This document shows positions 1 to 64,000 of a stretch of DNA of 64,000 nt, in pieces. This DNA is from Escherichia phage Mt1B1_P17, in the sequence record NC_052662.1; one strand, given 5' to 3'. Both the position numbers and the translations under genes were made by a program. How positions within the stretch are numbered: position 1 is the first letter of the stretch; each line of letters starts with the position of its first letter. The notes under the pieces were generated by a model, which had not been told where the DNA came from, did no database searches, and saw nothing but the letters and a program-made list of their open reading frames with translations.

Positions 1-2
1 AT

Positions 3-347
3 TATGAAGCAGGTTTTGCACAGATTAGTAATGGTGGTAACATAAGTTATGTCGAAACACCAAACTTAAAGAATAACTTAGAAGCTTTGGAGACTTTAGT
101 AGACTACGCTTATGAACATATTCACTATTTTGGTATTAATCAGCCCGTGGATCAATGCTTTAAGTGTGGTTTTCATGGAGAATTTAAGGCAACGGCTAAA
201 GGGTTTGAGTGTCCTGATTGTGGCAACCATGAAGAAGAAACTATTTCTGTAGTTAGACGTGTATCAGGGTATCTTTCTGCCCCTAATTCACGGCCTTACA
301 ACAAAGGTAAAATGCAGGAAGTTTTGCAAAGGGAGAAACATCTTTGA
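3..347 (+). CDS. nrdD: Anaerobic ribonucleoside-triphosphate reductase NrdD, C-terminal fragment (gene starts upstream of window)
   Basis: Frame open from window edge; zinc ribbon CFKCG...CPDCG; glycyl-radical motif RRVSGY near C-terminus. Confidence 0.75.
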   Translation, partial: YEAGFAQISNGGNISYVETPNLKNNLEALETLVDYAYEHIHYFGINQPVDQCFKCGFHGEFKATAKGFECPDCGNHEEETISVVRRVSGYLSAPNSRPYNKGKMQEVLQREKHL

Positions 348-814
348 ATTTTGCAGGATATGAACCTGTAGATCTTATTAATGGTGAGGGAGTTAGGTGC
401 TCCCTCTGGGTTAGTGGTTGTAGCCACGGTTGTCGTGGCTGTTTTAACCAAAAAGCCTGGTCTTATTCTTATGGGAAACCGTTCACTCACGAAAATGTAG
501 AGCAAGTTTTAAAAGATTTGTCAAGACCGTTTGTAAAAGGTTTAACAATTTTAGGAGGAGAGCCATTAGATCCGCAGAATATTTACAATGTTAAAAACCT
601 TATAGAAAAGGTTAGAGACGTTTATGGGTCAAGCAAAGATATAATGGTGTATACAGGATATACTTTTGAGGAAGTGCCTTTGTATATTAAAAATCTTGTT
701 GACATTATTGTAGACGGAAAGTATGAAATAAACAATCCAACTACAAAACCTTTCAGAGGGTCAGATAATCAAAGATTATGGACCAAAACGGCAAGTGGTT
801 GGCAATCAGATTAA
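344..814 (+). CDS. nrdG: Anaerobic RNR activating protein (radical SAM)
   Basis: CX3CX2C cluster motif CSHGCRGC near N-terminus; start overlaps nrdD stop. Confidence 0.8.
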   Translation: MNFAGYEPVDLINGEGVRCSLWVSGCSHGCRGCFNQKAWSYSYGKPFTHENVEQVLKDLSRPFVKGLTILGGEPLDPQNIYNVKNLIEKVRDVYGSSKDIMVYTGYTFEEVPLYIKNLVDIIVDGKYEINNPTTKPFRGSDNQRLWTKTASGWQSD

Positions 815-827
815 CTTAGGAGGTTTT

Positions 828-1019
828 ATGGTTACATATTTTGCTGTAGGAGATAGAGTAGGGACGGCAGGAGAACTTTTGAAGAACAGTGATCGGGACG
901 TTAAGGACATTCTTGCAACCCTTGTGGATATTTTACAAAGAAAAGAGTTGCTTTCTGATCGAGATGTTGCTAAATTACTTGATATCGGAGGAGATGAACT
1001 TCAAAGACTTCCATTTTAA
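828..1019 (+). CDS. Hypothetical protein
   Basis: ORF with AGGAGG RBS before internal ATG at 828; track ORF 795..1019. Confidence 0.35.
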   Translation: MVTYFAVGDRVGTAGELLKNSDRDVKDILATLVDILQRKELLSDRDVAKLLDIGGDELQRLPF

Positions 1020-1034
1020 GTGAGGAGATAAGTA

Positions 1035-1640
1035 ATGCAACATAGTGTAGTAGTCAACATGCCGAATAGTGGGGATAAATCTTTTGGTGTCCCTGCTAAA
1101 AAAGTGTGGAAAGCCCATTTTCATCTTACTTTATCTAACGTTAGTTCTGAAGAGTTGATGAAAGCAGCTAAGATTATTGGTGCCAAATGCACAACAATTG
1201 ATTTACATCGGGATACAAAGTCTCAACGTGATCGTATGTTAACAAAGTATCAAAGCGATCTCGACACTACTTTAATGTTGCAGTGTGTAGAAAAACTTGA
1301 GAATGCAGGTTTCAATGTTGTTCGTTACAAACTGGAACGAATGTTTAAACATGTTGCCTGTGTTCTTTTCATGGATCTAAGTAAAGAAAATTACGGAGAA
1401 GTTCACATTAAGACTTCAGCAAGTGATCCCGAAGTAGAAACAAACTTCTTCCGTATTTCTTCTAATGCTGAAGAAATTGATTACCGATTTTATAATGCTC
1501 GCTTATATTCCGCAGAAGATAAGTTGCGTTTCAATGAAGCGTATGATATGCTCTTGAACAGTGGGATACAGATAAAAGGCTACCACATAGAACAAGTGGT
1601 AGTGGACAGTAATCTTAACTTAGACGCATGGTGGGCTTAA
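1035..1640 (+). CDS. Hypothetical protein, 201 aa
   Basis: ORF with GAGGAGA RBS; one HxTx-like motif (HLTL) but no convincing second one, so a 2H phosphoesterase call is not supported. Confidence 0.5.
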   Translation: MQHSVVVNMPNSGDKSFGVPAKKVWKAHFHLTLSNVSSEELMKAAKIIGAKCTTIDLHRDTKSQRDRMLTKYQSDLDTTLMLQCVEKLENAGFNVVRYKLERMFKHVACVLFMDLSKENYGEVHIKTSASDPEVETNFFRISSNAEEIDYRFYNARLYSAEDKLRFNEAYDMLLNSGIQIKGYHIEQVVVDSNLNLDAWWA

Positions 1641-1641
1641 T

Positions 1642-2298
1642 ATGACTATTAAACATATCTCTTTTGATGTATGGAACACACTGATCACAGCAAACTCCAA
1701 TTACGCAGACATGCGAGCCTGGACTATCGCAAAATATGGAGATATTACGGAAGTGGAAGCAAGAGCAGCTTATAAAAAGATCAAAAAGGAACTGGATAAT
1801 GCAGCACTTCAAGGCAAAGCCGAGTGTGCAGCATACGCCTGGGAAAGACTTGGTTCTGAACTTGGGATAACGCCTTGGAAGTCTGCAAAGCTTCGTTTCG
1901 AGTGTGAACAGTGGTTCCTTAAGTTTCCACCACACGTAGCCGTGGATCTGCCGATGTACTTGCTGTATCTTTCAGGGCGTTATGATTTGAGTATTAAGAG
2001 CAATACCAACTTCATATCAGGGGATATCCTGCGTCGTGCTTGTAAGTTTGATAGTTGGAATTGTTTTGAGTTCACCCATTTCTCGGATGAAGCTTTACTT
2101 TGTAAACCAGATCCGCGATTCTTTGCTCGCACGCTCACGTATTCTCCGATCCCTCTGTTAGGGCACGAAGTGTTGCACGTAGGCGATAGTGAAGAATATG
2201 ATGGAAAATGTGTTGACTTAGGATTTAACTTCTGTCATATTAAGAACCCTAACGACTTACTAGAGAAACTTAAAAGAGGAGAAATTGTAAATGCGTAA
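1642..2298 (+). CDS. HAD-superfamily hydrolase-like protein
   Basis: Motif I-like FDVWNTL (second Asp replaced by Trp), motif III KPDPRFF, motif IV GDSEEYD. Confidence 0.5.
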   Translation: MTIKHISFDVWNTLITANSNYADMRAWTIAKYGDITEVEARAAYKKIKKELDNAALQGKAECAAYAWERLGSELGITPWKSAKLRFECEQWFLKFPPHVAVDLPMYLLYLSGRYDLSIKSNTNFISGDILRRACKFDSWNCFEFTHFSDEALLCKPDPRFFARTLTYSPIPLLGHEVLHVGDSEEYDGKCVDLGFNFCHIKNPNDLLEKLKRGEIVNA

Positions 2299-3118
2299 TC
2301 AAACTCAAATTTTTGCAAATAAATTTGATGACCTGGAAACTGCTACTTTTGATATCCAAGATTATTCAAAATTAAAATTTGGTAGTAACCAAGCTGCGCG
2401 TCGTATGGGTAAAGAATTAGCACTTCAGTTTTTTGCTCAAGTGGCAATGAAACATATTGGGGAACAATTTGTTATCATTCCTTCTCCTTATAACCATGTG
2501 CATAATGCTGCAACAATGATGACAGATCATTTTATTAATTATTTTAATATGTTGCAATCACAATATGATCAAGGTCGTTCAGCAGAACTGGACATTATTC
2601 ATCGTAAAGTTAGCTATATCAACGATTATGGTTTCTTGGATAAAGCTAGTCGTAAGAAACTTATTGATGGGGATACATTCTACTGCAACAAAGAATTCTG
2701 GGGTGATAAGAAGCTTGTATTCATTGATGATGTAAATATCACTGGAACGCATGAAGACAAACTGATTGAGATCCTTGATGAAAATCAAGTTAAAAATGAT
2801 GTTTACTTCTTGTATTTTGCAAAATACGAAGGTAATCAAGCAGATACCGAAGCTAAACTGAATTTTAACTACATTAATACACCAGAAGCGTTTGTTAAAA
2901 TGATTAATGAAGAACGTGATGCACAGTGTCTTGTTCGTCCTATTAAGTATCTTATGGGCCAAAATCATGAAGACTTCAAAATCATTCTTAGCCAATTGCC
3001 ACATTACTATGTAGAGCAACTTTTCTTTGGATGTTTGGGAGAAGGTTACAACCGAATTTCAAAGTATGCTGAAAACTTTGAATTCTTGGATCGTTACACA
3101 AAACAACACATTCTGTAA
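2291..3118 (+). CDS. Phosphoribosyltransferase-like protein
   Basis: PRPP-binding-type motif VFIDDVNITGT; start overlaps HAD gene stop by 8 nt. Confidence 0.45.
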   Translation: MRNQTQIFANKFDDLETATFDIQDYSKLKFGSNQAARRMGKELALQFFAQVAMKHIGEQFVIIPSPYNHVHNAATMMTDHFINYFNMLQSQYDQGRSAELDIIHRKVSYINDYGFLDKASRKKLIDGDTFYCNKEFWGDKKLVFIDDVNITGTHEDKLIEILDENQVKNDVYFLYFAKYEGNQADTEAKLNFNYINTPEAFVKMINEERDAQCLVRPIKYLMGQNHEDFKIILSQLPHYYVEQLFFGCLGEGYNRISKYAENFEFLDRYTKQHIL

Positions 3119-3132
3119 TAAGGAGCTAAAAA

Positions 3133-3606
3133 ATGCTTAAAATGAAAAGAGGTAATCTTATTGATGCCGCTAAAGCAGGTGAAGTAACTGTTATTGCTCA
3201 TTGTTGCAACTGTATGTGTAATATGGGGGCAGGTATTGCCCCACAAATCAAACAAGCATTTCCTTACGCATATGCAGCAGACTTAGACACAATGGCTGGT
3301 GATCAAAGTAAACTAGGTTGTTTTAGTTTAGGGGTGCCAGACGAACAATCAGACCCTTTGGTATATAATCTATACGGGCAATACCGTTACGGATACAATG
3401 CTAAAGGTCGTCAGTTGGACTATGATGCACTTTACGATGCACTAATAGCTATGGCTAACGATTTGCTTCTCCGTGACCAAAAATGTAAGATCGGCTTACC
3501 TATGATTGGCGCTGGATATGCTGGAGGTAATTGGGCTATCATCCAAGTGATGATTGAAGAAACTTTAGTAAAAACAGGTCACGATGTGACTATTTATAAA
3601 CTTTAA
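3133..3606 (+). CDS. Macrodomain protein, TARG1/OARD1-like
   Basis: AHCCNCMCNMGAGIA and LPMIGAGYAGGNW...VTIY segments resemble TARG1 as recalled from memory. Confidence 0.65.
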   Translation: MLKMKRGNLIDAAKAGEVTVIAHCCNCMCNMGAGIAPQIKQAFPYAYAADLDTMAGDQSKLGCFSLGVPDEQSDPLVYNLYGQYRYGYNAKGRQLDYDALYDALIAMANDLLLRDQKCKIGLPMIGAGYAGGNWAIIQVMIEETLVKTGHDVTIYKL

Positions 3607-3618
3607 GAGGAGATTAGT

Positions 3619-3840
3619 ATGGGTGTTTTTGCAGGTATTGTTGCAGTGGTAAGCTTTTTTGTTATTGCTTTTATGCTTAGTTTGATTCCAGCTTGGTTAC
3701 TGTTGCTGGCTTACAACTATGTTGCTGAAGTTATGGGTCATGCAGATATCACTGTCCCAGTAACCTTCTGGACCGTGGTTTGTGTTTCGTTTATTCTGGC
3801 TGTATTACGAGGAATCTTTTCCTCTCATTCAACAAAATAA
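3619..3840 (+). CDS. Small membrane protein
   Basis: 73 aa, two to three hydrophobic helices; RBS GAGGAG. Confidence 0.4.
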   Translation: MGVFAGIVAVVSFFVIAFMLSLIPAWLLLLAYNYVAEVMGHADITVPVTFWTVVCVSFILAVLRGIFSSHSTK

Positions 3841-3843
3841 GTG

Positions 3844-3871
3844 TTGACATAGTTCTTAAAAAGAGTAAGAT
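3844..3871 (+). promoter_or_regulatory. Putative sigma70-like promoter upstream of TerC gene
   Basis: TTGACA, 16 nt spacer, TAAGAT. Confidence 0.35.
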
Positions 3872-3919
3872 ATATCACATGAAGCGGGGAATAGTTCCCC
3901 GCAAAGAGAGGAGAAAAGA

Positions 3920-4894
3920 ATGCAACTTGGTTTCCCAATTATTGATGTAGTTGTTTTAGTTGGTATTTTAGCATTGTCTATTGGTATTGATTTCTTTGGT
4001 CACAAAGAAAATAAAGAAATTTCATTCAAATCCGCAGTTGGTTGGTCGATCTTTTGGATTGGTGTATCATTAGCTTATTATGGTTTTGTATACTTCCAAC
4101 ATGGTGCCGATTTTGCTAACTTGTTTTTAAGTGGATATGTGTTGGAAAAATCTTTGTCGGTAGATAACTTAGTAGTATTTGTAGCAGTATTCGCAAGTTT
4201 TGGTATTAAAAGCACACACTTGCAGCACAAGATTCTACTTTGGGGTATTGCAGGTGCGATTGTCTTCCGAGGTGTGTTTGTAGCAGTAGGCACTTACTTG
4301 TTAAGTTTGGGCTGGTATGTTAATATCTTCTTCGGTGCGGTCATCCTTTTCTGTGCAGCTAAAATGGTATTTGCTGGAGATAATGACGCAGAAGTTGATT
4401 ACTCTAAACACTGGGCTACCCGTATTGTTCGTAAACTGTTCCCTGTATCTAATAAAATGGATGGGGAGAAGTTCTTCACAATCGAAAATGGTGTTCGTGT
4501 AGCAACTCCAGCTTTGGTTTGCGTATTCGTGATGGAAATGGTTGATGTAATCTTTGCAGTAGATTCTGTTCCGGCAGTGATCGCAGTAACACAAGAACCT
4601 CTGCTTGTATTCTCTTCGATGTTATGTGCAATCTTAGGTCTACGTGCTCTGTTCTTTGTTCTTAGTGTTGCACTGAAGTATCTGGTTCACTTGGAGAAAG
4701 CAGTTATTGTGGTTCTGGTGTTTGTAGGTGTTAAACTGATGTATCACCCGTTTGCAGAAACGTTACATGAAAAAATGAGCTTCCTGCCAGCGCACATTGA
4801 TCCAACTATTAGTATGTATATTGTCCTGGGCACATTAGCTCTTGGTGTTATTGCAAGCTTTATCTTCCCTGAAAAAGAAGAAGCTACTGTTTAA
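3920..4894 (+). CDS. terC: TerC-family integral membrane protein
   Basis: Multiple TM helices; signature segment YVLEKSLSVDNLVVF typical of TerC family. Confidence 0.7.
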   Translation: MQLGFPIIDVVVLVGILALSIGIDFFGHKENKEISFKSAVGWSIFWIGVSLAYYGFVYFQHGADFANLFLSGYVLEKSLSVDNLVVFVAVFASFGIKSTHLQHKILLWGIAGAIVFRGVFVAVGTYLLSLGWYVNIFFGAVILFCAAKMVFAGDNDAEVDYSKHWATRIVRKLFPVSNKMDGEKFFTIENGVRVATPALVCVFVMEMVDVIFAVDSVPAVIAVTQEPLLVFSSMLCAILGLRALFFVLSVALKYLVHLEKAVIVVLVFVGVKLMYHPFAETLHEKMSFLPAHIDPTISMYIVLGTLALGVIASFIFPEKEEATV

Positions 4895-4900
4895 TAAATG

Positions 4901-4925
4901 AGCCTCCTTCGGGAGGCTATTTTAT
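4901..4925 (+). terminator. Rho-independent terminator
   Basis: Hairpin AGCCTCC-TTCG-GGAGGCT followed by ATTTTAT. Confidence 0.6.
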
Positions 4926-4936
4926 AGGAGAGACTT

Positions 4937-5287
4937 ATGAGTAATTTTGATGAAATTCAAGAACTTGTTTGGGATTTATCTGGTGATGTGGATTACATTT
5001 CAGATTATCTTTCAAAAGTTTACCCTGGGGTAAGCGTTATGATTGTGACCAAAGATCCAATTAATTTGCCTCCTAATGTTGTAGCTTGTTGTGGAAGTGG
5101 TTCAGGAGAAGTAGAGCCTGTATCTCGTTGGGAATTAACTAAAGCTGTTTCAAAACGAAGCGGTGAAGTTTTGAATATTGATATTGAGCAAATATGGACT
5201 TCTCCAGCAGCCAAATGGAATGATCCAAATGGTTGGGATTTGTTCTTCTGGGATAATGAGACTGATGATGAGGTGTTTTTAAAATGA
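4937..5287 (+). CDS. Hypothetical protein
   Basis: ORF, 116 aa. Confidence 0.45.
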   Translation: MSNFDEIQELVWDLSGDVDYISDYLSKVYPGVSVMIVTKDPINLPPNVVACCGSGSGEVEPVSRWELTKAVSKRSGEVLNIDIEQIWTSPAAKWNDPNGWDLFFWDNETDDEVFLK

Positions 5288-5529
5288 AATACTTGTTGGT
5301 TGTGTTTGAAAATATCTGTTTTGCAATAGGGTTGTTTGTTGTAATTTTTGTATTGACAAGCGTAATCAACGGCAGTAAAGTGAGTTTATACCGAGATGGA
5401 GAGCAACTTTATTGCTTCTCTGGAGATTTCAAACACAGATGTATTAATAGCCAAAACGAGGAAAGCAAATATGAAAAAACTAGCCCTGATTTTAATTGGT
5501 TGTATCTTTTTAACAGCTTGCGAGGATGA
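5284..5529 (+). CDS. Hypothetical small membrane protein
   Basis: ORF with hydrophobic N-terminus; overlaps the lipoprotein gene start, so one of the two starts may be wrong. Confidence 0.25.
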   Translation: MKYLLVVFENICFAIGLFVVIFVLTSVINGSKVSLYRDGEQLYCFSGDFKHRCINSQNEESKYEKTSPDFNWLYLFNSLRG

Positions 5530-5908
5530 AACAAATCCTGCACAATACCAACAACCTCCTCAACAATACGCTCAACAAGGATCTGACGGAGATACAACTA
5601 TTATCAACAATGGTGGCGGTTCTAGTAGTAGCGGTGTTGGTGAGTTTGCTACAGGTATGTTGTTAGGGCATATGATGAGTGGCGGTAGTAATCGTAGCAG
5701 TGGGGATTATAACGATAACAGAACGATTATTAATAAGCATTATAATACACCTAAACCGAAAACTAATTTTTATGGTAAGCCTAAACAAGAGATAAAAACT
5801 TATGAAAAGCCGAGACAAACTTTTAAAACAAATAGTAGCTATACAACTCGTAAATCTTACAATAGCCCTTTAAGTAAAAAGAGTTCATCTCGTAGCAAGC
5901 GACGTTAA
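5471..5908 (+). CDS. Lipoprotein, low-complexity
   Basis: MKKLALILIGCIFLTAC signal peptide with lipobox; RBS GAGGAAAG; Gly/Ser-rich then basic tail. Confidence 0.45.
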   Translation: MKKLALILIGCIFLTACEDETNPAQYQQPPQQYAQQGSDGDTTIINNGGGSSSSGVGEFATGMLLGHMMSGGSNRSSGDYNDNRTIINKHYNTPKPKTNFYGKPKQEIKTYEKPRQTFKTNSSYTTRKSYNSPLSKKSSSRSKRR

Positions 5909-5922
5909 TAAGGAGAAAAACA

Positions 5923-6516
5923 ATGACAATTTCTATTCGTACTTCCATTACAGGTGTTAAAAGTTTGCCTAATGCTTTGCAAATCACACGTGCTTTGAGG
6001 GATACGTTCTCTGCTGTGGATGAGCATAAGATGCTCGATAATCTCTCAAATTGGCCCTATTTCCATTATTTTAAAAATGAAGACGACGAGTTTATAGACG
6101 CTGTTTCTTACGGTTATGATTTCGGTAAGGAGGTTTCCCCTGAAGAATTTGTAGCTACGGTGTTCCCAAACGGTTTGCCTACTCGCAGTAAACGTAAAAA
6201 AGGACCAAAAAACAAGAAACGTGCTACTAATAAAGCTACCATTTTCTTTACTGATGGCACACAATATACGATTAAAGATTTTGAAGAGGTATCTTATACA
6301 GCAGGTGGGAGTCTTTCTTTCTACACCATCAAAAAACAAAACTATACGTTCAGCCATGTTTCTAACATGATTGAAATGTTAGTAGAAGATATTGAAAGCG
6401 TGGCTGTGTTAGGTATGCATAAAAGCTTTTTAATTACAAATATTTCAGATTTCAGTGCAAGTTTATCTGGCCCTGATTTTGAAGCCACGACCACGCATTT
6501 CGCTTTTAAGGTGTAA
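5923..6516 (+). CDS. Hypothetical protein
   Basis: ORF, 197 aa; basic KRKKGPKNKKR patch. Confidence 0.45.
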   Translation: MTISIRTSITGVKSLPNALQITRALRDTFSAVDEHKMLDNLSNWPYFHYFKNEDDEFIDAVSYGYDFGKEVSPEEFVATVFPNGLPTRSKRKKGPKNKKRATNKATIFFTDGTQYTIKDFEEVSYTAGGSLSFYTIKKQNYTFSHVSNMIEMLVEDIESVAVLGMHKSFLITNISDFSASLSGPDFEATTTHFAFKV

Positions 6517-6519
6517 GTT

Positions 6520-7110
6520 ATGCATACCGAGAGAGACTTGCAACTCTTGTGGTGGGAAGTGATGCAGGAAATAAAAGAAGATTTTCCTGTTTACTACAAC
6601 ATGTTACGTGAAGCAGGATATAAAGCTTGTGTTAGAAACAAAGTGAATAACTCTTTCGGTTGGTGCAACTACCGAGATAAAATTGTTGTTGTAAATTGGC
6701 ACTTGCATAAGAACTCCACAAGAGATATGATCGTGGATACAATGAAGCACGAAATTGCTCATGCTATTGATGGTTGTATGGGTAAGTTTAGTAGACACGG
6801 TGCTCATTGGCAAAAACTGGCAGCAGAGTTAGGGGCTAATCCTAAAGCCACTTCCAAAGAGCCGTTGAACCACGAATATAAATATGTTCTTGTTCTGGTA
6901 GATAGGTTTGCGACAAGATGTGTTAGAGGTTATAATCGTAAACCTAATCGCATGTACCCAGGTAAGCAACCTAATATGTGGTTGAAATCAGATAAAGAAG
7001 GGACCGAAGGAAAATTATGGTTGTATAAATGGGACGATTGGGTTAAAGTAGCTAAAGAGTACGGTGTTTCACCATATATAAGAGATGCAGAAGAGGAGAA
7101 TGAAGAATGA
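6520..7110 (+). CDS. SprT-like zinc metallopeptidase
   Basis: HEIAHAI (HExxH) followed by GAHWQKLAAELGA, typical SprT-like arrangement. Confidence 0.55.
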   Translation: MHTERDLQLLWWEVMQEIKEDFPVYYNMLREAGYKACVRNKVNNSFGWCNYRDKIVVVNWHLHKNSTRDMIVDTMKHEIAHAIDGCMGKFSRHGAHWQKLAAELGANPKATSKEPLNHEYKYVLVLVDRFATRCVRGYNRKPNRMYPGKQPNMWLKSDKEGTEGKLWLYKWDDWVKVAKEYGVSPYIRDAEEENEE

Positions 7111-8219
7111 CAAGTCCATTTTTAAAAGCAGCTACTGGCGGTCAGAAGAAGCCTGAAATGAGCGTATTTGCTGCAACAACAGATGCAAGTAAATCTGTAT
7201 TCGCTCCAAGCGTGTTAGATGCCAGTCCTGTTTATGCACCAGCGGCACCGCAAGAAGTTCCAGTTTTGCCTTCTATGACCCGACAAGAGATCGAAGAGAT
7301 TGGGGCAGAGGCAGGAACAACCTTGCGTTCCTTGAATGCCGAGGTGTTAAAACATCAACGTAGTAATCAAGGCGATCAGATGAGTGAACGACTCACAGCT
7401 TTGATTAAACAGGCAAAACAACTTGATCCAAACTCTATTAAACAAAGCAAAGGTATTACTAAACTCATTAAAAAAGTTATGGGTATGAAAGAAGACCTGT
7501 TCGGGGAGTTTGATAATGTTAATAACCGTATTGAAGAGTTGGTAAAGAACCTTCAAATGGATATTCGCAAAGAAGAAGATTCCTTGGTATATCTTGAAAA
7601 GCTACATCAAGCTATTGGACAATATGCTGCAAGTTTGAACCGAGATATGCAGCTTCTAACAGCAACCTATGAAAAAGAAGAACAAGCTTTGGCTGCTCTT
7701 CCAGAAGATGCAGTAGAACAGCGACAAGTGATCCGAGATACTTTGGATCTCTTGGAGATTCGTATTGCAGATTTAAAAGCATTGCGCCTACTGTGTGTCC
7801 AAATGGGACCGCGTGTACAAGGTATGCAAAAAGTTTCTGCAAGCTTAATGCGATCTGCGCGTAACATAGTAAATAATGTTATTCCTGCTTACTCTGCTAA
7901 CTTCTCAATGTATATCGAGAGCTTACGTCAAATGAAAGCAGCAGAGACGCAGAATAACGTTCTTGATGAATTTAACCTGGCAATTAAACTGGGTAGCGAT
8001 CTTGCCACACAGAATCAGATCGAAGCAGCAGCACTGGCTAACCGTCAAGTGTTGGATATTGAAACTCTGCGTCACGATCAGGAAAACTTGGTTAAGATGT
8101 TGGAAGAAACTAACCGCATCAATACGGAAGCCCGTGCTGCTCGTGTTGATTATATTAATGAAGTTCAATCTCTGGAAGACGGGATGGTAGCTGCTGTGAA
8201 ACGAGGGCTTGGTAAATGA
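7107..8219 (+). CDS. TelA-like (toxic anion resistance family) protein, tentative
   Basis: About 370 aa, largely helical/coiled-coil, size and composition fit TelA; no unique motif confirmed. Confidence 0.35.
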   Translation: MTSPFLKAATGGQKKPEMSVFAATTDASKSVFAPSVLDASPVYAPAAPQEVPVLPSMTRQEIEEIGAEAGTTLRSLNAEVLKHQRSNQGDQMSERLTALIKQAKQLDPNSIKQSKGITKLIKKVMGMKEDLFGEFDNVNNRIEELVKNLQMDIRKEEDSLVYLEKLHQAIGQYAASLNRDMQLLTATYEKEEQALAALPEDAVEQRQVIRDTLDLLEIRIADLKALRLLCVQMGPRVQGMQKVSASLMRSARNIVNNVIPAYSANFSMYIESLRQMKAAETQNNVLDEFNLAIKLGSDLATQNQIEAAALANRQVLDIETLRHDQENLVKMLEETNRINTEARAARVDYINEVQSLEDGMVAAVKRGLGK

Positions 8220-8416
8220 GAATCCGTATCTATATAATTGATGAGGACATTGGTGTCCGTTATGATGACGAAAAACGATTCGCGCCGATGGGAGGTATAT
8301 ATCCCCCAAGTGTTCTAGCAGTTTGTCGTGATTGTTATATTTATGAAGGTTGTCGTAACTTCCGTAAATTCGAACTCCTTGCAGATATTGACTTCAATGA
8401 GGAGGAGGAGGAGTAA
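8216..8416 (+). CDS. Hypothetical protein with acidic C-terminus
   Basis: 66 aa ORF ending EEEEE. Confidence 0.35.
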   Translation: MRIRIYIIDEDIGVRYDDEKRFAPMGGIYPPSVLAVCRDCYIYEGCRNFRKFELLADIDFNEEEEE

Positions 8417-8589
8417 TGAAAATACTACGAGTGAATATTGAAACTGCTTGGTGTGGATGCAATGAGGTTGTGGATATCGAAATTGAAGATGATATGTCTC
8501 AAGAGGATATAGAAGATCTTGCACACGAAACCTTTCAGGATTATTGTAATTACGGGTTCCATATTTTAGAGGAGGAAGAAGATGTATAA
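8416..8589 (+). CDS. Hypothetical small protein, 57 aa
   Basis: ATG overlaps previous stop (TAATG); below the ORF-track size cutoff; found by manual translation. Confidence 0.3.
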   Translation: MKILRVNIETAWCGCNEVVDIEIEDDMSQEDIEDLAHETFQDYCNYGFHILEEEEDV

Positions 8590-8980
8590 TCCAACAGGTA
8601 TTCTTTTAAAACTTACAGTAACAGACCCTACTCTTTTCACTAAGTTAGCAAGTGGTGAAGTTTATGAAGTAATGAAAGATGGTGACGGTTGGTGTTATCT
8701 TTGTGGCTACTTCCTCTGTGATGCAGAAGAGTTAGAGTCCATTGTAACTAAAGGTTTTTATGAAGAACCAGGGTTCCGTGTGGAAACTACGCAGAAACCT
8801 GATACCATTACGCTGACTCGACAGGAACTGATCACAATCATTGAAGATGCTTTTATTGATGGCTGGAATACACAAGATAATGACTGGGGTGGACCCGAAG
8901 CTTTTCTGGAACATCATAAAGCTTATGGAGAATTTTGTGAAACCACTGTAGCTCTTGATAATCTGAAGGAGGGTTTGTAA
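8582..8980 (+). CDS. Hypothetical protein
   Basis: ORF, 132 aa; RBS GAGGAGGAAG. Confidence 0.45.
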   Translation: MYNPTGILLKLTVTDPTLFTKLASGEVYEVMKDGDGWCYLCGYFLCDAEELESIVTKGFYEEPGFRVETTQKPDTITLTRQELITIIEDAFIDGWNTQDNDWGGPEAFLEHHKAYGEFCETTVALDNLKEGL

Positions 8981-9543
8981 TGGGTTGTTTTAGCTTTTTG
9001 TGCAAAGAATCGGGCAAAGCTGCCCTTTCTACTTCTTTCGACGGATCACCTTGCTACCTCTTTCTTTTGAAGGACGGTGTTGTTATTGAAGAGATGTATG
9101 GCAACTATGATAGTTATGGTTGTGTTTTCTCTGGAAAGGAGGATGAAAATGGTGTTCGTGAACGATTTGAATGGGCTATGGATTGGAGTAAGGTTTGTGA
9201 TTTGATGCATTCCTCAAATCCAAGGGACGGTATCGCTATGGTGCTGGAAGAGTACTTTACAGGTGAAATCCCTACAGAACAATCTGACGGAGATCCTAAC
9301 CAAGGTTGGGGTGATGGTGAAGAAGATCCAGATTGTTTTTTCAGCACAGAAAAGAATAAGTTTAAACGTGTTGACAACCCTTATCACAAAGTGCATAATA
9401 CTCTCATTGAAACAAAAGATGACAAGATGGAAATTGAAGAAGATGATCCTCTTGTAACACTTCCTATAAGTGAGTTACAAAAGATCACTAAGGAAGCTTA
9501 CGATTTGGGCTTCAAAATTGGTAGAGGAGGTATGCGTGTTTAG
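8980..9543 (+). CDS. Hypothetical protein
   Basis: ORF, 187 aa. Confidence 0.45.
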   Translation: MGCFSFLCKESGKAALSTSFDGSPCYLFLLKDGVVIEEMYGNYDSYGCVFSGKEDENGVRERFEWAMDWSKVCDLMHSSNPRDGIAMVLEEYFTGEIPTEQSDGDPNQGWGDGEEDPDCFFSTEKNKFKRVDNPYHKVHNTLIETKDDKMEIEEDDPLVTLPISELQKITKEAYDLGFKIGRGGMRV

Positions 9544-9814
9544 ATTCAATATTCAAGAAGAAAAAAGTCAGGATTTACCTATTGCTTTCGAAGATCTTGA
9601 CGTAGGGGCCACATTCATGTATTATGATGCCTATGAAGACGCAGGGTTGGATACCTACCGTAACTTGGTGTTCATTAAAAATTCCACAAACAGTGCGATT
9701 TGTATTAATGGATCACTAGCACAACGAGGCTATACTCATTGCATCCCACCAGATACAAATATGGTGGAAGTAGATTTAGAAGTTACCAATATTACACTTA
9801 AGAAGGAGAAATAA
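9536..9814 (+). CDS. Small protein, paralog A of duplicated cassette
   Basis: GTG start 7 nt after GAGGAGG; homologous to 10836..11105 (shared DLDVG.TF and C-terminal ITLK). Confidence 0.45.
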   Translation: MFRFNIQEEKSQDLPIAFEDLDVGATFMYYDAYEDAGLDTYRNLVFIKNSTNSAICINGSLAQRGYTHCIPPDTNMVEVDLEVTNITLKKEK

Positions 9815-9815
9815 T

Positions 9816-10610
9816 ATGTCCGAGAAAATCAGCCTGAAAAAACGTCAAGAAAACCTTGCTTTCTCTCTGAAAAAGAATAAGAACCTGAATGAAGGTAAGA
9901 TTGTTCTTCGTGTAGCATGTGCTCTAGATATTTCTGGTAGTATGCATGGTCTATATTCTAGTGGGGTAGTGAGTGATTTTGTAGGTAAACTGCTTCCTTT
10001 TGGTATGCTGTTCGACGATAATCAACAAATTGATATGTGGGCCTTCAATACGAGTTCCCAAGAGCTTACTCCAGCAACAGCAGACGTTTACGATGACTAT
10101 GTTGGTAAATGTATGCGTAATGTTCGTATCGGAGGTGGAACAAATTACGCCCCTGTAATGGCAGATATCTACGATGAGTATTTTGGCACTGTTACCAAAT
10201 ATATTACCACTAAACAAGTGGTACAAGAGGAGGCTCCAAAGAAAGGCTTCTTTAATCGTCTGCTTGGTAAAACTGAAACAGTGTCTGTAGAGCGTGAAAA
10301 AGTTGTAGCTGTATCTGAACCAGGTGCTGACGTTACCCCTGGTGTTGTATTCTTCCAGACGGATGGTGAGAATGGTGATCCTAGTGCTGTTCGTCGTCTT
10401 ATTGAAGAGAATAAGAATAAACCTATTTATTGGTTCATGGTTGGCGTTGGTAATGAGAAGTTTGGGTTCCTGAAAGAACTGGCAAATGCTTATGATAATG
10501 TTGGTTTTATTGGCATTAAAGATTTAGACTTGACAGATTCAGAGCTTTATGACAAACTCTTATCTGAAGAGTTCGGAGAGTGGGTTGTTAAAGTAGGTGC
10601 TAAAAAATGA
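9816..10610 (+). CDS. von Willebrand factor A domain protein (TerY-like)
   Basis: MIDAS DISGS, downstream GGGTNYAPV and FFQTDGENGD motifs; N-terminus KISLKK like TerD proteins. Confidence 0.6.
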   Translation: MSEKISLKKRQENLAFSLKKNKNLNEGKIVLRVACALDISGSMHGLYSSGVVSDFVGKLLPFGMLFDDNQQIDMWAFNTSSQELTPATADVYDDYVGKCMRNVRIGGGTNYAPVMADIYDEYFGTVTKYITTKQVVQEEAPKKGFFNRLLGKTETVSVEREKVVAVSEPGADVTPGVVFFQTDGENGDPSAVRRLIEENKNKPIYWFMVGVGNEKFGFLKELANAYDNVGFIGIKDLDLTDSELYDKLLSEEFGEWVVKVGAKK

Positions 10611-10855
10611 TCGACGAGCTTGCCTCTCAAGTCATAGAAAATTATTGGCGCGAGAGAGAAGCTTTCATTATGCGCAGTCTCAAAGAGTATTTCATTGGGA
10701 CTGTGCGAATGGAAGATATTGTAAGTAGAGTGGAGATTCATGTATGGCCCGATTATGAAGAATGGGTTGACAAAGAAAATGAAAATGCTATAATTCTTCG
10801 TATATACAAACCGGAGATAACATTAGGAGGAAGAAGTGTTAAACTTCGAAATTGA
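10607..10855 (+). CDS. Hypothetical protein
   Basis: ORF, 82 aa. Confidence 0.4.
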   Translation: MIDELASQVIENYWREREAFIMRSLKEYFIGTVRMEDIVSRVEIHVWPDYEEWVDKENENAIILRIYKPEITLGGRSVKLRN

Positions 10856-11105
10856 TGAGCAAAAAGTAAATAAACGATGCCTTACCATTAAAGATTTGGA
10901 TGTAGGAGATACTTTCGTCTATGAAAATGCATTTGACGAAAATGGTTTAGACCTTAGTGAAATCATTGTTTATTTAAAAGTAGATGATGGGGAAAATGAT
11001 TATTCTGCTGTAGAACTAAACCATCATGCACAATTAGTATCAATCCAAAACACATCTAAGCTTTTGGAAGTAGAATTGACTGTAACTGGTATTACACTTA
11101 AATAA
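10836..11105 (+). CDS. Small protein, paralog B of duplicated cassette
   Basis: GTG start after AGGAGG; homologous to 9536..9814. Confidence 0.45.
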   Translation: MLNFEIDEQKVNKRCLTIKDLDVGDTFVYENAFDENGLDLSEIIVYLKVDDGENDYSAVELNHHAQLVSIQNTSKLLEVELTVTGITLK

Positions 11106-11120
11106 TAGAGGAGACAAAAG

Positions 11121-11723
11121 ATGACTGATAAAATTTCCCTGAAAAAAGGCTCTAGCGAAAAAATTTCCCTGAAGAAAGTTGCTCCGGCTCTGAAAGAACT
11201 GCGCCTGGAATTCTCTTGGAAATCTGATTCTAAACTGGATCTGGATGTAAGTGCACTGGTTTGTCGTCACAATGCCGCTGGTAATCCTGAAATGCTGTCT
11301 GCACGTCATCTGGTTTGCTATGCTAACAAGTTTGATCCTGAACGTTCTACCTTCGCTGGTGACGATGTTCGTGATGGAACTGGCAGCATGGAGCAGATTG
11401 ATATTACTCTGGCTAAAATCTCTCCTGATGCACAAGAGATTGCCTTTGTTCTGACCATTGATGATGATACAGGTCTGAAACGTTTTGGTCATGCTTCTGA
11501 AGGTATGCTTAAAATCTTCGACTCCGAGCGCAATGTGGAAATTCTGGATTTTGACTTCCTGGCTCCTGAAGTAGCTGGCAACACAATCTGCCACGTGGCT
11601 TCCTTGGTTCGTGAAGATGGGGAATGGAAGCTGAAAGCATATGGTGTAGGTAAAGCTGGTCTGGATATTTGTGATGTGGTGATGGCCTTCGGTGGTAAAA
11701 AAGAATGGTATGAATGTCCATAA
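11121..11723 (+). CDS. terD: TerD-domain protein
   Basis: N-terminal KISLKK repeated twice; acidic segments FAGDDVRDGTGS and LTIDDD fit TerD Ca-binding regions. Confidence 0.6.
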   Translation: MTDKISLKKGSSEKISLKKVAPALKELRLEFSWKSDSKLDLDVSALVCRHNAAGNPEMLSARHLVCYANKFDPERSTFAGDDVRDGTGSMEQIDITLAKISPDAQEIAFVLTIDDDTGLKRFGHASEGMLKIFDSERNVEILDFDFLAPEVAGNTICHVASLVREDGEWKLKAYGVGKAGLDICDVVMAFGGKKEWYECP

Positions 11724-11741
11724 TAATTAACAAATGATTTT

Positions 11742-11761
11742 GAGGGGGAGAAATCCCCCTC
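11742..11761. repeat. Palindromic GC hairpin element, copy 1
   Basis: GAGGGGGA-GAAA-TCCCCCTC; near-identical copy at 30063..30080. Confidence 0.5.
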
Positions 11762-11790
11762 TTGCAATAAAGCCTCTATCGTGTTATACT
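11762..11790 (+). promoter_or_regulatory. Putative sigma70-like promoter
   Basis: TTGCAA, 17 nt spacer, TATACT, upstream of cell wall hydrolase gene. Confidence 0.5.
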
Positions 11791-11822
11791 AGAAATTCGT
11801 TAACTTAAAAAGGAGGCAAAAT

Positions 11823-12344
11823 TTGCTGATAAAAAACTTTGTAACAGTTGCGTTACTATCCTTAACTGCTTTTACATTTACACCTGTTGTGGCGAAAGCC
11901 GAAGCTGCAAACGTAAAAACCGCTAAAGTAGTTCACAAATGTACAAAGCAATATAATGATAAAATTCTATTAGCTTGTGCAATTTACGCAGAAGGTCGTG
12001 GTCTGGGTAAAAAAGGAATGAATGCCGTTGGGAATGTGGTAATCAACAGAAGAAATGATACCTACTTCCCTAACACAGTCAGAGGAGTCTTGTTCCAGAA
12101 AGGACAATTCTCATATGCGAAAACTTTTAACGTAACAGAGAAAGATAAGTGGCAGGAAGCAAAAGCAATAGCGGAGCGTTTACTTTATTTAGAGAAACAT
12201 TTTCCTGAATTGCGGTCTGTTTTAGATGTTACTAAAGGTGCTCTATACTTCAAGAAACGGAATATAAGGACACACTGGGAACGTGATATGCGTCTTGTTT
12301 ATCGAGATAAAGTGCATGGTTTCTATCTACCAAAGGGGAGTTAA
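11823..12344 (+). CDS. Secreted cell wall hydrolase, SleB-like (candidate lysin)
   Basis: TTG start after AGGAGG; signal peptide ending AKAEA; core CAIYAEGRG...VINRRND...GQFS. Confidence 0.55.
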   Translation: MLIKNFVTVALLSLTAFTFTPVVAKAEAANVKTAKVVHKCTKQYNDKILLACAIYAEGRGLGKKGMNAVGNVVINRRNDTYFPNTVRGVLFQKGQFSYAKTFNVTEKDKWQEAKAIAERLLYLEKHFPELRSVLDVTKGALYFKKRNIRTHWERDMRLVYRDKVHGFYLPKGS

Positions 12345-12345
12345 A

Positions 12346-12630
12346 ATGCAAGAAGATAATACTGTTGTTGTAGCAAGTTACCTGGTTGTCGGTCTTACCG
12401 AAGAAGACGTATACTACACCCGTAAGCATTTGGAAGCATACGCTACTTTGTTTATGGAAGATGAAAAGGATGTAGATAAATATAGCATTGATATGATCAA
12501 CGACAGTATTTATCCTTGTATGGTTCTTAAAGTAGATGCTGTGTTGTGGGAGCGTTTTGCAAGGACTCATGATGCTGTAGAATGCTCCGCAGTAATGTCT
12601 CAAAACAACATTTTAGGGGAGATTCATTGA
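12346..12630 (+). CDS. Hypothetical protein
   Basis: ORF from ATG after GGGGAG RBS; 94 aa. Confidence 0.4.
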   Translation: MQEDNTVVVASYLVVGLTEEDVYYTRKHLEAYATLFMEDEKDVDKYSIDMINDSIYPCMVLKVDAVLWERFARTHDAVECSAVMSQNNILGEIH

Positions 12631-12860
12631 TGGGAGAAGTCATTGAAGTCAATTTTCGCACTAAACAGAAAGTGCAAAAATATGTCGTTATTAAAAACAT
12701 TTGCGTTGTCTGCTTCAATACAGTAATATACGACTCACGACGCGGAGAAAACGAAAATGAACCTTACATTGAAATTTCTAAGAACAAAGGTCAATGTATT
12801 TGTAAGAACTGTGCAGTAGCTATTAAGGAGGTTGTAAATGAAAACGCTTGGGACCAATGA
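12630..12860 (+). CDS. Hypothetical Cys-rich small protein
   Basis: ATG overlaps previous stop; CVVC...CKNC pattern. Confidence 0.35.
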   Translation: MGEVIEVNFRTKQKVQKYVVIKNICVVCFNTVIYDSRRGENENEPYIEISKNKGQCICKNCAVAIKEVVNENAWDQ

Positions 12861-13029
12861 AACTGGCGAAATCTCTCTTCAAGAAGTGACAAACGACAAG
12901 CTGATTAAACTACGGGATGTAGCTCGTGACCATCTCCAAGAATCTTTTAAAGAATATATGGAAGCACGAGATCGTGTGATCCAGATTCAACAAGAAATGA
13001 TTAAACGTGGGATTGTAGCTGACAGTTAA
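12838..13029 (+). CDS. Hypothetical protein
   Basis: ORF with AAGGAGG RBS; 63 aa. Confidence 0.35.
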   Translation: MKTLGTNETGEISLQEVTNDKLIKLRDVARDHLQESFKEYMEARDRVIQIQQEMIKRGIVADS

Positions 13030-13045
13030 TATAACGGAGGGGAGA

Positions 13046-13609
13046 ATGATTTATTATATTACTCCCTATCTGACAGGAAATATCGGCAAGGCTATCAATA
13101 AAGCCATTGCCGTTCTTCCAGATGATAGTTGGGTGTGTTTAAGAGATACCGATACAATGTTCCTCCTACCTGATCAACCATCTATGCTTGAAGAGCTTGT
13201 TATGTCAAACCCGCCTTTTGATGTAATAGGTGCAACTTGTAACAGGTTAGGCAGTGGTTATCAGCTTTTCTCTAACCAAATTAACGATGATCCAGATATT
13301 CTAAACCATATAGAATATGCTAAGATTGCAAGAGAATATCATAAAGTGAGTGTTGAAGAAGTTCCTTTCGGAACACCTCTGGCAGGTTTCTTCTTGCTTT
13401 TTAGAAAATCATTGTGGAATGAAATTCCTTTCGAAGAAAAATCTATCCAATTCGACTTAATTTTCTCTCGCACTTTACATGAAAAAGGAAAGAGGTTAGG
13501 ATTGATGCGGGGAATGTATCTGTTTCACATTTACAGATTAGGTCAAATAAATCCTCAACGGTCTATACATCATTTATTACACTGTCATGATCACAGTAAA
13601 ACTATTTAG
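13046..13609 (+). CDS. Glycosyltransferase, GT-A-like
   Basis: DxD-type RDTDT and FFLLFRKSLW segment reminiscent of family 2 glycosyltransferases. Confidence 0.45.
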   Translation: MIYYITPYLTGNIGKAINKAIAVLPDDSWVCLRDTDTMFLLPDQPSMLEELVMSNPPFDVIGATCNRLGSGYQLFSNQINDDPDILNHIEYAKIAREYHKVSVEEVPFGTPLAGFFLLFRKSLWNEIPFEEKSIQFDLIFSRTLHEKGKRLGLMRGMYLFHIYRLGQINPQRSIHHLLHCHDHSKTI

Positions 13610-13617
13610 GAGAGAAA

Positions 13618-14301
13618 ATGGAAAATATTAAAATTGGAGTGGGTGTTATCACTGTAGGTGTCCGTCCACTTAAAGACTACCTTGTAACAGATCCACGTGC
13701 AGATTTTCGAGTATTCAACGATCCAGATCGTAAAGGTGTAGCTTATGCCAGGAATGAACTTATGCACCAGTTTTATGAAGAAGGTTATGATTATTGGTTT
13801 ATTTTTGACGACGATTGCTACCCAGTCATGGAGGGATGGGAAACATACTTTGTAGATCAAGCTGTCTCTGGAGGATGGGATTTCTTTGGTATGCCGGAGT
13901 ATTTCAAAGATAAAGTTGTTGGAAGCAAAGGAGAAGTTATTCTCTGGGAACTTGCAATGTGTCAATTTGCAATGTATTCTCGTGCCGTTGTTGAGAAGAT
14001 GGGTTATTTCCGTCCTTACACTCACGGCTATGGTTTTGAAGATGCTGAATGGGGACACCGTTTGCAAGCTGCTGGTTTGAATCATGGTATTCAGGCAACA
14101 CCTTGTCCACTTCGTATCATGGCTTATATCCACCCAGACGATGTTTTTGGAAACAACCCTATGCCTTTTGCTAATCTGACAAAAGAAGAGAAAGAAGCTG
14201 CTATCGGGATTAACTGGGAAGAATATAAAGCATCTTTAGAGGATATTAAAAATGGGAAAATCCGAATTTCCTATGAGGAGGCACTGGCACATGTCAAATA
14301 A
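13618..14301 (+). CDS. Glycosyltransferase, GT-A-like
   Basis: FIFDDDCYP (DxD) and GYGFEDAEW segments. Confidence 0.45.
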   Translation: MENIKIGVGVITVGVRPLKDYLVTDPRADFRVFNDPDRKGVAYARNELMHQFYEEGYDYWFIFDDDCYPVMEGWETYFVDQAVSGGWDFFGMPEYFKDKVVGSKGEVILWELAMCQFAMYSRAVVEKMGYFRPYTHGYGFEDAEWGHRLQAAGLNHGIQATPCPLRIMAYIHPDDVFGNNPMPFANLTKEEKEAAIGINWEEYKASLEDIKNGKIRISYEEALAHVK

Positions 14302-15238
14302 AAAATGGTCTAAACTAAAAATTGATGCAAAACCTCATAGCGGTTGTGACTATCATCGTATTGTTATGCCATTTAACAACAATAATTTTCAACCTAAGAA
14401 AGATATTGTTGTGTTTAACCGTATCCACTCTAAAGGTGCAGAATACGTTTTATCTTTGAAACGTCAAGGTGTTAAGGTTGTTGTAGATTTAGATGATTTT
14501 TACCAACTTAATCCAGAGCATTATTTAGCAAGTCTATACGAGTCAAACACTCATGCTATTGTAGCTATGGTTAAGCTTGCTGATGTGGTTATTGTGACTA
14601 CAGAATATTTGGCATATAAGATCCGTCACTTAAATAGAAATGTCGTTGTGATCCGAAATGCACTTCCTTTTGATAGCGGACAATTCACTTTGTCAAATGA
14701 TCGTTCATCCGGTACCCCTGTTGTATGGGCTGGCGGTGCTAGTCACGAACCAGATTTACGACTAGTCTCTAATACTTTCGATGATGAACTTCTTACTATT
14801 GCGGGATATGAAGCATCACAAAGCATCACGGGACAAGAGTGGATTAAGATTCGCAGAAATTTACCAAATGCCAAATATAAAGCTGCTGTAAAAGATTTAG
14901 ATAATTACATGAGTGTTTACGAAAGTCATGCTATTGCTATAGCTCCTTTGGTAGACAATGATTTTAATAATTGTAAAAGTAATCTCAAAATCCTGGAAGC
15001 TGGAGCAAAAGGTATTCCGATTGTTTGTTCTAAGGTATTACCTTATTTTAACCCTGTAGATGCTCGCGCTGTTGCTTACGCAGAGAATAAAGCAGAATGG
15101 CATTACGAAATTGTTAAGCTTCTTCGCAATCCAAACTATCGGGAAGATCGTGGCTTGTTCTTGGCTGAACATGTTCGAACACATTATAATCTGGCAGATG
15201 CAAACGAGTTGCGACGCCAGGTTATTGAAAGTTTGTAG
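14291..15238 (+). CDS. Glycosyltransferase, GT-B-like, paralog 1
   Basis: SNLKILEAGAKGIPIVCS C-terminal motif; paralogous to 15246..16190. Confidence 0.45.
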   Translation: MSNKKWSKLKIDAKPHSGCDYHRIVMPFNNNNFQPKKDIVVFNRIHSKGAEYVLSLKRQGVKVVVDLDDFYQLNPEHYLASLYESNTHAIVAMVKLADVVIVTTEYLAYKIRHLNRNVVVIRNALPFDSGQFTLSNDRSSGTPVVWAGGASHEPDLRLVSNTFDDELLTIAGYEASQSITGQEWIKIRRNLPNAKYKAAVKDLDNYMSVYESHAIAIAPLVDNDFNNCKSNLKILEAGAKGIPIVCSKVLPYFNPVDARAVAYAENKAEWHYEIVKLLRNPNYREDRGLFLAEHVRTHYNLADANELRRQVIESL

Positions 15239-15245
15239 GTGAAGT

Positions 15246-16190
15246 ATGGGACAAATAATTCTTGACAATCGTAACGGAATCAATTATAGTGTCTGCGATT
15301 TCCATAGGGTAGTGCTGCCTTACTCAAGGCAGTTCTCTTCACAACCTAAATACAACGTTTTCGTTTTTAACGGAGTGCCAACAAAAGGTAAAGAGGGCTT
15401 TTTAGCCCTTAAAAACCTAGGCTTTAAAATGGTTATGGATTTGGATGACTCTTTAGTTATTCCAAAAGGACACATGTTAGAAGGTATTTTTGAATCAGGT
15501 ATTCGTGAACATTTAAAATGGTTTTTAGAGCACAGTGATCTTGTTACAACTACGACACCTGCCTTGCAAGTTGAACTTTCACAATACAATGATAATGTGC
15601 ACATAATCCCTAATGGACTTCCTTATGATGAAGGTCAATTTGTGTTGACCCGTGATCGCTACTCCAAAACTCCATTAGTCTGGGCTGGAAGTGAAACACA
15701 TAAACAAGATTTGGCTATCTTGCCCGATTTTGGTAAAGATCTTACAATATGTGGTTTTCGTAGGGATTCTGAAGTTTTAAGTAGTCGTGAATGGTCTGTA
15801 ATCAGAGAAAATGTAGCACCAACTTGTGTTTATGAAGGTGTAAGACCATATGCCAACTACATGGAATCTTACGATGGTCATCAAATCAGTCTTGCGCCAT
15901 TGATTGATAACGTGTTTAATAATGCAAAAAGCAATCTTAAAATTCTTGAGGCAGGTGCTAAGGGTTTACCTTTGATCTGTTCTCCTCGTGAGAATTATCA
16001 TACACAAGAGTTTAAAGATTTGTTATTCTTTGCTGAAACACCTTCCGAGTGGAAAGATATTACGGAATACTTATTAAGTGCTCCCGATGTTTGCATGGAG
16101 AAAGGATTAGCATTAGCTAAGTATGTCAGGACTCATTATCACATTGATGTGTTGAATGAGCGTCGTAGACTTTTATTTGAGGAGCTATAA
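15246..16190 (+). CDS. Glycosyltransferase, GT-B-like, paralog 2
   Basis: SNLKILEAGAKGLPLICS; shared CD(Y/F)HR, DLDD and VWAG segments with the upstream paralog. Confidence 0.45.
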   Translation: MGQIILDNRNGINYSVCDFHRVVLPYSRQFSSQPKYNVFVFNGVPTKGKEGFLALKNLGFKMVMDLDDSLVIPKGHMLEGIFESGIREHLKWFLEHSDLVTTTTPALQVELSQYNDNVHIIPNGLPYDEGQFVLTRDRYSKTPLVWAGSETHKQDLAILPDFGKDLTICGFRRDSEVLSSREWSVIRENVAPTCVYEGVRPYANYMESYDGHQISLAPLIDNVFNNAKSNLKILEAGAKGLPLICSPRENYHTQEFKDLLFFAETPSEWKDITEYLLSAPDVCMEKGLALAKYVRTHYHIDVLNERRRLLFEEL

Positions 16191-16468
16191 TGATTAACAC
16201 TTTTGATTTTGAATACACCACTCGTAACGGGAAAGCCTTAGTTGTGGAGGTGGATTACTATTATGAAGAGCCTAACCCGCTTTCTCGTGAAAGTGATTGG
16301 GATTACCACGGAGGGCTTTTAATTGACGGTATTCGTTTTTATGAAGGCTCTACAGAAGTTTTTGAAAAAGATTTAAATGTAACTGTAGCAGAAATTGCTT
16401 TCCAATTTAGAAAGCATATGGAAGAACTAGAAGCAGAATATATGATGGAGACTAACGAACCATTTTAA
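16190..16468 (+). CDS. Hypothetical protein
   Basis: ORF, 92 aa; start overlaps previous stop. Confidence 0.4.
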   Translation: MINTFDFEYTTRNGKALVVEVDYYYEEPNPLSRESDWDYHGGLLIDGIRFYEGSTEVFEKDLNVTVAEIAFQFRKHMEELEAEYMMETNEPF

Positions 16469-16480
16469 CAGGAGAACAAA

Positions 16481-18259
16481 GTGTCGCACATTATAACTAA
16501 ATATGGATTTGATGTTGATCTTAGCAAGGAAGGGCATACAGGTTGTCCGCGCTGCATGAAAAATGGCAAGGATCGCTCTCGTAATAACCTGATGGTTTAT
16601 GGATTAGATTCTAATGGAGAGCATAAAGGTGCTAAGTGCTTTGCGTGTGAATACACTATTCCTAGCGTAGAATGGTTACGAGAAAATGGTGAAGTTTTAG
16701 AAGAAGAGGAGGAGATTGTGGGTTCGGAATTTAATAAACAGATTCATCGTAAAATTGTTCAAGAAACATCAACCAACCCACGTGGTTATCGAGGCATTAA
16801 AGAAAAAGTTTCATCTTTCTATGGTGTTCGTTATGAATACCGTCAGGAAGGGGATCAGATGGTAGTAGAAAGTTGTTTATATCCGACTACTATCGGTAAA
16901 GAATTGGTTGGTTTTAAGCGTCGTATTCATCCTAAAGATTTCAGTAAACCTATTGGTCAAGTAGGTAAAGATGTAGATCTTTTTGGACAAATTCGTTTTG
17001 CAGACCGTTCTCATACTGTGGTAATTACAGGTGGTGAACACGATGCTCTGGCAGCTTATCAAATGCTATCTGAAAACTTGGACAACAAGTATGAACTTCC
17101 AGCAGTAGTTAGTGGCACAACTGGTGAAACCAGTATGTATAAACAAGTTCAGGCACAATATCCTTTCTTTGAAAAATTTAAGAAGATTATTGTTTGCATG
17201 GATAATGATAAAGCAGGTAATGAGGCATTTGAAAATATTGTTAAGGTGCTGCCTCGTAACAAAGTCTACCGTATGCAGATGGATCTTAAGGATGCCAATC
17301 AGTATCTGGAAGAAGGTCGTGCAAAAGATTTCGTAAAAGCTTTTTGGAGTGCTCGTCTATACACCCCAGCAGGTGTTTATGCTTCTAATGTCTTGTATGA
17401 AGCTGCATTAGAATGCTTGGAATCCAAGATGATTACCTTGCCTCCTTTTATGCGTGTAGCTGCAAACATGCTGGGTGGTGGTTTAGTAGAGGAAGAGATT
17501 ACAGTCATCCTGGCAAAGACCAGTATCGGTAAAACTTTGATGGTGAACGAGATCACCAAACATATTATTGTTGCGCACCCAGAACATACCCTAGGTATCC
17601 TGTCCTTGGAAGCAACTTATAAGAAATATTCTCGTAACCTGTTGTCCTCGTTCCTGCATATTCCTCTACACAGGAAAACACCGGAAGAGAAATTTCAAAT
17701 CTTGGAAGAGAATAAAGAAAAAATCCTAGATTTTTACGAAAGAGAAGATGGATCACCACGTTTTTATGTATGTGATGATCGTGGAGCAGATGTGGAGTCT
17801 ATCAAAGAAAAAGTTTTGGAGATGATCATCTATTTTGGAGTAACAATTCTTGTTATCGACCCTTATTCTGATTTGCTTTCTGGTATGGATGTTCAAGCCC
17901 AAGAAGAGTTAGCAACATGGTTGAAGCGCATTATGAAAGAGTATGCTATAACTATTATCGTCATCTCACACGTTAAGAAATCGGCTAATGGTGGCAATGA
18001 ACACTTAACAGAGGACGATGCAATGGGTAGTAGTTTCTTGGCTAAAGGTGCTGGTATTACCTTGGCTTTGGAACGAGATAAAGCCGCTGAAGACCCTGTA
18101 GAACGCAATACGACTCATTGCTTTATCCTAAAAAACCGTGAGTTCTCGGAAACTGGTCCGGCAGGGCAGTTTTACTATGACATTAGAACTGCAACTCTGC
18201 ATGACAAAGAGCAGTATTTCAACAATCCTGCTAATTTGCCTACGGATAGCAACTATTAA
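16481..18259 (+). CDS. DNA primase-helicase
   Basis: GTG start; N-terminal zinc finger CPRC...CFAC; Walker A ILAKTSIGKT and Walker B-like LVIDPYSD in C-terminal half. Confidence 0.7.
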   Translation: MSHIITKYGFDVDLSKEGHTGCPRCMKNGKDRSRNNLMVYGLDSNGEHKGAKCFACEYTIPSVEWLRENGEVLEEEEEIVGSEFNKQIHRKIVQETSTNPRGYRGIKEKVSSFYGVRYEYRQEGDQMVVESCLYPTTIGKELVGFKRRIHPKDFSKPIGQVGKDVDLFGQIRFADRSHTVVITGGEHDALAAYQMLSENLDNKYELPAVVSGTTGETSMYKQVQAQYPFFEKFKKIIVCMDNDKAGNEAFENIVKVLPRNKVYRMQMDLKDANQYLEEGRAKDFVKAFWSARLYTPAGVYASNVLYEAALECLESKMITLPPFMRVAANMLGGGLVEEEITVILAKTSIGKTLMVNEITKHIIVAHPEHTLGILSLEATYKKYSRNLLSSFLHIPLHRKTPEEKFQILEENKEKILDFYEREDGSPRFYVCDDRGADVESIKEKVLEMIIYFGVTILVIDPYSDLLSGMDVQAQEELATWLKRIMKEYAITIIVISHVKKSANGGNEHLTEDDAMGSSFLAKGAGITLALERDKAAEDPVERNTTHCFILKNREFSETGPAGQFYYDIRTATLHDKEQYFNNPANLPTDSNY

Positions 18260-18278
18260 GGGCTTCGGCCCTTTTATT
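18260..18278 (+). terminator. Rho-independent terminator
   Basis: GGGCTTCGGCCC hairpin followed by TTTTATT. Confidence 0.6.
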
Positions 18279-18289
18279 AAAAATACCTG

Positions 18290-18318
18290 TTGACAACTTT
18301 ACGGCAGAGACTTATACT
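18290..18318 (+). promoter_or_regulatory. Strong sigma70-like promoter
   Basis: TTGACA, 17 nt spacer, TATACT. Confidence 0.6.
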
Positions 18319-18351
18319 TGTCTCATCAACCAAACAAGAGGAGAAGTAAAA

Positions 18352-18783
18352 ATGCGTATGACAATCGATCTGAATGCAAAAGTTAAAGCTGCTGGTGCTC
18401 TGGGTGCTGGTGTTATTAAACACAAACAAGCGTTGGCATTTGCCATCCCACATATGATTGTTGAGGATCATCCTGAAGAGTTTGCTGTAAAAGTTGTTGA
18501 GAACAATGTTTCTGTTATTGAACATATCCCAACTGGACGTTCTTACCGTGTTGTTTCTTCTAAAGGTTTCCGTTTCGATGTAAGCCCTTCTTTCACAAAA
18601 GGTGCTGGTCGTAGTAAAGTGGGTATTCTTTCTTACAAATATTATATCGATAAAGTTGCAGATGGTGTTGCATTCTGTCGTGTAAGTGAAGGTAAAGTAG
18701 ATATCATCTTTAAAAATACTAAAAACATGGTTATTTCTGATGATGGTAAAGTTGACCTCACTATTGAGTTCGCTAACAACTAA
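18352..18783 (+). CDS. Hypothetical protein
   Basis: ORF, 143 aa, downstream of consensus-like promoter. Confidence 0.45.
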   Translation: MRMTIDLNAKVKAAGALGAGVIKHKQALAFAIPHMIVEDHPEEFAVKVVENNVSVIEHIPTGRSYRVVSSKGFRFDVSPSFTKGAGRSKVGILSYKYYIDKVADGVAFCRVSEGKVDIIFKNTKNMVISDDGKVDLTIEFANN

Positions 18784-18792
18784 GGAGGACTA

Positions 18793-19587
18793 TTGAGCAA
18801 GTTGAACACACTTGATCAATATTACACTAACCCCGCTTATGCGGGGTTCTTATGTGATAAGATCAAAGAAATTTTTGGAGAGGAAGCTAACTACGTAGAA
18901 CCATCTGCGGGAGAAGGAGCTTTCTCTTCTTGTTTTAAAAACATAACTTCTTTTGATATTGACCCTAAGTTTGAAGATTGTATTGAGGCAGATTTTTTAG
19001 CTCAATCTGTTGAGTCTGTTGGTAGTGTAACTGCTTTTGTCGGTAATCCTCCATTTGGAAAAAATGCTAGTCTTGCCATTAAATTCTTTAACCATTGTGC
19101 TGAAATGCTGGATAACGAAGGTGGTATTTGTTTTATCTTGCCTCGCACATTTCAAAAAATCTTTTTTGCACACAAGCTAAATCCCCATATGCATCTTCTT
19201 TACGAAGAAGAATGTCCAAAAGGATCTTTTATTCTTCATGGAGAACCTTGGGATGTTCCTTGTGTATTCCAGGTATGGATTAAACGCAACGAGAAGCGTT
19301 CTCCCGTTGTTTTAGGAGAGAATCGACTATTCGTATTAGGTAACAGTAAAGACTACGATATAGCCGTTAGGAGAGCGGGAGCAAGTGCAGGTAAAGTGTT
19401 ATCAGAAGAAGATTCTTTATCTGAAGCATCTACCTATTTTTTAAAAGCCTTGACTTCTGATCTTAAAACGCGTATCATTGAGGCTTACCCGTTACTTAAA
19501 GCTGAAGCTAGTAAAACTGCGGGAGTAAGAAGTTTAAGTTTAAAAGAACTTCAGTGGGTTCTGGAGAACATTAGAAAGGAGGAATAG
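18793..19587 (+). CDS. DNA N6-adenine methyltransferase-like protein
   Basis: TTG start after AAGGAGG; SAM-binding-like EPSAGEGAF and catalytic NPPF motif. Confidence 0.5.
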   Translation: MSKLNTLDQYYTNPAYAGFLCDKIKEIFGEEANYVEPSAGEGAFSSCFKNITSFDIDPKFEDCIEADFLAQSVESVGSVTAFVGNPPFGKNASLAIKFFNHCAEMLDNEGGICFILPRTFQKIFFAHKLNPHMHLLYEEECPKGSFILHGEPWDVPCVFQVWIKRNEKRSPVVLGENRLFVLGNSKDYDIAVRRAGASAGKVLSEEDSLSEASTYFLKALTSDLKTRIIEAYPLLKAEASKTAGVRSLSLKELQWVLENIRKEE

Positions 19588-22184
19588 TGAGTAAGTTTAC
19601 ATGGGATATTGAAGCAAACGGATTGTTGAATAATGACACTATTGATTATTTAGCTAGTCCTTATCGTCTCAAAGACACATTTCAAATGCACTGTATTGTC
19701 TTAGAGAACCATGAAACAGGAGAAATAGTAGCTTTCCACGATGGCCCTAAATACATCTTTGATGGGCGTCCTTATGAAGAGTCAGATGGTAAATACACAT
19801 ATGTTCTTAAAGAGTATGTGGCGCAAGATTACACACATTTTCAACTAAAAGATTTCCCAGATTTTATTAATCATGAAGGTTATTTTAAAGACAAGCCTGA
19901 ATATCTGGTTGAAATGGCTGTGGCTCACAACGGTATCAACTACGACTGGTTGGCTACAAAACTGTTTTATGGATTAGATTACAGTGTTAAATATAATACG
20001 TGGGGCAAAAATAAGGTAAAACTTATTGACTCCTTGATTTTGAGTAAAGTGTTAAACCCAGATCGAAAGATTGAGGGCAAATCAGGACATAGCTTGGCAG
20101 CACTTTCTCGAAAAGCAGGTGGTGATGTAAAAATAGATTTCCGTAAAGAGATTCCAGAAGAAGATCGATTTAAGACTTTTGCTGCGGATATGCTTTATTA
20201 CTGTATCTATGACAACAAAGCCAATACGAGCGTATATAATTACCTTATGGAAGAATGGGGTGATTATGATAAATGGGAAGGTCCATTTGAACTTGAACAA
20301 CGTGTAGCAGACATTATTACACGCCAGGAACACCGTGGGTTTGCTTTTAACATGAAACAAGCAGAAGAGAACCTTGCTTTTTTGGATGCAGAAATGGAGC
20401 GTCTTCGTTTACTCGTTGAGCCTATTTTGCCACCTAAACCAGCAACAAAAGGTTATCTTAAGGCTTTTATTCCACCTAAGTTGCAAATTAAAAAGAACTT
20501 AGAGCCAACTAACCATATGATCAATTTTGCTAAGAAACATGATGGTCATTTGGAAGAGAGGGATGGCGATTGGTGGTTAGTTATGTTGGGGAAAGAGTGG
20601 AAACTGCCAGTTGCAGCAGATGAGCCTCTATGTGATCCTAACATTCCTGCAACATTGAACGATACAACCCATATTAAAAACTGGCTTGTAGGATTAGGTT
20701 GGGTACCGTCTGAATATAAAGATAAAGACTTGACTCTTAAATCTGGCACCAAGATTAAAAAGAGCGAGGAAGAACTTCAGAAAGGTATTCGAGCTTACGT
20801 TGAGCAAACCCTATCTTCTAATTTTTGTCAGGATCGTTGTGATCATCTGGAGTGCACACCGGAAACCCTGGAAAGGAAGATTCAAGAGCGTATAGCAAAA
20901 GGTAAAGGTCGCGGTCTTAAAGTATTGACTAACCCGTGTTTTACCAAAGGTCAGGAAAAAGAAATTTGTCCTAACCTGCAAGCTTTGGGTGAGAAGTTTC
21001 CTTATGCTACACAGATTGTAGAATACTTAACGTATAAGCATCGTAGGAACTCTATTTTAGGTGGCGGTGCTGATTGGGAAGAAGATGAAGAAGATCAAGA
21101 ATACGATAAAGGTTTCTTAGCCGCAGTAAGGGCGGATGGGCGTATTCCTACCCCAGCCGCTACATGTGATGCTGCAACCTCTCGTATGAAGCATAGATCT
21201 GTAGCTAATATTCCTCGTGTCACATCTTTGTTTGGATGGGAGATGCGTAACTTGTTTGGTGTAGAGGTTCCTAAATACTTCCAGATCGGCTACGATTTCG
21301 ACTCTTTGGAAGCAAAAATTGAATCACACTACTGTTGGCGGTACGAGCCGGAGCCACACGAATATTGTAACGCTCTGTTGTTAGAGAAACCTAATGATGT
21401 TCACACAATGATGGCAAAACGTATCACTGAAACTATTGGACGTAAATTTGAACGTAGTCCTGCTAAATCTGTTAAGTATGGTATTACCTATGGTGCACAA
21501 GCCGACAAGGTTGCTAAAACAATTGGTAGCGATAAGTTTACAGGTCAATTGGTGTTTGATGCTTTCTGGGAAGCTGCATTCCCATTGGCGCGTCTTAAAG
21601 AACGTTTAAACGATTTCTGGGTTAAGACTGGTAAACAATATGTTTTGGGTATTGACGGTCGTAAGGTTCCTACTCGTTCTGCTCACGCGATTCTTAACTC
21701 TCTATTCCAAAGCGGCGGGGTTATCTGTGCTAAACGTGCAATGGTTATTTATGACGACATGATCGAAGAAGAAGGGCTAAGTGTTGACTTCTTTAAAGAT
21801 GACTGGAAGAATAAAGACTTCGTGCAACAAATGATCGCATATCACGATGAAGCCCAGCTTGAAGTTTCTCGTAACCTTGTAGAATTTAAATGGTTTTCAC
21901 CTGAATCATTAGGTTGGAAGAAAGTAGACGATCCTGAAGAACAAAAGAAAATTGATAAAGAATGCCTTGCTAAAGTTGAAGAATGGAAGCATAATAAGGA
22001 AAAAGAGACGGGACAAATTTGGGCTAACATTCATGAATCTCCCAAAGGTGGATGGTTTACAGCCTATAGTCGGGCAGGTGAACTCGCTGCTTTAGCTGTT
22101 ACTAAGGCTGGAGAATTTTACAATCTTAATGTTCAGCTTACTGCCGGATATGATGTGGGTAACTCCTGGGCATCCTGTCATTGA
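19587..22184 (+). CDS. DNA polymerase, family A, with 3'-5' exonuclease domain
   Basis: GTG start; Exo I-like DIEANG near N-terminus; KYGITYGAQ (motif B-like) and YHDEAQLEV (motif C-like). Confidence 0.75.
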   Translation: MSKFTWDIEANGLLNNDTIDYLASPYRLKDTFQMHCIVLENHETGEIVAFHDGPKYIFDGRPYEESDGKYTYVLKEYVAQDYTHFQLKDFPDFINHEGYFKDKPEYLVEMAVAHNGINYDWLATKLFYGLDYSVKYNTWGKNKVKLIDSLILSKVLNPDRKIEGKSGHSLAALSRKAGGDVKIDFRKEIPEEDRFKTFAADMLYYCIYDNKANTSVYNYLMEEWGDYDKWEGPFELEQRVADIITRQEHRGFAFNMKQAEENLAFLDAEMERLRLLVEPILPPKPATKGYLKAFIPPKLQIKKNLEPTNHMINFAKKHDGHLEERDGDWWLVMLGKEWKLPVAADEPLCDPNIPATLNDTTHIKNWLVGLGWVPSEYKDKDLTLKSGTKIKKSEEELQKGIRAYVEQTLSSNFCQDRCDHLECTPETLERKIQERIAKGKGRGLKVLTNPCFTKGQEKEICPNLQALGEKFPYATQIVEYLTYKHRRNSILGGGADWEEDEEDQEYDKGFLAAVRADGRIPTPAATCDAATSRMKHRSVANIPRVTSLFGWEMRNLFGVEVPKYFQIGYDFDSLEAKIESHYCWRYEPEPHEYCNALLLEKPNDVHTMMAKRITETIGRKFERSPAKSVKYGITYGAQADKVAKTIGSDKFTGQLVFDAFWEAAFPLARLKERLNDFWVKTGKQYVLGIDGRKVPTRSAHAILNSLFQSGGVICAKRAMVIYDDMIEEEGLSVDFFKDDWKNKDFVQQMIAYHDEAQLEVSRNLVEFKWFSPESLGWKKVDDPEEQKKIDKECLAKVEEWKHNKEKETGQIWANIHESPKGGWFTAYSRAGELAALAVTKAGEFYNLNVQLTAGYDVGNSWASCH

Positions 22185-22202
22185 TCTAACGTATTGTTTT
22201 AT

Positions 22203-22224
22203 AAGGGGCTTCTGCCCCTTTATA
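22203..22224 (+). terminator. Rho-independent terminator-like hairpin
   Basis: GGGGC-TTCT-GCCCC followed by TTTATA. Confidence 0.5.
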
Positions 22225-22233
22225 GGAGAAGAT

Positions 22234-22425
22234 ATGAGTTACGATTTAGATTATTTTGGTATGCCTTACCTACCAGATGAATTTGAAGGCGAAGAAGAAC
22301 GTGAATGGGACGATGGGGATATCCGTTGTTGGTCTTGTGGTAAAGATATGTCTTATGAACAACATATGCACAATGATGGTTTCTGCATACATTGTTATAA
22401 TGAAATTGATTTGGAGGAAGATTAA
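22234..22425 (+). CDS. Small Cys-rich protein
   Basis: ATG after AGGAGAAG; CWSCG...CIHC pattern; acidic C-terminus. Confidence 0.35.
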   Translation: MSYDLDYFGMPYLPDEFEGEEEREWDDGDIRCWSCGKDMSYEQHMHNDGFCIHCYNEIDLEED

Positions 22426-22592
22426 TGGGAAATGGTATCATGATTTGCTATAAAATTGTGCGTATTGTCGGAGACGAAGTTACCACTCGGTATTTTATGA
22501 TAGAGTCTCAAGCCGATGAGGTTTATAATGACTGGCTTGAAAAAGGTGGATACGATTTTGTATCTAAAGAAACTTTCCGTTTAGAAGTATAA
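22425..22592 (+). CDS. Hypothetical small protein, 55 aa
   Basis: ATG overlapping previous stop, GGAGGAAG RBS; below ORF-track cutoff. Confidence 0.3.
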   Translation: MGNGIMICYKIVRIVGDEVTTRYFMIESQADEVYNDWLEKGGYDFVSKETFRLEV

Positions 22593-22602
22593 GGAGAAAA
22601 CA

Positions 22603-22821
22603 ATGCGTAAATTAGTGAGCTTTAATGTTTCAATTCTTGTTGATGAACAAAATGAAGATGTTATTAAAGGTCTTGCAAATAAGATTGCAGGTGGAATGAC
22701 GGAAGCTGAAGTGTGGGAAGAATGTGCTCGACTTTATGAGGAAGGTGTTATTGAGGTCTTGGGGGATGAGATTAATATGGACGATGTTGTAAAAGTAACT
22801 GTGGAGCGTATCAATGACTAA
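22603..22821 (+). CDS. Hypothetical protein
   Basis: ORF, 72 aa; RBS AAGGAGAA. Confidence 0.4.
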   Translation: MRKLVSFNVSILVDEQNEDVIKGLANKIAGGMTEAEVWEECARLYEEGVIEVLGDEINMDDVVKVTVERIND

Positions 22822-23407
22822 ATCAAAACAAATCAATATTGCCAAAGAAATTCTTACCGTATTAAAGATCGCTGATCCTAATTCTGTCTTGGCTGGCGGT
22901 GCTGTTCGTGATTGGCGTATTCTTGATATTGCTGGACGTGATCTGGATTTCTATACATCCCTTCCTGCACATCGGACTGAAGAACAAATACAAGGATTAA
23001 TTGCATCTGCTTTAATGGGAACCAATATTCGTAAACTAGGAAACAAAGAGGCTTCTGACAATTATGAAGGTGTTACTGGTCTTAAACACGTTTTTGAGTT
23101 TGAACGTGATGGTCAGCTTTGCAACCTTATGATTATGGAACCAAGCGTAATGACAACCTTTCTAAATGAGTTCGATCTGTCCATCTGCCAGGCTGCATTT
23201 GATGGGAAGGACTGTTATTATTCTAAAGATTTTGAAACAACCTTGGAAACAGGGATCTGCTTCTTGCACAAAGATGTTAGAGAAGATGCCAAACATGTTA
23301 TTAAAATTGCTACACGTTTTCCATATCTTCGTTTTGTGAAAGAGGTTAAGGTTCCACGTCCACCTCAAGTAGATACCAGATTGGAAGAAGATGATATTCC
23401 TTGGTAA
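22814..23407 (+). CDS. Minimal nucleotidyltransferase, CCA-adding/poly(A) polymerase class II head-domain type
   Basis: GGAVRD followed by DLDF, then EFDLSICQAAFD, as in class II tRNA nucleotidyltransferase heads; only 197 aa. Confidence 0.55.
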   Translation: MTKSKQINIAKEILTVLKIADPNSVLAGGAVRDWRILDIAGRDLDFYTSLPAHRTEEQIQGLIASALMGTNIRKLGNKEASDNYEGVTGLKHVFEFERDGQLCNLMIMEPSVMTTFLNEFDLSICQAAFDGKDCYYSKDFETTLETGICFLHKDVREDAKHVIKIATRFPYLRFVKEVKVPRPPQVDTRLEEDDIPW

Positions 23408-23452
23408 TTAAAGCTTGACAATATTAAACATTTTATGATAGGATAGCATTCA

Positions 23453-23845
23453 ATGACTGAACGTTCTAAGATAGCTGTTGAAACTGTTTATGGAAACTAT
23501 ACCAGTTTGACACTAGTTGAGAAAAATGTTGTAGGTCTTGACAACTCTTTTTATTTTCAAATTTTGGTTATTCAAGGTGGAAACAAGAAGCTAACTGCTC
23601 GTGTTGAAACCTCTGAAATAATTGAAACCACTGTTACAAACAAAGAATTCATTTCACTGCAAGATACAATCCGAAACGTTATAGACGAAGAAGGCAAAGC
23701 TGCCACAATTAAACTCGGAGGTTTCCCAGTGCAAATAGTTCATTTTCCTAATGGTGAAATTGGAGTTGGAATAGGTAAAGGTAAATACCTGTTAGAGCAA
23801 GATGATATGGAAAGACTCCGCTCTTTCTGTGCAAAATTAATGTAA
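23453..23845 (+). CDS. Hypothetical protein
   Basis: ORF, 130 aa. Confidence 0.45.
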   Translation: MTERSKIAVETVYGNYTSLTLVEKNVVGLDNSFYFQILVIQGGNKKLTARVETSEIIETTVTNKEFISLQDTIRNVIDEEGKAATIKLGGFPVQIVHFPNGEIGVGIGKGKYLLEQDDMERLRSFCAKLM

Positions 23846-23861
23846 TGTAGAGGAGATAATA

Positions 23862-24794
23862 ATGTCCGTAATTAATACTGAAACTGATCGTAAAGGCAAA
23901 ACCGTAACTTATGCAACTGGTATCGTAGACTACGTTAAACTGGATAAATTCGCTGAACCTAAAACTTTTCATTGGGAAGGAAAAACGATTGTTTCAACTC
24001 ACCGAGCTTCTCTTGTTCTGAAAGAGAAAGGTGCTAAACCAGATGAGAAAGGTGTTTGGATTTCTCTTGGTGACATTGAACTGAAAGAAGGTTATGAAAA
24101 CCTGCAAGTCAAAGAAGGTGATAATTGGATCACTATTGAAAAAGGTGTAGAAGTAAGTATTGATATTGATCGCGTTGATAATAAAGGCGGTAAAACTTAC
24201 TACAATACTAAAAAATCTCGTATTACAGTATTGTCTACCGATGGTGTTCAGAAGTCTAACAAATCTTCTGGCAATAAAGGTTCCAACGATGCTGCTCCTA
24301 AGCAGTCCTATAAAAAACGTGATACCGTAGGCCTGGAAACTGGTCACGCAGTAAATGGTGCACTGGAACTGATTCGTAATGGTGTTAAAGGCGATGCTTT
24401 CGATATCGCTGGGGTTGTTCAATCTGCAACTGTCACACTGAAATCGGAAATTGCTGAATCTCGTGGCGTTGATATTAATGATTATGATCTTGGGGCGTCT
24501 GTTGGTCACGCTATCCTCAATGCTTGTAAAGACCATACCATTAAGACTGTATCTGTAGAAGATTTGATTGACTCTGCTCGTAAAGTTCTAGCTTTGTCTG
24601 ATAAAGTTGCTGCTGCCATTCGTGGTTCCGTAGAACAACCTAAGAAAGAAGAGAAGAAAGAAGTTAAAAAGCCTGAACCACAACCAGAACCAACTCCAAG
24701 TAATCAAGAAGAACCTCCAATGGACTTCGATGATGATATTCCATTTGCCCCTATTGGACTGCAATATGGTCGAAACTTCCTGCATTGCTTCTAA
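23862..24794 (+). CDS. ssb: Single-stranded DNA-binding protein
   Basis: C-terminal acidic tail DFDDDIPF matching bacterial SSB tip; Pro/Glu/Lys-rich linker before tail. Confidence 0.55.
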   Translation: MSVINTETDRKGKTVTYATGIVDYVKLDKFAEPKTFHWEGKTIVSTHRASLVLKEKGAKPDEKGVWISLGDIELKEGYENLQVKEGDNWITIEKGVEVSIDIDRVDNKGGKTYYNTKKSRITVLSTDGVQKSNKSSGNKGSNDAAPKQSYKKRDTVGLETGHAVNGALELIRNGVKGDAFDIAGVVQSATVTLKSEIAESRGVDINDYDLGASVGHAILNACKDHTIKTVSVEDLIDSARKVLALSDKVAAAIRGSVEQPKKEEKKEVKKPEPQPEPTPSNQEEPPMDFDDDIPFAPIGLQYGRNFLHCF

Positions 24795-25260
24795 GGTTTG
24801 TTTCAAGTGCGGGGTGTTAAAGCCCCTCACTGAATTTTACAAACATAAAGCTATGGCTGACGGTCACGTCAATAAATGCAAAGAATGTAATAAGAAAGAT
24901 GTTAAACAGAATCGTAAAGATAAATCTGAATATTACAAAGAGTATGATAAAAACAGAGATCAGACCCCAGAGCGCAAAGCTTTAAAAGAGGCTTACGCAA
25001 AAGGGAAAGGTAAAGATAAGGCTAATGAAGCTAAGAAACGTTACATCGAAAAGAATCCGAAAAAACGTTCTGCTCATATAGCTGTAGGTAACGCACTACG
25101 AGATGGAAAGTTAATAAAACAACCTTGCCAAGTGTGTGGGTCTGTTGATGTTCATGCTCATCATTGTGATTATGATAAACCGTTAGATGTTCTATGGCTG
25201 TGTCCTCTGCACCATGAAGCTTGGCATCAAGAACATGGGGAAGGGTTGAACGCTGAATAA
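24766..25260 (+). CDS. HNH endonuclease
   Basis: Zinc finger CFKCG...CKEC and HNH core HAHHCDYDKP...WLCPLHHEAWH; start uncertain (may be 24853). Confidence 0.55.
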   Translation: MVETSCIASKVCFKCGVLKPLTEFYKHKAMADGHVNKCKECNKKDVKQNRKDKSEYYKEYDKNRDQTPERKALKEAYAKGKGKDKANEAKKRYIEKNPKKRSAHIAVGNALRDGKLIKQPCQVCGSVDVHAHHCDYDKPLDVLWLCPLHHEAWHQEHGEGLNAE

Positions 25261-25265
25261 AAGAA

Positions 25266-25290
25266 AGGAGCCAAATGGCTCCTTTTCTTA
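25266..25290. terminator. Bidirectional terminator between convergent plus and minus blocks
   Basis: AGGAGCC-AAAT-GGCTCCT hairpin flanked by T-runs on both strands. Confidence 0.55.
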
Positions 25291-27960
25291 TTTATAACCC
25301 GAAGGAATATTGTTATAATCAGAAAGTTTTGTGCAATACCTGAATAGGTAACTATTAGCTACTCCACCTAATGTATTTGTTAATGTTGTTCCTGTTCCTG
25401 TAAGATTTGTGCATCCACTAAAGAAAGAAGATAATGCTCCACGTTTACCACAAACAGTTAACCCTGGGTTGTCATTAAAGATTTTATTAAAATCTGTAAG
25501 TGCTAAACAACCTTGGAATGTAGCTGTTAAAGAGGTCACTTTCGTTGGAATATTATCAAACATTCCTGCTGGAACTTCTGCAAGAGAGGTGCAATCTTTA
25601 AAGGTGTAAGAATATCTTGTAACTTTTGATAGATTCTTAAATAAATCTGAAGGAATAGATGTTAAAGATGTACAACCTTCAAACGTGCTTGACATTGTTG
25701 TCATTGAAGGAAATAAAGTATCACTGAATAATCCTTCAGGGATAGCTGTCAAACTTGTGCAGCCAGAGAAGATACCACTTATAGATGTTCCGGTGTAAGA
25801 TGTGTTACTAAAACAATCAGAAGTTATTCGTCTTAAGTTAGCACAACCTTTTAAGAATTGTGAGGCTGGACTTGTAGAATAACCAATTCTGTTGCCGCCC
25901 CATAATTCTAAAAGATCTGGATTTGCTTCCATAGACACATCAACACTATTCACTACTGAAGCACTTGCAAATTCAATAGCCAGTCTATATTCTCCTGCTG
26001 GATAACTATCCACTGTAGAGAAAGCTTTATTTCTAAATATTACTTTATTTGAAGGTATTACAACGTCATCCACCTTAACTACAAAGTTAGCTGGTGTGAC
26101 AGTACCCGATAAAATTGGGAACGTAATTGCCCCATCTGCCGAGTGGTTGAAATATCCGTTTAGAACCGTTAAACTACTACTCGGAGATGGAGCTAACTCC
26201 TTTCCCGCAACAGCATTCACCGTTAAATAAGAACTATCGGAAGCGGTAACAACACCTTGATACGTAGCTGTGCAACCAATCCTACAACCACCATCACCAA
26301 CACCAGTTATTACACCAGTTGTAGGATCTACTGTAGCAACACTAGGATCTGTAGTTGTATATTCAACAACCATGCCAGGTAAGCTTGCTGCCCCTGTTGG
26401 CGTTATTTCTGCTACCATTGTTTGTGTTGTTCCTACATCCATCGCAGATAAGCTAGGAGTGTAAACGCTCAATGTTGAAGCATATCCTCCAGAGGTATCT
26501 GATAAAGTTGTTCCTTCAGCGTTTAAGGCTGTCATACCTGCATCAAAACCACCTTCTGCATGGAAAGTCATTAAACCAGTAGATGATATTGTCATGTTTG
26601 CAGGGGCAGAAGAAGTGTATTTAATATTGAAAAGTTTACCTCCTTCTGGGCTAACAGAATGTGTCAACTGTTTAGTTCCACCTACAATACAAATTCCTAA
26701 AGAATCTGTAGTTAAGCCAGTTGCCAGAATATCACCCGTAATCACGGAGCTTGCTATTGGTGTGAATTTATTATAGTTTAGACCACTATTGAACAGATAA
26801 GAGGCTTTCCCATCTTTCCAAATACCGGAATAATACATATCTCCATTATAAACGAAAAAGGTTCCTTGATAACCTAATTGGTTAGTAATATCCATATTCA
26901 GCGTATGAACGCTTGTGAGCTTGTTTATATCCCAGGAACCCACTCCTTCAGGTTTAACTGGTTTTCCCACTTGGAGTGGATCTCCGCTCGCAGAATCATA
27001 CCCCAAACCTAAGTTTGCAGTATAGTTCTTACCAATAGCCCACAAGGAATTATTGATCCCAACGAAAAAAGAGTGGCGGCTTGGTGGAAATTTCCATGTT
27101 GAGAAACCTGCTGCAAAGGTATCCAGTTTAGTGTAGGTTGTTTCTGTATTAGACCTGACATATAAGTAGTTTACCGTGCCCGTACCACCGGAGGTATCTC
27201 CTACAACTATTGTCTGGGAAACTGTATTGATGTAATCTTTGACATACACTGTTTCAGTAGTGGATATCGTGGCATTGACAAAAGCGGTTGTTGTGTTATT
27301 ATTACCTGCTAAACCTTTACTGGCTCCACAAACACGCAAGGTTCCCACATTGTTGACATAAGAGCATTGGTTGTAACCTGCATCAAAAGCAATTGCTGCA
27401 CTTGTTATCTGACGAGGAGTAGAAACCTCGTTAGTAGTACTTGCACCTAAACTACCTACTGTGTTTTGACCTGATCCATAAAGAACACCACTATTCATTA
27501 ACCAGAGAGTGTTGTTATATCCTCCCTTAACCTCTTTAAGATTGGCTAAAGAGATAGTCCCTGTTATTACAGATGGAAAGCTGGTCCAAGTAGTTACACA
27601 TGCGTCCGTACCACCTGCTGCTATAGATCCTACCAATCCTGCTGTCAATCCTGAATATTGCCATCCCCCACTGTTAGTTTTAATAACAAAACAACGATCT
27701 GCGGTAAACACATCCGCTACTACAGTAGAAGCTAAGTGGAAATTATTGAATCGTGCACTACGAGTTCCATCTGCAATCTCACCAAAAAGGTTTGCGCCTT
27801 GAGTAAACAATCTACCATCATTAAGCAAAATTGCTAAACTGCTGTTAGAATTACCAGCATTATCTGGGTAATCTAAAGTGATTACTTTTTTAACAATACC
27901 TGCTGGCAGAGGAACGACACCAGTGCTGGTCATAATAGTAAATATTGGAATTGGAAACAT
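25288..27960 (-). CDS. Tail fibre/adhesin with RCC1-like repeats, Big_2-like domain and C-terminal BspA-type leucine-rich repeats
   Basis: Repeats such as NSGVLYGSGQNTVGSLG; Ig-like segment; C-terminal repeats CTSLTAIP / CTSLTSIP / CTSLAEVP. Confidence 0.55.
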   Translation of the reverse strand: MFPIPIFTIMTSTGVVPLPAGIVKKVITLDYPDNAGNSNSSLAILLNDGRLFTQGANLFGEIADGTRSARFNNFHLASTVVADVFTADRCFVIKTNSGGWQYSGLTAGLVGSIAAGGTDACVTTWTSFPSVITGTISLANLKEVKGGYNNTLWLMNSGVLYGSGQNTVGSLGASTTNEVSTPRQITSAAIAFDAGYNQCSYVNNVGTLRVCGASKGLAGNNNTTTAFVNATISTTETVYVKDYINTVSQTIVVGDTSGGTGTVNYLYVRSNTETTYTKLDTFAAGFSTWKFPPSRHSFFVGINNSLWAIGKNYTANLGLGYDSASGDPLQVGKPVKPEGVGSWDINKLTSVHTLNMDITNQLGYQGTFFVYNGDMYYSGIWKDGKASYLFNSGLNYNKFTPIASSVITGDILATGLTTDSLGICIVGGTKQLTHSVSPEGGKLFNIKYTSSAPANMTISSTGLMTFHAEGGFDAGMTALNAEGTTLSDTSGGYASTLSVYTPSLSAMDVGTTQTMVAEITPTGAASLPGMVVEYTTTDPSVATVDPTTGVITGVGDGGCRIGCTATYQGVVTASDSSYLTVNAVAGKELAPSPSSSLTVLNGYFNHSADGAITFPILSGTVTPANFVVKVDDVVIPSNKVIFRNKAFSTVDSYPAGEYRLAIEFASASVVNSVDVSMEANPDLLELWGGNRIGYSTSPASQFLKGCANLRRITSDCFSNTSYTGTSISGIFSGCTSLTAIPEGLFSDTLFPSMTTMSSTFEGCTSLTSIPSDLFKNLSKVTRYSYTFKDCTSLAEVPAGMFDNIPTKVTSLTATFQGCLALTDFNKIFNDNPGLTVCGKRGALSSFFSGCTNLTGTGTTLTNTLGGVANSYLFRYCTKLSDYNNIPSGYK

Positions 27961-27974
27961 TTAAACCCTCCATA

Positions 27975-27997
27975 AAAAGAAAGCCCCTTTCGGGGCT
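27975..27997 (-). terminator. Rho-independent terminator-like hairpin
   Basis: AAGCCCC-GAAA-GGGGCTT on minus strand followed by TCTTTTTAT. Confidence 0.5.
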
Positions 27998-28001
27998 TCT
28001 G

Positions 28002-30026
28002 TTATCGTGTTACAACAACCATGTCCACGATATCACCCACACCAGGATACGTTAATTGCAAAATTGTTACTGCGTTAGCAGTAGTTGCTATTTCTGTATC
28101 ATTTAGTGCTCCATAAGACGCATCTAGTGTAACCGTGTGTCCCGTTGTATCTTGAATCAAATAAATCATTGCTGAAAACGCTTTAGGTTTTGTAGAGCCA
28201 GTGACACCAGGCCATGCTCCAACTGTCAGAGCGTCAGTTACTGTAACAACATACATATTGGAAGTTCCAGAAGGAGTCCAAGATGCTCCAGAGTTGGCAG
28301 TAGTTGTTTCAAGTTCCATGAAACCTGCTGTAACTTTAGTTGGTGTTATAGCTTCCGTAGGATCTGATCCTGATATTTCGATCCAGTTTCCATCAGAACG
28401 ACCATACGTCAAGCCGTCTTGAGGGGCTTCTGGTATACTAGGAAGAGTTCCTATAAGCGTCCACGTAGAAGAATCTGTTTTCTTAAACACTGCTCCAGTG
28501 GTAGTATTGAAGGCGTAATCATTGATAACACCGTCTCCTGCGACTGGATTAGTTGTTGCTACAAACCACTGTGCGCCGTCCTTACCGTTGGTCCCATCAG
28601 TACCGTTGGTTCCGTTTGTTCCAGGATCACCCTTATCTCCTTTATCCCCTTTTTCACCTTTGTCGCCTTTAATACTTCCCATGTCAACAAAAGATGCGGA
28701 ATTGGTGTCTTGATCGTAGGTATAGATGTAAAGATTACTAGTGTCTTCAGTTAAGTAAGCATCACCATAGTTATTGTAAACAGGGAGAGCTTCACTGTTC
28801 GGAACATGACCTTTAGCTGTAATTGATGTTCCTCCAAGACTGCCAACATTCATCCATTCCGTAGCATCTTGGACCCAAACATACAAATCATTATTAATTT
28901 TATATGCATCACCTACTTCTCCAGTCGGAGGAAGTTCAGCTTCGCTGTTCAGAACCCCGATAATCTCTAAGCCTGATCCTGTTGCACCAACTGGTCCTTG
29001 TGGACCTAATTCACCTTGTGGACCTTGCTCTCCTTGATCACCCTTGTCTCCTTTTGGACCTTTAAGCGAGGCAATGAAATCTACTTCTGTCCCTTCATTA
29101 CCAGCATCCAGCCAACTTTGATATGCAGATTTCCCTTCATCTCCATCTGTTCCATCTAGACCGTCTTTACCTGCCTCACCTTGTGGACCTTGAGGACCAA
29201 CAATATTACCCATGTTGACCCAAGCTGTCCCATTGGAGACATAAAGATTACCATTGATAGAATAAGCTTGGCTTACGTTTTCAGAGTTAGGTTGTGGTAA
29301 GTTACTTGTAGAAGGCAAATCCCCACGATAATCAAAACCGTTGGCGTTAACACCAGGTGCTCCCTGTGGCCCTGTAGGACCAACATCGCCTTTATCACCT
29401 TTTATAGAGGTAAGAAAATCATAAACAGATCCTGTATTACCATCTGCCAACCATACCTCGTAAGCTGATTTACCTTCTGGCCCAAGAGAAGAAATAAGTT
29501 TCCAAACAGAACCATCCCAAGCGTAGATTACATCACCTACGATATAACCATCCCCTGCAACGTTACCTGTAGATGGTAGTTCACTAGTGCTTGCTAATGA
29601 TCCTTTAATATTAAGTTGAGCACCAGTGTCCCCTTTCAAAGAAGCAAGCCATTGTGCTTCTGTTCCAACAAAACCATTATCAAGTGCGATCTGATAAGCC
29701 GATTTACCAGCTTCAGGTATTGTTTCCGACAGATCATCAATCTGTTGCTGCATTGCCGTAAACTTGGCATTGATAATTGCTATATCATCGGCGGTCCCAA
29801 CACTTTGCCATGCAAGGGAAGAAATACCACCTGTGGTGGCTGGCGTAGAGTTTGCTGGAACTACTTTAGGAAAAGTTCCTTTCCATTGGTAATAATTCCC
29901 TTCTGCTGCTAACAGCAAAACTTCACGGGAATTACGTAATGTAAAACCTGCCTCAAAGCTGCGACGTTTTCGATAAGTAGCTTCTACCAGATCGGCTATC
30001 GCACTATTAGGTCTTGTTAAATTCAT
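28002..30026 (-). CDS. Collagen-like repeat tail fibre protein
   Basis: Multiple G-X-Y runs such as GPKGDKGDQGEQGPQGELGPQGPVGATG and GDKGEKGDKGDKGDPG. Confidence 0.55.
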   Translation of the reverse strand: MNLTRPNSAIADLVEATYRKRRSFEAGFTLRNSREVLLLAAEGNYYQWKGTFPKVVPANSTPATTGGISSLAWQSVGTADDIAIINAKFTAMQQQIDDLSETIPEAGKSAYQIALDNGFVGTEAQWLASLKGDTGAQLNIKGSLASTSELPSTGNVAGDGYIVGDVIYAWDGSVWKLISSLGPEGKSAYEVWLADGNTGSVYDFLTSIKGDKGDVGPTGPQGAPGVNANGFDYRGDLPSTSNLPQPNSENVSQAYSINGNLYVSNGTAWVNMGNIVGPQGPQGEAGKDGLDGTDGDEGKSAYQSWLDAGNEGTEVDFIASLKGPKGDKGDQGEQGPQGELGPQGPVGATGSGLEIIGVLNSEAELPPTGEVGDAYKINNDLYVWVQDATEWMNVGSLGGTSITAKGHVPNSEALPVYNNYGDAYLTEDTSNLYIYTYDQDTNSASFVDMGSIKGDKGEKGDKGDKGDPGTNGTNGTDGTNGKDGAQWFVATTNPVAGDGVINDYAFNTTTGAVFKKTDSSTWTLIGTLPSIPEAPQDGLTYGRSDGNWIEISGSDPTEAITPTKVTAGFMELETTTANSGASWTPSGTSNMYVVTVTDALTVGAWPGVTGSTKPKAFSAMIYLIQDTTGHTVTLDASYGALNDTEIATTANAVTILQLTYPGVGDIVDMVVVTR

Positions 30027-30062
30027 TTATCTCTCCTATCATTAGACCATTCTATTGGAAGA

Positions 30063-30080
30063 AGAGGGGGAAATCCCCCT
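30063..30080. repeat. Palindromic GC hairpin element, copy 2
   Basis: GAGGGGGA-AA-TCCCCCTC between fibre genes; matches 11742..11761. Confidence 0.5.
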
Positions 30081-30088
30081 CTATTCCA

Positions 30089-33000
30089 TTAGGTTGTTGG
30101 CACATCTACTACTGGCGTTGGGCGAATAACCGCAGTATTACCTACAGAAACATTACTGGAATCATTAGGTATGGTTTTAATTCTAACTCCAGCACTTGTA
30201 GGCGTTACAATTGGATCTGCAATGTCTATTTTAACTGGGTTAGTCCACGTATCATTATCTTGATAAGGTGCACGAGTAATAACTGTGTCCAAATCTGCTC
30301 CACCTACGCCAGCACCAGGAATACGGATACGTGTCCCTGCTGACAGAGGGTAATGATACAACCAAGAAGCATTTGTTGCTGTCCCGTTAGGAGTCAAGTT
30401 CTGTGTCAGGAAGGTATCTCCTGCCTGTGTAGCTCGAATACCGAAAGCTGGGATATCTGGAATATATGCCCCACTTGTTGTTACAAGGAAGAACGTATTA
30501 TCCGCCTTGACTATCATATCACCTTTGTCAAACTCTTTCCCTGTTGGGAAATGCATTCCATCAATGTTTCGACTAGGATTAGGCTCTAAGTAATAAACTT
30601 TGCCAGTTGTTCCTACAATAGCTCCAATACCACCTGCGATATTGGTATACATATTAGCTTCAACATTACAGTTGACACGATGAATATCCGAGTAACGGCA
30701 ACGGCTCCACTGTGGACGACCAGTAACCATCGTCTTGCCATCTGGGTAACAGTTTACGTTAACCATTTCAAGAACAGATTTTTCTCTACGGAAGAATCCA
30801 TCATAAAATGTCCCTGGACCAGATTCAGGTTGACCAACACAATCGAAGATATTACAGGTGATGTTAGACATTGAAAGCCAAGAAGCTATACCGAACAACT
30901 GCAATGCAGCGCAACGAATATTTTCAAAGCTAACTCTGTTTTCATAACCTGGCCCAGCGGAAACTCCTGCAAAAACACGCCCAGTTTTGGTGTGAATATT
31001 ACGAACAGAATAGTTAAAGCATGGGTTTGAAGGTCTACCCTGTGCCGGAACTACCGGATTACCCTCTTCGTCCAGAACTGCGTTAGTTCCCCACTCCAAA
31101 TAAATCATACGGATATTACTTGCAAGTGTGCTACCGTCTGTTTTAGGCTCTCCGTAAACACCGTCAATCGTAAAATCTTTACTTCCATACATTACAACTG
31201 CGCCAGTTGCCAAACCTGTCCCAACAGATACGGTTTGATCTGGATCGCCATGAATGTTTTCGATAGAGATATTACGACCAACTTCTACGTGGACAATCTG
31301 ACGACAACGTTTTGCAAAAACGTTACGAATTGTAATATTCTTGCAATATTGATCATCAGGGATTCCGTAACCATATGGTCCTTTACCAGCTACACCGATA
31401 CCGATACCCCAGTTGGACAGAGGAATAGGAGCGTTAGTCCCATCGATATTAGACAGGTAAATATTCTCAATCACACAACCATCGTCATAATGTTTATTGA
31501 TGACGTTCAGTTCTATTGCATCACCTTGCATGTCCATGAAGGTAAGGTTACGGAAGACACCACGTGTTACTGGTTCCCCTGTTCCTTGTTGAAGGATGCC
31601 ATACAACCCGTTTTTAAAAGTACAGTTATCAATTTCAAAAGTACCTGATATTGGGTTGCCTTGGAATACCAAGCTACCAACTTGACCTGGGCGAGGAGCA
31701 CCGTCCCACAAACAATCGAACATGCGCACAGCACCACCCCAATACATAACACGAGAGTTACGGAAAGTTGTGCCTTCTACTGTAGCATTCTGCACACGAT
31801 AGTCGCGTTGACCACGGAACACACCACCACGCAAAGTGATATCTTGAATATCAAAAGAGCTTGTCGTGAAAGTCATATCGCAACCGTAAGCATCGAGAAT
31901 CTTACTTTTCGAAGCTTTTGCTGCTAACAGTGCCGCCTGGAAAGCTGCTTCTGGTGTGGTATAGGTAGTTTTATTGTTAGCAAATTCTGACAAGTAGACA
32001 ACATCGAATAAATCGTTGTATGTTCCACCACGAGGGGTTAACAGTCCTTCTGTATTGGTCAGAACCCATGCGTTTGGACCTAATCCACCGCTTGTCTCTA
32101 ATGTGTCAGAGGCCAAAATACTTTTTGGTAAACTTCCAGCCCAACGATAACGACCAGCACCACGTCCAATCGTCTGATTTTTAGCTGTCAGAGTTACATT
32201 ATTACCAAAGCTTGTAGGCAAATGGACAAACTGTCCACGTTCAACAGCTAGTGCAGAAAGATCTACAGACCCTCCAGAATAAGTCATTACTCCAGAAACA
32301 GACAAAGATGTTAAAGTTCCTGTGATGTTAGGAGGTAATGTGTAGGAAGACTGTGCTACCGGATCATACAGAGCTTTAATCCCTGTTAACGATTGACCTG
32401 CTGTTGCGTAAGCCACCTCATTATCTAACAAACCATATTTACGAGCAATAGTTTGCAGAGGGACTTTATCCATGCTTTCTGTTAGTTCTTCCGTTTTTGT
32501 TTCTAAACTAACAAGACGGTTCTCTAGATTAGGATCTGTATCTGCTGAAGCTACGATTTTACCAATATAAGCAAAAAGCTTGTTTGGCAGTCCTGTTGCA
32601 GGATCGTGTCCCAAAGGTTCAGATAAGATGATCTTACTATCTTCTATACGGAAAGCTTCCCCCAGAACCTGAATAACACCATTGATCGTAACAATAGCAC
32701 TATCAAAGATGTAAGGAGGACTGATTACTGTTTCATAACCAGTTGCACCAGAATATACCCAAGGTGTGACTTCTGTTGCCAATTGTTCTGTCTTCAATCC
32801 CCACAATACCCAGTTGTTATCTCCTACTGGAGTACCTTGCATAGGGATTGGGTTTACCAATGTAGCATTAGGAGCATAATAATAACCGCTCAATACCCCA
32901 TTCTGAAAATAACGTAGTTGGTTAAAAACCGTTTCATTTGTGCCTTGCGCCCAATCCAATGGGCTTTTAAAGAAAAAGTTATCAACAAGGGCTTTTCTCA

Positions 33001-33142
33001 GGGTTGGTATCAACCCTGATTCTGTCTCAATACTTTCTGTCGCACTTCCATTAATAACATCATGAAGTTGATTGGACGAGAAAATAACCAGATCTACGCC
33101 CTGTTCAAGAGACGTTGCTGGATACGTTGGGAATGTTGCCAT
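30089..33142 (-). CDS. Large tail spike/fibre protein, probable parallel beta-helix
   Basis: 1017 aa; repetitive N/G/T-rich beta-strand segments typical of beta-helix spikes. Confidence 0.45.
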   Translation of the reverse strand: MATFPTYPATSLEQGVDLVIFSSNQLHDVINGSATESIETESGLIPTLRKALVDNFFFKSPLDWAQGTNETVFNQLRYFQNGVLSGYYYAPNATLVNPIPMQGTPVGDNNWVLWGLKTEQLATEVTPWVYSGATGYETVISPPYIFDSAIVTINGVIQVLGEAFRIEDSKIILSEPLGHDPATGLPNKLFAYIGKIVASADTDPNLENRLVSLETKTEELTESMDKVPLQTIARKYGLLDNEVAYATAGQSLTGIKALYDPVAQSSYTLPPNITGTLTSLSVSGVMTYSGGSVDLSALAVERGQFVHLPTSFGNNVTLTAKNQTIGRGAGRYRWAGSLPKSILASDTLETSGGLGPNAWVLTNTEGLLTPRGGTYNDLFDVVYLSEFANNKTTYTTPEAAFQAALLAAKASKSKILDAYGCDMTFTTSSFDIQDITLRGGVFRGQRDYRVQNATVEGTTFRNSRVMYWGGAVRMFDCLWDGAPRPGQVGSLVFQGNPISGTFEIDNCTFKNGLYGILQQGTGEPVTRGVFRNLTFMDMQGDAIELNVINKHYDDGCVIENIYLSNIDGTNAPIPLSNWGIGIGVAGKGPYGYGIPDDQYCKNITIRNVFAKRCRQIVHVEVGRNISIENIHGDPDQTVSVGTGLATGAVVMYGSKDFTIDGVYGEPKTDGSTLASNIRMIYLEWGTNAVLDEEGNPVVPAQGRPSNPCFNYSVRNIHTKTGRVFAGVSAGPGYENRVSFENIRCAALQLFGIASWLSMSNITCNIFDCVGQPESGPGTFYDGFFRREKSVLEMVNVNCYPDGKTMVTGRPQWSRCRYSDIHRVNCNVEANMYTNIAGGIGAIVGTTGKVYYLEPNPSRNIDGMHFPTGKEFDKGDMIVKADNTFFLVTTSGAYIPDIPAFGIRATQAGDTFLTQNLTPNGTATNASWLYHYPLSAGTRIRIPGAGVGGADLDTVITRAPYQDNDTWTNPVKIDIADPIVTPTSAGVRIKTIPNDSSNVSVGNTAVIRPTPVVDVPTT

Positions 33143-33145
33143 TAA

Positions 33146-33481
33146 TTACCCCTTATTCTGTGTACGTTTAACTATGTCATCTAGCATCATTTGGATAGTC
33201 GCATTCTTGAGGTCCATAATCTTTTCAATTTTTTGCTCAAGAGTGTTATTATTTGCCATTAATGTAGAGTTAATTTGATTTAGCATCTGGGTAAGTTCGG
33301 CTTTAGTTGCATAAGTTGATTCAACAAAGACCAACTTCTTCTCTAGCTCTCGACTTTTCTCCTCCATTTCCTCAAGATCAGAGCCGAATTTATCCATTTT
33401 TTGTTTGAAAAAGAACCAGATGACTCCGATTAAAGGGATTATTGCATCCTTTGCAAGTCCCCATGCTTCTTGAAATTCCAT
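33146..33481 (-). CDS. Membrane-anchored coiled-coil protein
   Basis: Hydrophobic segment AIIPLIGVIWFFF then charged helical region; function unclear. Confidence 0.35.
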   Translation of the reverse strand: MEFQEAWGLAKDAIIPLIGVIWFFFKQKMDKFGSDLEEMEEKSRELEKKLVFVESTYATKAELTQMLNQINSTLMANNNTLEQKIEKIMDLKNATIQMMLDDIVKRTQNKG

Positions 33482-33490
33482 AATGATCCC

Positions 33491-34036
33491 TTATTCCGTT
33501 GGTAATGTAGGCCAATCTATAGTGTAAGGATAGTCTTTTTGAAGCGGAACACGGTTTAGTTTAACCACATAAACTTGAAGATTTTTAAGATAAGCTAATT
33601 CATCTTCAGTAGCCATTTCTAAATCTTTAGCATACTGTAAAGGTGTTATAAGTGCTACCGCTGTTTCTTGTAAAGAGCGAATTTTTGCACTAGCTTGTGT
33701 CATCAACTCTTCACGGGAATACTCTTTATCCTTAAGAGTCAAAGTTTCTAAATCCAGAACCTTGTTTCTAATATCCTCAAAAGTGTCTATATTAAAGTCC
33801 ACTTGTGCTATAGAAAGATCTTCAGGGCAAAGTAATGTAGGATCAGTGTTCCAAAACACAATACGATTTTGATCGTCAAAAACGACTTTCATTTTATCGT
33901 TATTGAATTCTGTGCTACGTAAATCATACCAATCGTAACCTTGATCGCAACGAAGAAAAAGAATGTTCTCTACTTCTACCAATTCTTTTAGTTCGGGATC
34001 TTCGGGAATATATCTTTTAAAATTTGTAAATATCAT
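33491..34036 (-). CDS. Hypothetical protein (possible fibre assembly factor)
   Basis: ORF, 181 aa; position between fibre genes. Confidence 0.35.
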   Translation of the reverse strand: MIFTNFKRYIPEDPELKELVEVENILFLRCDQGYDWYDLRSTEFNNDKMKVVFDDQNRIVFWNTDPTLLCPEDLSIAQVDFNIDTFEDIRNKVLDLETLTLKDKEYSREELMTQASAKIRSLQETAVALITPLQYAKDLEMATEDELAYLKNLQVYVVKLNRVPLQKDYPYTIDWPTLPTE

Positions 34037-35098
34037 TTAGCCTCCGATATCGTACCAGTTTCCGTTAACGTTGCGCTGGAGGCGTTTGAAATAAACCCCA
34101 CCGATGTTATCCGCAGAACTACGCCCTGTTTCCTGGACAATAATACCAGAAAGAACATAACCAGAAGAACAGATATAAGTCCAAGAAACTTCGTTCCCTG
34201 GTGGATAATACACACCTTGGCTAGTGTAACGAATATCTCTTACAAAGGTTCCGTTAGCATAATTGTAGTTGTTTGTAATCTGACTTTGATGATTACTTTC
34301 TACATTGTTTATACGGGAAGAGAGGTTGCTGTTAACACTATTCAGGTTGTTTTGAACAGTGTTAATATTCGTCTGCAATGTGTTCTGAAGAGAAGTCAAA
34401 CGAGAGTTCAGATAATCTAAGCGAACTAAAGCATTTCCGTTAGAAGTATCTTGTCCACTATTTGATCTTGGACTGTCTATTAGAACATAACCTGCATCAT
34501 ATAAACGAACACCTGCTGATACACTACCTGTACTAGGATTTCTACGATAAATATAAAGCTGACCTCCACTTTGGTATTCGGCAGAAATCTCACCATTAGT
34601 TTGTCCTGCAAAGTTTTTGAAAAACAGTGTCGCAGGATCTGTTGTGGAAGTACCGTTAACATAAACATCACCACCATAAATAGCACCACCCGCATCACGT
34701 TTTACCAACACGTTTGGTGTTACTGTTGAACTAGTGGCATCTGTAATGTTTGCCGACAAGTGATTATGACTGTTATCTTGAACTTGGATAGATAAAGTAA
34801 CTTCTTTATTACCATTCCAAGTAGCCTCACCAGTAGCATCACCTGCCATTGTAATCTTAGTTCCAACTAAAGGCAAGTAAGTATCAGGTAAAGTTGGAAG
34901 AAAGTCATCCACCAAATAGCGAATCCATAAACCGATATTATTAAGAATCCAGTTCATTTCTTCGCAAGTCATGATTTGACCATAATCCATACCAACTGTG
35001 CGGATGGTTTCTTTAGGTCTAATTTTGTTTGTGTTTAAAGTTCCTGGGAGCGTTACAGTTTGTGTAGCCCAGTCAGGATAATATATTGGCTTCGCCAT
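34037..35098 (-). CDS. Tail fibre-like protein
   Basis: 353 aa, Asn/Ser/Thr-rich repetitive sequence; gene order. Confidence 0.4.
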   Translation of the reverse strand: MAKPIYYPDWATQTVTLPGTLNTNKIRPKETIRTVGMDYGQIMTCEEMNWILNNIGLWIRYLVDDFLPTLPDTYLPLVGTKITMAGDATGEATWNGNKEVTLSIQVQDNSHNHLSANITDATSSTVTPNVLVKRDAGGAIYGGDVYVNGTSTTDPATLFFKNFAGQTNGEISAEYQSGGQLYIYRRNPSTGSVSAGVRLYDAGYVLIDSPRSNSGQDTSNGNALVRLDYLNSRLTSLQNTLQTNINTVQNNLNSVNSNLSSRINNVESNHQSQITNNYNYANGTFVRDIRYTSQGVYYPPGNEVSWTYICSSGYVLSGIIVQETGRSSADNIGGVYFKRLQRNVNGNWYDIGG

Positions 35099-35107
35099 TT
35101 AAACTCC

Positions 35108-35737
35108 TTAATCTATTTGCTTGAGAAGCGTACACATGCGTCCTGTTTCATCCCCAGTAGATTCCATGTACAGGGAACCTAAACCACCAATACCATGAGG
35201 CGGTTTGGTAGCATAATAAGAACTAAAACCAAAAGCTGATCCTGCTTTTGCTCCAAGACGGTAGCTACTAATAATAGGGAAAACACTTAGCAACTGCTCT
35301 AAAGCTTGATCAGATTGAAGACACAGGTTGTAGAAAAACACATCAAAGGTTTTATTCAAACCTACGTAAGTATTAAGCGTTTCACGCTCTGTTCCTGTGA
35401 AACGGGCGAAGATATCAATTATGTCACCACGAGTCCCCGATGAGGCTACGCGGTAAGCCCTGATTTTTAATATTGTTCTATACTCTTCATCATCAGAGCC
35501 ATTACGTTCGATCCCCATTTCTTCTCCTAAGATATCTAGGTATTTGCCTGTGGCTGTGGAGATCAAGCGGTGTTTAGCAAGATAGATCATTGCCTGATCT
35601 ATCTTTTGCTTTTCACTGGATACGATGTAGAGGAGCTTGACAATGTTAGGAGAAGATTTAAAATCTTCAATCAGAAGGTTTTTAACGTCTTCATTGATAC
35701 TGGCCCAAGTTGTTACATGGTCAACACTCACTGCCAT
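35108..35737 (-). CDS. Virion structural protein (baseplate/tail module)
   Basis: ORF, 209 aa; gene order. Confidence 0.35.
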   Translation of the reverse strand: MAVSVDHVTTWASINEDVKNLLIEDFKSSPNIVKLLYIVSSEKQKIDQAMIYLAKHRLISTATGKYLDILGEEMGIERNGSDDEEYRTILKIRAYRVASSGTRGDIIDIFARFTGTERETLNTYVGLNKTFDVFFYNLCLQSDQALEQLLSVFPIISSYRLGAKAGSAFGFSSYYATKPPHGIGGLGSLYMESTGDETGRMCTLLKQID

Positions 35738-35739
35738 TT

Positions 35740-37227
35740 TTACACTCCATACTCGTAAGAAATGTTATCAAGGTCAAAAGAAGGGACAACATTATAAGCA
35801 GGAACTATATTATTCTCTGTATATTTACTGTCATCCTCAGTATTAAGTTTAACATAAACACGAAGAGAAGTCAAGCGTCCAAAAGCAAGTGCTGCATAAA
35901 TAACACCTTTGATTTGATCGTTCGTTACTGAAGAACCTAATTCAAAATAAGCTTGCAGGTTTTGTAAAGCTTCTACAATGTTTTGTTTTTCTGTTCCACT
36001 TAAAGTTGTTCCGTTGACAGTTTGATAAACAAGTTTTACGGAATATGTAGCAGAAGCACCAGGAGAAAAACGAATAATTTCTTGTCCTCCGTCTTCCGTT
36101 GTAACAGTTATGTTGGTTGTTCCATGTGTCAAACTGTTGATTGGTTTAGTTTTGTAAATAACTTCAGCAACTTCTTCAGCACTCCCTCCATAAACTATAG
36201 TCTGGAAAGTCATAGCCGGAGCATGTTCTTGATCATGTAACGTAGGGTTATCGTAAATCTTCACCTTAGTAACACCATCTGTAAGTAGCAGAGCTTTCAC
36301 AATAGCTGCTCGTGTCCCTGCGTTAGCTTCATCAACATTGTCATTGAAACGAGAGCGGAATTCTGCGTCTGTCTCAACATCTCGACCAGGAGAAAATGAA
36401 TAGAAGTTACCGCTGTCAAGATAACCTGTAAAGGTAGAAGATATTCCTGTAATAGACTCCACACCAACAGGATTGTATCCTTTCTCTGCTGCAACTACCG
36501 GAATCTCACTCCACTTGGTTCCAACCGGAACACTAGCATAAAATTTAATAGGAGTTACCAGTCCCACTGGAGTATCACTGGTTAAAGAAGTAAAACCAAT
36601 TGATAAGTTACCTGAATCAGAAAATACAAGACTACGATCAGCTTCTGTTAAATTTGCCTTGATAAAAGTTTCAAGATCGGTTATAAATGTAGAAGAACCA
36701 GGTGCAAGTGTTTTACTGTTTAGTCCTCCATCCACCGCACTTTGTGCATAAAAAGTAATATTTGGAACACCTGTAGCAGTTGCATTAGCACGAGAGATTT
36801 GATAAGCTGCAATCTTAGCATTCAACATAGTTGGTGTGCTAACATAATAGTTCATATCACTATCAGAGTTGAAGTAAATATCCGTGCCTAGCTCATAAGT
36901 CCAAGCTGCTTTGTTATTACTCTTAACATATGCATAACCTGTGCTTGCTGCTGCCCCTGCTCGATAGAAACCACGTTTAGAAAAGATTTCGTCAAGATAA
37001 ATACCTTCTGCACCATCCAGTGTTTGAGTATTATAGACCCCTTGCATACCTTCCCACAATGTGTAATCTGTGTATGCAATTATTCTAAACAGTTGTCCGA
37101 TCACAGTATCTTCCGAAGTGGCTGCATCTGCACCAAATGTGTTTTTTACTGCTGTCATATAGTTGTTTAGAACATCATCAAAAGTCGGGATTACAAACCC
37201 CGCATCTGTCAAACCATATTCATCCAT
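35740..37227 (-). CDS. Baseplate structural protein
   Basis: ORF, 495 aa; gene order in tail module. Confidence 0.4.
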   Translation of the reverse strand: MDEYGLTDAGFVIPTFDDVLNNYMTAVKNTFGADAATSEDTVIGQLFRIIAYTDYTLWEGMQGVYNTQTLDGAEGIYLDEIFSKRGFYRAGAAASTGYAYVKSNNKAAWTYELGTDIYFNSDSDMNYYVSTPTMLNAKIAAYQISRANATATGVPNITFYAQSAVDGGLNSKTLAPGSSTFITDLETFIKANLTEADRSLVFSDSGNLSIGFTSLTSDTPVGLVTPIKFYASVPVGTKWSEIPVVAAEKGYNPVGVESITGISSTFTGYLDSGNFYSFSPGRDVETDAEFRSRFNDNVDEANAGTRAAIVKALLLTDGVTKVKIYDNPTLHDQEHAPAMTFQTIVYGGSAEEVAEVIYKTKPINSLTHGTTNITVTTEDGGQEIIRFSPGASATYSVKLVYQTVNGTTLSGTEKQNIVEALQNLQAYFELGSSVTNDQIKGVIYAALAFGRLTSLRVYVKLNTEDDSKYTENNIVPAYNVVPSFDLDNISYEYGV

Positions 37228-37487
37228 TAGTCATCCTCTTTGGTAGATTGTGATCTGCCCCAGCGTAAATCAATAAGATTTTTCATGAGGCGAGAAGGGG
37301 TTATCATGAAAACAAAAGCCCAACCCATCCATTCAGGAATTTCTTTTTCTATTCCTAAAAAGATAAACATGCCCGTCATAACCGACATGCCTACAGCGTT
37401 CCAGACTTTTGTAGAGCTTACCCCGTTGCCAGGGTAAGTGCAGAACATTCCGCGAATAAATTTTTTAAAACCACTTTCTTTAGGCAT
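37227..37487 (-). CDS. Small membrane protein
   Basis: 86 aa with hydrophobic helix VMTGMFIFLGI. Confidence 0.3.
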   Translation of the reverse strand: MPKESGFKKFIRGMFCTYPGNGVSSTKVWNAVGMSVMTGMFIFLGIEKEIPEWMGWAFVFMITPSRLMKNLIDLRWGRSQSTKEDD

Positions 37488-39543
37488 ATACTGTATCCTG
37501 TAAATAAACGTTCAAAGGCACGTTACCCATATAGAAAACTTGGGATTGAGAATTAACTACCGTGATGGAATCGTGCATTATTTGAGGATAGGCCCATATA
37601 TATTGTGTAAGTCCATTGAACTTATTGGCGTTCAACACTATATTACCTATAATCATTTTCCAAAGATACGTGCGGTAGTTTGATTCAGGATCAAAGCCAT
37701 ACAAAGGTGCAAGAGTAGCATCTGGAACAAAACCTGCAAGATAATGTATCTTATCATAACTAAAACCTAATTGTTCATTAGGTATTGTGATAGCGTCAAA
37801 AGATTTTTCCATCTTACCTTCCAACAACCAGTCATAACATTCTGAACAATAAAAGTCGAAGTTTTCTGGTATGTAATAATCTTTAGGGAAGTTAACAAAC
37901 TCCATCATACCGTTACCTAAAATGGATGGCACAAATGGTAATAATGTAACTTTAGCTCCAGGATAGGCTAATCTAGTATCTGTTGCAAACTTTGCAACTC
38001 TTAATCCTAGTTTACGAGACAAAAATGCATAGTATTCGTCAAACGGTGTTCCTGTTTTATAATTATCTATTGTTCCTACATCTTGTGCAAATAAACCTGT
38101 TTCTGTGTTGAATGCTAGTTTAGTAGTGTAATCGTATATACAAGGCATTTTACTTGCTGTATTATACCACCACCAAGGTTCACCAATTTGAATGACGACT
38201 GGAATATTGTTAGCTTGAGAAATAGATGCTATTTTGTTAATAACATTTTGCAAATATTTCATACCTTCATCAATTGTTGGAGATAACACATAACTAGGCG
38301 GCTCATAGCCTGTTGCTGCAAGAGCATCGTTCCAATCATGTTGAACCCATTCTACAGGACAAACTGTGCTCATCAACTCAAAACTCAAAGAGTTCATTAT
38401 TGTGTAGCCATTTTCATTAGCTATAGAATGGAAACTGTTAAGCCAAGCTTCTGTAGCCGGATTCAGGAAAACAGATCTATTTAAAGCCCAAGATGTTCCG
38501 TTCCATGAGAACTCATAATAGTGAGACATTCCGTTGTAATGGTTAATCATTCCACGATAACCTAGTGCATATGTATTATAAATAACTCTTTCTGGAGTCA
38601 GGTTATACATATCATCATAAGATGTGCACATGCGAATATCATGTTCAGGCTGGACAAGGTTGCTGACTTTCATCATACTATAACCAGAGGTAGGTTCAAG
38701 AAGAGTGAAAGTAAACCAAGCCTCTTGACTGTCAATAGGTACAACCTCTTCTATTTCTTCATACCTTGCTGTAATCAAAGAGAAGAAAATATTATCTACA
38801 GCACTCATATCCAAAGGAATATCATTATTAGGGCCAGAAAAGATATTACCAAAATCTAACTTGATTGTAGCTGTTTTACCATCTTCTGAAATATCTGAAG
38901 CGTAGAATCCTAAACTGACATAATGAACACTTTTATCCAGGAGAGTTACAGTCAAAGTCGGCACCAAAGGTTCTTCTTTAAAACCTGGCATGTTTTGACT
39001 AATTTCCATTTTAAACCAAAGTTTATCTGAACTTAAATCTGTGTGGGGTAAATACCCAACACCTTTGTGATCATATTTGTCAACTGTGCTCCAGATAACC
39101 CCTGCCAAACCTGCTGTTGTTCTGTTTACAAATCTTGCAGTAAAAGAGTCTCCGTGAGATACAATAGAACAACTTTCAGTTGCTTGAGAATCTATTGTCC
39201 AATACATAGGAGAGAACATTTTAACATCTTTTGTAGTCCAAGTTATTGGAGTAGTATTTTCTTGGATAGTAGTTATAATACAATTGATGGTTGTTTCAAC
39301 CATCATATTATTTTGACTAATCCCTGAAACTTGGAGGGAGAAGTTAAGATCTATTGAGTTCTTTGGTCGTTCAAATACTTCAACCACAATGGTAGCAGAA
39401 TCAGCATCATCAGGGAACACAAGTGTTCCCGATTTTGCAATATAATCTCTACCAGCGACTGCTGTTCCATCAACAGTCGTGTAGTTAAATGAACTCGCAT
39501 TTACTCTCTTGTCTCGCGTGACAGTAAATATAGCTTGTTTCAT
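37480..39543 (-). CDS. Tail/baseplate-associated protein
   Basis: ORF, 687 aa; Trp/Tyr-rich, possibly carbohydrate-interacting. Confidence 0.4.
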   Translation of the reverse strand: MKQAIFTVTRDKRVNASSFNYTTVDGTAVAGRDYIAKSGTLVFPDDADSATIVVEVFERPKNSIDLNFSLQVSGISQNNMMVETTINCIITTIQENTTPITWTTKDVKMFSPMYWTIDSQATESCSIVSHGDSFTARFVNRTTAGLAGVIWSTVDKYDHKGVGYLPHTDLSSDKLWFKMEISQNMPGFKEEPLVPTLTVTLLDKSVHYVSLGFYASDISEDGKTATIKLDFGNIFSGPNNDIPLDMSAVDNIFFSLITARYEEIEEVVPIDSQEAWFTFTLLEPTSGYSMMKVSNLVQPEHDIRMCTSYDDMYNLTPERVIYNTYALGYRGMINHYNGMSHYYEFSWNGTSWALNRSVFLNPATEAWLNSFHSIANENGYTIMNSLSFELMSTVCPVEWVQHDWNDALAATGYEPPSYVLSPTIDEGMKYLQNVINKIASISQANNIPVVIQIGEPWWWYNTASKMPCIYDYTTKLAFNTETGLFAQDVGTIDNYKTGTPFDEYYAFLSRKLGLRVAKFATDTRLAYPGAKVTLLPFVPSILGNGMMEFVNFPKDYYIPENFDFYCSECYDWLLEGKMEKSFDAITIPNEQLGFSYDKIHYLAGFVPDATLAPLYGFDPESNYRTYLWKMIIGNIVLNANKFNGLTQYIWAYPQIMHDSITVVNSQSQVFYMGNVPLNVYLQDTVYA

Positions 39544-39551
39544 TTTACCCC

Positions 39552-42428
39552 TTACTCGGTAACGTCCACACTAATGTTTGCCATTGTCAAAACAGTAAGT
39601 GCAGGAATATTGCTCGAATCCAAAACAGGTAATGCATTTTGGGGATTAAGTTTTTTGTATAAGGCATACAACCCAAAACCACGTAACAACTCTCCGGCGT
39701 GGAAGCCAAAGAAGACTCCGTTATCACTGTCTGGTCTAGGAGCAGCACTCCAACAACCATTCATAACGTGATTAGGACCAAGAACAATATAATTTTCCTG
39801 AATAAGTTCAAAACAGCGATCTGCTACTATTTTAATGTTAGGAATTTCTGAATCATATCCAGCCATCCCCATTATAGCACATCCCGCCATAAAGAGCGCA
39901 GACATGTGACTTGTAAAGTCATCTACAGGCGCAGCCACTTCTCCGTTGGGATAAAATATTGTTGGTGTTCTTCCTTCGTTGTTATCTTGGAACCACTTCA
40001 GATAATTGATCCAGTTTTTACAAACTGTTAAAAGTTTTGCAGGAACTTCTGCTCCTCGTTGCTTCAGTTCGTATACTGTATGACACGCACAGAAGAATGC
40101 TCGTGCTTCATAACCATCCCAAGCTTTATCGTTCCAATGATACATTGTGAACTCATTCTTGTTTCCATATTTATGAGCATCCCAACGATCCCAAACATAA
40201 GCTTGTGCCATTGGCCCAGGCATCACAGGGGCAAACTTATTATAAAACCACATTTGTGAATCATATAAAAAGTCTATACTGTTGTTCATACGAACCCAGT
40301 CAATATCTCTCCCTTTAAAACAATATAAGGATGGGTATTGATAACCTGGGTAAGGAATACCACGCCAACCATCATACAATGCTGTGTTAGGATCACTGAT
40401 ATTGGAAAATGGAATGATTCCTGGAGTATAATTCAAACTATCAAGTTTGTAGTCCAGTATCGTACAATCTCCAAGTTTTGCTGTATAAGGCTTTTCAGAC
40501 GAAACTGTAACCCTGAAGTACATTGTGTAATCATCGCCAGTGGCTGAAGAATACAAAGATGGGATATCGTTAACGCAATAAAAGTCGATTGCCCCTGTCA
40601 AACCATTTGCAGGTTCAGAATCCAATGCAATGTTAATCTGATCAACAGCAGTCAGGTTTATTGACGAAGGTTTTGTCTCTGTGTCATTGTGATTAGGTTG
40701 CCAAGTACTTAATTTGAAATCAGCAGGACTTAAAGCTTTAGTAACCCATGCAGAATTTGTTTTTTCTAACATGGCCCACCATCTCCAACCTGCGGAATCC
40801 GTAATAGTGATGTTAAAATCATCTGCGTATGAACGATACGTAATAGATTTTAAATTGGTTGTTTTAGTTGGTGTTAACCAAAACCCAATAGTAAAACCAC
40901 CATCTGAATCCATATTAGCAGAAACTATCTGATCACTATTTGTCCCAGCAATACCAGTTGCATATTTATATTGTATCACAGTATTGCTTCCCCAGTCAAC
41001 AATGATTCTAGGTTCAGCAATAATATATACACCACCTCCAGGAGGTTCAGTGCGCATAAAACTGGATAAAGGTATATCCATCTTAGTCATATTAGCTGCA
41101 CCAAGAGGTAAGCCACAACGATATGTCACTGTGTCTGTTTCACTCTTAGTCTTGCTTAATTCTAACTCTGGACGGAAAAGAACACCTTCCCCTGCATCAT
41201 CTACGCCTTGAAACTCAATACGTAGTTTTGAATTCTGATCCACTCTGAACCAAACTGCTTGTTGTTCTAGAGTTGTTTGTGCTGCAACATCTTGGCGAAT
41301 TACTGTGTATCCTAACTCGTCACGAGAATATTTAGGTATTGCTGTAGATGGGTATGAGTAATCATACGAGATACCATCTGTAAAAGGAATTATTGCTGTC
41401 GTAGATCTACGGAAGAATTTATCAAACATATCGATGTTTGAGTAGTCTTGACACAACAACAAAGAAGATTGCCAGCAAAGCCAATATTTTCTCTCTCCTG
41501 TGATCTGATACATCAAGTAGTTTGCATCACACCACCACGTTTCAGCATCGGAAGCATTATCTTGATAACCTAACTCTACCGGAACGTTTACAGGACGGTT
41601 ATGCCACATCTCATTACGTTTAAGTAGATACCCACCGTGTTCTACAGGGTTGCATGTAGCGTAGTTGAATTTATAGTCCCCGTTCACAGAAGCATTTTTA
41701 AGTTGCACTGTTCCATATTCTGCGAAGCTGTGCCCTGTAGATAAAATATTACCGTCCCAATCAACTTTACGTCCTAGACGATCTATAATCCATTCAACGT
41801 CCCACTGATCTCCATATTCTTTCCAGTTGGTTGAACCATCTGGGTTAGTTGCATAAACTGTTGCGTTAACGGAGTTCCAACCAAGATTGCCATTGAAAGC
41901 AAACCAAGCTTTATCTAAGTATTCCCCCCAATGCGGTGCACCTTTAGGAATAACAGTCCTTCCGTTAATCCAAGTCATCATGCTACCTTTGAACCCGCCG
42001 TGCGTAGGATACCCATCATCTGTGAGAGGGTAATGTGCTAAACGTGGTTCTTTACCATTGATGATCCAATTGGGACGATATTTAGCTGGAGGATCAGGAA
42101 TAGGTTGGCCCCCGAAGAAGTGATCTATATAGGCTTGCCAATACTTCTCGGCAGATTCAAGATATTTTTTATCCCCTGTAGCCAAATATGCATAAGCAAA
42201 ACCAGTGATAAGCACAGATTGACCTTCGGTAGTAGCGTCACCGTTTGGTTGCCCTTCCTGCGCTGTCCAGTTAATAAAGTGTCTGTTGTTCGCCAATACG
42301 TTTTGTGGGTTGATAATGTAATGCTGAACCGTAGGATCTATGGTAAGCCCAGTATTTCTTTCCAAAAACTGAACCAACCCTTCAATCAACTGAAACGTGT
42401 TGTCAATATTGTGCTTAACTCTTGACAT
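39552..42428 (-). CDS. Tail/baseplate-associated large protein
   Basis: ORF, 958 aa; gene order. Confidence 0.4.
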   Translation of the reverse strand: MSRVKHNIDNTFQLIEGLVQFLERNTGLTIDPTVQHYIINPQNVLANNRHFINWTAQEGQPNGDATTEGQSVLITGFAYAYLATGDKKYLESAEKYWQAYIDHFFGGQPIPDPPAKYRPNWIINGKEPRLAHYPLTDDGYPTHGGFKGSMMTWINGRTVIPKGAPHWGEYLDKAWFAFNGNLGWNSVNATVYATNPDGSTNWKEYGDQWDVEWIIDRLGRKVDWDGNILSTGHSFAEYGTVQLKNASVNGDYKFNYATCNPVEHGGYLLKRNEMWHNRPVNVPVELGYQDNASDAETWWCDANYLMYQITGERKYWLCWQSSLLLCQDYSNIDMFDKFFRRSTTAIIPFTDGISYDYSYPSTAIPKYSRDELGYTVIRQDVAAQTTLEQQAVWFRVDQNSKLRIEFQGVDDAGEGVLFRPELELSKTKSETDTVTYRCGLPLGAANMTKMDIPLSSFMRTEPPGGGVYIIAEPRIIVDWGSNTVIQYKYATGIAGTNSDQIVSANMDSDGGFTIGFWLTPTKTTNLKSITYRSYADDFNITITDSAGWRWWAMLEKTNSAWVTKALSPADFKLSTWQPNHNDTETKPSSINLTAVDQINIALDSEPANGLTGAIDFYCVNDIPSLYSSATGDDYTMYFRVTVSSEKPYTAKLGDCTILDYKLDSLNYTPGIIPFSNISDPNTALYDGWRGIPYPGYQYPSLYCFKGRDIDWVRMNNSIDFLYDSQMWFYNKFAPVMPGPMAQAYVWDRWDAHKYGNKNEFTMYHWNDKAWDGYEARAFFCACHTVYELKQRGAEVPAKLLTVCKNWINYLKWFQDNNEGRTPTIFYPNGEVAAPVDDFTSHMSALFMAGCAIMGMAGYDSEIPNIKIVADRCFELIQENYIVLGPNHVMNGCWSAAPRPDSDNGVFFGFHAGELLRGFGLYALYKKLNPQNALPVLDSSNIPALTVLTMANISVDVTE

Positions 42429-42901
42429 TAAATAACTCCTGCTAAAACTAAGCTACCTGTCCAAGTTGCTCCATTATCATAACTGATAAACTCAAAAGTG
42501 TCTGTTGCACCTTGACGATAACTCAAAACTGGGGAACGACCAAAACTCCATTTTACAGAAGAAGGCCATACGACTTTATTTGCACCACTTCCTTGACGCA
42601 AAGCTAAAGTAAAGTTTAAAACTGCATTTGTTGCTACTGGAATATTAGTAAAACTAATTGTGCACGTTGCAGAAGATAAAGTTGCTGAAAAATATTCTGC
42701 TGAACTAATATCTAATGCCAGGGTGCTAGTTACTGTTCCCCGCGCATTCAGACGGTTTCTAGTTACCCCTGCACCACTCAACAGCACTTTCAAAGAAGTT
42801 TTCTTTGTTATTCCAGCCTGATCTGTTACAAAGAAATCTGTATCAGACACAGAGGTTGTTTGTGTAAGATCAGAAACTTTGATCGTAGTTAAATCTGCCA
42901 T
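42428..42901 (-). CDS. Virion structural protein
   Basis: ORF, 157 aa; start overlaps upstream stop. Confidence 0.35.
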   Translation of the reverse strand: MADLTTIKVSDLTQTTSVSDTDFFVTDQAGITKKTSLKVLLSGAGVTRNRLNARGTVTSTLALDISSAEYFSATLSSATCTISFTNIPVATNAVLNFTLALRQGSGANKVVWPSSVKWSFGRSPVLSYRQGATDTFEFISYDNGATWTGSLVLAGVI

Positions 42902-43527
42902 TACTCTTCTACTCCTGTCATAGCTGTTATACCGAAATTATTGTTTGTAGCTAATGCATCACCTTTTTCGTTAACCATGATTCTTTCCACTGCTGACTCT
43001 GTAGACCATTCATTCCACCAAGTAGAGTAGGTATCACGTGGCAAACCAACAAAGTTGATAAAGCGATAAAGTCTATTCGAATTCTCAACAATACTGTAAG
43101 CTTCACAAGTGATCGCTGCATTGTCTTCACCAGCTTCAGGGTAAATAAACTCTTCAGAAGGTTGAGTATTGAATATAGATGTTACTGTATCTGCTCCAAC
43201 TGTGACCATAACTGTCATTGAGTAATAACGTTGATCCATGTCATAAGCAGATTTATAACTGTTTATTGTATCTATGTAAACGTTTTTGGCAATCTCTGCT
43301 AAAAATATTCTGTCTACAATATCTTTCTTTCTAGCAACACCAATAATCTCTTGTAAGTAAGGAACACCGAAGTTAGTATTTAAAAACCACTCCCCACGAT
43401 ACGTGTTCAGAGTTATCCCAAGAGTTTGTGCTGCAATTTCTGTTCTGGTTGTAGTGAGGACCAAATCCCCATCATCCATGATGAGGTCGTTGTTTGGTCC
43501 AAGTTTTAAGTCAAAAGGGATTCCCAT
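42901..43527 (-). CDS. Baseplate protein
   Basis: ORF, 208 aa; gene order. Confidence 0.35.
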   Translation of the reverse strand: MGIPFDLKLGPNNDLIMDDGDLVLTTTRTEIAAQTLGITLNTYRGEWFLNTNFGVPYLQEIIGVARKKDIVDRIFLAEIAKNVYIDTINSYKSAYDMDQRYYSMTVMVTVGADTVTSIFNTQPSEEFIYPEAGEDNAAITCEAYSIVENSNRLYRFINFVGLPRDTYSTWWNEWSTESAVERIMVNEKGDALATNNNFGITAMTGVEE

Positions 43528-43528
43528 G

Positions 43529-44263
43529 TTAGGCTCCTGTTGGTTTTAAGGACTCGGCACTTGAGCTACCGCTCTGAATGTTACGAACCGTGTGCGTGTG
43601 AGTATGGAATCCGATGCCATTACCATCTGTCATCAAACCGTTCTGATCTATTTTAAGACCATTGATATCTGCCACGCCGCCTTTGAAAGTTAAATTACCA
43701 CCTTTTAGATCCAAAGTCCCTGTGCCATCTGTAATAGTAATACCAGAGGTAGTAATATCTATTTTCATCCCTTGACTATTCCATATTGAAATATTACCTG
43801 TAGGGTCGAAAGAAGCGTACGTGTTTTTGTTATTAGAAATAACTACCTTTTCAGAATCTACAGCTTCTGTTGAATCTGTTCCTGTAGCTATTTTGGGAAT
43901 AAAACAAATAGGGTATAATCCACAAGGCTGCATAAAAGTGGATGATGAAGAAGTTTCCCCACTAGTTTGCAGTGCATTAGAAGGATCTCGTTCAGAAAAT
44001 ATAACGGTCCCTAAATCTCCTGATTTAATAGGGAATGAGATTCTTCCTGTCCCACCACCATTAACCATGAAAGGAACATCTTCAAAAGTAGGATAATCTA
44101 TTTCATCTTCACTAGATCGTGTGTTTTTAACAATAGATTCTAAGGTGACAGTCTTAGCACCATAATTAACGCCAGTCACACGGACTGGCAAGGCTGTATG
44201 GACTTCTGCTAATTGTTCTGTCATTAAGCCACGCATTGCTGTGACAAAATTCAATGCATCCAT
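43529..44263 (-). CDS. Baseplate central spike-like protein
   Basis: 244 aa; Gly-rich repeats and HTHTH near C-terminus. Confidence 0.35.
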   Translation of the reverse strand: MDALNFVTAMRGLMTEQLAEVHTALPVRVTGVNYGAKTVTLESIVKNTRSSEDEIDYPTFEDVPFMVNGGGTGRISFPIKSGDLGTVIFSERDPSNALQTSGETSSSSTFMQPCGLYPICFIPKIATGTDSTEAVDSEKVVISNNKNTYASFDPTGNISIWNSQGMKIDITTSGITITDGTGTLDLKGGNLTFKGGVADINGLKIDQNGLMTDGNGIGFHTHTHTVRNIQSGSSSAESLKPTGA

Positions 44264-45273
44264 TATTTCTCCTTAGTCATTATTTCAGACACGGATACAC
44301 ACTCCACTTCAGTAACCCACTCTTTACCTTCTTTATCTCCGTTGTGAGAAACAGAAACTACTTTAAATGGACCATCATAATCTCGGCTTTTTAACCAGAT
44401 TGTTTTTTCTGGTAATATTGCACCATTCATTTGGCATTTGAATTTAACACCATCTGTAGGTTTCTTTGCCTTCTTAGATGACTTGGTAACTTTTTTAGTA
44501 GGTTTTATATCGTTGTGGAATGGTTCTGGACTTCCTATCAGACCAGTTTCAGGGCTAATGTAGGCGCTACGTGCACTAGACATTTGTGAACGAGGAGTGA
44601 CATAAACAGATCCATCTTGTATTGACACATTGTGATCAATACTTTTACAAATATGTTCTAGGTAATGTGAAGTGTTTCCACACATAGCTGTTGCTGAGGA
44701 TAAGGTTTGATCATTATCTACGTGTATATTACCTTCTGTAGTTCCTAAATCCTTTACCAAATCTGTCACAACACGTTTGATTTTAGTTCCTTTTGGATAA
44801 CTGCGGCTTGTTCTTGCTTCTGCAATGTTAATACCGCCATCCAAACAGTGTAAAGTGGTTTTCCTGTCTACCGAGTCAAAAGTATCACTAACCCACTGGA
44901 TAGTTCCTTTGAAGACCATAACCAACTCTTCACCTTCGTATCCTACCGCTAAAGCAACAGCCAAGTTATTTCGGATACCACGGTTTATATAGTTAACAGT
45001 ATCATCCGAAAGGTTATAAACTACAATCTCTGCTTGGTTAGGATCTTTGTTATTATCTTTCTTAATACTGAAGGTTATTTGATGGTCTTGCAACAAATAC
45101 AAATTAGAAGAGGATTTTTCTGTTGTTCCTAACTTGGTATCCAAATCTACTGTAGATTTAAATGCCGAGTTCTTAGTTCTCTTCTGTATTGTGTTTGTGG
45201 CAGAACCAATTAATAATTTGTATGCCCTGTTTAAATTAGGGGCAGGAGCTTTTGTATACTCTCTTTCTGCCAT
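44263..45273 (-). CDS. Baseplate hub/tail protein
   Basis: ORF, 336 aa; gene order. Confidence 0.35.
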   Translation of the reverse strand: MAEREYTKAPAPNLNRAYKLLIGSATNTIQKRTKNSAFKSTVDLDTKLGTTEKSSSNLYLLQDHQITFSIKKDNNKDPNQAEIVVYNLSDDTVNYINRGIRNNLAVALAVGYEGEELVMVFKGTIQWVSDTFDSVDRKTTLHCLDGGINIAEARTSRSYPKGTKIKRVVTDLVKDLGTTEGNIHVDNDQTLSSATAMCGNTSHYLEHICKSIDHNVSIQDGSVYVTPRSQMSSARSAYISPETGLIGSPEPFHNDIKPTKKVTKSSKKAKKPTDGVKFKCQMNGAILPEKTIWLKSRDYDGPFKVVSVSHNGDKEGKEWVTEVECVSVSEIMTKEK

Positions 45274-45282
45274 ATTATCTCC

Positions 45283-45696
45283 TTACGCCTGATTAGGTTT
45301 GTTATCAATATAAACCAATACAAAACGTTTATCTCGACCTGTAGTTGTATACCCAGGACGACCATTAATCTTAACTGTATCTACTATATACAATTGACCA
45401 TCTGGCACACTTTCAAGATATTTATAAGGTTTAAGAAGATCTAAACCATTTGTAACTTTGAAACTTATACTTGGATCATCTCCAGATAATCCAATCTGAC
45501 ATTGCCAAGACTCGTCCCTAGTGTTCCACCTTAAACGAATGTCATAATCAACTCCATCCAATGTAACTGTATATGTTTGATCAGGATACTCTTCAGTTTT
45601 CAGATACCATGCAAAATAAGTAGAATGGTCCTCTAGATAAACTGCACTGTAGCCTGTATTACTTGTAGACCTTGTTGTTTTAGAATAAGTTGTCAC
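45283..45696 (-). CDS. Tail protein
   Basis: ORF, 137 aa. Confidence 0.35.
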   Translation of the reverse strand: MTTYSKTTRSTSNTGYSAVYLEDHSTYFAWYLKTEEYPDQTYTVTLDGVDYDIRLRWNTRDESWQCQIGLSGDDPSISFKVTNGLDLLKPYKYLESVPDGQLYIVDTVKINGRPGYTTTGRDKRFVLVYIDNKPNQA

Positions 45697-45698
45697 TA

Positions 45699-46400
45699 TT
45701 AACCTCCGTTGTTTGTTGGGGTATTAGTAGCTTCAGCAGTTCTTACTGTAATATCTGACTTAGGACCATTCGAAGCAACTTGACCTTTCACATCACCACC
45801 AGTCGATTTATTTGGTGCTGTTTTTACAGCAATAGCATTAGTAGTGGCCTTAGAAACGAGACGGATTTGTTCAAACTCTAAATCAAATTGCATAGCAAAT
45901 TCAGATTTATAATCATAAGAGTAGCCTTTGAGAATAACATTTTCAAAAGTCCTGTGTTCTGTCAAAAGAACTATTGGTTGTCTTGACTCAAATATTTGAT
46001 CTAGATATTCTATTGCTTGAGAAATCCTTGCCCCATTTACACCTGCACTGTATAATTGATCTCGCATAAGCCGAATTGGTGTTTCGGTAATTATACCTGA
46101 AAGTTTAAATCTGTTGTTTTTTATTTGAACGTGGTCACTTACATCCGATCCTGATTCTACTGGAAAACTTGTAACATCTGCCTCACGAGTTACACCTACT
46201 TCAGGGACCGAATCGAAAGTAATTGCTTTAAAGTTTTGAATGTATTGATCACTTGAACTATTATAAACACTTGCTAAAATGCAGAAACCATTATCACCCT
46301 TTACAGTAGATGCCGAGGTATTTTTATTCTCGGTAGAGTTGATTTCCTGTTCTGCCTTATAGACGGCTCTCACCGACTGTTGTGGAGTCATTGCTGCCAT
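45699..46400 (-). CDS. Tail protein
   Basis: ORF, 233 aa; first gene after tape measure. Confidence 0.35.
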   Translation of the reverse strand: MAAMTPQQSVRAVYKAEQEINSTENKNTSASTVKGDNGFCILASVYNSSSDQYIQNFKAITFDSVPEVGVTREADVTSFPVESGSDVSDHVQIKNNRFKLSGIITETPIRLMRDQLYSAGVNGARISQAIEYLDQIFESRQPIVLLTEHRTFENVILKGYSYDYKSEFAMQFDLEFEQIRLVSKATTNAIAVKTAPNKSTGGDVKGQVASNGPKSDITVRTAEATNTPTNNGG

Positions 46401-46458
46401 GATAACCTCGTAGTAATGATAATGCCAAAAGGAAGATGCAAGATCTTCCCATATTGAT

Positions 46459-46488
46459 TATTGTAACACATATAGAAACTTCGTGTCA
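46459..46488 (-). promoter_or_regulatory. Putative sigma70-like promoter (minus strand)
   Basis: Minus-strand TTGACA, 18 nt spacer, TACAAT. Confidence 0.45.
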
Positions 46489-46494
46489 AGGGAA

Positions 46495-46520
46495 ACGAAA
46501 AAACCCCGCCGAAGCGAGGT
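46495..46520 (-). terminator. Rho-independent terminator after tape measure gene
   Basis: Minus-strand CCTCGC-TTCG-GCGGGG followed by TTTTTTCG. Confidence 0.6.
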
Positions 46521-46526
46521 ATTTTA

Positions 46527-48515
46527 TTAACCACCAGTGTTAGATTGTCCACTTAGAGTTGAAAGAGATAAACGTTGGAAAATGCTATTTCCGCTATTTT
46601 GAATTCTTGCATCAAGAATATTTCCAAACTCGGAAGAAGGACTGATCGTAACTTTGATAAGATCACTTGGTATTGCTACCGTATTCTCAACAACAGGTTG
46701 ATTACGAGCCAAACTTACGTTAGGTGTATAGGCTGATTCACGTAAATCTTCAAGAGGATTACCAAATCCAAAAGCACGTGTCCTTGTTTGTTCTCCTCTC
46801 CACATACGACCAATATCTTGTGTATCAATACCTGTTAAATTGTACAACCAATCTGCTACAGGATTGCTGTCTCCACTTTGCGTTGCCTCGTATGCTTTTT
46901 GTGCCATAGATTTATTAGGATCTGTGTTGTCTCCGAATGTATCTGGGAATGTTTCTTTAAGCCAATTGGTAAAAGATCCGAAACCATCTCCCAATTCTTT
47001 AGCAAAACCTCCTAATTGAACTGTTGTCTTACCGAGTTCTTCACCTAAATCTTTGGCAAACTGATCTAGCACTTTAACGTTATCCAACCAAGAATCATCT
47101 TTAGGTAACGCTTTCACAAAACCCTCTAAGAAGTGGTTCTGCATACCTTGACCTACAAGCTGAACTGTTGCAGCAAAACGAGTAAACTCCTTAGAAGCAT
47201 CTATTTGTTCTTGAGTTAATGTTGCACCTGTTCTTTGAAGCATTTTCAATACTTCATTGTATCCTTCGCCGTTTTTACTAAACATTCGTTGGTAGTGCAT
47301 AAGGTCGTCACCAAGGTTTTCAAGAAGTCGCCCGATTTGAGCAGAGTTCATACCTCGACGTTCACCTTCATTAACAGTAGCCTGAATAAAAGCTAAAGGA
47401 TCGTTCTGTAAAGGTTTAAGCTGTTCTGGATTCCATCCAAACAAGTTCATAATGTCATTTATGCCATTATCACCGCCTTTCCACTTCCCTTCTTTCTCAT
47501 TCCATTTTGAGGCTAAAACTGTATTACCAAGACGTTCACGAACGTCTTTAATATTATCTATTGACTTAATAATATTTGCAGAGTCTACACCGTTCTGTTC
47601 ACCCCAAGCTGTCATTGCCAAAATAGCGTTGGCGTTTGTCTGAACGTTTTCAGCACCACGACTTACAAGTTTAATTCTTTCGTTAGTATTCATCAACGTG
47701 TTACCAACTACAGAACCACCTGCAAACAGCCCAGCACCTATTAAAGAGGATGCAATCATGCGTGGATTAAGACCTGCTGCACCTTCTTTTAATTGTCCAT
47801 ATCGACGATCACGATCACGTTTTTGTTGAGCTAATTCACGCTTACGGTTGCGTTCTATATCTCTAAGTTCACGATTTCGCATACGTATACGCATTTTAGC
47901 TTCTGCTTCTAGCTCTCTACGAATACGGCGACGACCGCGAACCTCGTCTTCTATTTCAGCATTCTTTTCACGATGAGATCTGCGTAAGGCATCTAACTGG
48001 TGAGCAAGAGCTTGGTTCATACGTTGAAGAGTTATTTCACCCTTTTTGTATTGCTCTACAGCTTTACCCATAACGTCTCTAGCTTCTTGCATAGCGCCAG
48101 GACTAGCTTTACTAAATGCTCTTGCTCGATAGTTAAAGTTCTGCAAACGAAGATTACCTAAATCTTCCCTACGTGCTGCTGCTTTAGCTTCGCGTTCAGC
48201 AGCTTTACGAGCTTTTTCTTCTTCTCTTCCTTGCGGGGTTTTAGGAGTTCTAGGTCTACCAGATCCGCCTACAGGAGCACCCGCTCCAGCGGGAGTAGGT
48301 GCTCGCATAGGTTTTTGACTTTGAGTTTGAGCTTTCTTAAGTTCACGCTCAATCTCTTTCATTTGTTGTCTAAACTTGGTCATGTTCATAGTGGGTTGCA
48401 TTTTATTTGCAAACTTCTGAACACTCAACACGGCATCTTTTGCTTCCTTGAGACTGTTCTTGTCCACCTTAAACGTAACCACGTTACTAATTTTGGAGGC
48501 GTTAATTTCTAACAA
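46527..48515 (-). CDS. Tail tape measure protein
   Basis: 662 aa; helical low-complexity repeats (ARKAAEREAKAAARRE), hydrophobic segment; follows chaperone pair. Confidence 0.55.
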   Translation of the reverse strand: MLEINASKISNVVTFKVDKNSLKEAKDAVLSVQKFANKMQPTMNMTKFRQQMKEIERELKKAQTQSQKPMRAPTPAGAGAPVGGSGRPRTPKTPQGREEEKARKAAEREAKAAARREDLGNLRLQNFNYRARAFSKASPGAMQEARDVMGKAVEQYKKGEITLQRMNQALAHQLDALRRSHREKNAEIEDEVRGRRRIRRELEAEAKMRIRMRNRELRDIERNRKRELAQQKRDRDRRYGQLKEGAAGLNPRMIASSLIGAGLFAGGSVVGNTLMNTNERIKLVSRGAENVQTNANAILAMTAWGEQNGVDSANIIKSIDNIKDVRERLGNTVLASKWNEKEGKWKGGDNGINDIMNLFGWNPEQLKPLQNDPLAFIQATVNEGERRGMNSAQIGRLLENLGDDLMHYQRMFSKNGEGYNEVLKMLQRTGATLTQEQIDASKEFTRFAATVQLVGQGMQNHFLEGFVKALPKDDSWLDNVKVLDQFAKDLGEELGKTTVQLGGFAKELGDGFGSFTNWLKETFPDTFGDNTDPNKSMAQKAYEATQSGDSNPVADWLYNLTGIDTQDIGRMWRGEQTRTRAFGFGNPLEDLRESAYTPNVSLARNQPVVENTVAIPSDLIKVTISPSSEFGNILDARIQNSGNSIFQRLSLSTLSGQSNTGG

Positions 48516-48535
48516 AGTATGTTCCTCGTGTTGGA

Positions 48536-48754
48536 TTAAACAAGTTTCTTAAACAAATCTGACATTTTATTTGTCTGGTTTTGATGTTTTCTCTTTATTG
48601 AAGTGTCTTTAACATACATGGCTTCAACATACTCTTCGTATGTTAAATACTCATATAGTTTTAAAAGATAATCTACACCGTAGTTATCCAATGTTTTCAG
48701 TGTTTCCGAGGTATCTTTAACGACTTTGCAAAGAATAACCTCATACCACTTCAA
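48536..48754 (-). CDS. Tail assembly chaperone, frameshift extension ORF
   Basis: In -1 frame relative to 48802..49284 and open back to the slippery site. Confidence 0.4.
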   Translation of the reverse strand: MKWYEVILCKVVKDTSETLKTLDNYGVDYLLKLYEYLTYEEYVEAMYVKDTSIKRKHQNQTNKMSDLFKKLV

Positions 48755-48801
48755 AGTAAGGGTTTTCGTTGCTATGTCGATAGCATGTTCAATCGCAGGT
48801 G

Positions 48802-49284
48802 TTAATTTGCTGCTAAACTCGTCATCGCCTGAAGCTGTGTGAACAGTTTTCCGAAACCTCGTTTGAAAAAAGGGCCGTAGTTTACCTCCAGAACTTTAGC
48901 AGTAAGATCTAACACTAGTTCTGGGTGAGCCATAAATAATTCATCAAAATTTTCTGCAACGTTATAACCGTCTTGAGTATAAACCTCATCTAAAATTTTA
49001 CGCAAAAAGACAGTTAAATTCTTTTCTTCCAAACCTGCAAAAAGTTGGATCAATGCCATAGCAATACGTGACTCAAGGTCTTCGTCTGCGGACATTGTTG
49101 CTGTGCTATACATAGTCATAGGAACAACCAGAACACTACCTAATTCTGGAATCCTGTCAAACACTTTAGATGGACTCCACTTCATAATACGGAAAGTAAC
49201 AGATCTGTTTCCATCTAACGGAATCTCAACTACTTCTTCTGGTCGAGCATATTTTTGAATTGTGTTATCTTGTTCTTGTGACAT
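48802..49284 (-). CDS. Tail assembly chaperone
   Basis: 160 aa acidic protein directly upstream of tape measure; contains slippery site 17 codons before stop. Confidence 0.5.
   Translation of the reverse strand: MSQEQDNTIQKYARPEEVVEIPLDGNRSVTFRIMKWSPSKVFDRIPELGSVLVVPMTMYSTATMSADEDLESRIAMALIQLFAGLEEKNLTVFLRKILDEVYTQDGYNVAENFDELFMAHPELVLDLTAKVLEVNYGPFFKRGFGKLFTQLQAMTSLAAN
48865..48874 (-). other. Candidate -1 programmed ribosomal frameshift slippery site
   Basis: Minus-strand CCC TTT TTT C, heptamer T_TTT_TTC in zero frame; -1 frame has no stop until 48536. Confidence 0.45.
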
Positions 49285-49297
49285 ATTTTCCTCTCTA

Positions 49298-49324
49298 ATG
49301 ATAAAAAGGGCATTTCTGCCCTTT
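49298..49324 (-). terminator. Terminator/attenuator hairpin after tail tube gene
   Basis: Minus-strand AAGGGCA-GAA-ATGCCCTT followed by TTTATC. Confidence 0.45.
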
Positions 49325-49329
49325 ATTTA

Positions 49330-49809
49330 TTATTGAATTGTCAGAGCAGAGATTGAGTTAAGGGTGCTCAAACCTACACCAACTTCATTACGCAGAAGGC
49401 TTGCATCTTTAAGACCAATAACCCATTGGTTCTCTGTAATCATTTCGCCAATAGTATCTTCAGGCTGACTTTGAATCCATCCAATCGTGCTAATGTAATA
49501 GCCACGTGGGTCTTCTAAATAAACACTGAACGCTACTTGACGAGTAGAATACATTGTTTGTGCATATGTTGCAAGTACTTCGTTAGCTGGAGATGTGCGT
49601 TGCAAAGACATTGTGAGTGTTCCCAAACGGTTACGACTCAAAGCTAGTGAAACGTCGCCATCAGTCCCTGCATAAGGGTTGATAATATCGTTAGATTTAG
49701 CAATAACGATTTTAGTATCAGCCGCAAAACCCCACGGTTCCCAACCACCTAATGAAAGGATAACTTGAGATGGGTCGTAGGCCATTACGCCAGTAAGCAT
49801 TTTATCCAT
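49330..49809 (-). CDS. Tail tube protein
   Basis: 159 aa; between sheath and chaperones. Confidence 0.45.
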   Translation of the reverse strand: MDKMLTGVMAYDPSQVILSLGGWEPWGFAADTKIVIAKSNDIINPYAGTDGDVSLALSRNRLGTLTMSLQRTSPANEVLATYAQTMYSTRQVAFSVYLEDPRGYYISTIGWIQSQPEDTIGEMITENQWVIGLKDASLLRNEVGVGLSTLNSISALTIQ

Positions 49810-49855
49810 TATAGATCCTCTTTATTTTGATAACGGGGGCTTAACCCCCGCCGTA

Positions 49856-51229
49856 TTAGTTTGCAGTACGGTTAGTCAGGACGTTGACCTGAACTTTAAC
49901 GTAATGGAAGAAGCCAGCGTAAACATATTCAATCTTCATCCCATCTACCAGACGAGCATTGATTTGCGCATCGGTCATATCGGCACGAGAAGGAATATAA
50001 ACAATAGGTTTCAGATCGACACGCAAACCAGTCTCTTCAGAAGTAACAACTTCATTAGCGATGGAACCGTTGAGGATACCTACTTGGATCGGGTTAGCCA
50101 GAACAGCTTGTCGAATCAAAGCCAGACCGTTTGAAGTAGCACGAACACCACCACCCAGCATAGACTGTTGTTTAAACAGTGTAAACAGTGATTCTTCTGT
50201 GCGAGCTTTAAACCACAAAGCATGAACAACATAGTCAACAAAGAAACCGCTAACCATCAATCCATCACGATAGAACAGAGTTCCATGCTCTTTACGATAG
50301 ATGTTGCCGTTCTGTTGAACAATATTGTTTTCCGAAGTCTGATCCAGTTTCTCGATCTCTACACCTACCAGTGTTTTACCGTGAAGAGTAGTTAAACCAG
50401 GTTGACGAGAACAGATTGCACCAACAACTGCTGCTTCTGGGAATACAGAATCTGCATCGGTCATCCACAAAGCAAAGCAAGTGTTATTATAACCGAGGTC
50501 ATTCAGTCGTTCCAGAACGTTATCTTCTGCTTTCGTTTTAATTCCAGGTTCAGAGCTAGAGAAGAAGTAAACTTTATCATTCTCTTCTACCCATGCAGCC
50601 AAAGCTAGAACATCTTCTGTTTCATGGGAATCTGAAAGGGTCCAGAACCAGCTACTATCGATATCATGCAGAGCAGCAATATCTTCCGTAATAGCATTAG
50701 CATAGACAGTTTCTTGAGTGAAACCTGTGCTGTCAATAGAACCAAACTTACCTTCTACTGGAGTGAAAGTCATTGCAGCGCCGTTGTTAGCTACTGTAAA
50801 CAGTGGGCCATAAACAAGATCTGCATTGATCATTTCAGTCAGACCAACTACAATCTCTTGTGCAGTTGCAGTGTCATCAGCAATGAATTTAAATTCTTTT
50901 TTCTTGGTACCATTTTTGATGGTAATTGTGTAAGTTGCACTATCTTCTACGATTGGAGTTAGAGTAAAGTTTGTAACTTCACGCTTACCAACCATGACTT
51001 GATCTGGTGGGAACAAACCGTTAAACAGTTTGACTGCCATAATATACGCTGGATCATTTAATCCATAACCTGCTTCCAAAAGTGCATCGGAAGAAGAGTA
51101 ATATTGAATCGCTTCGCCAGTTACGTTCTGACCTGTAAGGATCAGGGGAATATCGAACTGGGTTTCACGAATTGATGTAGCACCATACAGTAAAGTTACG
51201 GTTGCTACCTTTTCACGAAAAGTTGCCAT
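49856..51229 (-). CDS. Tail sheath protein
   Basis: 457 aa; immediately upstream of tube gene. Confidence 0.5.
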   Translation of the reverse strand: MATFREKVATVTLLYGATSIRETQFDIPLILTGQNVTGEAIQYYSSSDALLEAGYGLNDPAYIMAVKLFNGLFPPDQVMVGKREVTNFTLTPIVEDSATYTITIKNGTKKKEFKFIADDTATAQEIVVGLTEMINADLVYGPLFTVANNGAAMTFTPVEGKFGSIDSTGFTQETVYANAITEDIAALHDIDSSWFWTLSDSHETEDVLALAAWVEENDKVYFFSSSEPGIKTKAEDNVLERLNDLGYNNTCFALWMTDADSVFPEAAVVGAICSRQPGLTTLHGKTLVGVEIEKLDQTSENNIVQQNGNIYRKEHGTLFYRDGLMVSGFFVDYVVHALWFKARTEESLFTLFKQQSMLGGGVRATSNGLALIRQAVLANPIQVGILNGSIANEVVTSEETGLRVDLKPIVYIPSRADMTDAQINARLVDGMKIEYVYAGFFHYVKVQVNVLTNRTAN

Positions 51230-51263
51230 TTATGCTCCTGTTAGAAACTTAATTCCAATGAGT

Positions 51264-51923
51264 TTATTCGGTAGGGTTGTTAAATAATGATCCATTTTGA
51301 TTGACTGACGAGTATTCGCCTGGAACCAAAGTAATTGCATAAACCCTGTTTAGAATTAAATCTAAAGGGATAGGATCATTGTAACTATCTCTGAATGAAC
51401 GGATGTGCATGTTGATTGCTTCTATTGGTGTAGTAGCAATATCTTCAATACTCATACGAGTGTTGAACGTCATAACCATACGCGCTCTTAATTCAGTCTT
51501 ATCTCCGTCTACAATTGTATTGGCTTGAGCTATATTGGAGGCTCCTAAAAAACCAAGACCTTTAGAATAGAGATGTTTGTATTTTAATTCCTCTGCACCA
51601 CGGAGAGCAGCCAGAACATAGCTCATCAAAGTGGTAGGTCTTCCACGATAGGCTACAAGTTCAATCTCGTAGGTATTATCCATCTCGTAGGAATACATAT
51701 CATTTTGAATAGAGCTTCGGTAAGACCAACCTCCAGAATCGCTGGAAGTGATAATACGTAGTGCTAGGTAAGGAGTATCCGGTTTAATGAATGGCTTATC
51801 CATAACATAGACTGGCAACCCCACTAATTCTTGAAGGAAGCCACCTATATTTAAGTAGATGGCATTTTCGTATGCTTCTATTTGTTGGTAAATATTAGCC
51901 AAAGTTTCCTCCTTCTGTTCCAT
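51264..51923 (-). CDS. Head-tail joining/tail completion protein
   Basis: ORF, 219 aa; gene order. Confidence 0.35.
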   Translation of the reverse strand: MEQKEETLANIYQQIEAYENAIYLNIGGFLQELVGLPVYVMDKPFIKPDTPYLALRIITSSDSGGWSYRSSIQNDMYSYEMDNTYEIELVAYRGRPTTLMSYVLAALRGAEELKYKHLYSKGLGFLGASNIAQANTIVDGDKTELRARMVMTFNTRMSIEDIATTPIEAINMHIRSFRDSYNDPIPLDLILNRVYAITLVPGEYSSVNQNGSLFNNPTE

Positions 51924-52344
51924 AAGACCAGGAGTTGTTTTGATCGTCTAATATTGCAACACAGTGATGATGGACTAAGAAAGATGTTCTGGTCCAATCT
52001 TTAAGGGAATAAACAGAATACCATTTACCATCTATCAATATCTGATCTGATAACTGTTCTGTTCCTTGTTGTAACCCCTTCATTTCTGTTTTAGTCCAGA
52101 AACTATATTGAGCCTTAGATCTGTAACCTTCGGGTAGTGCATTCAGTGTTTTACCAGATATCGGTTGTAAGCTTGCCGCTTCAATAGTAAATGGTTCATA
52201 TTCTACACTACTTTCTAAGTTAGCAATAACTGAACCAACGGCCTCTTTGTAGACTCGTCTACGACCTTGGTATTCAGTTAGATCAAGGAGAGTAAATTGA
52301 TCTAGTAACACTTGTATCTCCTTTTTAGTATACATCAAAAACAA
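51895..52344 (-). CDS. Neck/head-tail connector protein
   Basis: ORF; track start is TTG, an in-frame ATG lies 9 nt downstream (52335). Confidence 0.35.
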   Translation of the reverse strand: MFLMYTKKEIQVLLDQFTLLDLTEYQGRRRVYKEAVGSVIANLESSVEYEPFTIEAASLQPISGKTLNALPEGYRSKAQYSFWTKTEMKGLQQGTEQLSDQILIDGKWYSVYSLKDWTRTSFLVHHHCVAILDDQNNSWSYGTEGGNFG

Positions 52345-52356
52345 AGTTTATGCAAG

Positions 52357-52845
52357 TTATTTTTTAGACTTGCTTTTTGTGATTTTTGTTTCGATTGCAT
52401 TTATCATGTGTGCCGTATCTATTAAGATATGATTAGAATAGTTGCCTTTATCTTGTCGTATCTTAATTGTCACAGGAGATAAAGGACGATAACGTTGCAT
52501 TGCAATCGCTTGAGCTATTCCTTCTCTAGAGGCTCTCGCTATAGGCTCAAAAACAGCTAACCCGACATTATTCAGTAAGTAATTTGCAAACACCTGCTTC
52601 ATCTTTTTAGCGATATTGTTCTGTGAGATAACAGCACCATCTGTTATAAAAGGGCGAGCAGGTATGTTATTTGTTTCATTACCATATTGTTGAATAGCTG
52701 CTATTGCAGGAATAGTGAGATCTGATTCAGGATGCCTTTTGTTTGTTAAAAAACCAGCTTCGATTTGAACTTGTTCAAGGTCCATCATCTTTTTGATAAT
52801 GGTTTCCCAATCTGTATCGTCACCTGGTAAGATCTCACTTTCCAT
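52357..52845 (-). CDS. Neck/head-tail connector protein
   Basis: ORF, 162 aa. Confidence 0.35.
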   Translation of the reverse strand: MESEILPGDDTDWETIIKKMMDLEQVQIEAGFLTNKRHPESDLTIPAIAAIQQYGNETNNIPARPFITDGAVISQNNIAKKMKQVFANYLLNNVGLAVFEPIARASREGIAQAIAMQRYRPLSPVTIKIRQDKGNYSNHILIDTAHMINAIETKITKSKSKK

Positions 52846-53393
52846 TATTTGTCCCTACGATAAAAAGAAACAGGTCCGTAATTTCGCAAATAATTAACGT
52901 TGCGTGTATTACGATCAACACTTGCAACATTACCAAGACCATTTACAGAGTTAGGATCGCTGTTTACTCGATCAATCTCACGAGCATCCACACCGCCAAT
53001 AAGAACTTTGCTGGTTGCTCCTCGTCCTGCCGTGCACCCAGGGATCACCATAAGACCATTTAAATAGTTATGATAGATATCTTCCCACGGAGATTTATAA
53101 GTGACTTGACCGTTGTTAAATTTAACTTCAACTTCGACTTCACCCATCTTTTCTCTGCGGGACATAGCTCCTCCTGTTTGAGTACTGTTGTTAAGAACAT
53201 CGTTGTTCCATAAATACTCTAAAACAGAAATCAAGCTGTTCCACAATACTGCACACTTATCCTTATCTTCATTCCCTATGATATCAATCCAAGTTTGGAT
53301 GATCTGAATCAGCATTGCATCTGGCAATACTTCTTGAGAAGGGTTATAAACAAGAATTCGGATCAGTGGTGCCAACTCTACCGCATTCAGCAT
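52845..53393 (-). CDS. Head completion/adaptor protein
   Basis: ORF, 182 aa. Confidence 0.35.
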   Translation of the reverse strand: MLNAVELAPLIRILVYNPSQEVLPDAMLIQIIQTWIDIIGNEDKDKCAVLWNSLISVLEYLWNNDVLNNSTQTGGAMSRREKMGEVEVEVKFNNGQVTYKSPWEDIYHNYLNGLMVIPGCTAGRGATSKVLIGGVDAREIDRVNSDPNSVNGLGNVASVDRNTRNVNYLRNYGPVSFYRRDK

Positions 53394-53402
53394 AAGCCCA
53401 CC

Positions 53403-53801
53403 TTATTTTTTACGAAGGGAACGTTTTTTAGCTGGAGTGTCTACCGCTTCTACTTTTAAAACTTCTTCTTTGATTTTTACAGGTGCATAGTCTTCGTAAC
53501 TTACAAGATAGTAACCCATGTGTTCTTCACTTGCAAAAGGATGCACAAGAATACCTGTTTCTTCTCTCAAACGCGTGAGGAAGTGAATGAAGTTTCCACC
53601 TAATGCAATACGACCATCTTTCAGATAGAAAGACATTGGTGGCGCAGATACTAATGTTTTATCAGCATCAATCAGTGGTGAAAGCGATTCGAAATCACGA
53701 ATCATTTCGTGATAACTAAAGTAACGTTTCAATTCTGGGTTTGACATATCAATCTCCTCATTGTAAACTCTTATTGTAAACAGAAAAGGCTCGCCCATCA
53801 C
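53403..53801 (-). CDS. Hypothetical head-associated protein
   Basis: ORF, 132 aa. Confidence 0.35.
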   Translation of the reverse strand: MMGEPFLFTIRVYNEEIDMSNPELKRYFSYHEMIRDFESLSPLIDADKTLVSAPPMSFYLKDGRIALGGNFIHFLTRLREETGILVHPFASEEHMGYYLVSYEDYAPVKIKEEVLKVEAVDTPAKKRSLRKK

Positions 53802-53831
53802 GGACGAGCCTCTAATATTAACAGAGTTCTA

Positions 53832-54833
53832 TTAAGCCGTAGTCAGTTTAACTACCAGTTCTGGACGGGTGTTAACTGCGAGCAGCGAGAATTCAGACTG
53901 AAGCTGAATAGTGCGGTGCTGGCTGATCATGAAGGTATACAGTTCACGAGCCTGGGTGTTAGCCAGTTCTGGAGTATCCGCAGGAGCGTAGTGCGCCTGG
54001 AACATACCTTCGATACCCATAGGCAGAACATATGCTTCACCAGCAGGGATGTTACCGTGGATATCTTCAATGTAAGTTACACCGTTCCATTCGAACACCT
54101 GAACATCCATGTTACCGCTAAGGCGGTCACGCAGAAGGTTAGGAGTTCCCTGGAAATACTGATATGCCTGGCGAACAAATGGAGAGTTAACCAGAGATGC
54201 GAAAAACTCACGAGAACACAGAGCTACGATACGGGTAGCGGTAGAGCCATCTTGTTTAGTATCGATGATGTAAGCACGAGCTTCTTGTTCGATAGTGGCT
54301 GCTGGAGAAACAGTGGTAGAAGCAAAGTCTACAGCAACAGATTTCTGGGTAGCACCCCATTCGGTATACCAGTTGTATGCAGAGTTAGCTGCACCACCTA
54401 CGCCGTTATAGGCACGACCCATAACTGCTTCTGCAAAGATTTTCTCTTTGGTTTTTGCTACGTCACGCAGAATCTGGGACATATAGCGGTTAACAACTTC
54501 AGCGTCTGTGCGCAGAGAGTCATTGATTCCTGCCATTGCAAAGCTACGGAAAGATTGAATATCTTGAGCTTTGATGTTTTTATCCAGAGGGAAGAACGGA
54601 ATGCGGAACGCTTTCAGTTCTGGATTTTTCATGGTCAGGAAGTTACGCTCACCACCACGCTCACGAGCGGAGATCAGAGCATCTTCAGCTTTTTCTTTAC
54701 CAATTTCAATAGCGGTAGTTGAATGATAGTCAACACTGAACAGATTCAGGCTGGCAATCAGTGTATCAGGGGAATCCTGAAGTTCGATCATAGGGCTGAA
54801 ATCTACAACCTGATCTAAAATTACTGCTGGCAT
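53832..54833 (-). CDS. Major capsid protein
   Basis: 333 aa; downstream of portal and scaffold in head module; preceded by strong RBS. Confidence 0.5.
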   Translation of the reverse strand: MPAVILDQVVDFSPMIELQDSPDTLIASLNLFSVDYHSTTAIEIGKEKAEDALISARERGGERNFLTMKNPELKAFRIPFFPLDKNIKAQDIQSFRSFAMAGINDSLRTDAEVVNRYMSQILRDVAKTKEKIFAEAVMGRAYNGVGGAANSAYNWYTEWGATQKSVAVDFASTTVSPAATIEQEARAYIIDTKQDGSTATRIVALCSREFFASLVNSPFVRQAYQYFQGTPNLLRDRLSGNMDVQVFEWNGVTYIEDIHGNIPAGEAYVLPMGIEGMFQAHYAPADTPELANTQARELYTFMISQHRTIQLQSEFSLLAVNTRPELVVKLTTA

Positions 54834-54854
54834 TATATTAATCTCCTATTAAAA

Positions 54855-55253
54855 TTAAGAAGTGAAAACGACTTTTTCGGTCAGTTTCAGATCATGTGTT
54901 TCCAGTGCTGCTACGCCAGCGTCATCTACCAGGGAGCCATCTTTGTAGTATACTGCAAAGCGGTTCAGAGTAAGATCACGTACGCCAACAACTGCGGTGA
55001 AAGTGTCACCTACTGCTACATCGTCAATACCGAACAGAGCATCAGTCCAAATCAGAACTTTAGCAGCATCGGCAGCTTCAGCTTTAGCAGCTTCAGTGTT
55101 GTCAGCTTTCAGGATAGAACCAATTTTCATGGTTGCTGTTTTAACCAGGTTAACTTCACGTACACAGTGTCCAAGGTCAGAGCTAAACACTCCACCCAGA
55201 ACCAGGTGTCCGAATTCCTGGCGAGAGTTAGATAAAGTAATTCCTTTAGCCAT
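54855..55253 (-). CDS. Capsid-associated protein (decoration or stabilisation)
   Basis: 132 aa between scaffold and major capsid genes. Confidence 0.4.
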   Translation of the reverse strand: MAKGITLSNSRQEFGHLVLGGVFSSDLGHCVREVNLVKTATMKIGSILKADNTEAAKAEAADAAKVLIWTDALFGIDDVAVGDTFTAVVGVRDLTLNRFAVYYKDGSLVDDAGVAALETHDLKLTEKVVFTS

Positions 55254-55272
55254 TTAATTTAATCTCCTAAGA

Positions 55273-56388
55273 TTATTGTTTCTGGGCTTTTTTAAGTTCA
55301 GCAGCTTTCTGACTAATCAGTTCAGAAGAAGATTTAGCTACAGGTTGAGTATTGATCACGTCAACACCACGTTCTGTTCCAAATTCTTTCTTAACTGCGT
55401 CCACTTCTGCACGTGCTTTTTCGAATGCTTTGACGATAGTTTCAGCGATATCTTTATTGTCTACCAGATATTTAACGAGAGCTTCAACTTTGTCTTCTTC
55501 TACGAAAGAATAGGATTTAACAACAGTTGTATATTCTTCTTCGATACGAGCTTGTTCAGCTTTACGAAGTTCTTCTGCTTCCTGTTCTGCCTTAGCGATT
55601 TTTTCCTGTGCTTCAAGTTCTGCGGCTGCACGTGCATCTGCGGCTGCTTTTTCTACAGCTTCAGCGATCTGTGCTTTCATCAGTTCTTGGAATTCAGCAG
55701 ATTTCAGGAATTCTTCTTTGTTGATATTTTCCAAAGGGGTTTCTCCTTTATTGATTCCAGTTGTGTTTGCAGATTTATCACCTGCGGGGTTAGCCTCTGC
55801 ATCCACAGAGTTTGTATTAGCTTTAGCGTGAGCTTTCACTAAATAATCTTTAACTTGACTTTGTTTCAAGGAACTCTTAACGAGATTACTCAAAGCATCG
55901 TCTAAAACGTCCTCAAAGAAATCAATGGAGATCATTACATCACCATCAACAACTTGATAATCAGTAACACGAACAACAGGTTTAGCAACCTCTTCAACTT
56001 CAACATTCAGTCCGTCAACTTTAAAGCCAACAGAGAACATACCGTTATCTGAACAGAAAATTGCAACGTTCGCATCGAAGTCAGCATCAATAACGTAAAC
56101 CCAATCCCAACCAGCTTCAAATTTTTCACGCACTTTTTCAGAAATGCGATCCATCACTTGTTGAATATAGCTTTTACGTAACTCTGTAACATCTTCTCCC
56201 ATTTTAGTGAGAGCTTCTAACTTTTCAAAAGTTATGTCTGGAGATCCGTCTGACTTAAATAAAAGGGGGGTATTGTAACCAGATGCCGCTCCACCTTGAA
56301 AATCAAAAGTGTAAGCAATATGAGCACCTAGTGACTCTTCCGTAGCTTTTCCAGAAAAGTCTACGTTAGTTAAATATGTATTTGCCAC
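55273..56388 (-). CDS. Scaffold-like protein
   Basis: 371 aa with C-terminal charged coiled-coil (AAELEAQEKIAKAEQEAEELRKAEQ). Confidence 0.4.
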   Translation of the reverse strand: MANTYLTNVDFSGKATEESLGAHIAYTFDFQGGAASGYNTPLLFKSDGSPDITFEKLEALTKMGEDVTELRKSYIQQVMDRISEKVREKFEAGWDWVYVIDADFDANVAIFCSDNGMFSVGFKVDGLNVEVEEVAKPVVRVTDYQVVDGDVMISIDFFEDVLDDALSNLVKSSLKQSQVKDYLVKAHAKANTNSVDAEANPAGDKSANTTGINKGETPLENINKEEFLKSAEFQELMKAQIAEAVEKAAADARAAAELEAQEKIAKAEQEAEELRKAEQARIEEEYTTVVKSYSFVEEDKVEALVKYLVDNKDIAETIVKAFEKARAEVDAVKKEFGTERGVDVINTQPVAKSSSELISQKAAELKKAQKQ

Positions 56389-56390
56389 GA

Positions 56391-56870
56391 TTAGTCCTTC
56401 TTGACTTTAACGCCCATTGCGCCTATACTCAAACCTTTAAGAACGCCGTCTTTACGAGCTTGATATAATTCAGGGTCGTTGAATTGGATTTTAACGAGGG
56501 GAGTTCCTTCCACAACGAGTTCGTCACCAATGTAACAATCGACTTCATTTACCCAAGCTTTAATTGGAGAAAACTTATCGGTGTTCTTCATGTGACCAAG
56601 ATTACCACTAATGTTGGTAATATTCTCATTGAAGTTGTCAACCATCTTCCTGATTTCCAAATCAGACATGCGCTCTCCGTGGAGATCGTCTTCTTCAGGT
56701 GGACAATACAAGACCTCAATAACCTGCATCTTTTCTTCATCAAATTTATTTTGTTTGACTAGAGTTTCAGGTTTTTGAGATGGTATAGAATCTTGTTGGG
56801 ATTCAGAATTCTCTTTAAAACCAGCGAAGGTTTTGAAGAGTTCCCACAGTGTATCTTTATTGAGTTCCAT
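56391..56870 (-). CDS. Head morphogenesis protein (possible prohead protease)
   Basis: 159 aa; between portal and scaffold. Confidence 0.35.
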   Translation of the reverse strand: MELNKDTLWELFKTFAGFKENSESQQDSIPSQKPETLVKQNKFDEEKMQVIEVLYCPPEEDDLHGERMSDLEIRKMVDNFNENITNISGNLGHMKNTDKFSPIKAWVNEVDCYIGDELVVEGTPLVKIQFNDPELYQARKDGVLKGLSIGAMGVKVKKD

Positions 56871-56963
56871 TTGAAACCTCTTAAAAACAGATATCCCATA
56901 AATCTTAGTCTACAGGATATTTGTTGTTTTGTCAATAGAAAAATTAAAAAATATTAAATATTT

Positions 56964-58529
56964 TTAATTCGACAGGTTTTGTGCTGAAGGATCTAAAGCA
57001 GAAACAGTATCAGATGTTCCAGTTCCCGCTGTAGCTAAACCATCTCCTGATCGTGAAGTTTTGTCAGGCATATAGTTATCCATGAATTCAAAGAATTTCT
57101 CTTTATTGGCAACAATATCATCAGGGATGCGATATTCAAAACCAATTTTTTCAAGAAACTCGTTAATAACTTCTGGGGTTAAAGGTATTGCACCAGAGGC
57201 TACCAACTGCTGAATAGCTTTAGCATTTACTTCAATATCAGGATCACCCATTTCACCACTGACAAACTTAGGCATATCTTCATCAGAAAGGAAGATATTG
57301 TTTAGTCGTAGTGTTTGAGGGATCAGTTGAGAGTTTATAGCTTCTACAACAATATCTACATCTCGCTCAATAAAATGAGACAATAGTGTTTGTTTGTTGT
57401 CAGAAAGCGCAAAACTTCCTGCGTCACCATCACCCATAATCAACACACCCGCACCAAAGCGGTTATAAATATCCAGTTTACGTTGTTTGATTAGTGCTTG
57501 AGTGTCAAACTGTTTACCCGTGCCATCAACACCTTGGAATACAAGATCGTATTGACGCATCACTGTGCCTTCATAAACGTCTGAAGGCAACACCATGTAG
57601 GCTTGCTCACCAGAGTGCAGGTTAGCGATGTTGGCTTGGAGAACTCGAAGAGATTGTGCTTCATCCCCCGCAGGATCTAAAGATGCCCTGTTTAGAATGT
57701 CACTTGGAACCTTAAGAACTGGCATACCGCCTAAATCTTTAGATACCCCAATAACCTCAAATTCCTGAATAAGAGATTTTTCACGCCAGCTACGATATAC
57801 AGCTAAAAGCGGACTAACTCCTAATGGGTTATTCTCTGTAATGTTGCTACCAACAAATAAAACTTTACTGAAAGGAATTTCTTTAATACCCGTTTCTAAA
57901 GTTGTATTACCTGGAGCTAACATCGTATTGGTGATATTCTGGTTAACAGATAGAATAGAACGTCCGTCTGCCGAATATGTAAAAGGTTGAGCCATGTGAA
58001 GAGTGTCTTGTGGTCTAAAAGCCAGTTTGGTTAATCGCCAATACCCAAAGTAAGGACTTTTAGGGTCTTCATCCAACTCATAAACTTTCTCTGCGAATGC
58101 AAAACCGTATTGCTTATATGTCAAAAGTGATCTAACATATTGACGTAGAGGGGCTTGCATATTGCGCAACATGTAATCAATAAACTTAGCAGCTTTTCTT
58201 GACTTTGCCGAGTTTACATTGTATTTTATCTTGAAATCAAAGAATGCTCTATCTACAAAGATATATGTAGCGTCAAGAGCAGTAGCTACATCAGGGTCTT
58301 CACCCATCTCTTTAAAAGTGCGAATACATTCTGGGAAACGAGTCTCATAAGGTTGCATGAAATTCGTAAATGCTTTGATTGAGTTTAATCCGATCGTTCC
58401 TATTTCAGGTGACAGGAGTAACGTTTTCTCTTTCTCTGCCTCTTTTGTTGGAGAGAGAGCAGCTTTATTTGCAGCACCTTTGTCCCAGTATTCTGACTTT
58501 TTAGTGTACGTTCTTTTTCCTGTTGACAC
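56964..58529 (-). CDS. Portal protein
   Basis: 521 aa immediately downstream of large terminase. Confidence 0.5.
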   Translation of the reverse strand: MSTGKRTYTKKSEYWDKGAANKAALSPTKEAEKEKTLLLSPEIGTIGLNSIKAFTNFMQPYETRFPECIRTFKEMGEDPDVATALDATYIFVDRAFFDFKIKYNVNSAKSRKAAKFIDYMLRNMQAPLRQYVRSLLTYKQYGFAFAEKVYELDEDPKSPYFGYWRLTKLAFRPQDTLHMAQPFTYSADGRSILSVNQNITNTMLAPGNTTLETGIKEIPFSKVLFVGSNITENNPLGVSPLLAVYRSWREKSLIQEFEVIGVSKDLGGMPVLKVPSDILNRASLDPAGDEAQSLRVLQANIANLHSGEQAYMVLPSDVYEGTVMRQYDLVFQGVDGTGKQFDTQALIKQRKLDIYNRFGAGVLIMGDGDAGSFALSDNKQTLLSHFIERDVDIVVEAINSQLIPQTLRLNNIFLSDEDMPKFVSGEMGDPDIEVNAKAIQQLVASGAIPLTPEVINEFLEKIGFEYRIPDDIVANKEKFFEFMDNYMPDKTSRSGDGLATAGTGTSDTVSALDPSAQNLSN

Positions 58530-58630
58530 TTGTTCCTCCAGTCAGGTATAAAATCGTTAAGGCAAGGCTGTATTATATACAACCTCACCTATCTAGTTAT
58601 AATACACTTTAAAGTGACTTTTGTCAACAA

Positions 58631-64000: not shown

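What the first reader, a model, noticed from the sequence alone, without database searches (positions are those of the whole stretch)
25288..30026. Modular receptor-binding fibres: RCC1-like/Big_2/BspA-LRR adhesin and a collagen-repeat fibre
The 890-aa protein combines beta-propeller-like repeats, an Ig-like domain and C-terminal BspA-type leucine-rich repeats (CTSLT.IP units) more typical of bacterial surface adhesins. The adjacent 674-aa protein has long collagen G-X-Y runs. Together with the 1017-aa beta-helix spike this gives three distinct host-recognition modules, pointing to a complex or switchable host range.
Basis: partly seen in the sequence, partly recalled or inferred. Interest (0 to 1): 0.45.

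Follow-up and report, generated by a model that had tools for sequence, protein, structure and literature searches.

The report
Modular phage adhesin and collagen fibre
These are the last two genes of the tail-fibre operon of a well-known broad-host-range E. coli phage group (phAPEC8-like): a conserved collagen-like fibre, then a propeller/Ig/leucine-rich-repeat adhesin whose tip is swapped as a cassette between related phages; this is ordinary in kind but poorly described in detail.

Summary
The window is a Phapecoctavirus (phAPEC8-like myovirus), about 98% identical to dozens of GenBank phages. Both ORFs exist exactly as reported, and the domain calls hold.

- two Big_2 Ig domains;
- a beta-sandwich;

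The LRR's sequence relatives are BspA/LRR_5 and DUF285 proteins, although the protein itself falls below Pfam cut-offs.

**674-aa protein.** It has a Tail_spike_N anchor, four short G-X-Y runs (6-11 triplets) alternating with ~50-aa knobs, a T4-foldon homologue, and a phiTE-gp241-type distal domain.

**New here.**
- The last 306 aa of the 890-aa protein are an exchangeable cassette. Relatives keep a near-identical scaffold but carry an unrelated tip at a fixed junction, and the scaffold and cassette phylogenies disagree.
- A short N-terminal peptide, M(F/Y)PIP, is near-invariant.
- The gene always follows a fibre that ends in the phiTE_241_C domain.

"Complex host range" is already established for this phage group. 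I found no switching element in the 9 kb scanned around these genes. The 890-aa protein is probably a monomeric accessory adhesin, not a fibre. Interest is moderate.

The parts
25288..27960 (-). Gene for the 890-aa modular adhesin ('TfpM1' in PMC12695924), the last gene of the tail-fibre operon
   Evidence: ORF. Full-length match to phrog_11922 'tail protein'. 98-99% identical orthologues are annotated as tail protein or hypothetical protein.
27913..27960 (-). Conserved N-terminal peptide MFPIPIFTIMTSTGVV (aa 1-16), proposed as a docking peptide
   Evidence: M1, P3 and P5 are conserved in at least 90% of 43 family members. The peptide is kept whether a propeller or an Ig domain follows. pLDDT is below 50 in the monomer model. 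The docking role is inferred.
26761..27903 (-). RCC1-like beta-propeller (aa ~20-400)
26209..26730 (-). Two Big_2 Ig-like domains (aa 411-584), ending at the recombination junction ...SDSSYLTVNAV
25891..26208 (-). Beta-sandwich domain (aa ~585-690), the first part of exchangeable cassette A
   Evidence: The AF2 model has strands at model residues 12-101. Nucleotide similarity to allele-B phages stops at window position 26210.
25291..25863 (-). BspA/DUF285-related LRR solenoid of seven repeats (aa ~700-890), proposed receptor-binding tip
27980..27999 (-). Terminator-like hairpin with a T run between the 674-aa and 890-aa genes, followed by GGAGG 7 nt before the ATG
   Evidence: A role in attenuation is inferred.
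25263..25286 (.). Bidirectional terminator-like hairpin that closes the fibre operon against the convergent endonuclease ORF
28002..30026 (-). Gene for the 674-aa collagen-like fibre ('TfpM2', orthologue of phi92 gp151)
   Evidence: ORF. Full-length match to phrog_15437 'tail fiber protein'. 60% identical and colinear with the EmilieFrey orthologue. phi92 gene_151 matches the C-terminal domain.
29796..29993 (-). Tail_spike_N (CBA120 TSP1/gp66 N-terminal) domain, aa 12-77; proposed anchor
   Evidence: PF18668 at 70.5 bits against a cut-off of 25. PDB matches to CBA120 TSP1/3/4 and Sf11 gp13.
28569..29717 (-). Shaft (aa 104-486): four G-X-Y runs of 6-11 triplets alternating with 'GKSAY' linkers and four to five ~50-aa knob modules
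   Evidence: Nucleotide repeats D1 and D2.
28371..28436 (-). Foldon-like trimerisation motif IPEAPQDGLTYGRSDGNWIEIS (aa 531-552)
   Evidence: Aligns with the T4 fibritin foldon [22 protein letters not shown], with matches to many foldon-containing PDB chains. Fibritin_C hit in the EmilieFrey orthologue.
28014..28358 (-). Distal domain (aa 557-671) of the phiTE gp241 C-terminal type
   Evidence: PDB 9cuy_g residues 683-790, E=2.7e-11. phrog_4549 positions 751-868 of 869. PF26209 is on record for the orthologue in L008. Present in 390 phage records.
30089..33142 (-). Neighbouring gene for the 1017-aa colanidase-type beta-helix spike (orthologue of phi92 gp150), with a phiTE_241_N-type N-terminus and TSP N-domains
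   Evidence: PDB 6e0v E=1.5e-78; CBA120 TSP N-domains match residues 226-366. phrog_6117 and phrog_4549. PF26208, PF18668 and PF27800 are on record for the 1017-aa orthologue in L003 (97.7% nucleotide identity across the region).

Best explanation
**Identity.** The two genes end the lateral tail-fibre operon of a Phapecoctavirus.

**The 674-aa protein.** It is a conserved trimeric fibre. It has an N-terminal Tail_spike_N anchor, a shaft of short collagen triple-helix segments alternating with small knobs, a foldon-like clamp that registers the trimer, and a distal domain of the phiTE-gp241 C-terminal type.

**The 890-aa protein.** It is an accessory adhesin built of fold types that are typically monomeric. 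In order, it has a near-invariant N-terminal peptide M(F/Y)PIP, an RCC1-like propeller, two Big_2 spacer domains, and an exchangeable C-terminal binding cassette. In this phage the cassette is a beta-sandwich plus a seven-repeat BspA/DUF285-type LRR.

**How it works (inferred).** The concave LRR face probably binds a host surface component reversibly. This adds one more specificity to a multivalent adsorption apparatus. Lineages change that specificity by recombining whole cassettes at the fixed junction after ...SYLxVNAV.

**Shown.** The domain identities, the cassette exchange, the conserved peptide and the conserved gene order.

**Inferred.** Virion incorporation; the receptor-binding role of the LRR; docking of the N-terminal peptide onto the distal domain of the upstream fibre; and lower expression through the hairpin between the two genes.
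For: **Identity of the phage and operon.**

**Folds.**

**Family of the LRR.**

**Cassette exchange.**
- Window vs ESCO37: residues 1-584 are 98% identical and the remainder is unrelated.
- Allele A is present in 34 phage records and allele B in about 39 records at 90% identity or more.
- Incongruent phylogenies: window vs Wec188, N-terminal part 81% and cassette 91.5%; ESCO37 vs Wec179, N-terminal part 77.9% and cassette 98.7%.
- Several N-terminal lineages each carry two or more cassette types: LRR_5-like, DUF285 'FNQDI', 'GNGWYR', other, or none.
- Allele B is homologous to the C-terminal part of Shigella phage Sf11 distal-tail protein gp17, which that paper describes as an appendage projecting from the tail, and to the RcGTA head-spike fibre (PMC12724387). 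So this position holds peripheral modules; that they bind host structures is my inference.

**N-terminal peptide.** Conserved with or without the propeller and disordered in the monomer model.

**Gene order.** The order [fibre ending in phiTE_241_C] then [MxPIP protein] is kept in 11 genomes or contigs across Phapecoctavirus, the proposed genus 'Wecvirus', Justusliebigvirus, Vequintavirus and metagenomic relatives.

**Fibre anatomy.**

**Host-range context.** AV125 and AV126 carry allele A and had the broadest host range in their collection (PMC10844046). Wecvirus phages with allele A depend on yhaH, and those with allele B depend on flhD (PMC12548472).
Against: - I found no virion mass-spectrometry or density assignment for either protein. 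The 2026 phi92 cryo-EM study could not place gp150 or gp151 and does not discuss gp152 or gp153 (PMC13450770).
- The protein appears dispensable. phi92 carries a split version truncated before the cassette. A Logan contig has a 3.5-kb in-frame deletion that removes most of both genes.
- The yhaH/flhD correlation is confounded. The two Wecvirus groups also differ in TfpL (74% identity) and in the presence of a 688-aa fibre gene. YhaH is also an inner-membrane protein, so it is not an obvious receptor.
- The LRR does not reach any curated family cut-off by itself.
Confidence: 0.65

Rival explanations
1. The 890-aa protein is a virion decoration or environment-adherence protein, comparable to Hoc-like Ig proteins that bind mucus or non-host glycans. 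On this reading its variable tip tunes adherence to the habitat rather than host recognition.
For: - Big_2 domains match PHROGs annotated as head structural proteins or major tail proteins with Ig domains: phrog_215, 28902, 341 and 41.
- Allele B resembles the RcGTA head-spike fibre.
- The gene seems dispensable.
Against: - The gene is always the last gene of the baseplate/lateral-fibre operon and directly follows a fibre gene.
- The full-length PHROG is annotated 'tail protein'.
- Cassette turnover between closely related phages is the usual signature of host-receptor adaptation.
Confidence: 0.15
2. The 890-aa protein is itself a homotrimeric tail fibre, attached directly to the baseplate like the other fibres.
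For: - It is annotated as a tail protein or lateral tail fibre protein in relatives.
- Its position in the fibre operon fits.
Against: - Every domain found (seven-blade-type propeller, Ig, beta-sandwich, LRR) is a fold type that is typically monomeric.
- No domain search returned a coiled coil, a beta-helix, a foldon or an intramolecular chaperone.
- The only shared N-terminal element is a peptide of about 16 residues.
- By contrast, the neighbouring 674-aa protein shows clear trimer features: collagen repeats and a foldon.
Confidence: 0.1
3. The 890-aa gene is a non-structural, moron-like addition that is expressed separately, for example acting on the infected cell's surface, and is not part of the particle.
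For: - A terminator-like hairpin precedes the gene, which has its own strong ribosome-binding site.
- A sporadic endonuclease gene lies next to it.
- Cassette GC is lower: 0.365 against 0.406 for the scaffold.
- The gene is dispensable in phi92 and in L003.
Against: - No signal peptide or lipobox is evident at the conserved N-terminus, by reading the sequences; no predictor was run.
- The gene sits on the same strand and in the same position in genera that diverged to about 35-45% identity.
- Allele B is a tail- or head-fibre module in solved virion structures.
Confidence: 0.07

Closest known systems
Multivalent adsorption apparatus of phi92, rV5 and phAPEC8-like myoviruses (Stephanstirmvirinae and Vequintavirinae): phi92 gp150, gp151 and gp152/153; rV5-type last lateral tail-fibre gene
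   Same: - The genes are orthologous and in the same order. The 1017-aa protein corresponds to gp150 (crystal structure 6e0v, E=1.5e-78).
- The 674-aa protein corresponds to gp151.
- The 890-aa protein shares its N-terminal peptide and two Ig domains with gp152 and with the EmilieFrey 942-aa protein, and its peptide and propeller with the Vequintavirus 1875-aa protein.
- Broad host range through several co-expressed fibres is documented (PMC8594841, PMC10844046).
   Different: - Phapecoctavirus inserts an RCC1-like propeller and, in this allele, ends in an LRR cassette.
- phi92 has a split copy truncated before the cassette.
- Neither gp150 nor gp151 has been placed in the cryo-EM density (PMC13450770).
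Branched tailspike complexes of Ackermannviridae (CBA120 TSP1-4)
   Same: The Tail_spike_N (PF18668) domain is present at the N-terminus of the 674-aa fibre and inside the 1017-aa spike, with PDB matches to TSP1, TSP3 and TSP4. This suggests receptor-binding proteins that attach to one another.
   Different: - The partners here are a collagen-like fibre and a probably monomeric adhesin, not four beta-helix spikes.
- No interaction was tested.
Pectobacterium phage phiTE long tail fibre (gp241; PDB 9CUY chain g)
   Same: The N-terminal (PF26208/phrog_4549) and C-terminal (PF26209) domains of that fibre both occur here.
   Different: Here the two domains are split between two proteins. The N-domain is on the colanidase spike and the C-domain is at the tip of the collagen fibre.
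BspA-like and PARCEL/DUF285 leucine-rich-repeat surface proteins of bacteria (Pfam PF13306, PF03382; TIGR02167)
   Same: - Repeat length of about 26-29 residues with an F..C.sL..IP..LF pattern.
- LRR fold.
- Significant homologues are family members.
   Different: - There are only seven repeats, fused to a phage scaffold.
- The protein scores below every curated cut-off.
- The ligand is unknown.
Tip adhesins and carbohydrate-binding appendages of other phages (T2/S16 gp38 on gp37; 'evolved' distal tail proteins such as Sf11 gp17)
   Same: - These work in a similar way: a non-trimeric binding module, encoded next to a fibre or baseplate protein, that carries the variable specificity.
- Allele B is homologous to the C-terminal part of Sf11 gp17.
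   Different: - There is no sequence relationship to gp38.
- The attachment mode here is only inferred.

Membership tests
BspA-type LRR (Pfam LRR_5 PF13306) / DUF285-PARCEL (PF03382, TIGR02167) | Score at or above the curated family cut-off | tested here: not met
   LRR_5 17.6 bits against 27.7; DUF285 15.4 (13.5 for the full-length protein) against 25; TIGR02167 17.4 against 30.
BspA-type LRR (Pfam LRR_5 PF13306) / DUF285-PARCEL (PF03382, TIGR02167) | Tandem repeats of ~23-28 residues with conserved Phe/Cys/Leu positions | tested here: met
   Seven units at residues 706, 734, 763, 790, 818, 850 and 876, spaced 26-32 residues apart. The family consensus is F..C.SLTSIP..LF.
BspA-type LRR (Pfam LRR_5 PF13306) / DUF285-PARCEL (PF03382, TIGR02167) | Curved LRR solenoid fold | tested here: met
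BspA-type LRR (Pfam LRR_5 PF13306) / DUF285-PARCEL (PF03382, TIGR02167) | Significant sequence homology to recognised members | tested here: met
   212 homologues at E<=1e-3. Of the 80 aligned, 27 match LRR_5 and 23 match DUF285.
RCC1-like beta-propeller | RCC1 repeat or RLD profile match | tested here: met
   PF00415 scores 24.1 bits against a cut-off of 21.7. PF25390 has E=7e-11 but is below its 150-bit cut-off. PF25390 is on record for nearly all of the orthologues.
RCC1-like beta-propeller | RCC1-type propeller fold | tested here: met
RCC1-like beta-propeller | Guanine-nucleotide-exchange or chromatin function | not tested
   This function is irrelevant in a phage structural context. The PHROG label 'regulator of chromosome condensation' is a fold name only.
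Bacterial Ig-like domain group 2 (Big_2) | Profile match above the cut-off | tested here: met
Collagen-like phage tail fibre | Uninterrupted G-X-Y runs matching the Collagen profile | tested here: met
   PF01391 scores 46.2 bits against 27.2. There are four runs of 6, 8, 10 and 11 triplets.
Collagen-like phage tail fibre | Adjacent trimerisation or registration domain | tested here: met
   Foldon-like motif at residues 531-552, aligned with the T4 fibritin foldon. Fibritin_C hit in the orthologue.
Collagen-like phage tail fibre | Actual triple-helix and trimer formation | not testable with these tools
   This needs a multimer prediction or biophysical measurement.
Ackermannviridae-type branched RBP complex | Tail_spike_N (PF18668) anchor domain | tested here: met
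   70.5 bits in the 674-aa protein and 37.6 bits in the 1017-aa protein, against a cut-off of 25.
Ackermannviridae-type branched RBP complex | Physical attachment of one RBP to another | not testable with these tools
   There is only indirect support, from the conserved gene order.
Programmed host-range switch (invertible tail-fibre segment or diversity-generating retroelement) | Inverted repeats flanking alternative C-termini, an invertase, or a template repeat with a reverse transcriptase | tested here: not met
   Positions 24500-33500 contain only weak inverted repeats of 20-24 nt at 75-80% complementarity. None of the neighbouring ORFs scanned matched an invertase or reverse-transcriptase family, and relatives' annotations list none; no dedicated search for either enzyme was run.

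The most novel reading that the evidence does not exclude
The 890-aa protein is a monomeric 'plug-in' adhesin. Its near-invariant M(F/Y)PIP peptide docks onto the phiTE_241_C distal domain of the trimeric collagen fibre encoded just upstream, giving a branched fibre with the order spike, collagen fibre, adhesin. Its tip cassette (BspA-type LRR, DUF285 LRR or RcGTA-spike-like module) is exchanged between genera, possibly helped by the sporadic endonuclease gene next to the cassette. If this is right, it would supply a composition for fibre densities still unassigned in phi92-like phages, and a portable docking tag for engineering host range.
Probability: 0.2. Interest if true: 0.55.

Novelty: new member of a known kind. 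Interest (0 to 1): 0.38.

Why it matters
Phapecoctaviruses are popular phage-therapy candidates because of their very broad host range (PMC10844046). Yet which fibre does what is still open, even after the 2026 phi92 cryo-EM study (PMC13450770).

This analysis has three practical consequences:
- It turns a gene usually labelled 'hypothetical protein' or 'tail protein' into a defined scaffold-plus-cassette adhesin with a precise recombination junction.
- It shows that natural phages already carry at least four alternative tips on the same scaffold.
- It yields testable predictions: cassette swaps, N-terminal peptide docking, and the LRR ligand.

An LRR of the BspA/PARCEL type used as a coliphage receptor-binding tip was not described in any paper my searches of the held library returned.

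The general principle, modular receptor-binding proteins with C-terminal exchange in multi-fibre phages, is well established.

Tried and rejected
**Searches that did not settle the question**
- Direct family assignment of the LRR with Pfam and NCBIfam gave only sub-threshold hits. The question was settled by homologues and fold instead.
- Pfam finds nothing for allele B. A PDB sequence search did.

**Literature that led nowhere**
- I looked for virion proteomics of Phapecoctavirus and found none.
- The rV5 proteomics paper and its supplements do not mention the last fibre gene under the names I searched.
- The original phi92 paper is not held in the library.
- A search for BspA or LRR in phage receptor-binding proteins returned no papers. 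A search for DUF285 with phage and tail returned nothing relevant.

**Ideas considered and rejected**
- I tried to link the cassette to a receptor through the Wecvirus mutants (flhD vs yhaH). The link is confounded by two other differences in the fibre locus.
- I considered a programmed switch and rejected it, because the region has no suitable repeats and none of the ORFs scanned matched a relevant enzyme family.
- I considered that the P0001 fusion protein was an assembly artefact and think this unlikely. The junction shares only about 9-10 nt of imperfect homology, and the flanks align colinearly at 98-99%.
- Rfam finds nothing in the region.
Full report
**Where we are.** The window is a phAPEC8-like myovirus (genus Phapecoctavirus, subfamily Stephanstirmvirinae). 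Region 25288-33142 is 96-98.5% identical over its full length to about 25 GenBank phage records, including ECO340P2, EF1-1, AV125 and ESCO5. It is 98-99% identical over the upper 88% to about 38 more records. In the annotated relative EF1-1 the three genes are called tail protein, tail fiber protein and tail spike protein. They close a minus-strand baseplate and fibre operon that converges on the replication genes.

**Checking the observation.** The ORFs are exactly as reported: 890 aa, 674 aa and, next door, 1017 aa.

For the 890-aa protein, Pfam gives an RCC1 repeat and Big_2 above their cut-offs, and the RCC1-like domain at E=7e-11. I predicted the two halves separately, each with a homologue alignment.

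The LRR part by itself stays below the curated cut-offs for LRR_5, DUF285 and TIGR02167. It does have seven C-x-x-L units spaced 26-32 residues apart. Its phmmer homologues (212 at E<=1e-3) include a protein named 'BspA family leucine-rich repeat surface protein'. Of 80 aligned homologues, 27 match LRR_5 and 23 match DUF285. In an exhaustive search, residues 700-890 hit proteins of 2,000-7,400 aa with 10-21 matched stretches each.

The 674-aa protein passes the Collagen profile. Its G-X-Y runs are short, however: 6, 8, 10 and 11 triplets.

**Anatomy of the 674-aa fibre.**
- Residues 12-77 are a Tail_spike_N domain, matching CBA120 TSP1/3/4 and Sf11 gp13.
- Residues 104-486 alternate 'GKSAY...LKG' linkers, collagen runs and four to five ~50-aa knob modules.
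- Residues 531-552, IPEAPQDGLTYGRSDGNWIEIS, align with the T4 fibritin foldon [22 protein letters not shown]. The EmilieFrey orthologue gives a Fibritin_C hit.
- Residues 557-671 match the C-terminus of the phiTE putative tail fibre in the baseplate structure 9CUY at E=2.7e-11 (PMC11972413). This domain (PF26209 on record for relatives) occurs in 390 phage records, including phi92 gene 151 and rV5-like fibres.

The whole protein is colinear and 60% identical with the Justusliebigvirus orthologue. It is a conserved fibre, not a variable one.

**The 890-aa protein is a scaffold plus an exchangeable cassette.** About 38 of the related phages match the query only from nucleotide 923 onward. Comparison with ESCO37 shows why: residues 1-584 are 98% identical and the last ~306 residues are unrelated. 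The break falls right after ...SDSSYLTVNAV.

- Allele A (LRR) is present at 90% identity or more in 34 records.
- Allele B ('GNGWYRV' module) is present at 90% or more in about 39 records, and at about 63% in phi92-like phages.
- Allele B is homologous to the C-terminal part of the Sf11 distal tail protein gp17 (E=2e-20), a part that paper describes as a large appendage of unknown function projecting from the tail. It is also homologous to the RcGTA head-spike fibre (E=3e-14) (PMC12724387).

Scaffold and cassette histories disagree.

| Pair | Scaffold (residues 1-584) identity | Cassette (residue 585 to end) identity |
|---|---|---|
| window vs Wec188 | 81% | 91.5% |
| ESCO37 vs Wec179 | 77.9% | 98.7% |

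So cassettes moved between genera after the scaffolds diverged.

Wider homologues show further tips on the same scaffold:
- a classical DUF285 'FNQDISxWDxSNVT' LRR (P0125, P0128, P0164, P0285, P0287);
- an unrelated 250-aa tail (P0124);
- no tail at all (564-573-aa forms).

Some members also lack the propeller (EmilieFrey 942 aa, P0160, P0164, P0202, P0207).

What never changes is the N-terminal peptide M(F/Y/L)P(I/F)P and the Ig pair. M1, P3 and P5 are conserved in at least 90% of sequences. In the monomer model this peptide is the only long low-confidence segment (residues 1-15).

**Context.** In every genome or contig I examined, the gene directly follows the fibre that ends in the phiTE_241_C-type domain:
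- the window, EF1-1, ESCO37, Wec179 and Wec188;
- EmilieFrey;
- phi92, where gp151 is followed by gp152 plus gp153, a split copy truncated before the cassette;
- three metagenomic relatives;
- an rV5-like Vequintavirus, where the protein is 1875 aa and starts MLPIPLL followed by a propeller.

Between the two genes in the window lies a G+C-rich hairpin with a T run. It is followed by GGAGG 7 nt before the ATG. A bidirectional hairpin closes the operon.

The 1017-aa neighbour combines three parts:
- a phiTE_241_N-type N-terminus (phrog_4549 positions 153-261; PF26208 on record for the 1017-aa orthologue in L003);
- CBA120-type TSP N-domains at residues 226-366;
- the phi92 gp150 colanidase beta-helix (6e0v, E=1.5e-78).

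The locus further encodes 157-, 958-, 687- and 353-aa fibre proteins and a chaperone. There are therefore at least seven fibre-type genes rather than three.

**Most likely mechanism.**

Shown:
- the folds;
- the cassette exchange at a fixed junction;
- the conserved N-terminal peptide;
- the conserved gene order;
- the trimer features of the 674-aa protein, contrasted with the purely monomer-type folds of the 890-aa protein.

Inferred:
- The 674-aa protein is a trimeric collagen-like fibre anchored through Tail_spike_N, as in branched tailspike complexes.
- The 890-aa protein is an accessory adhesin that joins the particle through its N-terminal peptide, plausibly on the distal domain of the upstream fibre.
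- It presents an exchangeable binding module, here an LRR, to the cell surface.
- This adds a reversible-binding specificity to an already multivalent apparatus.
- The hairpin may lower its expression relative to the fibre.

**Experimental context from the literature.**
- AV125 and AV126 carry allele A and had the broadest host range in their collection, infecting 84 and 65 of 198 ESBL/AmpC E. coli strains (PMC10844046).
- Wecvirus phages with allele A (Wec188, Wec190) lose infectivity on a yhaH mutant. Those with allele B (Wec179, Wec181, Wec186) lose it on an flhD mutant. All need waaT (PMC12548472).
- The two groups also differ in TfpL (74% identity) and in the presence of a 688-aa fibre gene. 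The cassette is therefore only one of three candidate determinants.

**Evidence against, and limits.**
- I found no proteomic or density evidence that places either protein in the virion.
- The 2026 phi92 cryo-EM paper leaves fibre II unidentified and could not fit gp150 or gp151 (PMC13450770).
- The protein is dispensable in some backgrounds. phi92 has a broken copy. A Logan contig (L003) carries a 3.5-kb deletion (window 26260-29790) that fuses residues 1-73 of the fibre in frame to residues 568-890 of the adhesin, across the microhomology CAA.GTGTTG.
- Oligomeric state and docking were not computed.

**'Switchable' host range.** I found no sign of a programmed switch. The 9 kb around the genes has only short, weak inverted repeats. 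None of the neighbouring ORFs scanned matched an invertase or reverse-transcriptase family; I ran no dedicated search for either. Rfam finds no RNA family in the region. The variability is between lineages, through recombination.

**Comparison and novelty.** The system is a member of the known multi-fibre adsorption apparatus of phi92, rV5 and phAPEC8-like phages. C-terminal exchange in receptor-binding proteins is a familiar theme.

Four points were not described in the papers I could search:
- the domain-level architecture of this protein;
- the BspA/DUF285-type LRR tip;
- the precise junction and cross-genus cassette exchange (PMC12695924 speaks only of slight C-terminal differences);
- the near-invariant N-terminal peptide and its linkage to the phiTE_241_C fibre.

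I rate the finding as a new member of a known kind, of moderate interest.

Noticed in passing
window 24730-25260 (+): A 176-aa ORF matches phrog_2340 'endonuclease' (E=1e-48; HNH/EndoVII-like), with no Pfam hit. It is sporadic: only 5 of 70 related phage records cover at least 80% of window 24650-25300, and it is absent from EF1-1, ESCO37 and L003. It ends 27 nt from the stop codon of the adhesin gene, right next to the exchangeable cassette. It could be a homing endonuclease that promotes co-conversion of the cassette, but this is speculative.
   Followed up: partly
L003 (Logan SRR10359460 contig) 8705-9895; corresponds to window 26260-29790 deleted: A natural 3.5-kb in-frame deletion fuses aa 1-73 of the collagen fibre (most of its Tail_spike_N anchor domain) directly to aa 568-890 of the adhesin (the end of Ig domain 2, the beta-sandwich and the LRR). 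The junction has the microhomology CAA.GTGTTG. The result is a 396-aa 'mini-fibre' (P0001).
   Followed up: partly
window 19587-22184 (+) vs L003 12518-15850 and L001 7471-10803: The family-A DNA polymerase is 865 aa in the window but 1110 aa in L003 and EF1-1. About 730 nt inside the gene (L003 13372-14101) have no counterpart in the window. This suggests an insertion (intein- or intron-like, or an extra domain) in the relatives.
   Followed up: no
L011 (phi92) 5403-7065: In the phi92 reference genome the orthologue of the adhesin gene is split into gp152 (202 aa: peptide plus two Ig domains, ending prematurely) and gp153 (295 aa, no RBS). It lacks the C-terminal module B present in EmilieFrey, so it is apparently a degenerate copy.
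   Followed up: partly
L005 (phiWec179) vs L006 (phiWec188) fibre loci; window 37480-39543: The 687/688-aa fibre-locus gene (phrog_6040) present in the window and in phiWec188 is absent from phiWec179. The long fibre protein TfpL is only 74% identical between the two phages, while the neighbouring proteins are 95-100% identical.
   Followed up: partly
window 62212-63650 (-): A cluster of nine tRNA genes.
   Followed up: no
L008 11414-12091 and L009 10252-10890: Two metagenomic relatives carry a gene with a Gad2 (PF26128) hit a few genes downstream of the fibre operon, among the replication genes. No counterpart was looked for in the window.
   Followed up: no

What the first reader, a model, noticed from the sequence alone, without database searches (positions are those of the whole stretch)
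48536..49284. Programmed -1 frameshift joining two tail assembly chaperone ORFs upstream of the tape measure gene
The 160-aa chaperone ORF contains CCC TTT TTT C seventeen codons before its stop (slippery heptamer T_TTT_TTC in the zero frame). I translated the -1 frame manually and it stays open from that site into the downstream 72-aa ORF. This is the conserved chaperone frameshift arrangement found upstream of tape measure genes in many tailed phages.
Basis: partly seen in the sequence, partly recalled or inferred. Interest (0 to 1): 0.45.

Follow-up and report, generated by a model that had tools for sequence, protein, structure and literature searches.

The report
Unannotated tail chaperone frameshift in phAPEC8-like phage
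This E. coli phage very probably makes a short and a long form of its tail-assembly helper protein by letting a few ribosomes slip back one base on CCCTTTTTTC; this is a textbook phage trick, real here but not annotated in the public genomes I examined.

Summary
The window is a phAPEC8-like Phapecoctavirus with its tail genes on the minus strand: sheath, tube, a 160-aa tail assembly chaperone (TAC; 48802-49284, Pfam PF21822), a 72-aa "hypothetical" ORF, then the tape measure gene. CCCTTTTTTC (48874-48865) gives two overlapping in-phase -1 heptamers, C_CCT_TTT and T_TTT_TTC. The -1 frame stays open for 111 codons to TAA at 48538-48536. Either heptamer yields the same 249-aa fusion. One detail is wrong: 20 sense codons, not 17, follow TTC.

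A heptamer in one genome is weak evidence (about 13% by chance). The comparison with relatives is strong:
- All 57 related loci checked keep T_TTT_TTC in phase and the -1 frame open.
- More distant relatives carry other slippery motifs at about the same spot (C_CCT_TTT alone, G_GGA_AAG, A_AAT_TTT).
- Conserved -1-frame residues lie upstream of any possible start codon.
- No in-frame fusion was found.

No downstream RNA structure was found. An upstream GGAGGT, 9-13 nt before the heptamers, is a candidate dnaX-like stimulator.

Verdict: a real, lambda G/GT-type programmed -1 frameshift. None of the 19 GenBank records whose feature tables I read annotates it. It is a new member of a known kind and of low interest.

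The parts
48802..49284 (-). TAC short form ('G'): 160 aa, 18.2 kDa, ATG start at 49284, TAA stop at 48804-48802. GAGG Shine-Dalgarno at 49293-49290.
   Evidence: Pfam PF21822 Phage_TAC_15, E=1.3e-23, 84.3 bits against a cut-off of 22. phrog_3840 'tail assembly chaperone', E=2.8e-55. Annotated as tail assembly chaperone in phAPEC8 NC_020079 gp106.
48865..48874 (-). Slippery run CCCTTTTTTC. It holds two overlapping in-phase -1 heptamers: C_CCT_TTT (48874-48868) and T_TTT_TTC (48871-48865). Both give the junction ...NYGPFF|QTRFRK...
   Evidence: T_TTT_TTC is invariant in 57/57 related loci (32 distinct sequences), while neighbouring synonymous sites vary. H_HH.U_UU.Y motifs are among the most efficient -1 heptamers measured in E. 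coli (PMC4066793).
48536..48865 (-). -1-frame extension ('T' part of the long form): 109 codons plus TAA at 48538-48536. Proposed long form = complement(join(48536..48865,48865..49284)), 249 aa, 28.8 kDa.
   Evidence: Aligns through the junction with 12 relatives; R143 F144 R145 A168 A172 L178 W180 are nearly or fully invariant. Codon-position differences 0.36/0.21/0.58 downstream of the G stop. phrog_16039, E=1e-44.
48536..48754 (-). The 72-aa TTG-start ORF, annotated in public records as a separate hypothetical protein (phAPEC8 gp105). I read it as the C-terminal part of the long form, not a gene of its own.
   Evidence: No Shine-Dalgarno in the 20 nt upstream (tagcaacgaaaacccttact). The first -1-frame start codon falls anywhere from codon 29 to codon 84 in relatives.
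48884..48889 (-). GGAGGT, a perfect Shine-Dalgarno-like hexamer inside the G coding sequence (CTG GAG GTA). It lies 12-13 nt 5' of T_TTT_TTC and 9-10 nt 5' of C_CCT_TTT. Candidate dnaX-like 5' stimulator (inferred).
   Evidence: Duplex with the anti-SD is -10.6 kcal/mol, in the top 0.3% of 18-nt windows of the tail module. 16 of 22 distinct family sequences reach -5.9 or lower, against 7.7% of background windows. The Glu codon is GAG in 23 of 27 family sequences, against 22% GAG in the window's tail genes. The element is absent in CB7, CR9 and KB57.
46527..48515 (-). Tape measure protein gene (662 aa, TTG start, GAGG 8 nt upstream). It begins 20 nt after the long form's stop.
   Evidence: phrog_16051, E=0, full length. 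Annotated as tail length tape measure protein in phAPEC8 gp104.
49330..49809 (-). Tail tube gene immediately upstream (159 aa).
   Evidence: PF11681 KPP10_Orf10 and phrog_280. Annotated as tail tube in SKA64.
49305..49324 (-). Terminator-like hairpin plus T-run between the tube gene and the chaperone gene. It would lower transcription of the chaperone and tape-measure genes relative to sheath and tube.
   Evidence: Annotated as a putative terminator in phAPEC8.

Best explanation
This is a programmed -1 ribosomal frameshift of the lambda G/GT type.

Mechanism. Most ribosomes translate the chaperone gene from 49284 to its stop at 48802 and make the 160-aa short form. A minority slip back one base while the tRNAs sit on C_CCT_TTT or T_TTT_TTC (48874-48865). 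tRNA-Pro re-pairs CCU->CCC and tRNA-Phe re-pairs UUU/UUC->UUU. These ribosomes then read the -1 frame to 48536 and make a 249-aa long form. The long form has the same N-terminal 140 residues, a poorly conserved linker, and a conserved C-terminal domain of about 80 aa. The '72-aa ORF' is the tail end of this long form.

Stimulators. No 3' RNA structure is needed or evident. An upstream GGAGGT may pair with 16S rRNA and raise the slip rate, as in dnaX.

Function, by analogy with lambda. The shared N-terminal part coats the tape measure protein. The C-terminal domain of the rare long form recruits tail tube subunits. Neither form ends up in the virion.

What is shown and what is inferred. Shown: sequence anatomy, homology, and conservation of site, phase and -1 coding. 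Inferred: that slippage occurs, its ratio, the SD effect, and the binding partners.
For: Anatomy:
- In-phase heptamers and an uninterrupted 111-codon -1 frame.
- Position between the tube and tape measure genes.

Family: the upstream ORF passes Pfam's TAC model PF21822.

Conservation of the site:
- 13 GenBank relatives at 23-75% identity and 44 IMG/VR loci all keep the arrangement. T_TTT_TTC is present in 57/57 loci.
- The three wobble positions (CCT or TGT, TTT, TTC) are invariant across 32 distinct sequences, although the first codon's amino acid changes from Pro to Cys and flanking synonymous sites vary.

Site turnover in outgroups, with the -1 frame still open 71-97 codons past the G stop:
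- KLEP7 has only C_CCT_TTT.
- Barba30A has G_GGA_AAG, lambda's own heptamer (identity with lambda is from my own knowledge).
- Vibrio S4-7 has A_AAT_TTT.
- Kremar has G_GTT_TTT.
- Three of these five (G_GGA_AAG, A_AAT_TTT, C_CCT_TTT) obey the tandem-slippage rule yet lack long homopolymer runs.

The -1 frame codes for protein:
- The third codon position varies most (0.58 against 0.36 and 0.21).
- Conserved residues precede the first possible start codon. In KB57 that start lies at codon 84 of 126.

No in-frame fusion: all full-length tblastn hits shown need 2 pieces, and 41 database homologs are about 160 aa G-only proteins.

Heptamer efficiency: H_HH.U_UU.Y motifs are in the top class in E. 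coli, and both U_UU.U_UU.C and C_CC.U_UU.U exceed 0.1% without stimulators (PMC4066793).

Related families: the same arrangement was argued for Vandenendeviridae and Andersonviridae (PMC12846349).

Lambda model for function: PMC5009743.
Against: - No direct observation of the fusion protein. No proteomic or reporter data were found for this phage group.
- In a single genome the heptamer could be chance (about 13%).
- One of the two patterns used to collect the IMG/VR loci contained the ..[CP]FF peptide, so that sample is partly biased towards keeping Phe-Phe. It is not biased towards the exact codons.
- Conservation of GGTTTCG just downstream, and of the SD-like GAG-GT, is confounded by protein constraint in both frames.
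- The T-domain structure could not be modelled with confidence (pLDDT below 50).
- No solved structure matched.
Confidence: 0.9

Rival explanations
1. Transcriptional slippage. RNA polymerase adds one extra U on the T6 run, so that a subset of mRNAs encodes the fusion in a single frame. The ribosome does not shift.
For: The site contains a T6 homopolymer. The wobble T that extends the run is conserved, which would also suit a run-length requirement. Poly-T motifs and non-ribosomal routes have been discussed for T4-like TACs (Vladimirov et al. 2022, as cited in PMC12846349).
Against: Productive slippage in bacteria is described for runs of about 9 A or T (PMC5009743); T6 is short. Relatives have replaced the site with G_GGA_AAG, A_AAT_TTT or C_CCT_TTT. 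These obey the ribosomal X_XXY_YYZ rule in phase but have no long homopolymer.
Confidence: 0.04
2. There are two separate genes. The 72-aa ORF (48536-48754) is translated on its own from the TTG start, as annotated in GenBank, and the slippery run is incidental.
For: Public records annotate it this way. TTG starts are used in this phage, for example by the tape measure gene.
Against: There is no Shine-Dalgarno upstream of the TTG. There is no ATG, GTG or TTG in the -1 frame for 37 codons after the slip site, yet that stretch holds conserved residues (R143 F144 R145 A168 A172). In relatives the first start falls at codon 29 to 84, inside the conserved domain. The heptamer's wobble bases are invariant.
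Confidence: 0.04
3. Artefact or decay. A homopolymer sequencing error or a real frameshift mutation split one gene, or the downstream ORF is non-functional.
For: Homopolymer runs are error-prone. Only sequence data are available.
Against: The same two-frame layout is found in 57 loci from independent isolates and metagenomes. It is also seen in 63 records that are 99% or more identical across the region. None of the hits shown is in-frame. The zero-frame 20-aa tail and its stop are conserved within the subfamily. The -1 frame shows purifying selection.
Confidence: 0.02

Closest known systems
Phage lambda gpG/gpGT tail assembly chaperone frameshift (Levin et al. 1993; Xu, Hendrix & Duda 2004; reviewed in PMC5009743)
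   Same: Two overlapping ORFs lie between the major tail/tube gene and the tape measure gene. There is a -1 slip on an in-phase heptamer near the end of the first ORF, and the downstream ORF has no start signal. No 3' RNA stimulator is evident here; from my own knowledge, lambda needs none either. The result is a short abundant form and a rare long form. An outgroup of this family (Rheinheimera Barba30A) uses G_GGA_AAG, which is lambda's heptamer (my own knowledge).
   Different: The heptamer is different (T_TTT_TTC / C_CCT_TTT). The phage has a contractile tail. There was no significant match to any solved structure or to any NCBIfam model. A possible 5' SD-like stimulator is present. The product ratio and binding partners are untested here.
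TAC-N/TAC-NC -1 frameshift proposed for Vandenendeviridae (Pseudomonas phage Adele/PAK_P1 group) and Andersonviridae (PMC12846349, Dec 2025)
   Same: These are related myovirus lineages with the same sheath-tube-TAC-small ORF-tape measure synteny. The downstream ORF is routinely mis-annotated as a hypothetical protein. A poly-T slip motif sits near the 3' end of TAC-N, and the -1 frame is open in all genomes. The Vequintavirinae sequences here (TGT TTT TTC) contain that paper's GTTTTT motif, and Kremar has G_GTT_TTT.
   Different: That paper analysed the TAC locus of Vandenendeviridae and Andersonviridae only. In Stephanstirmvirinae the G is replaced (CCT TTT TTC), which creates a second canonical heptamer. 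Homology between the two TAC families was not tested directly here.
Phage P2 E/E+E' and other myovirus chaperone frameshifts
   Same: A contractile-tailed phage with the frameshifted chaperone pair between the tube and tape measure genes, and a T-rich slip site.
   Different: No sequence similarity was tested. P2's efficiency is reported as 2-3 times lambda's (PMC5009743). The efficiency here is unknown.
E. coli dnaX -1 frameshift (5' Shine-Dalgarno-like stimulator)
   Same: An internal SD-like sequence lies about 10-13 nt 5' of the heptamer. That this is the spacing stimulating -1 shifting in dnaX is my recollection of Larsen et al. 1994, not checked here.
   Different: dnaX also has a strong 3' stem-loop and A_AAA_AAG, and shifts about 50% of ribosomes. 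Here there is no 3' structure and the SD-like element is not universal in the family.

Membership tests
Lambda G/GT-type tail assembly chaperone frameshift cassette (Xu et al. 2004) | Two ORFs located between the major tail (tube) gene and the tape measure gene | tested here: met
   Order is tube 49330-49809, G 48802-49284, T 48536-48865, TMP 46527-48515.
Lambda G/GT-type tail assembly chaperone frameshift cassette (Xu et al. 2004) | Second ORF overlaps the first in another frame, with an in-phase slippery sequence inside the overlap | tested here: met
   The -1 frame is open from 48895. C_CCT_TTT and T_TTT_TTC at 48874-48865 are in zero-frame phase.
Lambda G/GT-type tail assembly chaperone frameshift cassette (Xu et al. 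2004) | Downstream ORF lacks its own translation start signals | tested here: met
   No start codon for 37 -1-frame codons after the slip site. No SD before the TTG. The start position is not conserved (codon 29-84) in relatives.
Lambda G/GT-type tail assembly chaperone frameshift cassette (Xu et al. 2004) | Arrangement and slip site conserved among relatives despite sequence divergence | tested here: met
   57/57 loci keep T_TTT_TTC. Four outgroups carry other slippery motifs at or near the same spot. All keep the -1 frame open.
Lambda G/GT-type tail assembly chaperone frameshift cassette (Xu et al. 2004) | Fusion protein is actually made, at a low fixed ratio to the short form | not testable with these tools
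   Needs a reporter assay, western blot or MS. No such data were found in the literature searches.
Lambda G/GT-type tail assembly chaperone frameshift cassette (Xu et al. 2004) | Both forms required for tail assembly and absent from virions; G binds the tape measure protein, T binds the tube protein | not testable with these tools
   Inferred by analogy only (PMC5009743).
Pfam PF21822 Phage_TAC_15 (tail assembly chaperone) | Whole-protein score above Pfam's gathering cut-off | tested here: met
   84.3 bits against a cut-off of 22, E=1.3e-23, residues 29-143 on profile positions 3-125 of 127. All 41 database homologs carry PF21822.
TAC structural fold (e.g. HK97 chaperone, PDB 2OB9) | Significant structural similarity of the G domain to a solved TAC | tested here: inconclusive
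   AF2 model has mean pLDDT 67 (G domain partly above 90, T domain below 50). Foldseek against PDB gave no hit with E below 0.4; 2OB9 appears only at E about 3, TM 0.39-0.48. The PDB sequence-profile search gave nothing below E=0.09.
dnaX-type 5' Shine-Dalgarno stimulator | SD-like sequence about 10-14 nt 5' of the heptamer, conserved and required for efficiency | tested here: inconclusive
   GGAGGT at 48889-48884 has the right spacing and is a strong match (top 0.3%). It is present in 16 of 22 distinct family sequences and absent in some. The signal is confounded by the Leu-Glu-Val coding sequence. The requirement is untestable here.
3' RNA stimulator (stem-loop or pseudoknot) type -1 PRF signals | Stable, conserved structure 5-9 nt downstream of the heptamer | tested here: not met
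   MFE z-score is -1.0 for the 105 nt downstream. All windows scanned that start 5 or 7 nt downstream had z above -0.8, and no window at spacers 3-8 reached z of -1.5 or lower. Only a 5-bp invariant hairpin appears in the alignment fold, with no covariation. Pseudoknots were not explicitly searched.

The most novel reading that the evidence does not exclude
The cassette is more elaborate than a plain lambda-type site. It has two overlapping efficient heptamers (C_CCT_TTT plus T_TTT_TTC) that give the same product, driven by a dnaX-like internal Shine-Dalgarno (GGAGGT) in place of any 3' RNA structure. Across the wider rV5/phAPEC8 supergroup the slip site has been swapped repeatedly (T_TTT_TTC, C_CCT_TTT, G_GGA_AAG, A_AAT_TTT, G_GTT_TTT) within a few codons of one position. 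This would make the group a natural series for studying how frameshift efficiency is tuned. The phage's own tRNA-Pro(UGG) (62446-62522) might also affect slippage at CCU.
Probability: 0.3. Interest if true: 0.3.

Novelty: new member of a known kind. Interest (0 to 1): 0.2.

Why it matters
The main value is to annotation. None of the 19 GenBank records of Stephanstirmvirinae, Vequintavirinae and outgroups whose feature tables I read carries a joined CDS. They list the long form's C-terminus as a separate 43-122-aa hypothetical protein with inconsistent starts, or omit it. About 360 phage records hold a homolog of this chaperone. Many of these phages are therapy or biocontrol candidates. Correct annotation adds an essential tail-assembly protein and removes a spurious gene.

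Biologically, the finding extends the conserved G/GT frameshift to another large group of contractile-tailed phages. It also gives a clear example of slip-site turnover with the function kept. It does not change how tail assembly or frameshifting is understood.

Tried and rejected
- Downstream stimulatory structure. I folded 105 nt after the heptamer (z=-1.0) and scanned spacers 3-8 nt with lengths 25-100 nt; nothing was significant. An alignment fold of 5 Stephanstirmvirinae sequences gave only an invariant 5-bp hairpin with no covariation. A CGAAA...TTTCG hairpin in some Vequintavirinae starts 1 nt after the site and is absent in rV5. Rejected as a conserved stimulator. The conserved GGTTTCG is better explained by dual-frame coding (GF in frame 0, RFR in frame -1).
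- Single-genome statistics. The length of the -1 frame past a stop is not discriminating, because many neighbouring genes lie in the -1 frame. The heptamer alone has about a 13% chance.
- In-frame G+T fusions or annotated joins. None among the tblastn rows shown or in the 5.8-billion-protein search.
- Function of the T domain. No Pfam or NCBIfam hit; PHROGs lists it as 'unknown function'. The PDB profile search had nothing below E=0.09. The AF2 model of the T part has low confidence because the alignment had no depth there. Foldseek against PDB was non-significant.
- Literature. No paper in the library links phAPEC8, phi92, rV5, PVP-SE1, Stephanstirmvirinae or Vequintavirinae with this frameshift.
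Full report
**What the window is.** A 1-kb query around the finding is 99.6-100% identical to many Escherichia phages of the genus Phapecoctavirus (phAPEC8, ESCO37, ESCO5 and others; subfamily Stephanstirmvirinae). The genes here lie on the minus strand:
- tail sheath, 49856-51229 (phrog_205, DUF3383);
- tail tube, 49330-49809 (PF11681, phrog_280);
- a 160-aa ORF, 48802-49284;
- a 72-aa TTG-start ORF, 48536-48754;
- the tape measure protein, 46527-48515 (phrog_16051, E=0);
- baseplate genes.

The 160-aa ORF is a tail assembly chaperone. It scores 84.3 bits on Pfam PF21822 Phage_TAC_15 against a cut-off of 22, and 2.8e-55 on phrog_3840.

**Checking the observation.** On the minus strand the sequence reads ...GTT CTG GAG GTA AAC TAC GGC CCT TTT TTC AAA CGA GGT TTC GG... 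in the zero frame (V L E V N Y G P F F K R G F G).
- CCCTTTTTTC occupies 48874-48865.
- A slip at either heptamer gives the same protein...NYGPFF|QTRFRK... (my reading).
- The -1 frame is open from 48895 to TAA at 48538-48536. That is 111 codons from 48871, straight through the 72-aa ORF.
- The fusion is 249 aa and 28.8 kDa, against 160 aa and 18.2 kDa for the short form.
- The one error: 20 sense codons follow TTC before the stop, not 17.

**Is it more than chance?** In this genome alone the evidence is thin. In-phase heptamers occur at 0.43% per codon in the window's ORFs. That gives about 13% for at least one in the 31-codon overlap. A downstream ORF lies in the -1 frame a third of the time. 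The case rests on comparison with relatives.

**Comparative evidence.** I fetched 13 GenBank relatives spanning Stephanstirmvirinae, Vequintavirinae (rV5, Seunavirus, Mydovirus, Certrevirus, Henunavirus, Avunavirus) and a Vibrio phage. They are 23-75% identical to the fusion protein. I also fetched 44 IMG/VR loci.
- Every locus has the chaperone ORF, an in-phase heptamer in the overlap, and a -1 frame open for 71-91 codons past the chaperone stop. One locus is cut off by its contig end.
- T_TTT_TTC is present in 57 of 57 loci, which give 32 distinct sequences.
- The codon before it is CCT (Pro) or TGT (Cys) and never another synonym. The two Phe codons are always TTT then TTC.
- By contrast, the neighbouring Tyr, Gly and Val codons vary synonymously.
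- Caveat: one of the two collection patterns contained the ..[CP]FF peptide. That favours keeping Phe-Phe, but not the exact codons.

More distant relatives are more telling:
- Aeromonas 2L372X keeps T_TTT_TTC.
- Pseudaeromonas KLEP7 has lost it (TTT TCC) but keeps C_CCT_TTT.
- Rheinheimera Barba30A has G_GGA_AAG four codons downstream. This is lambda's own heptamer (from my own knowledge).
- Vibrio S4-7 has A_AAT_TTT.
- Pseudomonas Kremar has the non-canonical G_GTT_TTT.
- All keep the -1 frame open for 71-97 codons past the chaperone stop.

Replacement of one slippery heptamer by another at or near the same place is what selection for frameshifting predicts.

**The -1 frame is coding, and not from its own start.**
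- The fusion proteins align through the junction. R143, F144, R145, A168, A172, L178 and W180 are nearly or fully invariant.
- Downstream of the chaperone stop, pairwise differences per codon position are 0.36, 0.21 and 0.58 in Stephanstirmvirinae and 0.32, 0.28 and 0.61 in Vequintavirinae. This is the signature of purifying selection on the -1 frame.
- In the window there is no ATG, GTG or TTG in the -1 frame for 37 codons after the slip site. The TTG at 48754 has no Shine-Dalgarno sequence.
- In relatives the first start codon lies anywhere from codon 29 to codon 84, inside the conserved domain in KB57, CB7, SNUABM01 and CR9.
- Public annotations accordingly give the small ORF inconsistent starts, with lengths from 43 to 122 aa, or omit it.
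- The overlap region in the -1 frame is a poorly conserved linker, Gly/Ser-rich in Vequintavirinae. That fits a segment which must also encode the short form's C-terminus.

**No in-frame version.**
- tblastn with the 249-aa fusion against 50,697 phage records found 357 records. Every full-length match shown needed two pieces.
- A search of 5.8 billion proteins returned 41 homologs. All are G-only proteins of 158-175 aa covering 57-64% of the query.
- None of the 19 GenBank records whose feature tables I read carries a joined CDS.

**Stimulators.** I found none.
- The 105 nt after the site fold no better than shuffles (z=-1.0).
- Windows starting 3-8 nt downstream and 25-100 nt long are unremarkable.
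- The alignment fold of five Stephanstirmvirinae sequences gives only an invariant 5-bp hairpin without covariation.
- Pseudoknots were not explicitly modelled.

Upstream there is a candidate stimulator.
- CTG GAG GTA contains GGAGGT (48889-48884), 12-13 nt before T_TTT_TTC and 9-10 nt before C_CCT_TTT.
- Its predicted pairing with the 16S 3' end (-10.6 kcal/mol) is in the top 0.3% of 18-nt windows of the tail module.
- 16 of 22 distinct family sequences have an SD-like element there (at or below -5.9 kcal/mol), against 7.7% of background windows.
- The Glu codon is GAG in 23 of 27 family sequences, although GAG is only 22% of Glu codons in the window's tail genes.
- This matches the dnaX arrangement, where I recall a spacing of about 10-14 nt stimulating -1 shifts (Larsen et al. 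1994; from memory, not checked here).
- The element is missing in CB7, CR9 and KB57, and it is confounded by the conserved Leu-Glu-Val peptide. I mark it as inferred.

**Efficiency expectation.** Sharma et al. (PMC4066793) place H_HH.U_UU.Y motifs, which include both heptamers here, among the most efficient -1 motifs in E. coli. They list U_UU.U_UU.C and C_CC.U_UU.U among those giving more than 0.1% shifting without stimulators. A low-percent yield, as in lambda (G:GT about 30:1; PMC5009743), is therefore plausible. It has not been measured.

**Rivals.**
- Transcriptional slippage on T6 would give the same protein. However, productive slippage is described for runs of about 9 (PMC5009743). The outgroup sites G_GGA_AAG, A_AAT_TTT and C_CCT_TTT obey the ribosomal rule and have no long homopolymer.
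- Independent initiation of the 72-aa ORF is contradicted by the conserved coding sequence upstream of any start.
- Sequencing error or pseudogenisation is contradicted by the identical layout in dozens of independent genomes and metagenomes.

**Mechanism of action (inferred).** By analogy with lambda (PMC5009743), the shared N-terminal domain binds the tape measure protein. The T domain of the rare long form recruits tube subunits. Both forms leave before the tail is complete. A terminator-like hairpin between the tube and chaperone genes (49324-49305) would further lower expression of the chaperone and tape-measure genes relative to sheath and tube.

**Structure.** An AF2 model of the fusion, using an alignment with depth only over the G part, has mean pLDDT 67. 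Parts of G exceed 90 and the T part is below 50. Foldseek against PDB gave no significant match. The HK97 chaperone 2OB9 appears only at E about 3. A profile search of PDB sequences found nothing below E=0.09. Membership in the TAC family therefore rests on the Pfam and PHROG profile hits and on gene order, not on fold.

**Comparison with what is known, and novelty.** The phenomenon is the classic conserved tail-chaperone frameshift (Xu, Hendrix & Duda 2004). A December 2025 paper argued computationally for the same thing, with a GTTTTT motif, in the related Vandenendeviridae and Andersonviridae. It noted the same routine mis-annotation (PMC12846349). I found no paper in the library that describes the frameshift for phAPEC8, phi92, rV5, PVP-SE1, Stephanstirmvirinae or Vequintavirinae. 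It is thus a new, well-supported member of a known kind. Its main value is to annotation, with modest added interest from the double heptamer, the possible SD stimulator and the slip-site turnover.

**Verdict.** Observation confirmed, with one miscount. Interpretation supported, with confidence about 0.9 that a -1 ribosomal frameshift produces a 249-aa long form. Interest 0.2.

Noticed in passing
window 62209-63650 (- strand): Cluster of 8 phage-encoded tRNA genes (Met, Ile, Pro-UGG, Gln, Gly, Thr, Asn, Ser). tRNA-Pro(UGG) decodes the CCU in the P-site codon of the C_CCT_TTT heptamer. No tRNA-Phe lies in the window.
   Followed up: no
window 49305-49324 and 46503-46520 (- strand): Terminator-like hairpins bracket the chaperone and tape-measure genes. 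One lies between the tube and chaperone genes, the other just after the tape measure gene.
   Followed up: partly
window 48946-48952 (- strand): A second in-phase heptamer, A_AAT_TTT (GAA AAT TTT), lies inside the chaperone gene. A -1 slip there meets a stop codon immediately and would only truncate the protein.
   Followed up: partly
window 48513-48515 (- strand): The tape measure gene starts with TTG, 8 nt after a GAGG, and only 20 nt after the long form's stop codon.
   Followed up: no
GenBank records OP562383.1, MG0656xx, MH252123.1: Records named 'Acinetobacter phage', 'Campylobacter phage' and 'Klebsiella phage' are 99-100% identical in this region to E. coli Phapecoctavirus or Vequintavirus phages. 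This suggests mislabelled hosts or contaminating coliphages in those projects.
   Followed up: no
L011 2300-3370 (CB7), L061 2126-2764 (Barba30A), L063 2383-3291 (KLEP7): In some relatives extra ORFs sit between the chaperone's -1-frame ORF and the tape measure gene, one of them on the opposite strand in Barba30A. The chaperone-to-tape-measure adjacency is therefore not absolute.
   Followed up: no
window 48846-48852 (GGTTTCG, - strand) and homologous positions in L003-L014: GGTTTCG, 13-19 nt after the heptamer, is almost invariant across subfamilies. It encodes Gly-Phe in frame 0 and Arg-Phe-Arg in frame -1. Dual coding constraint is the likely cause, but a role in frameshifting was not excluded.
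   Followed up: partly
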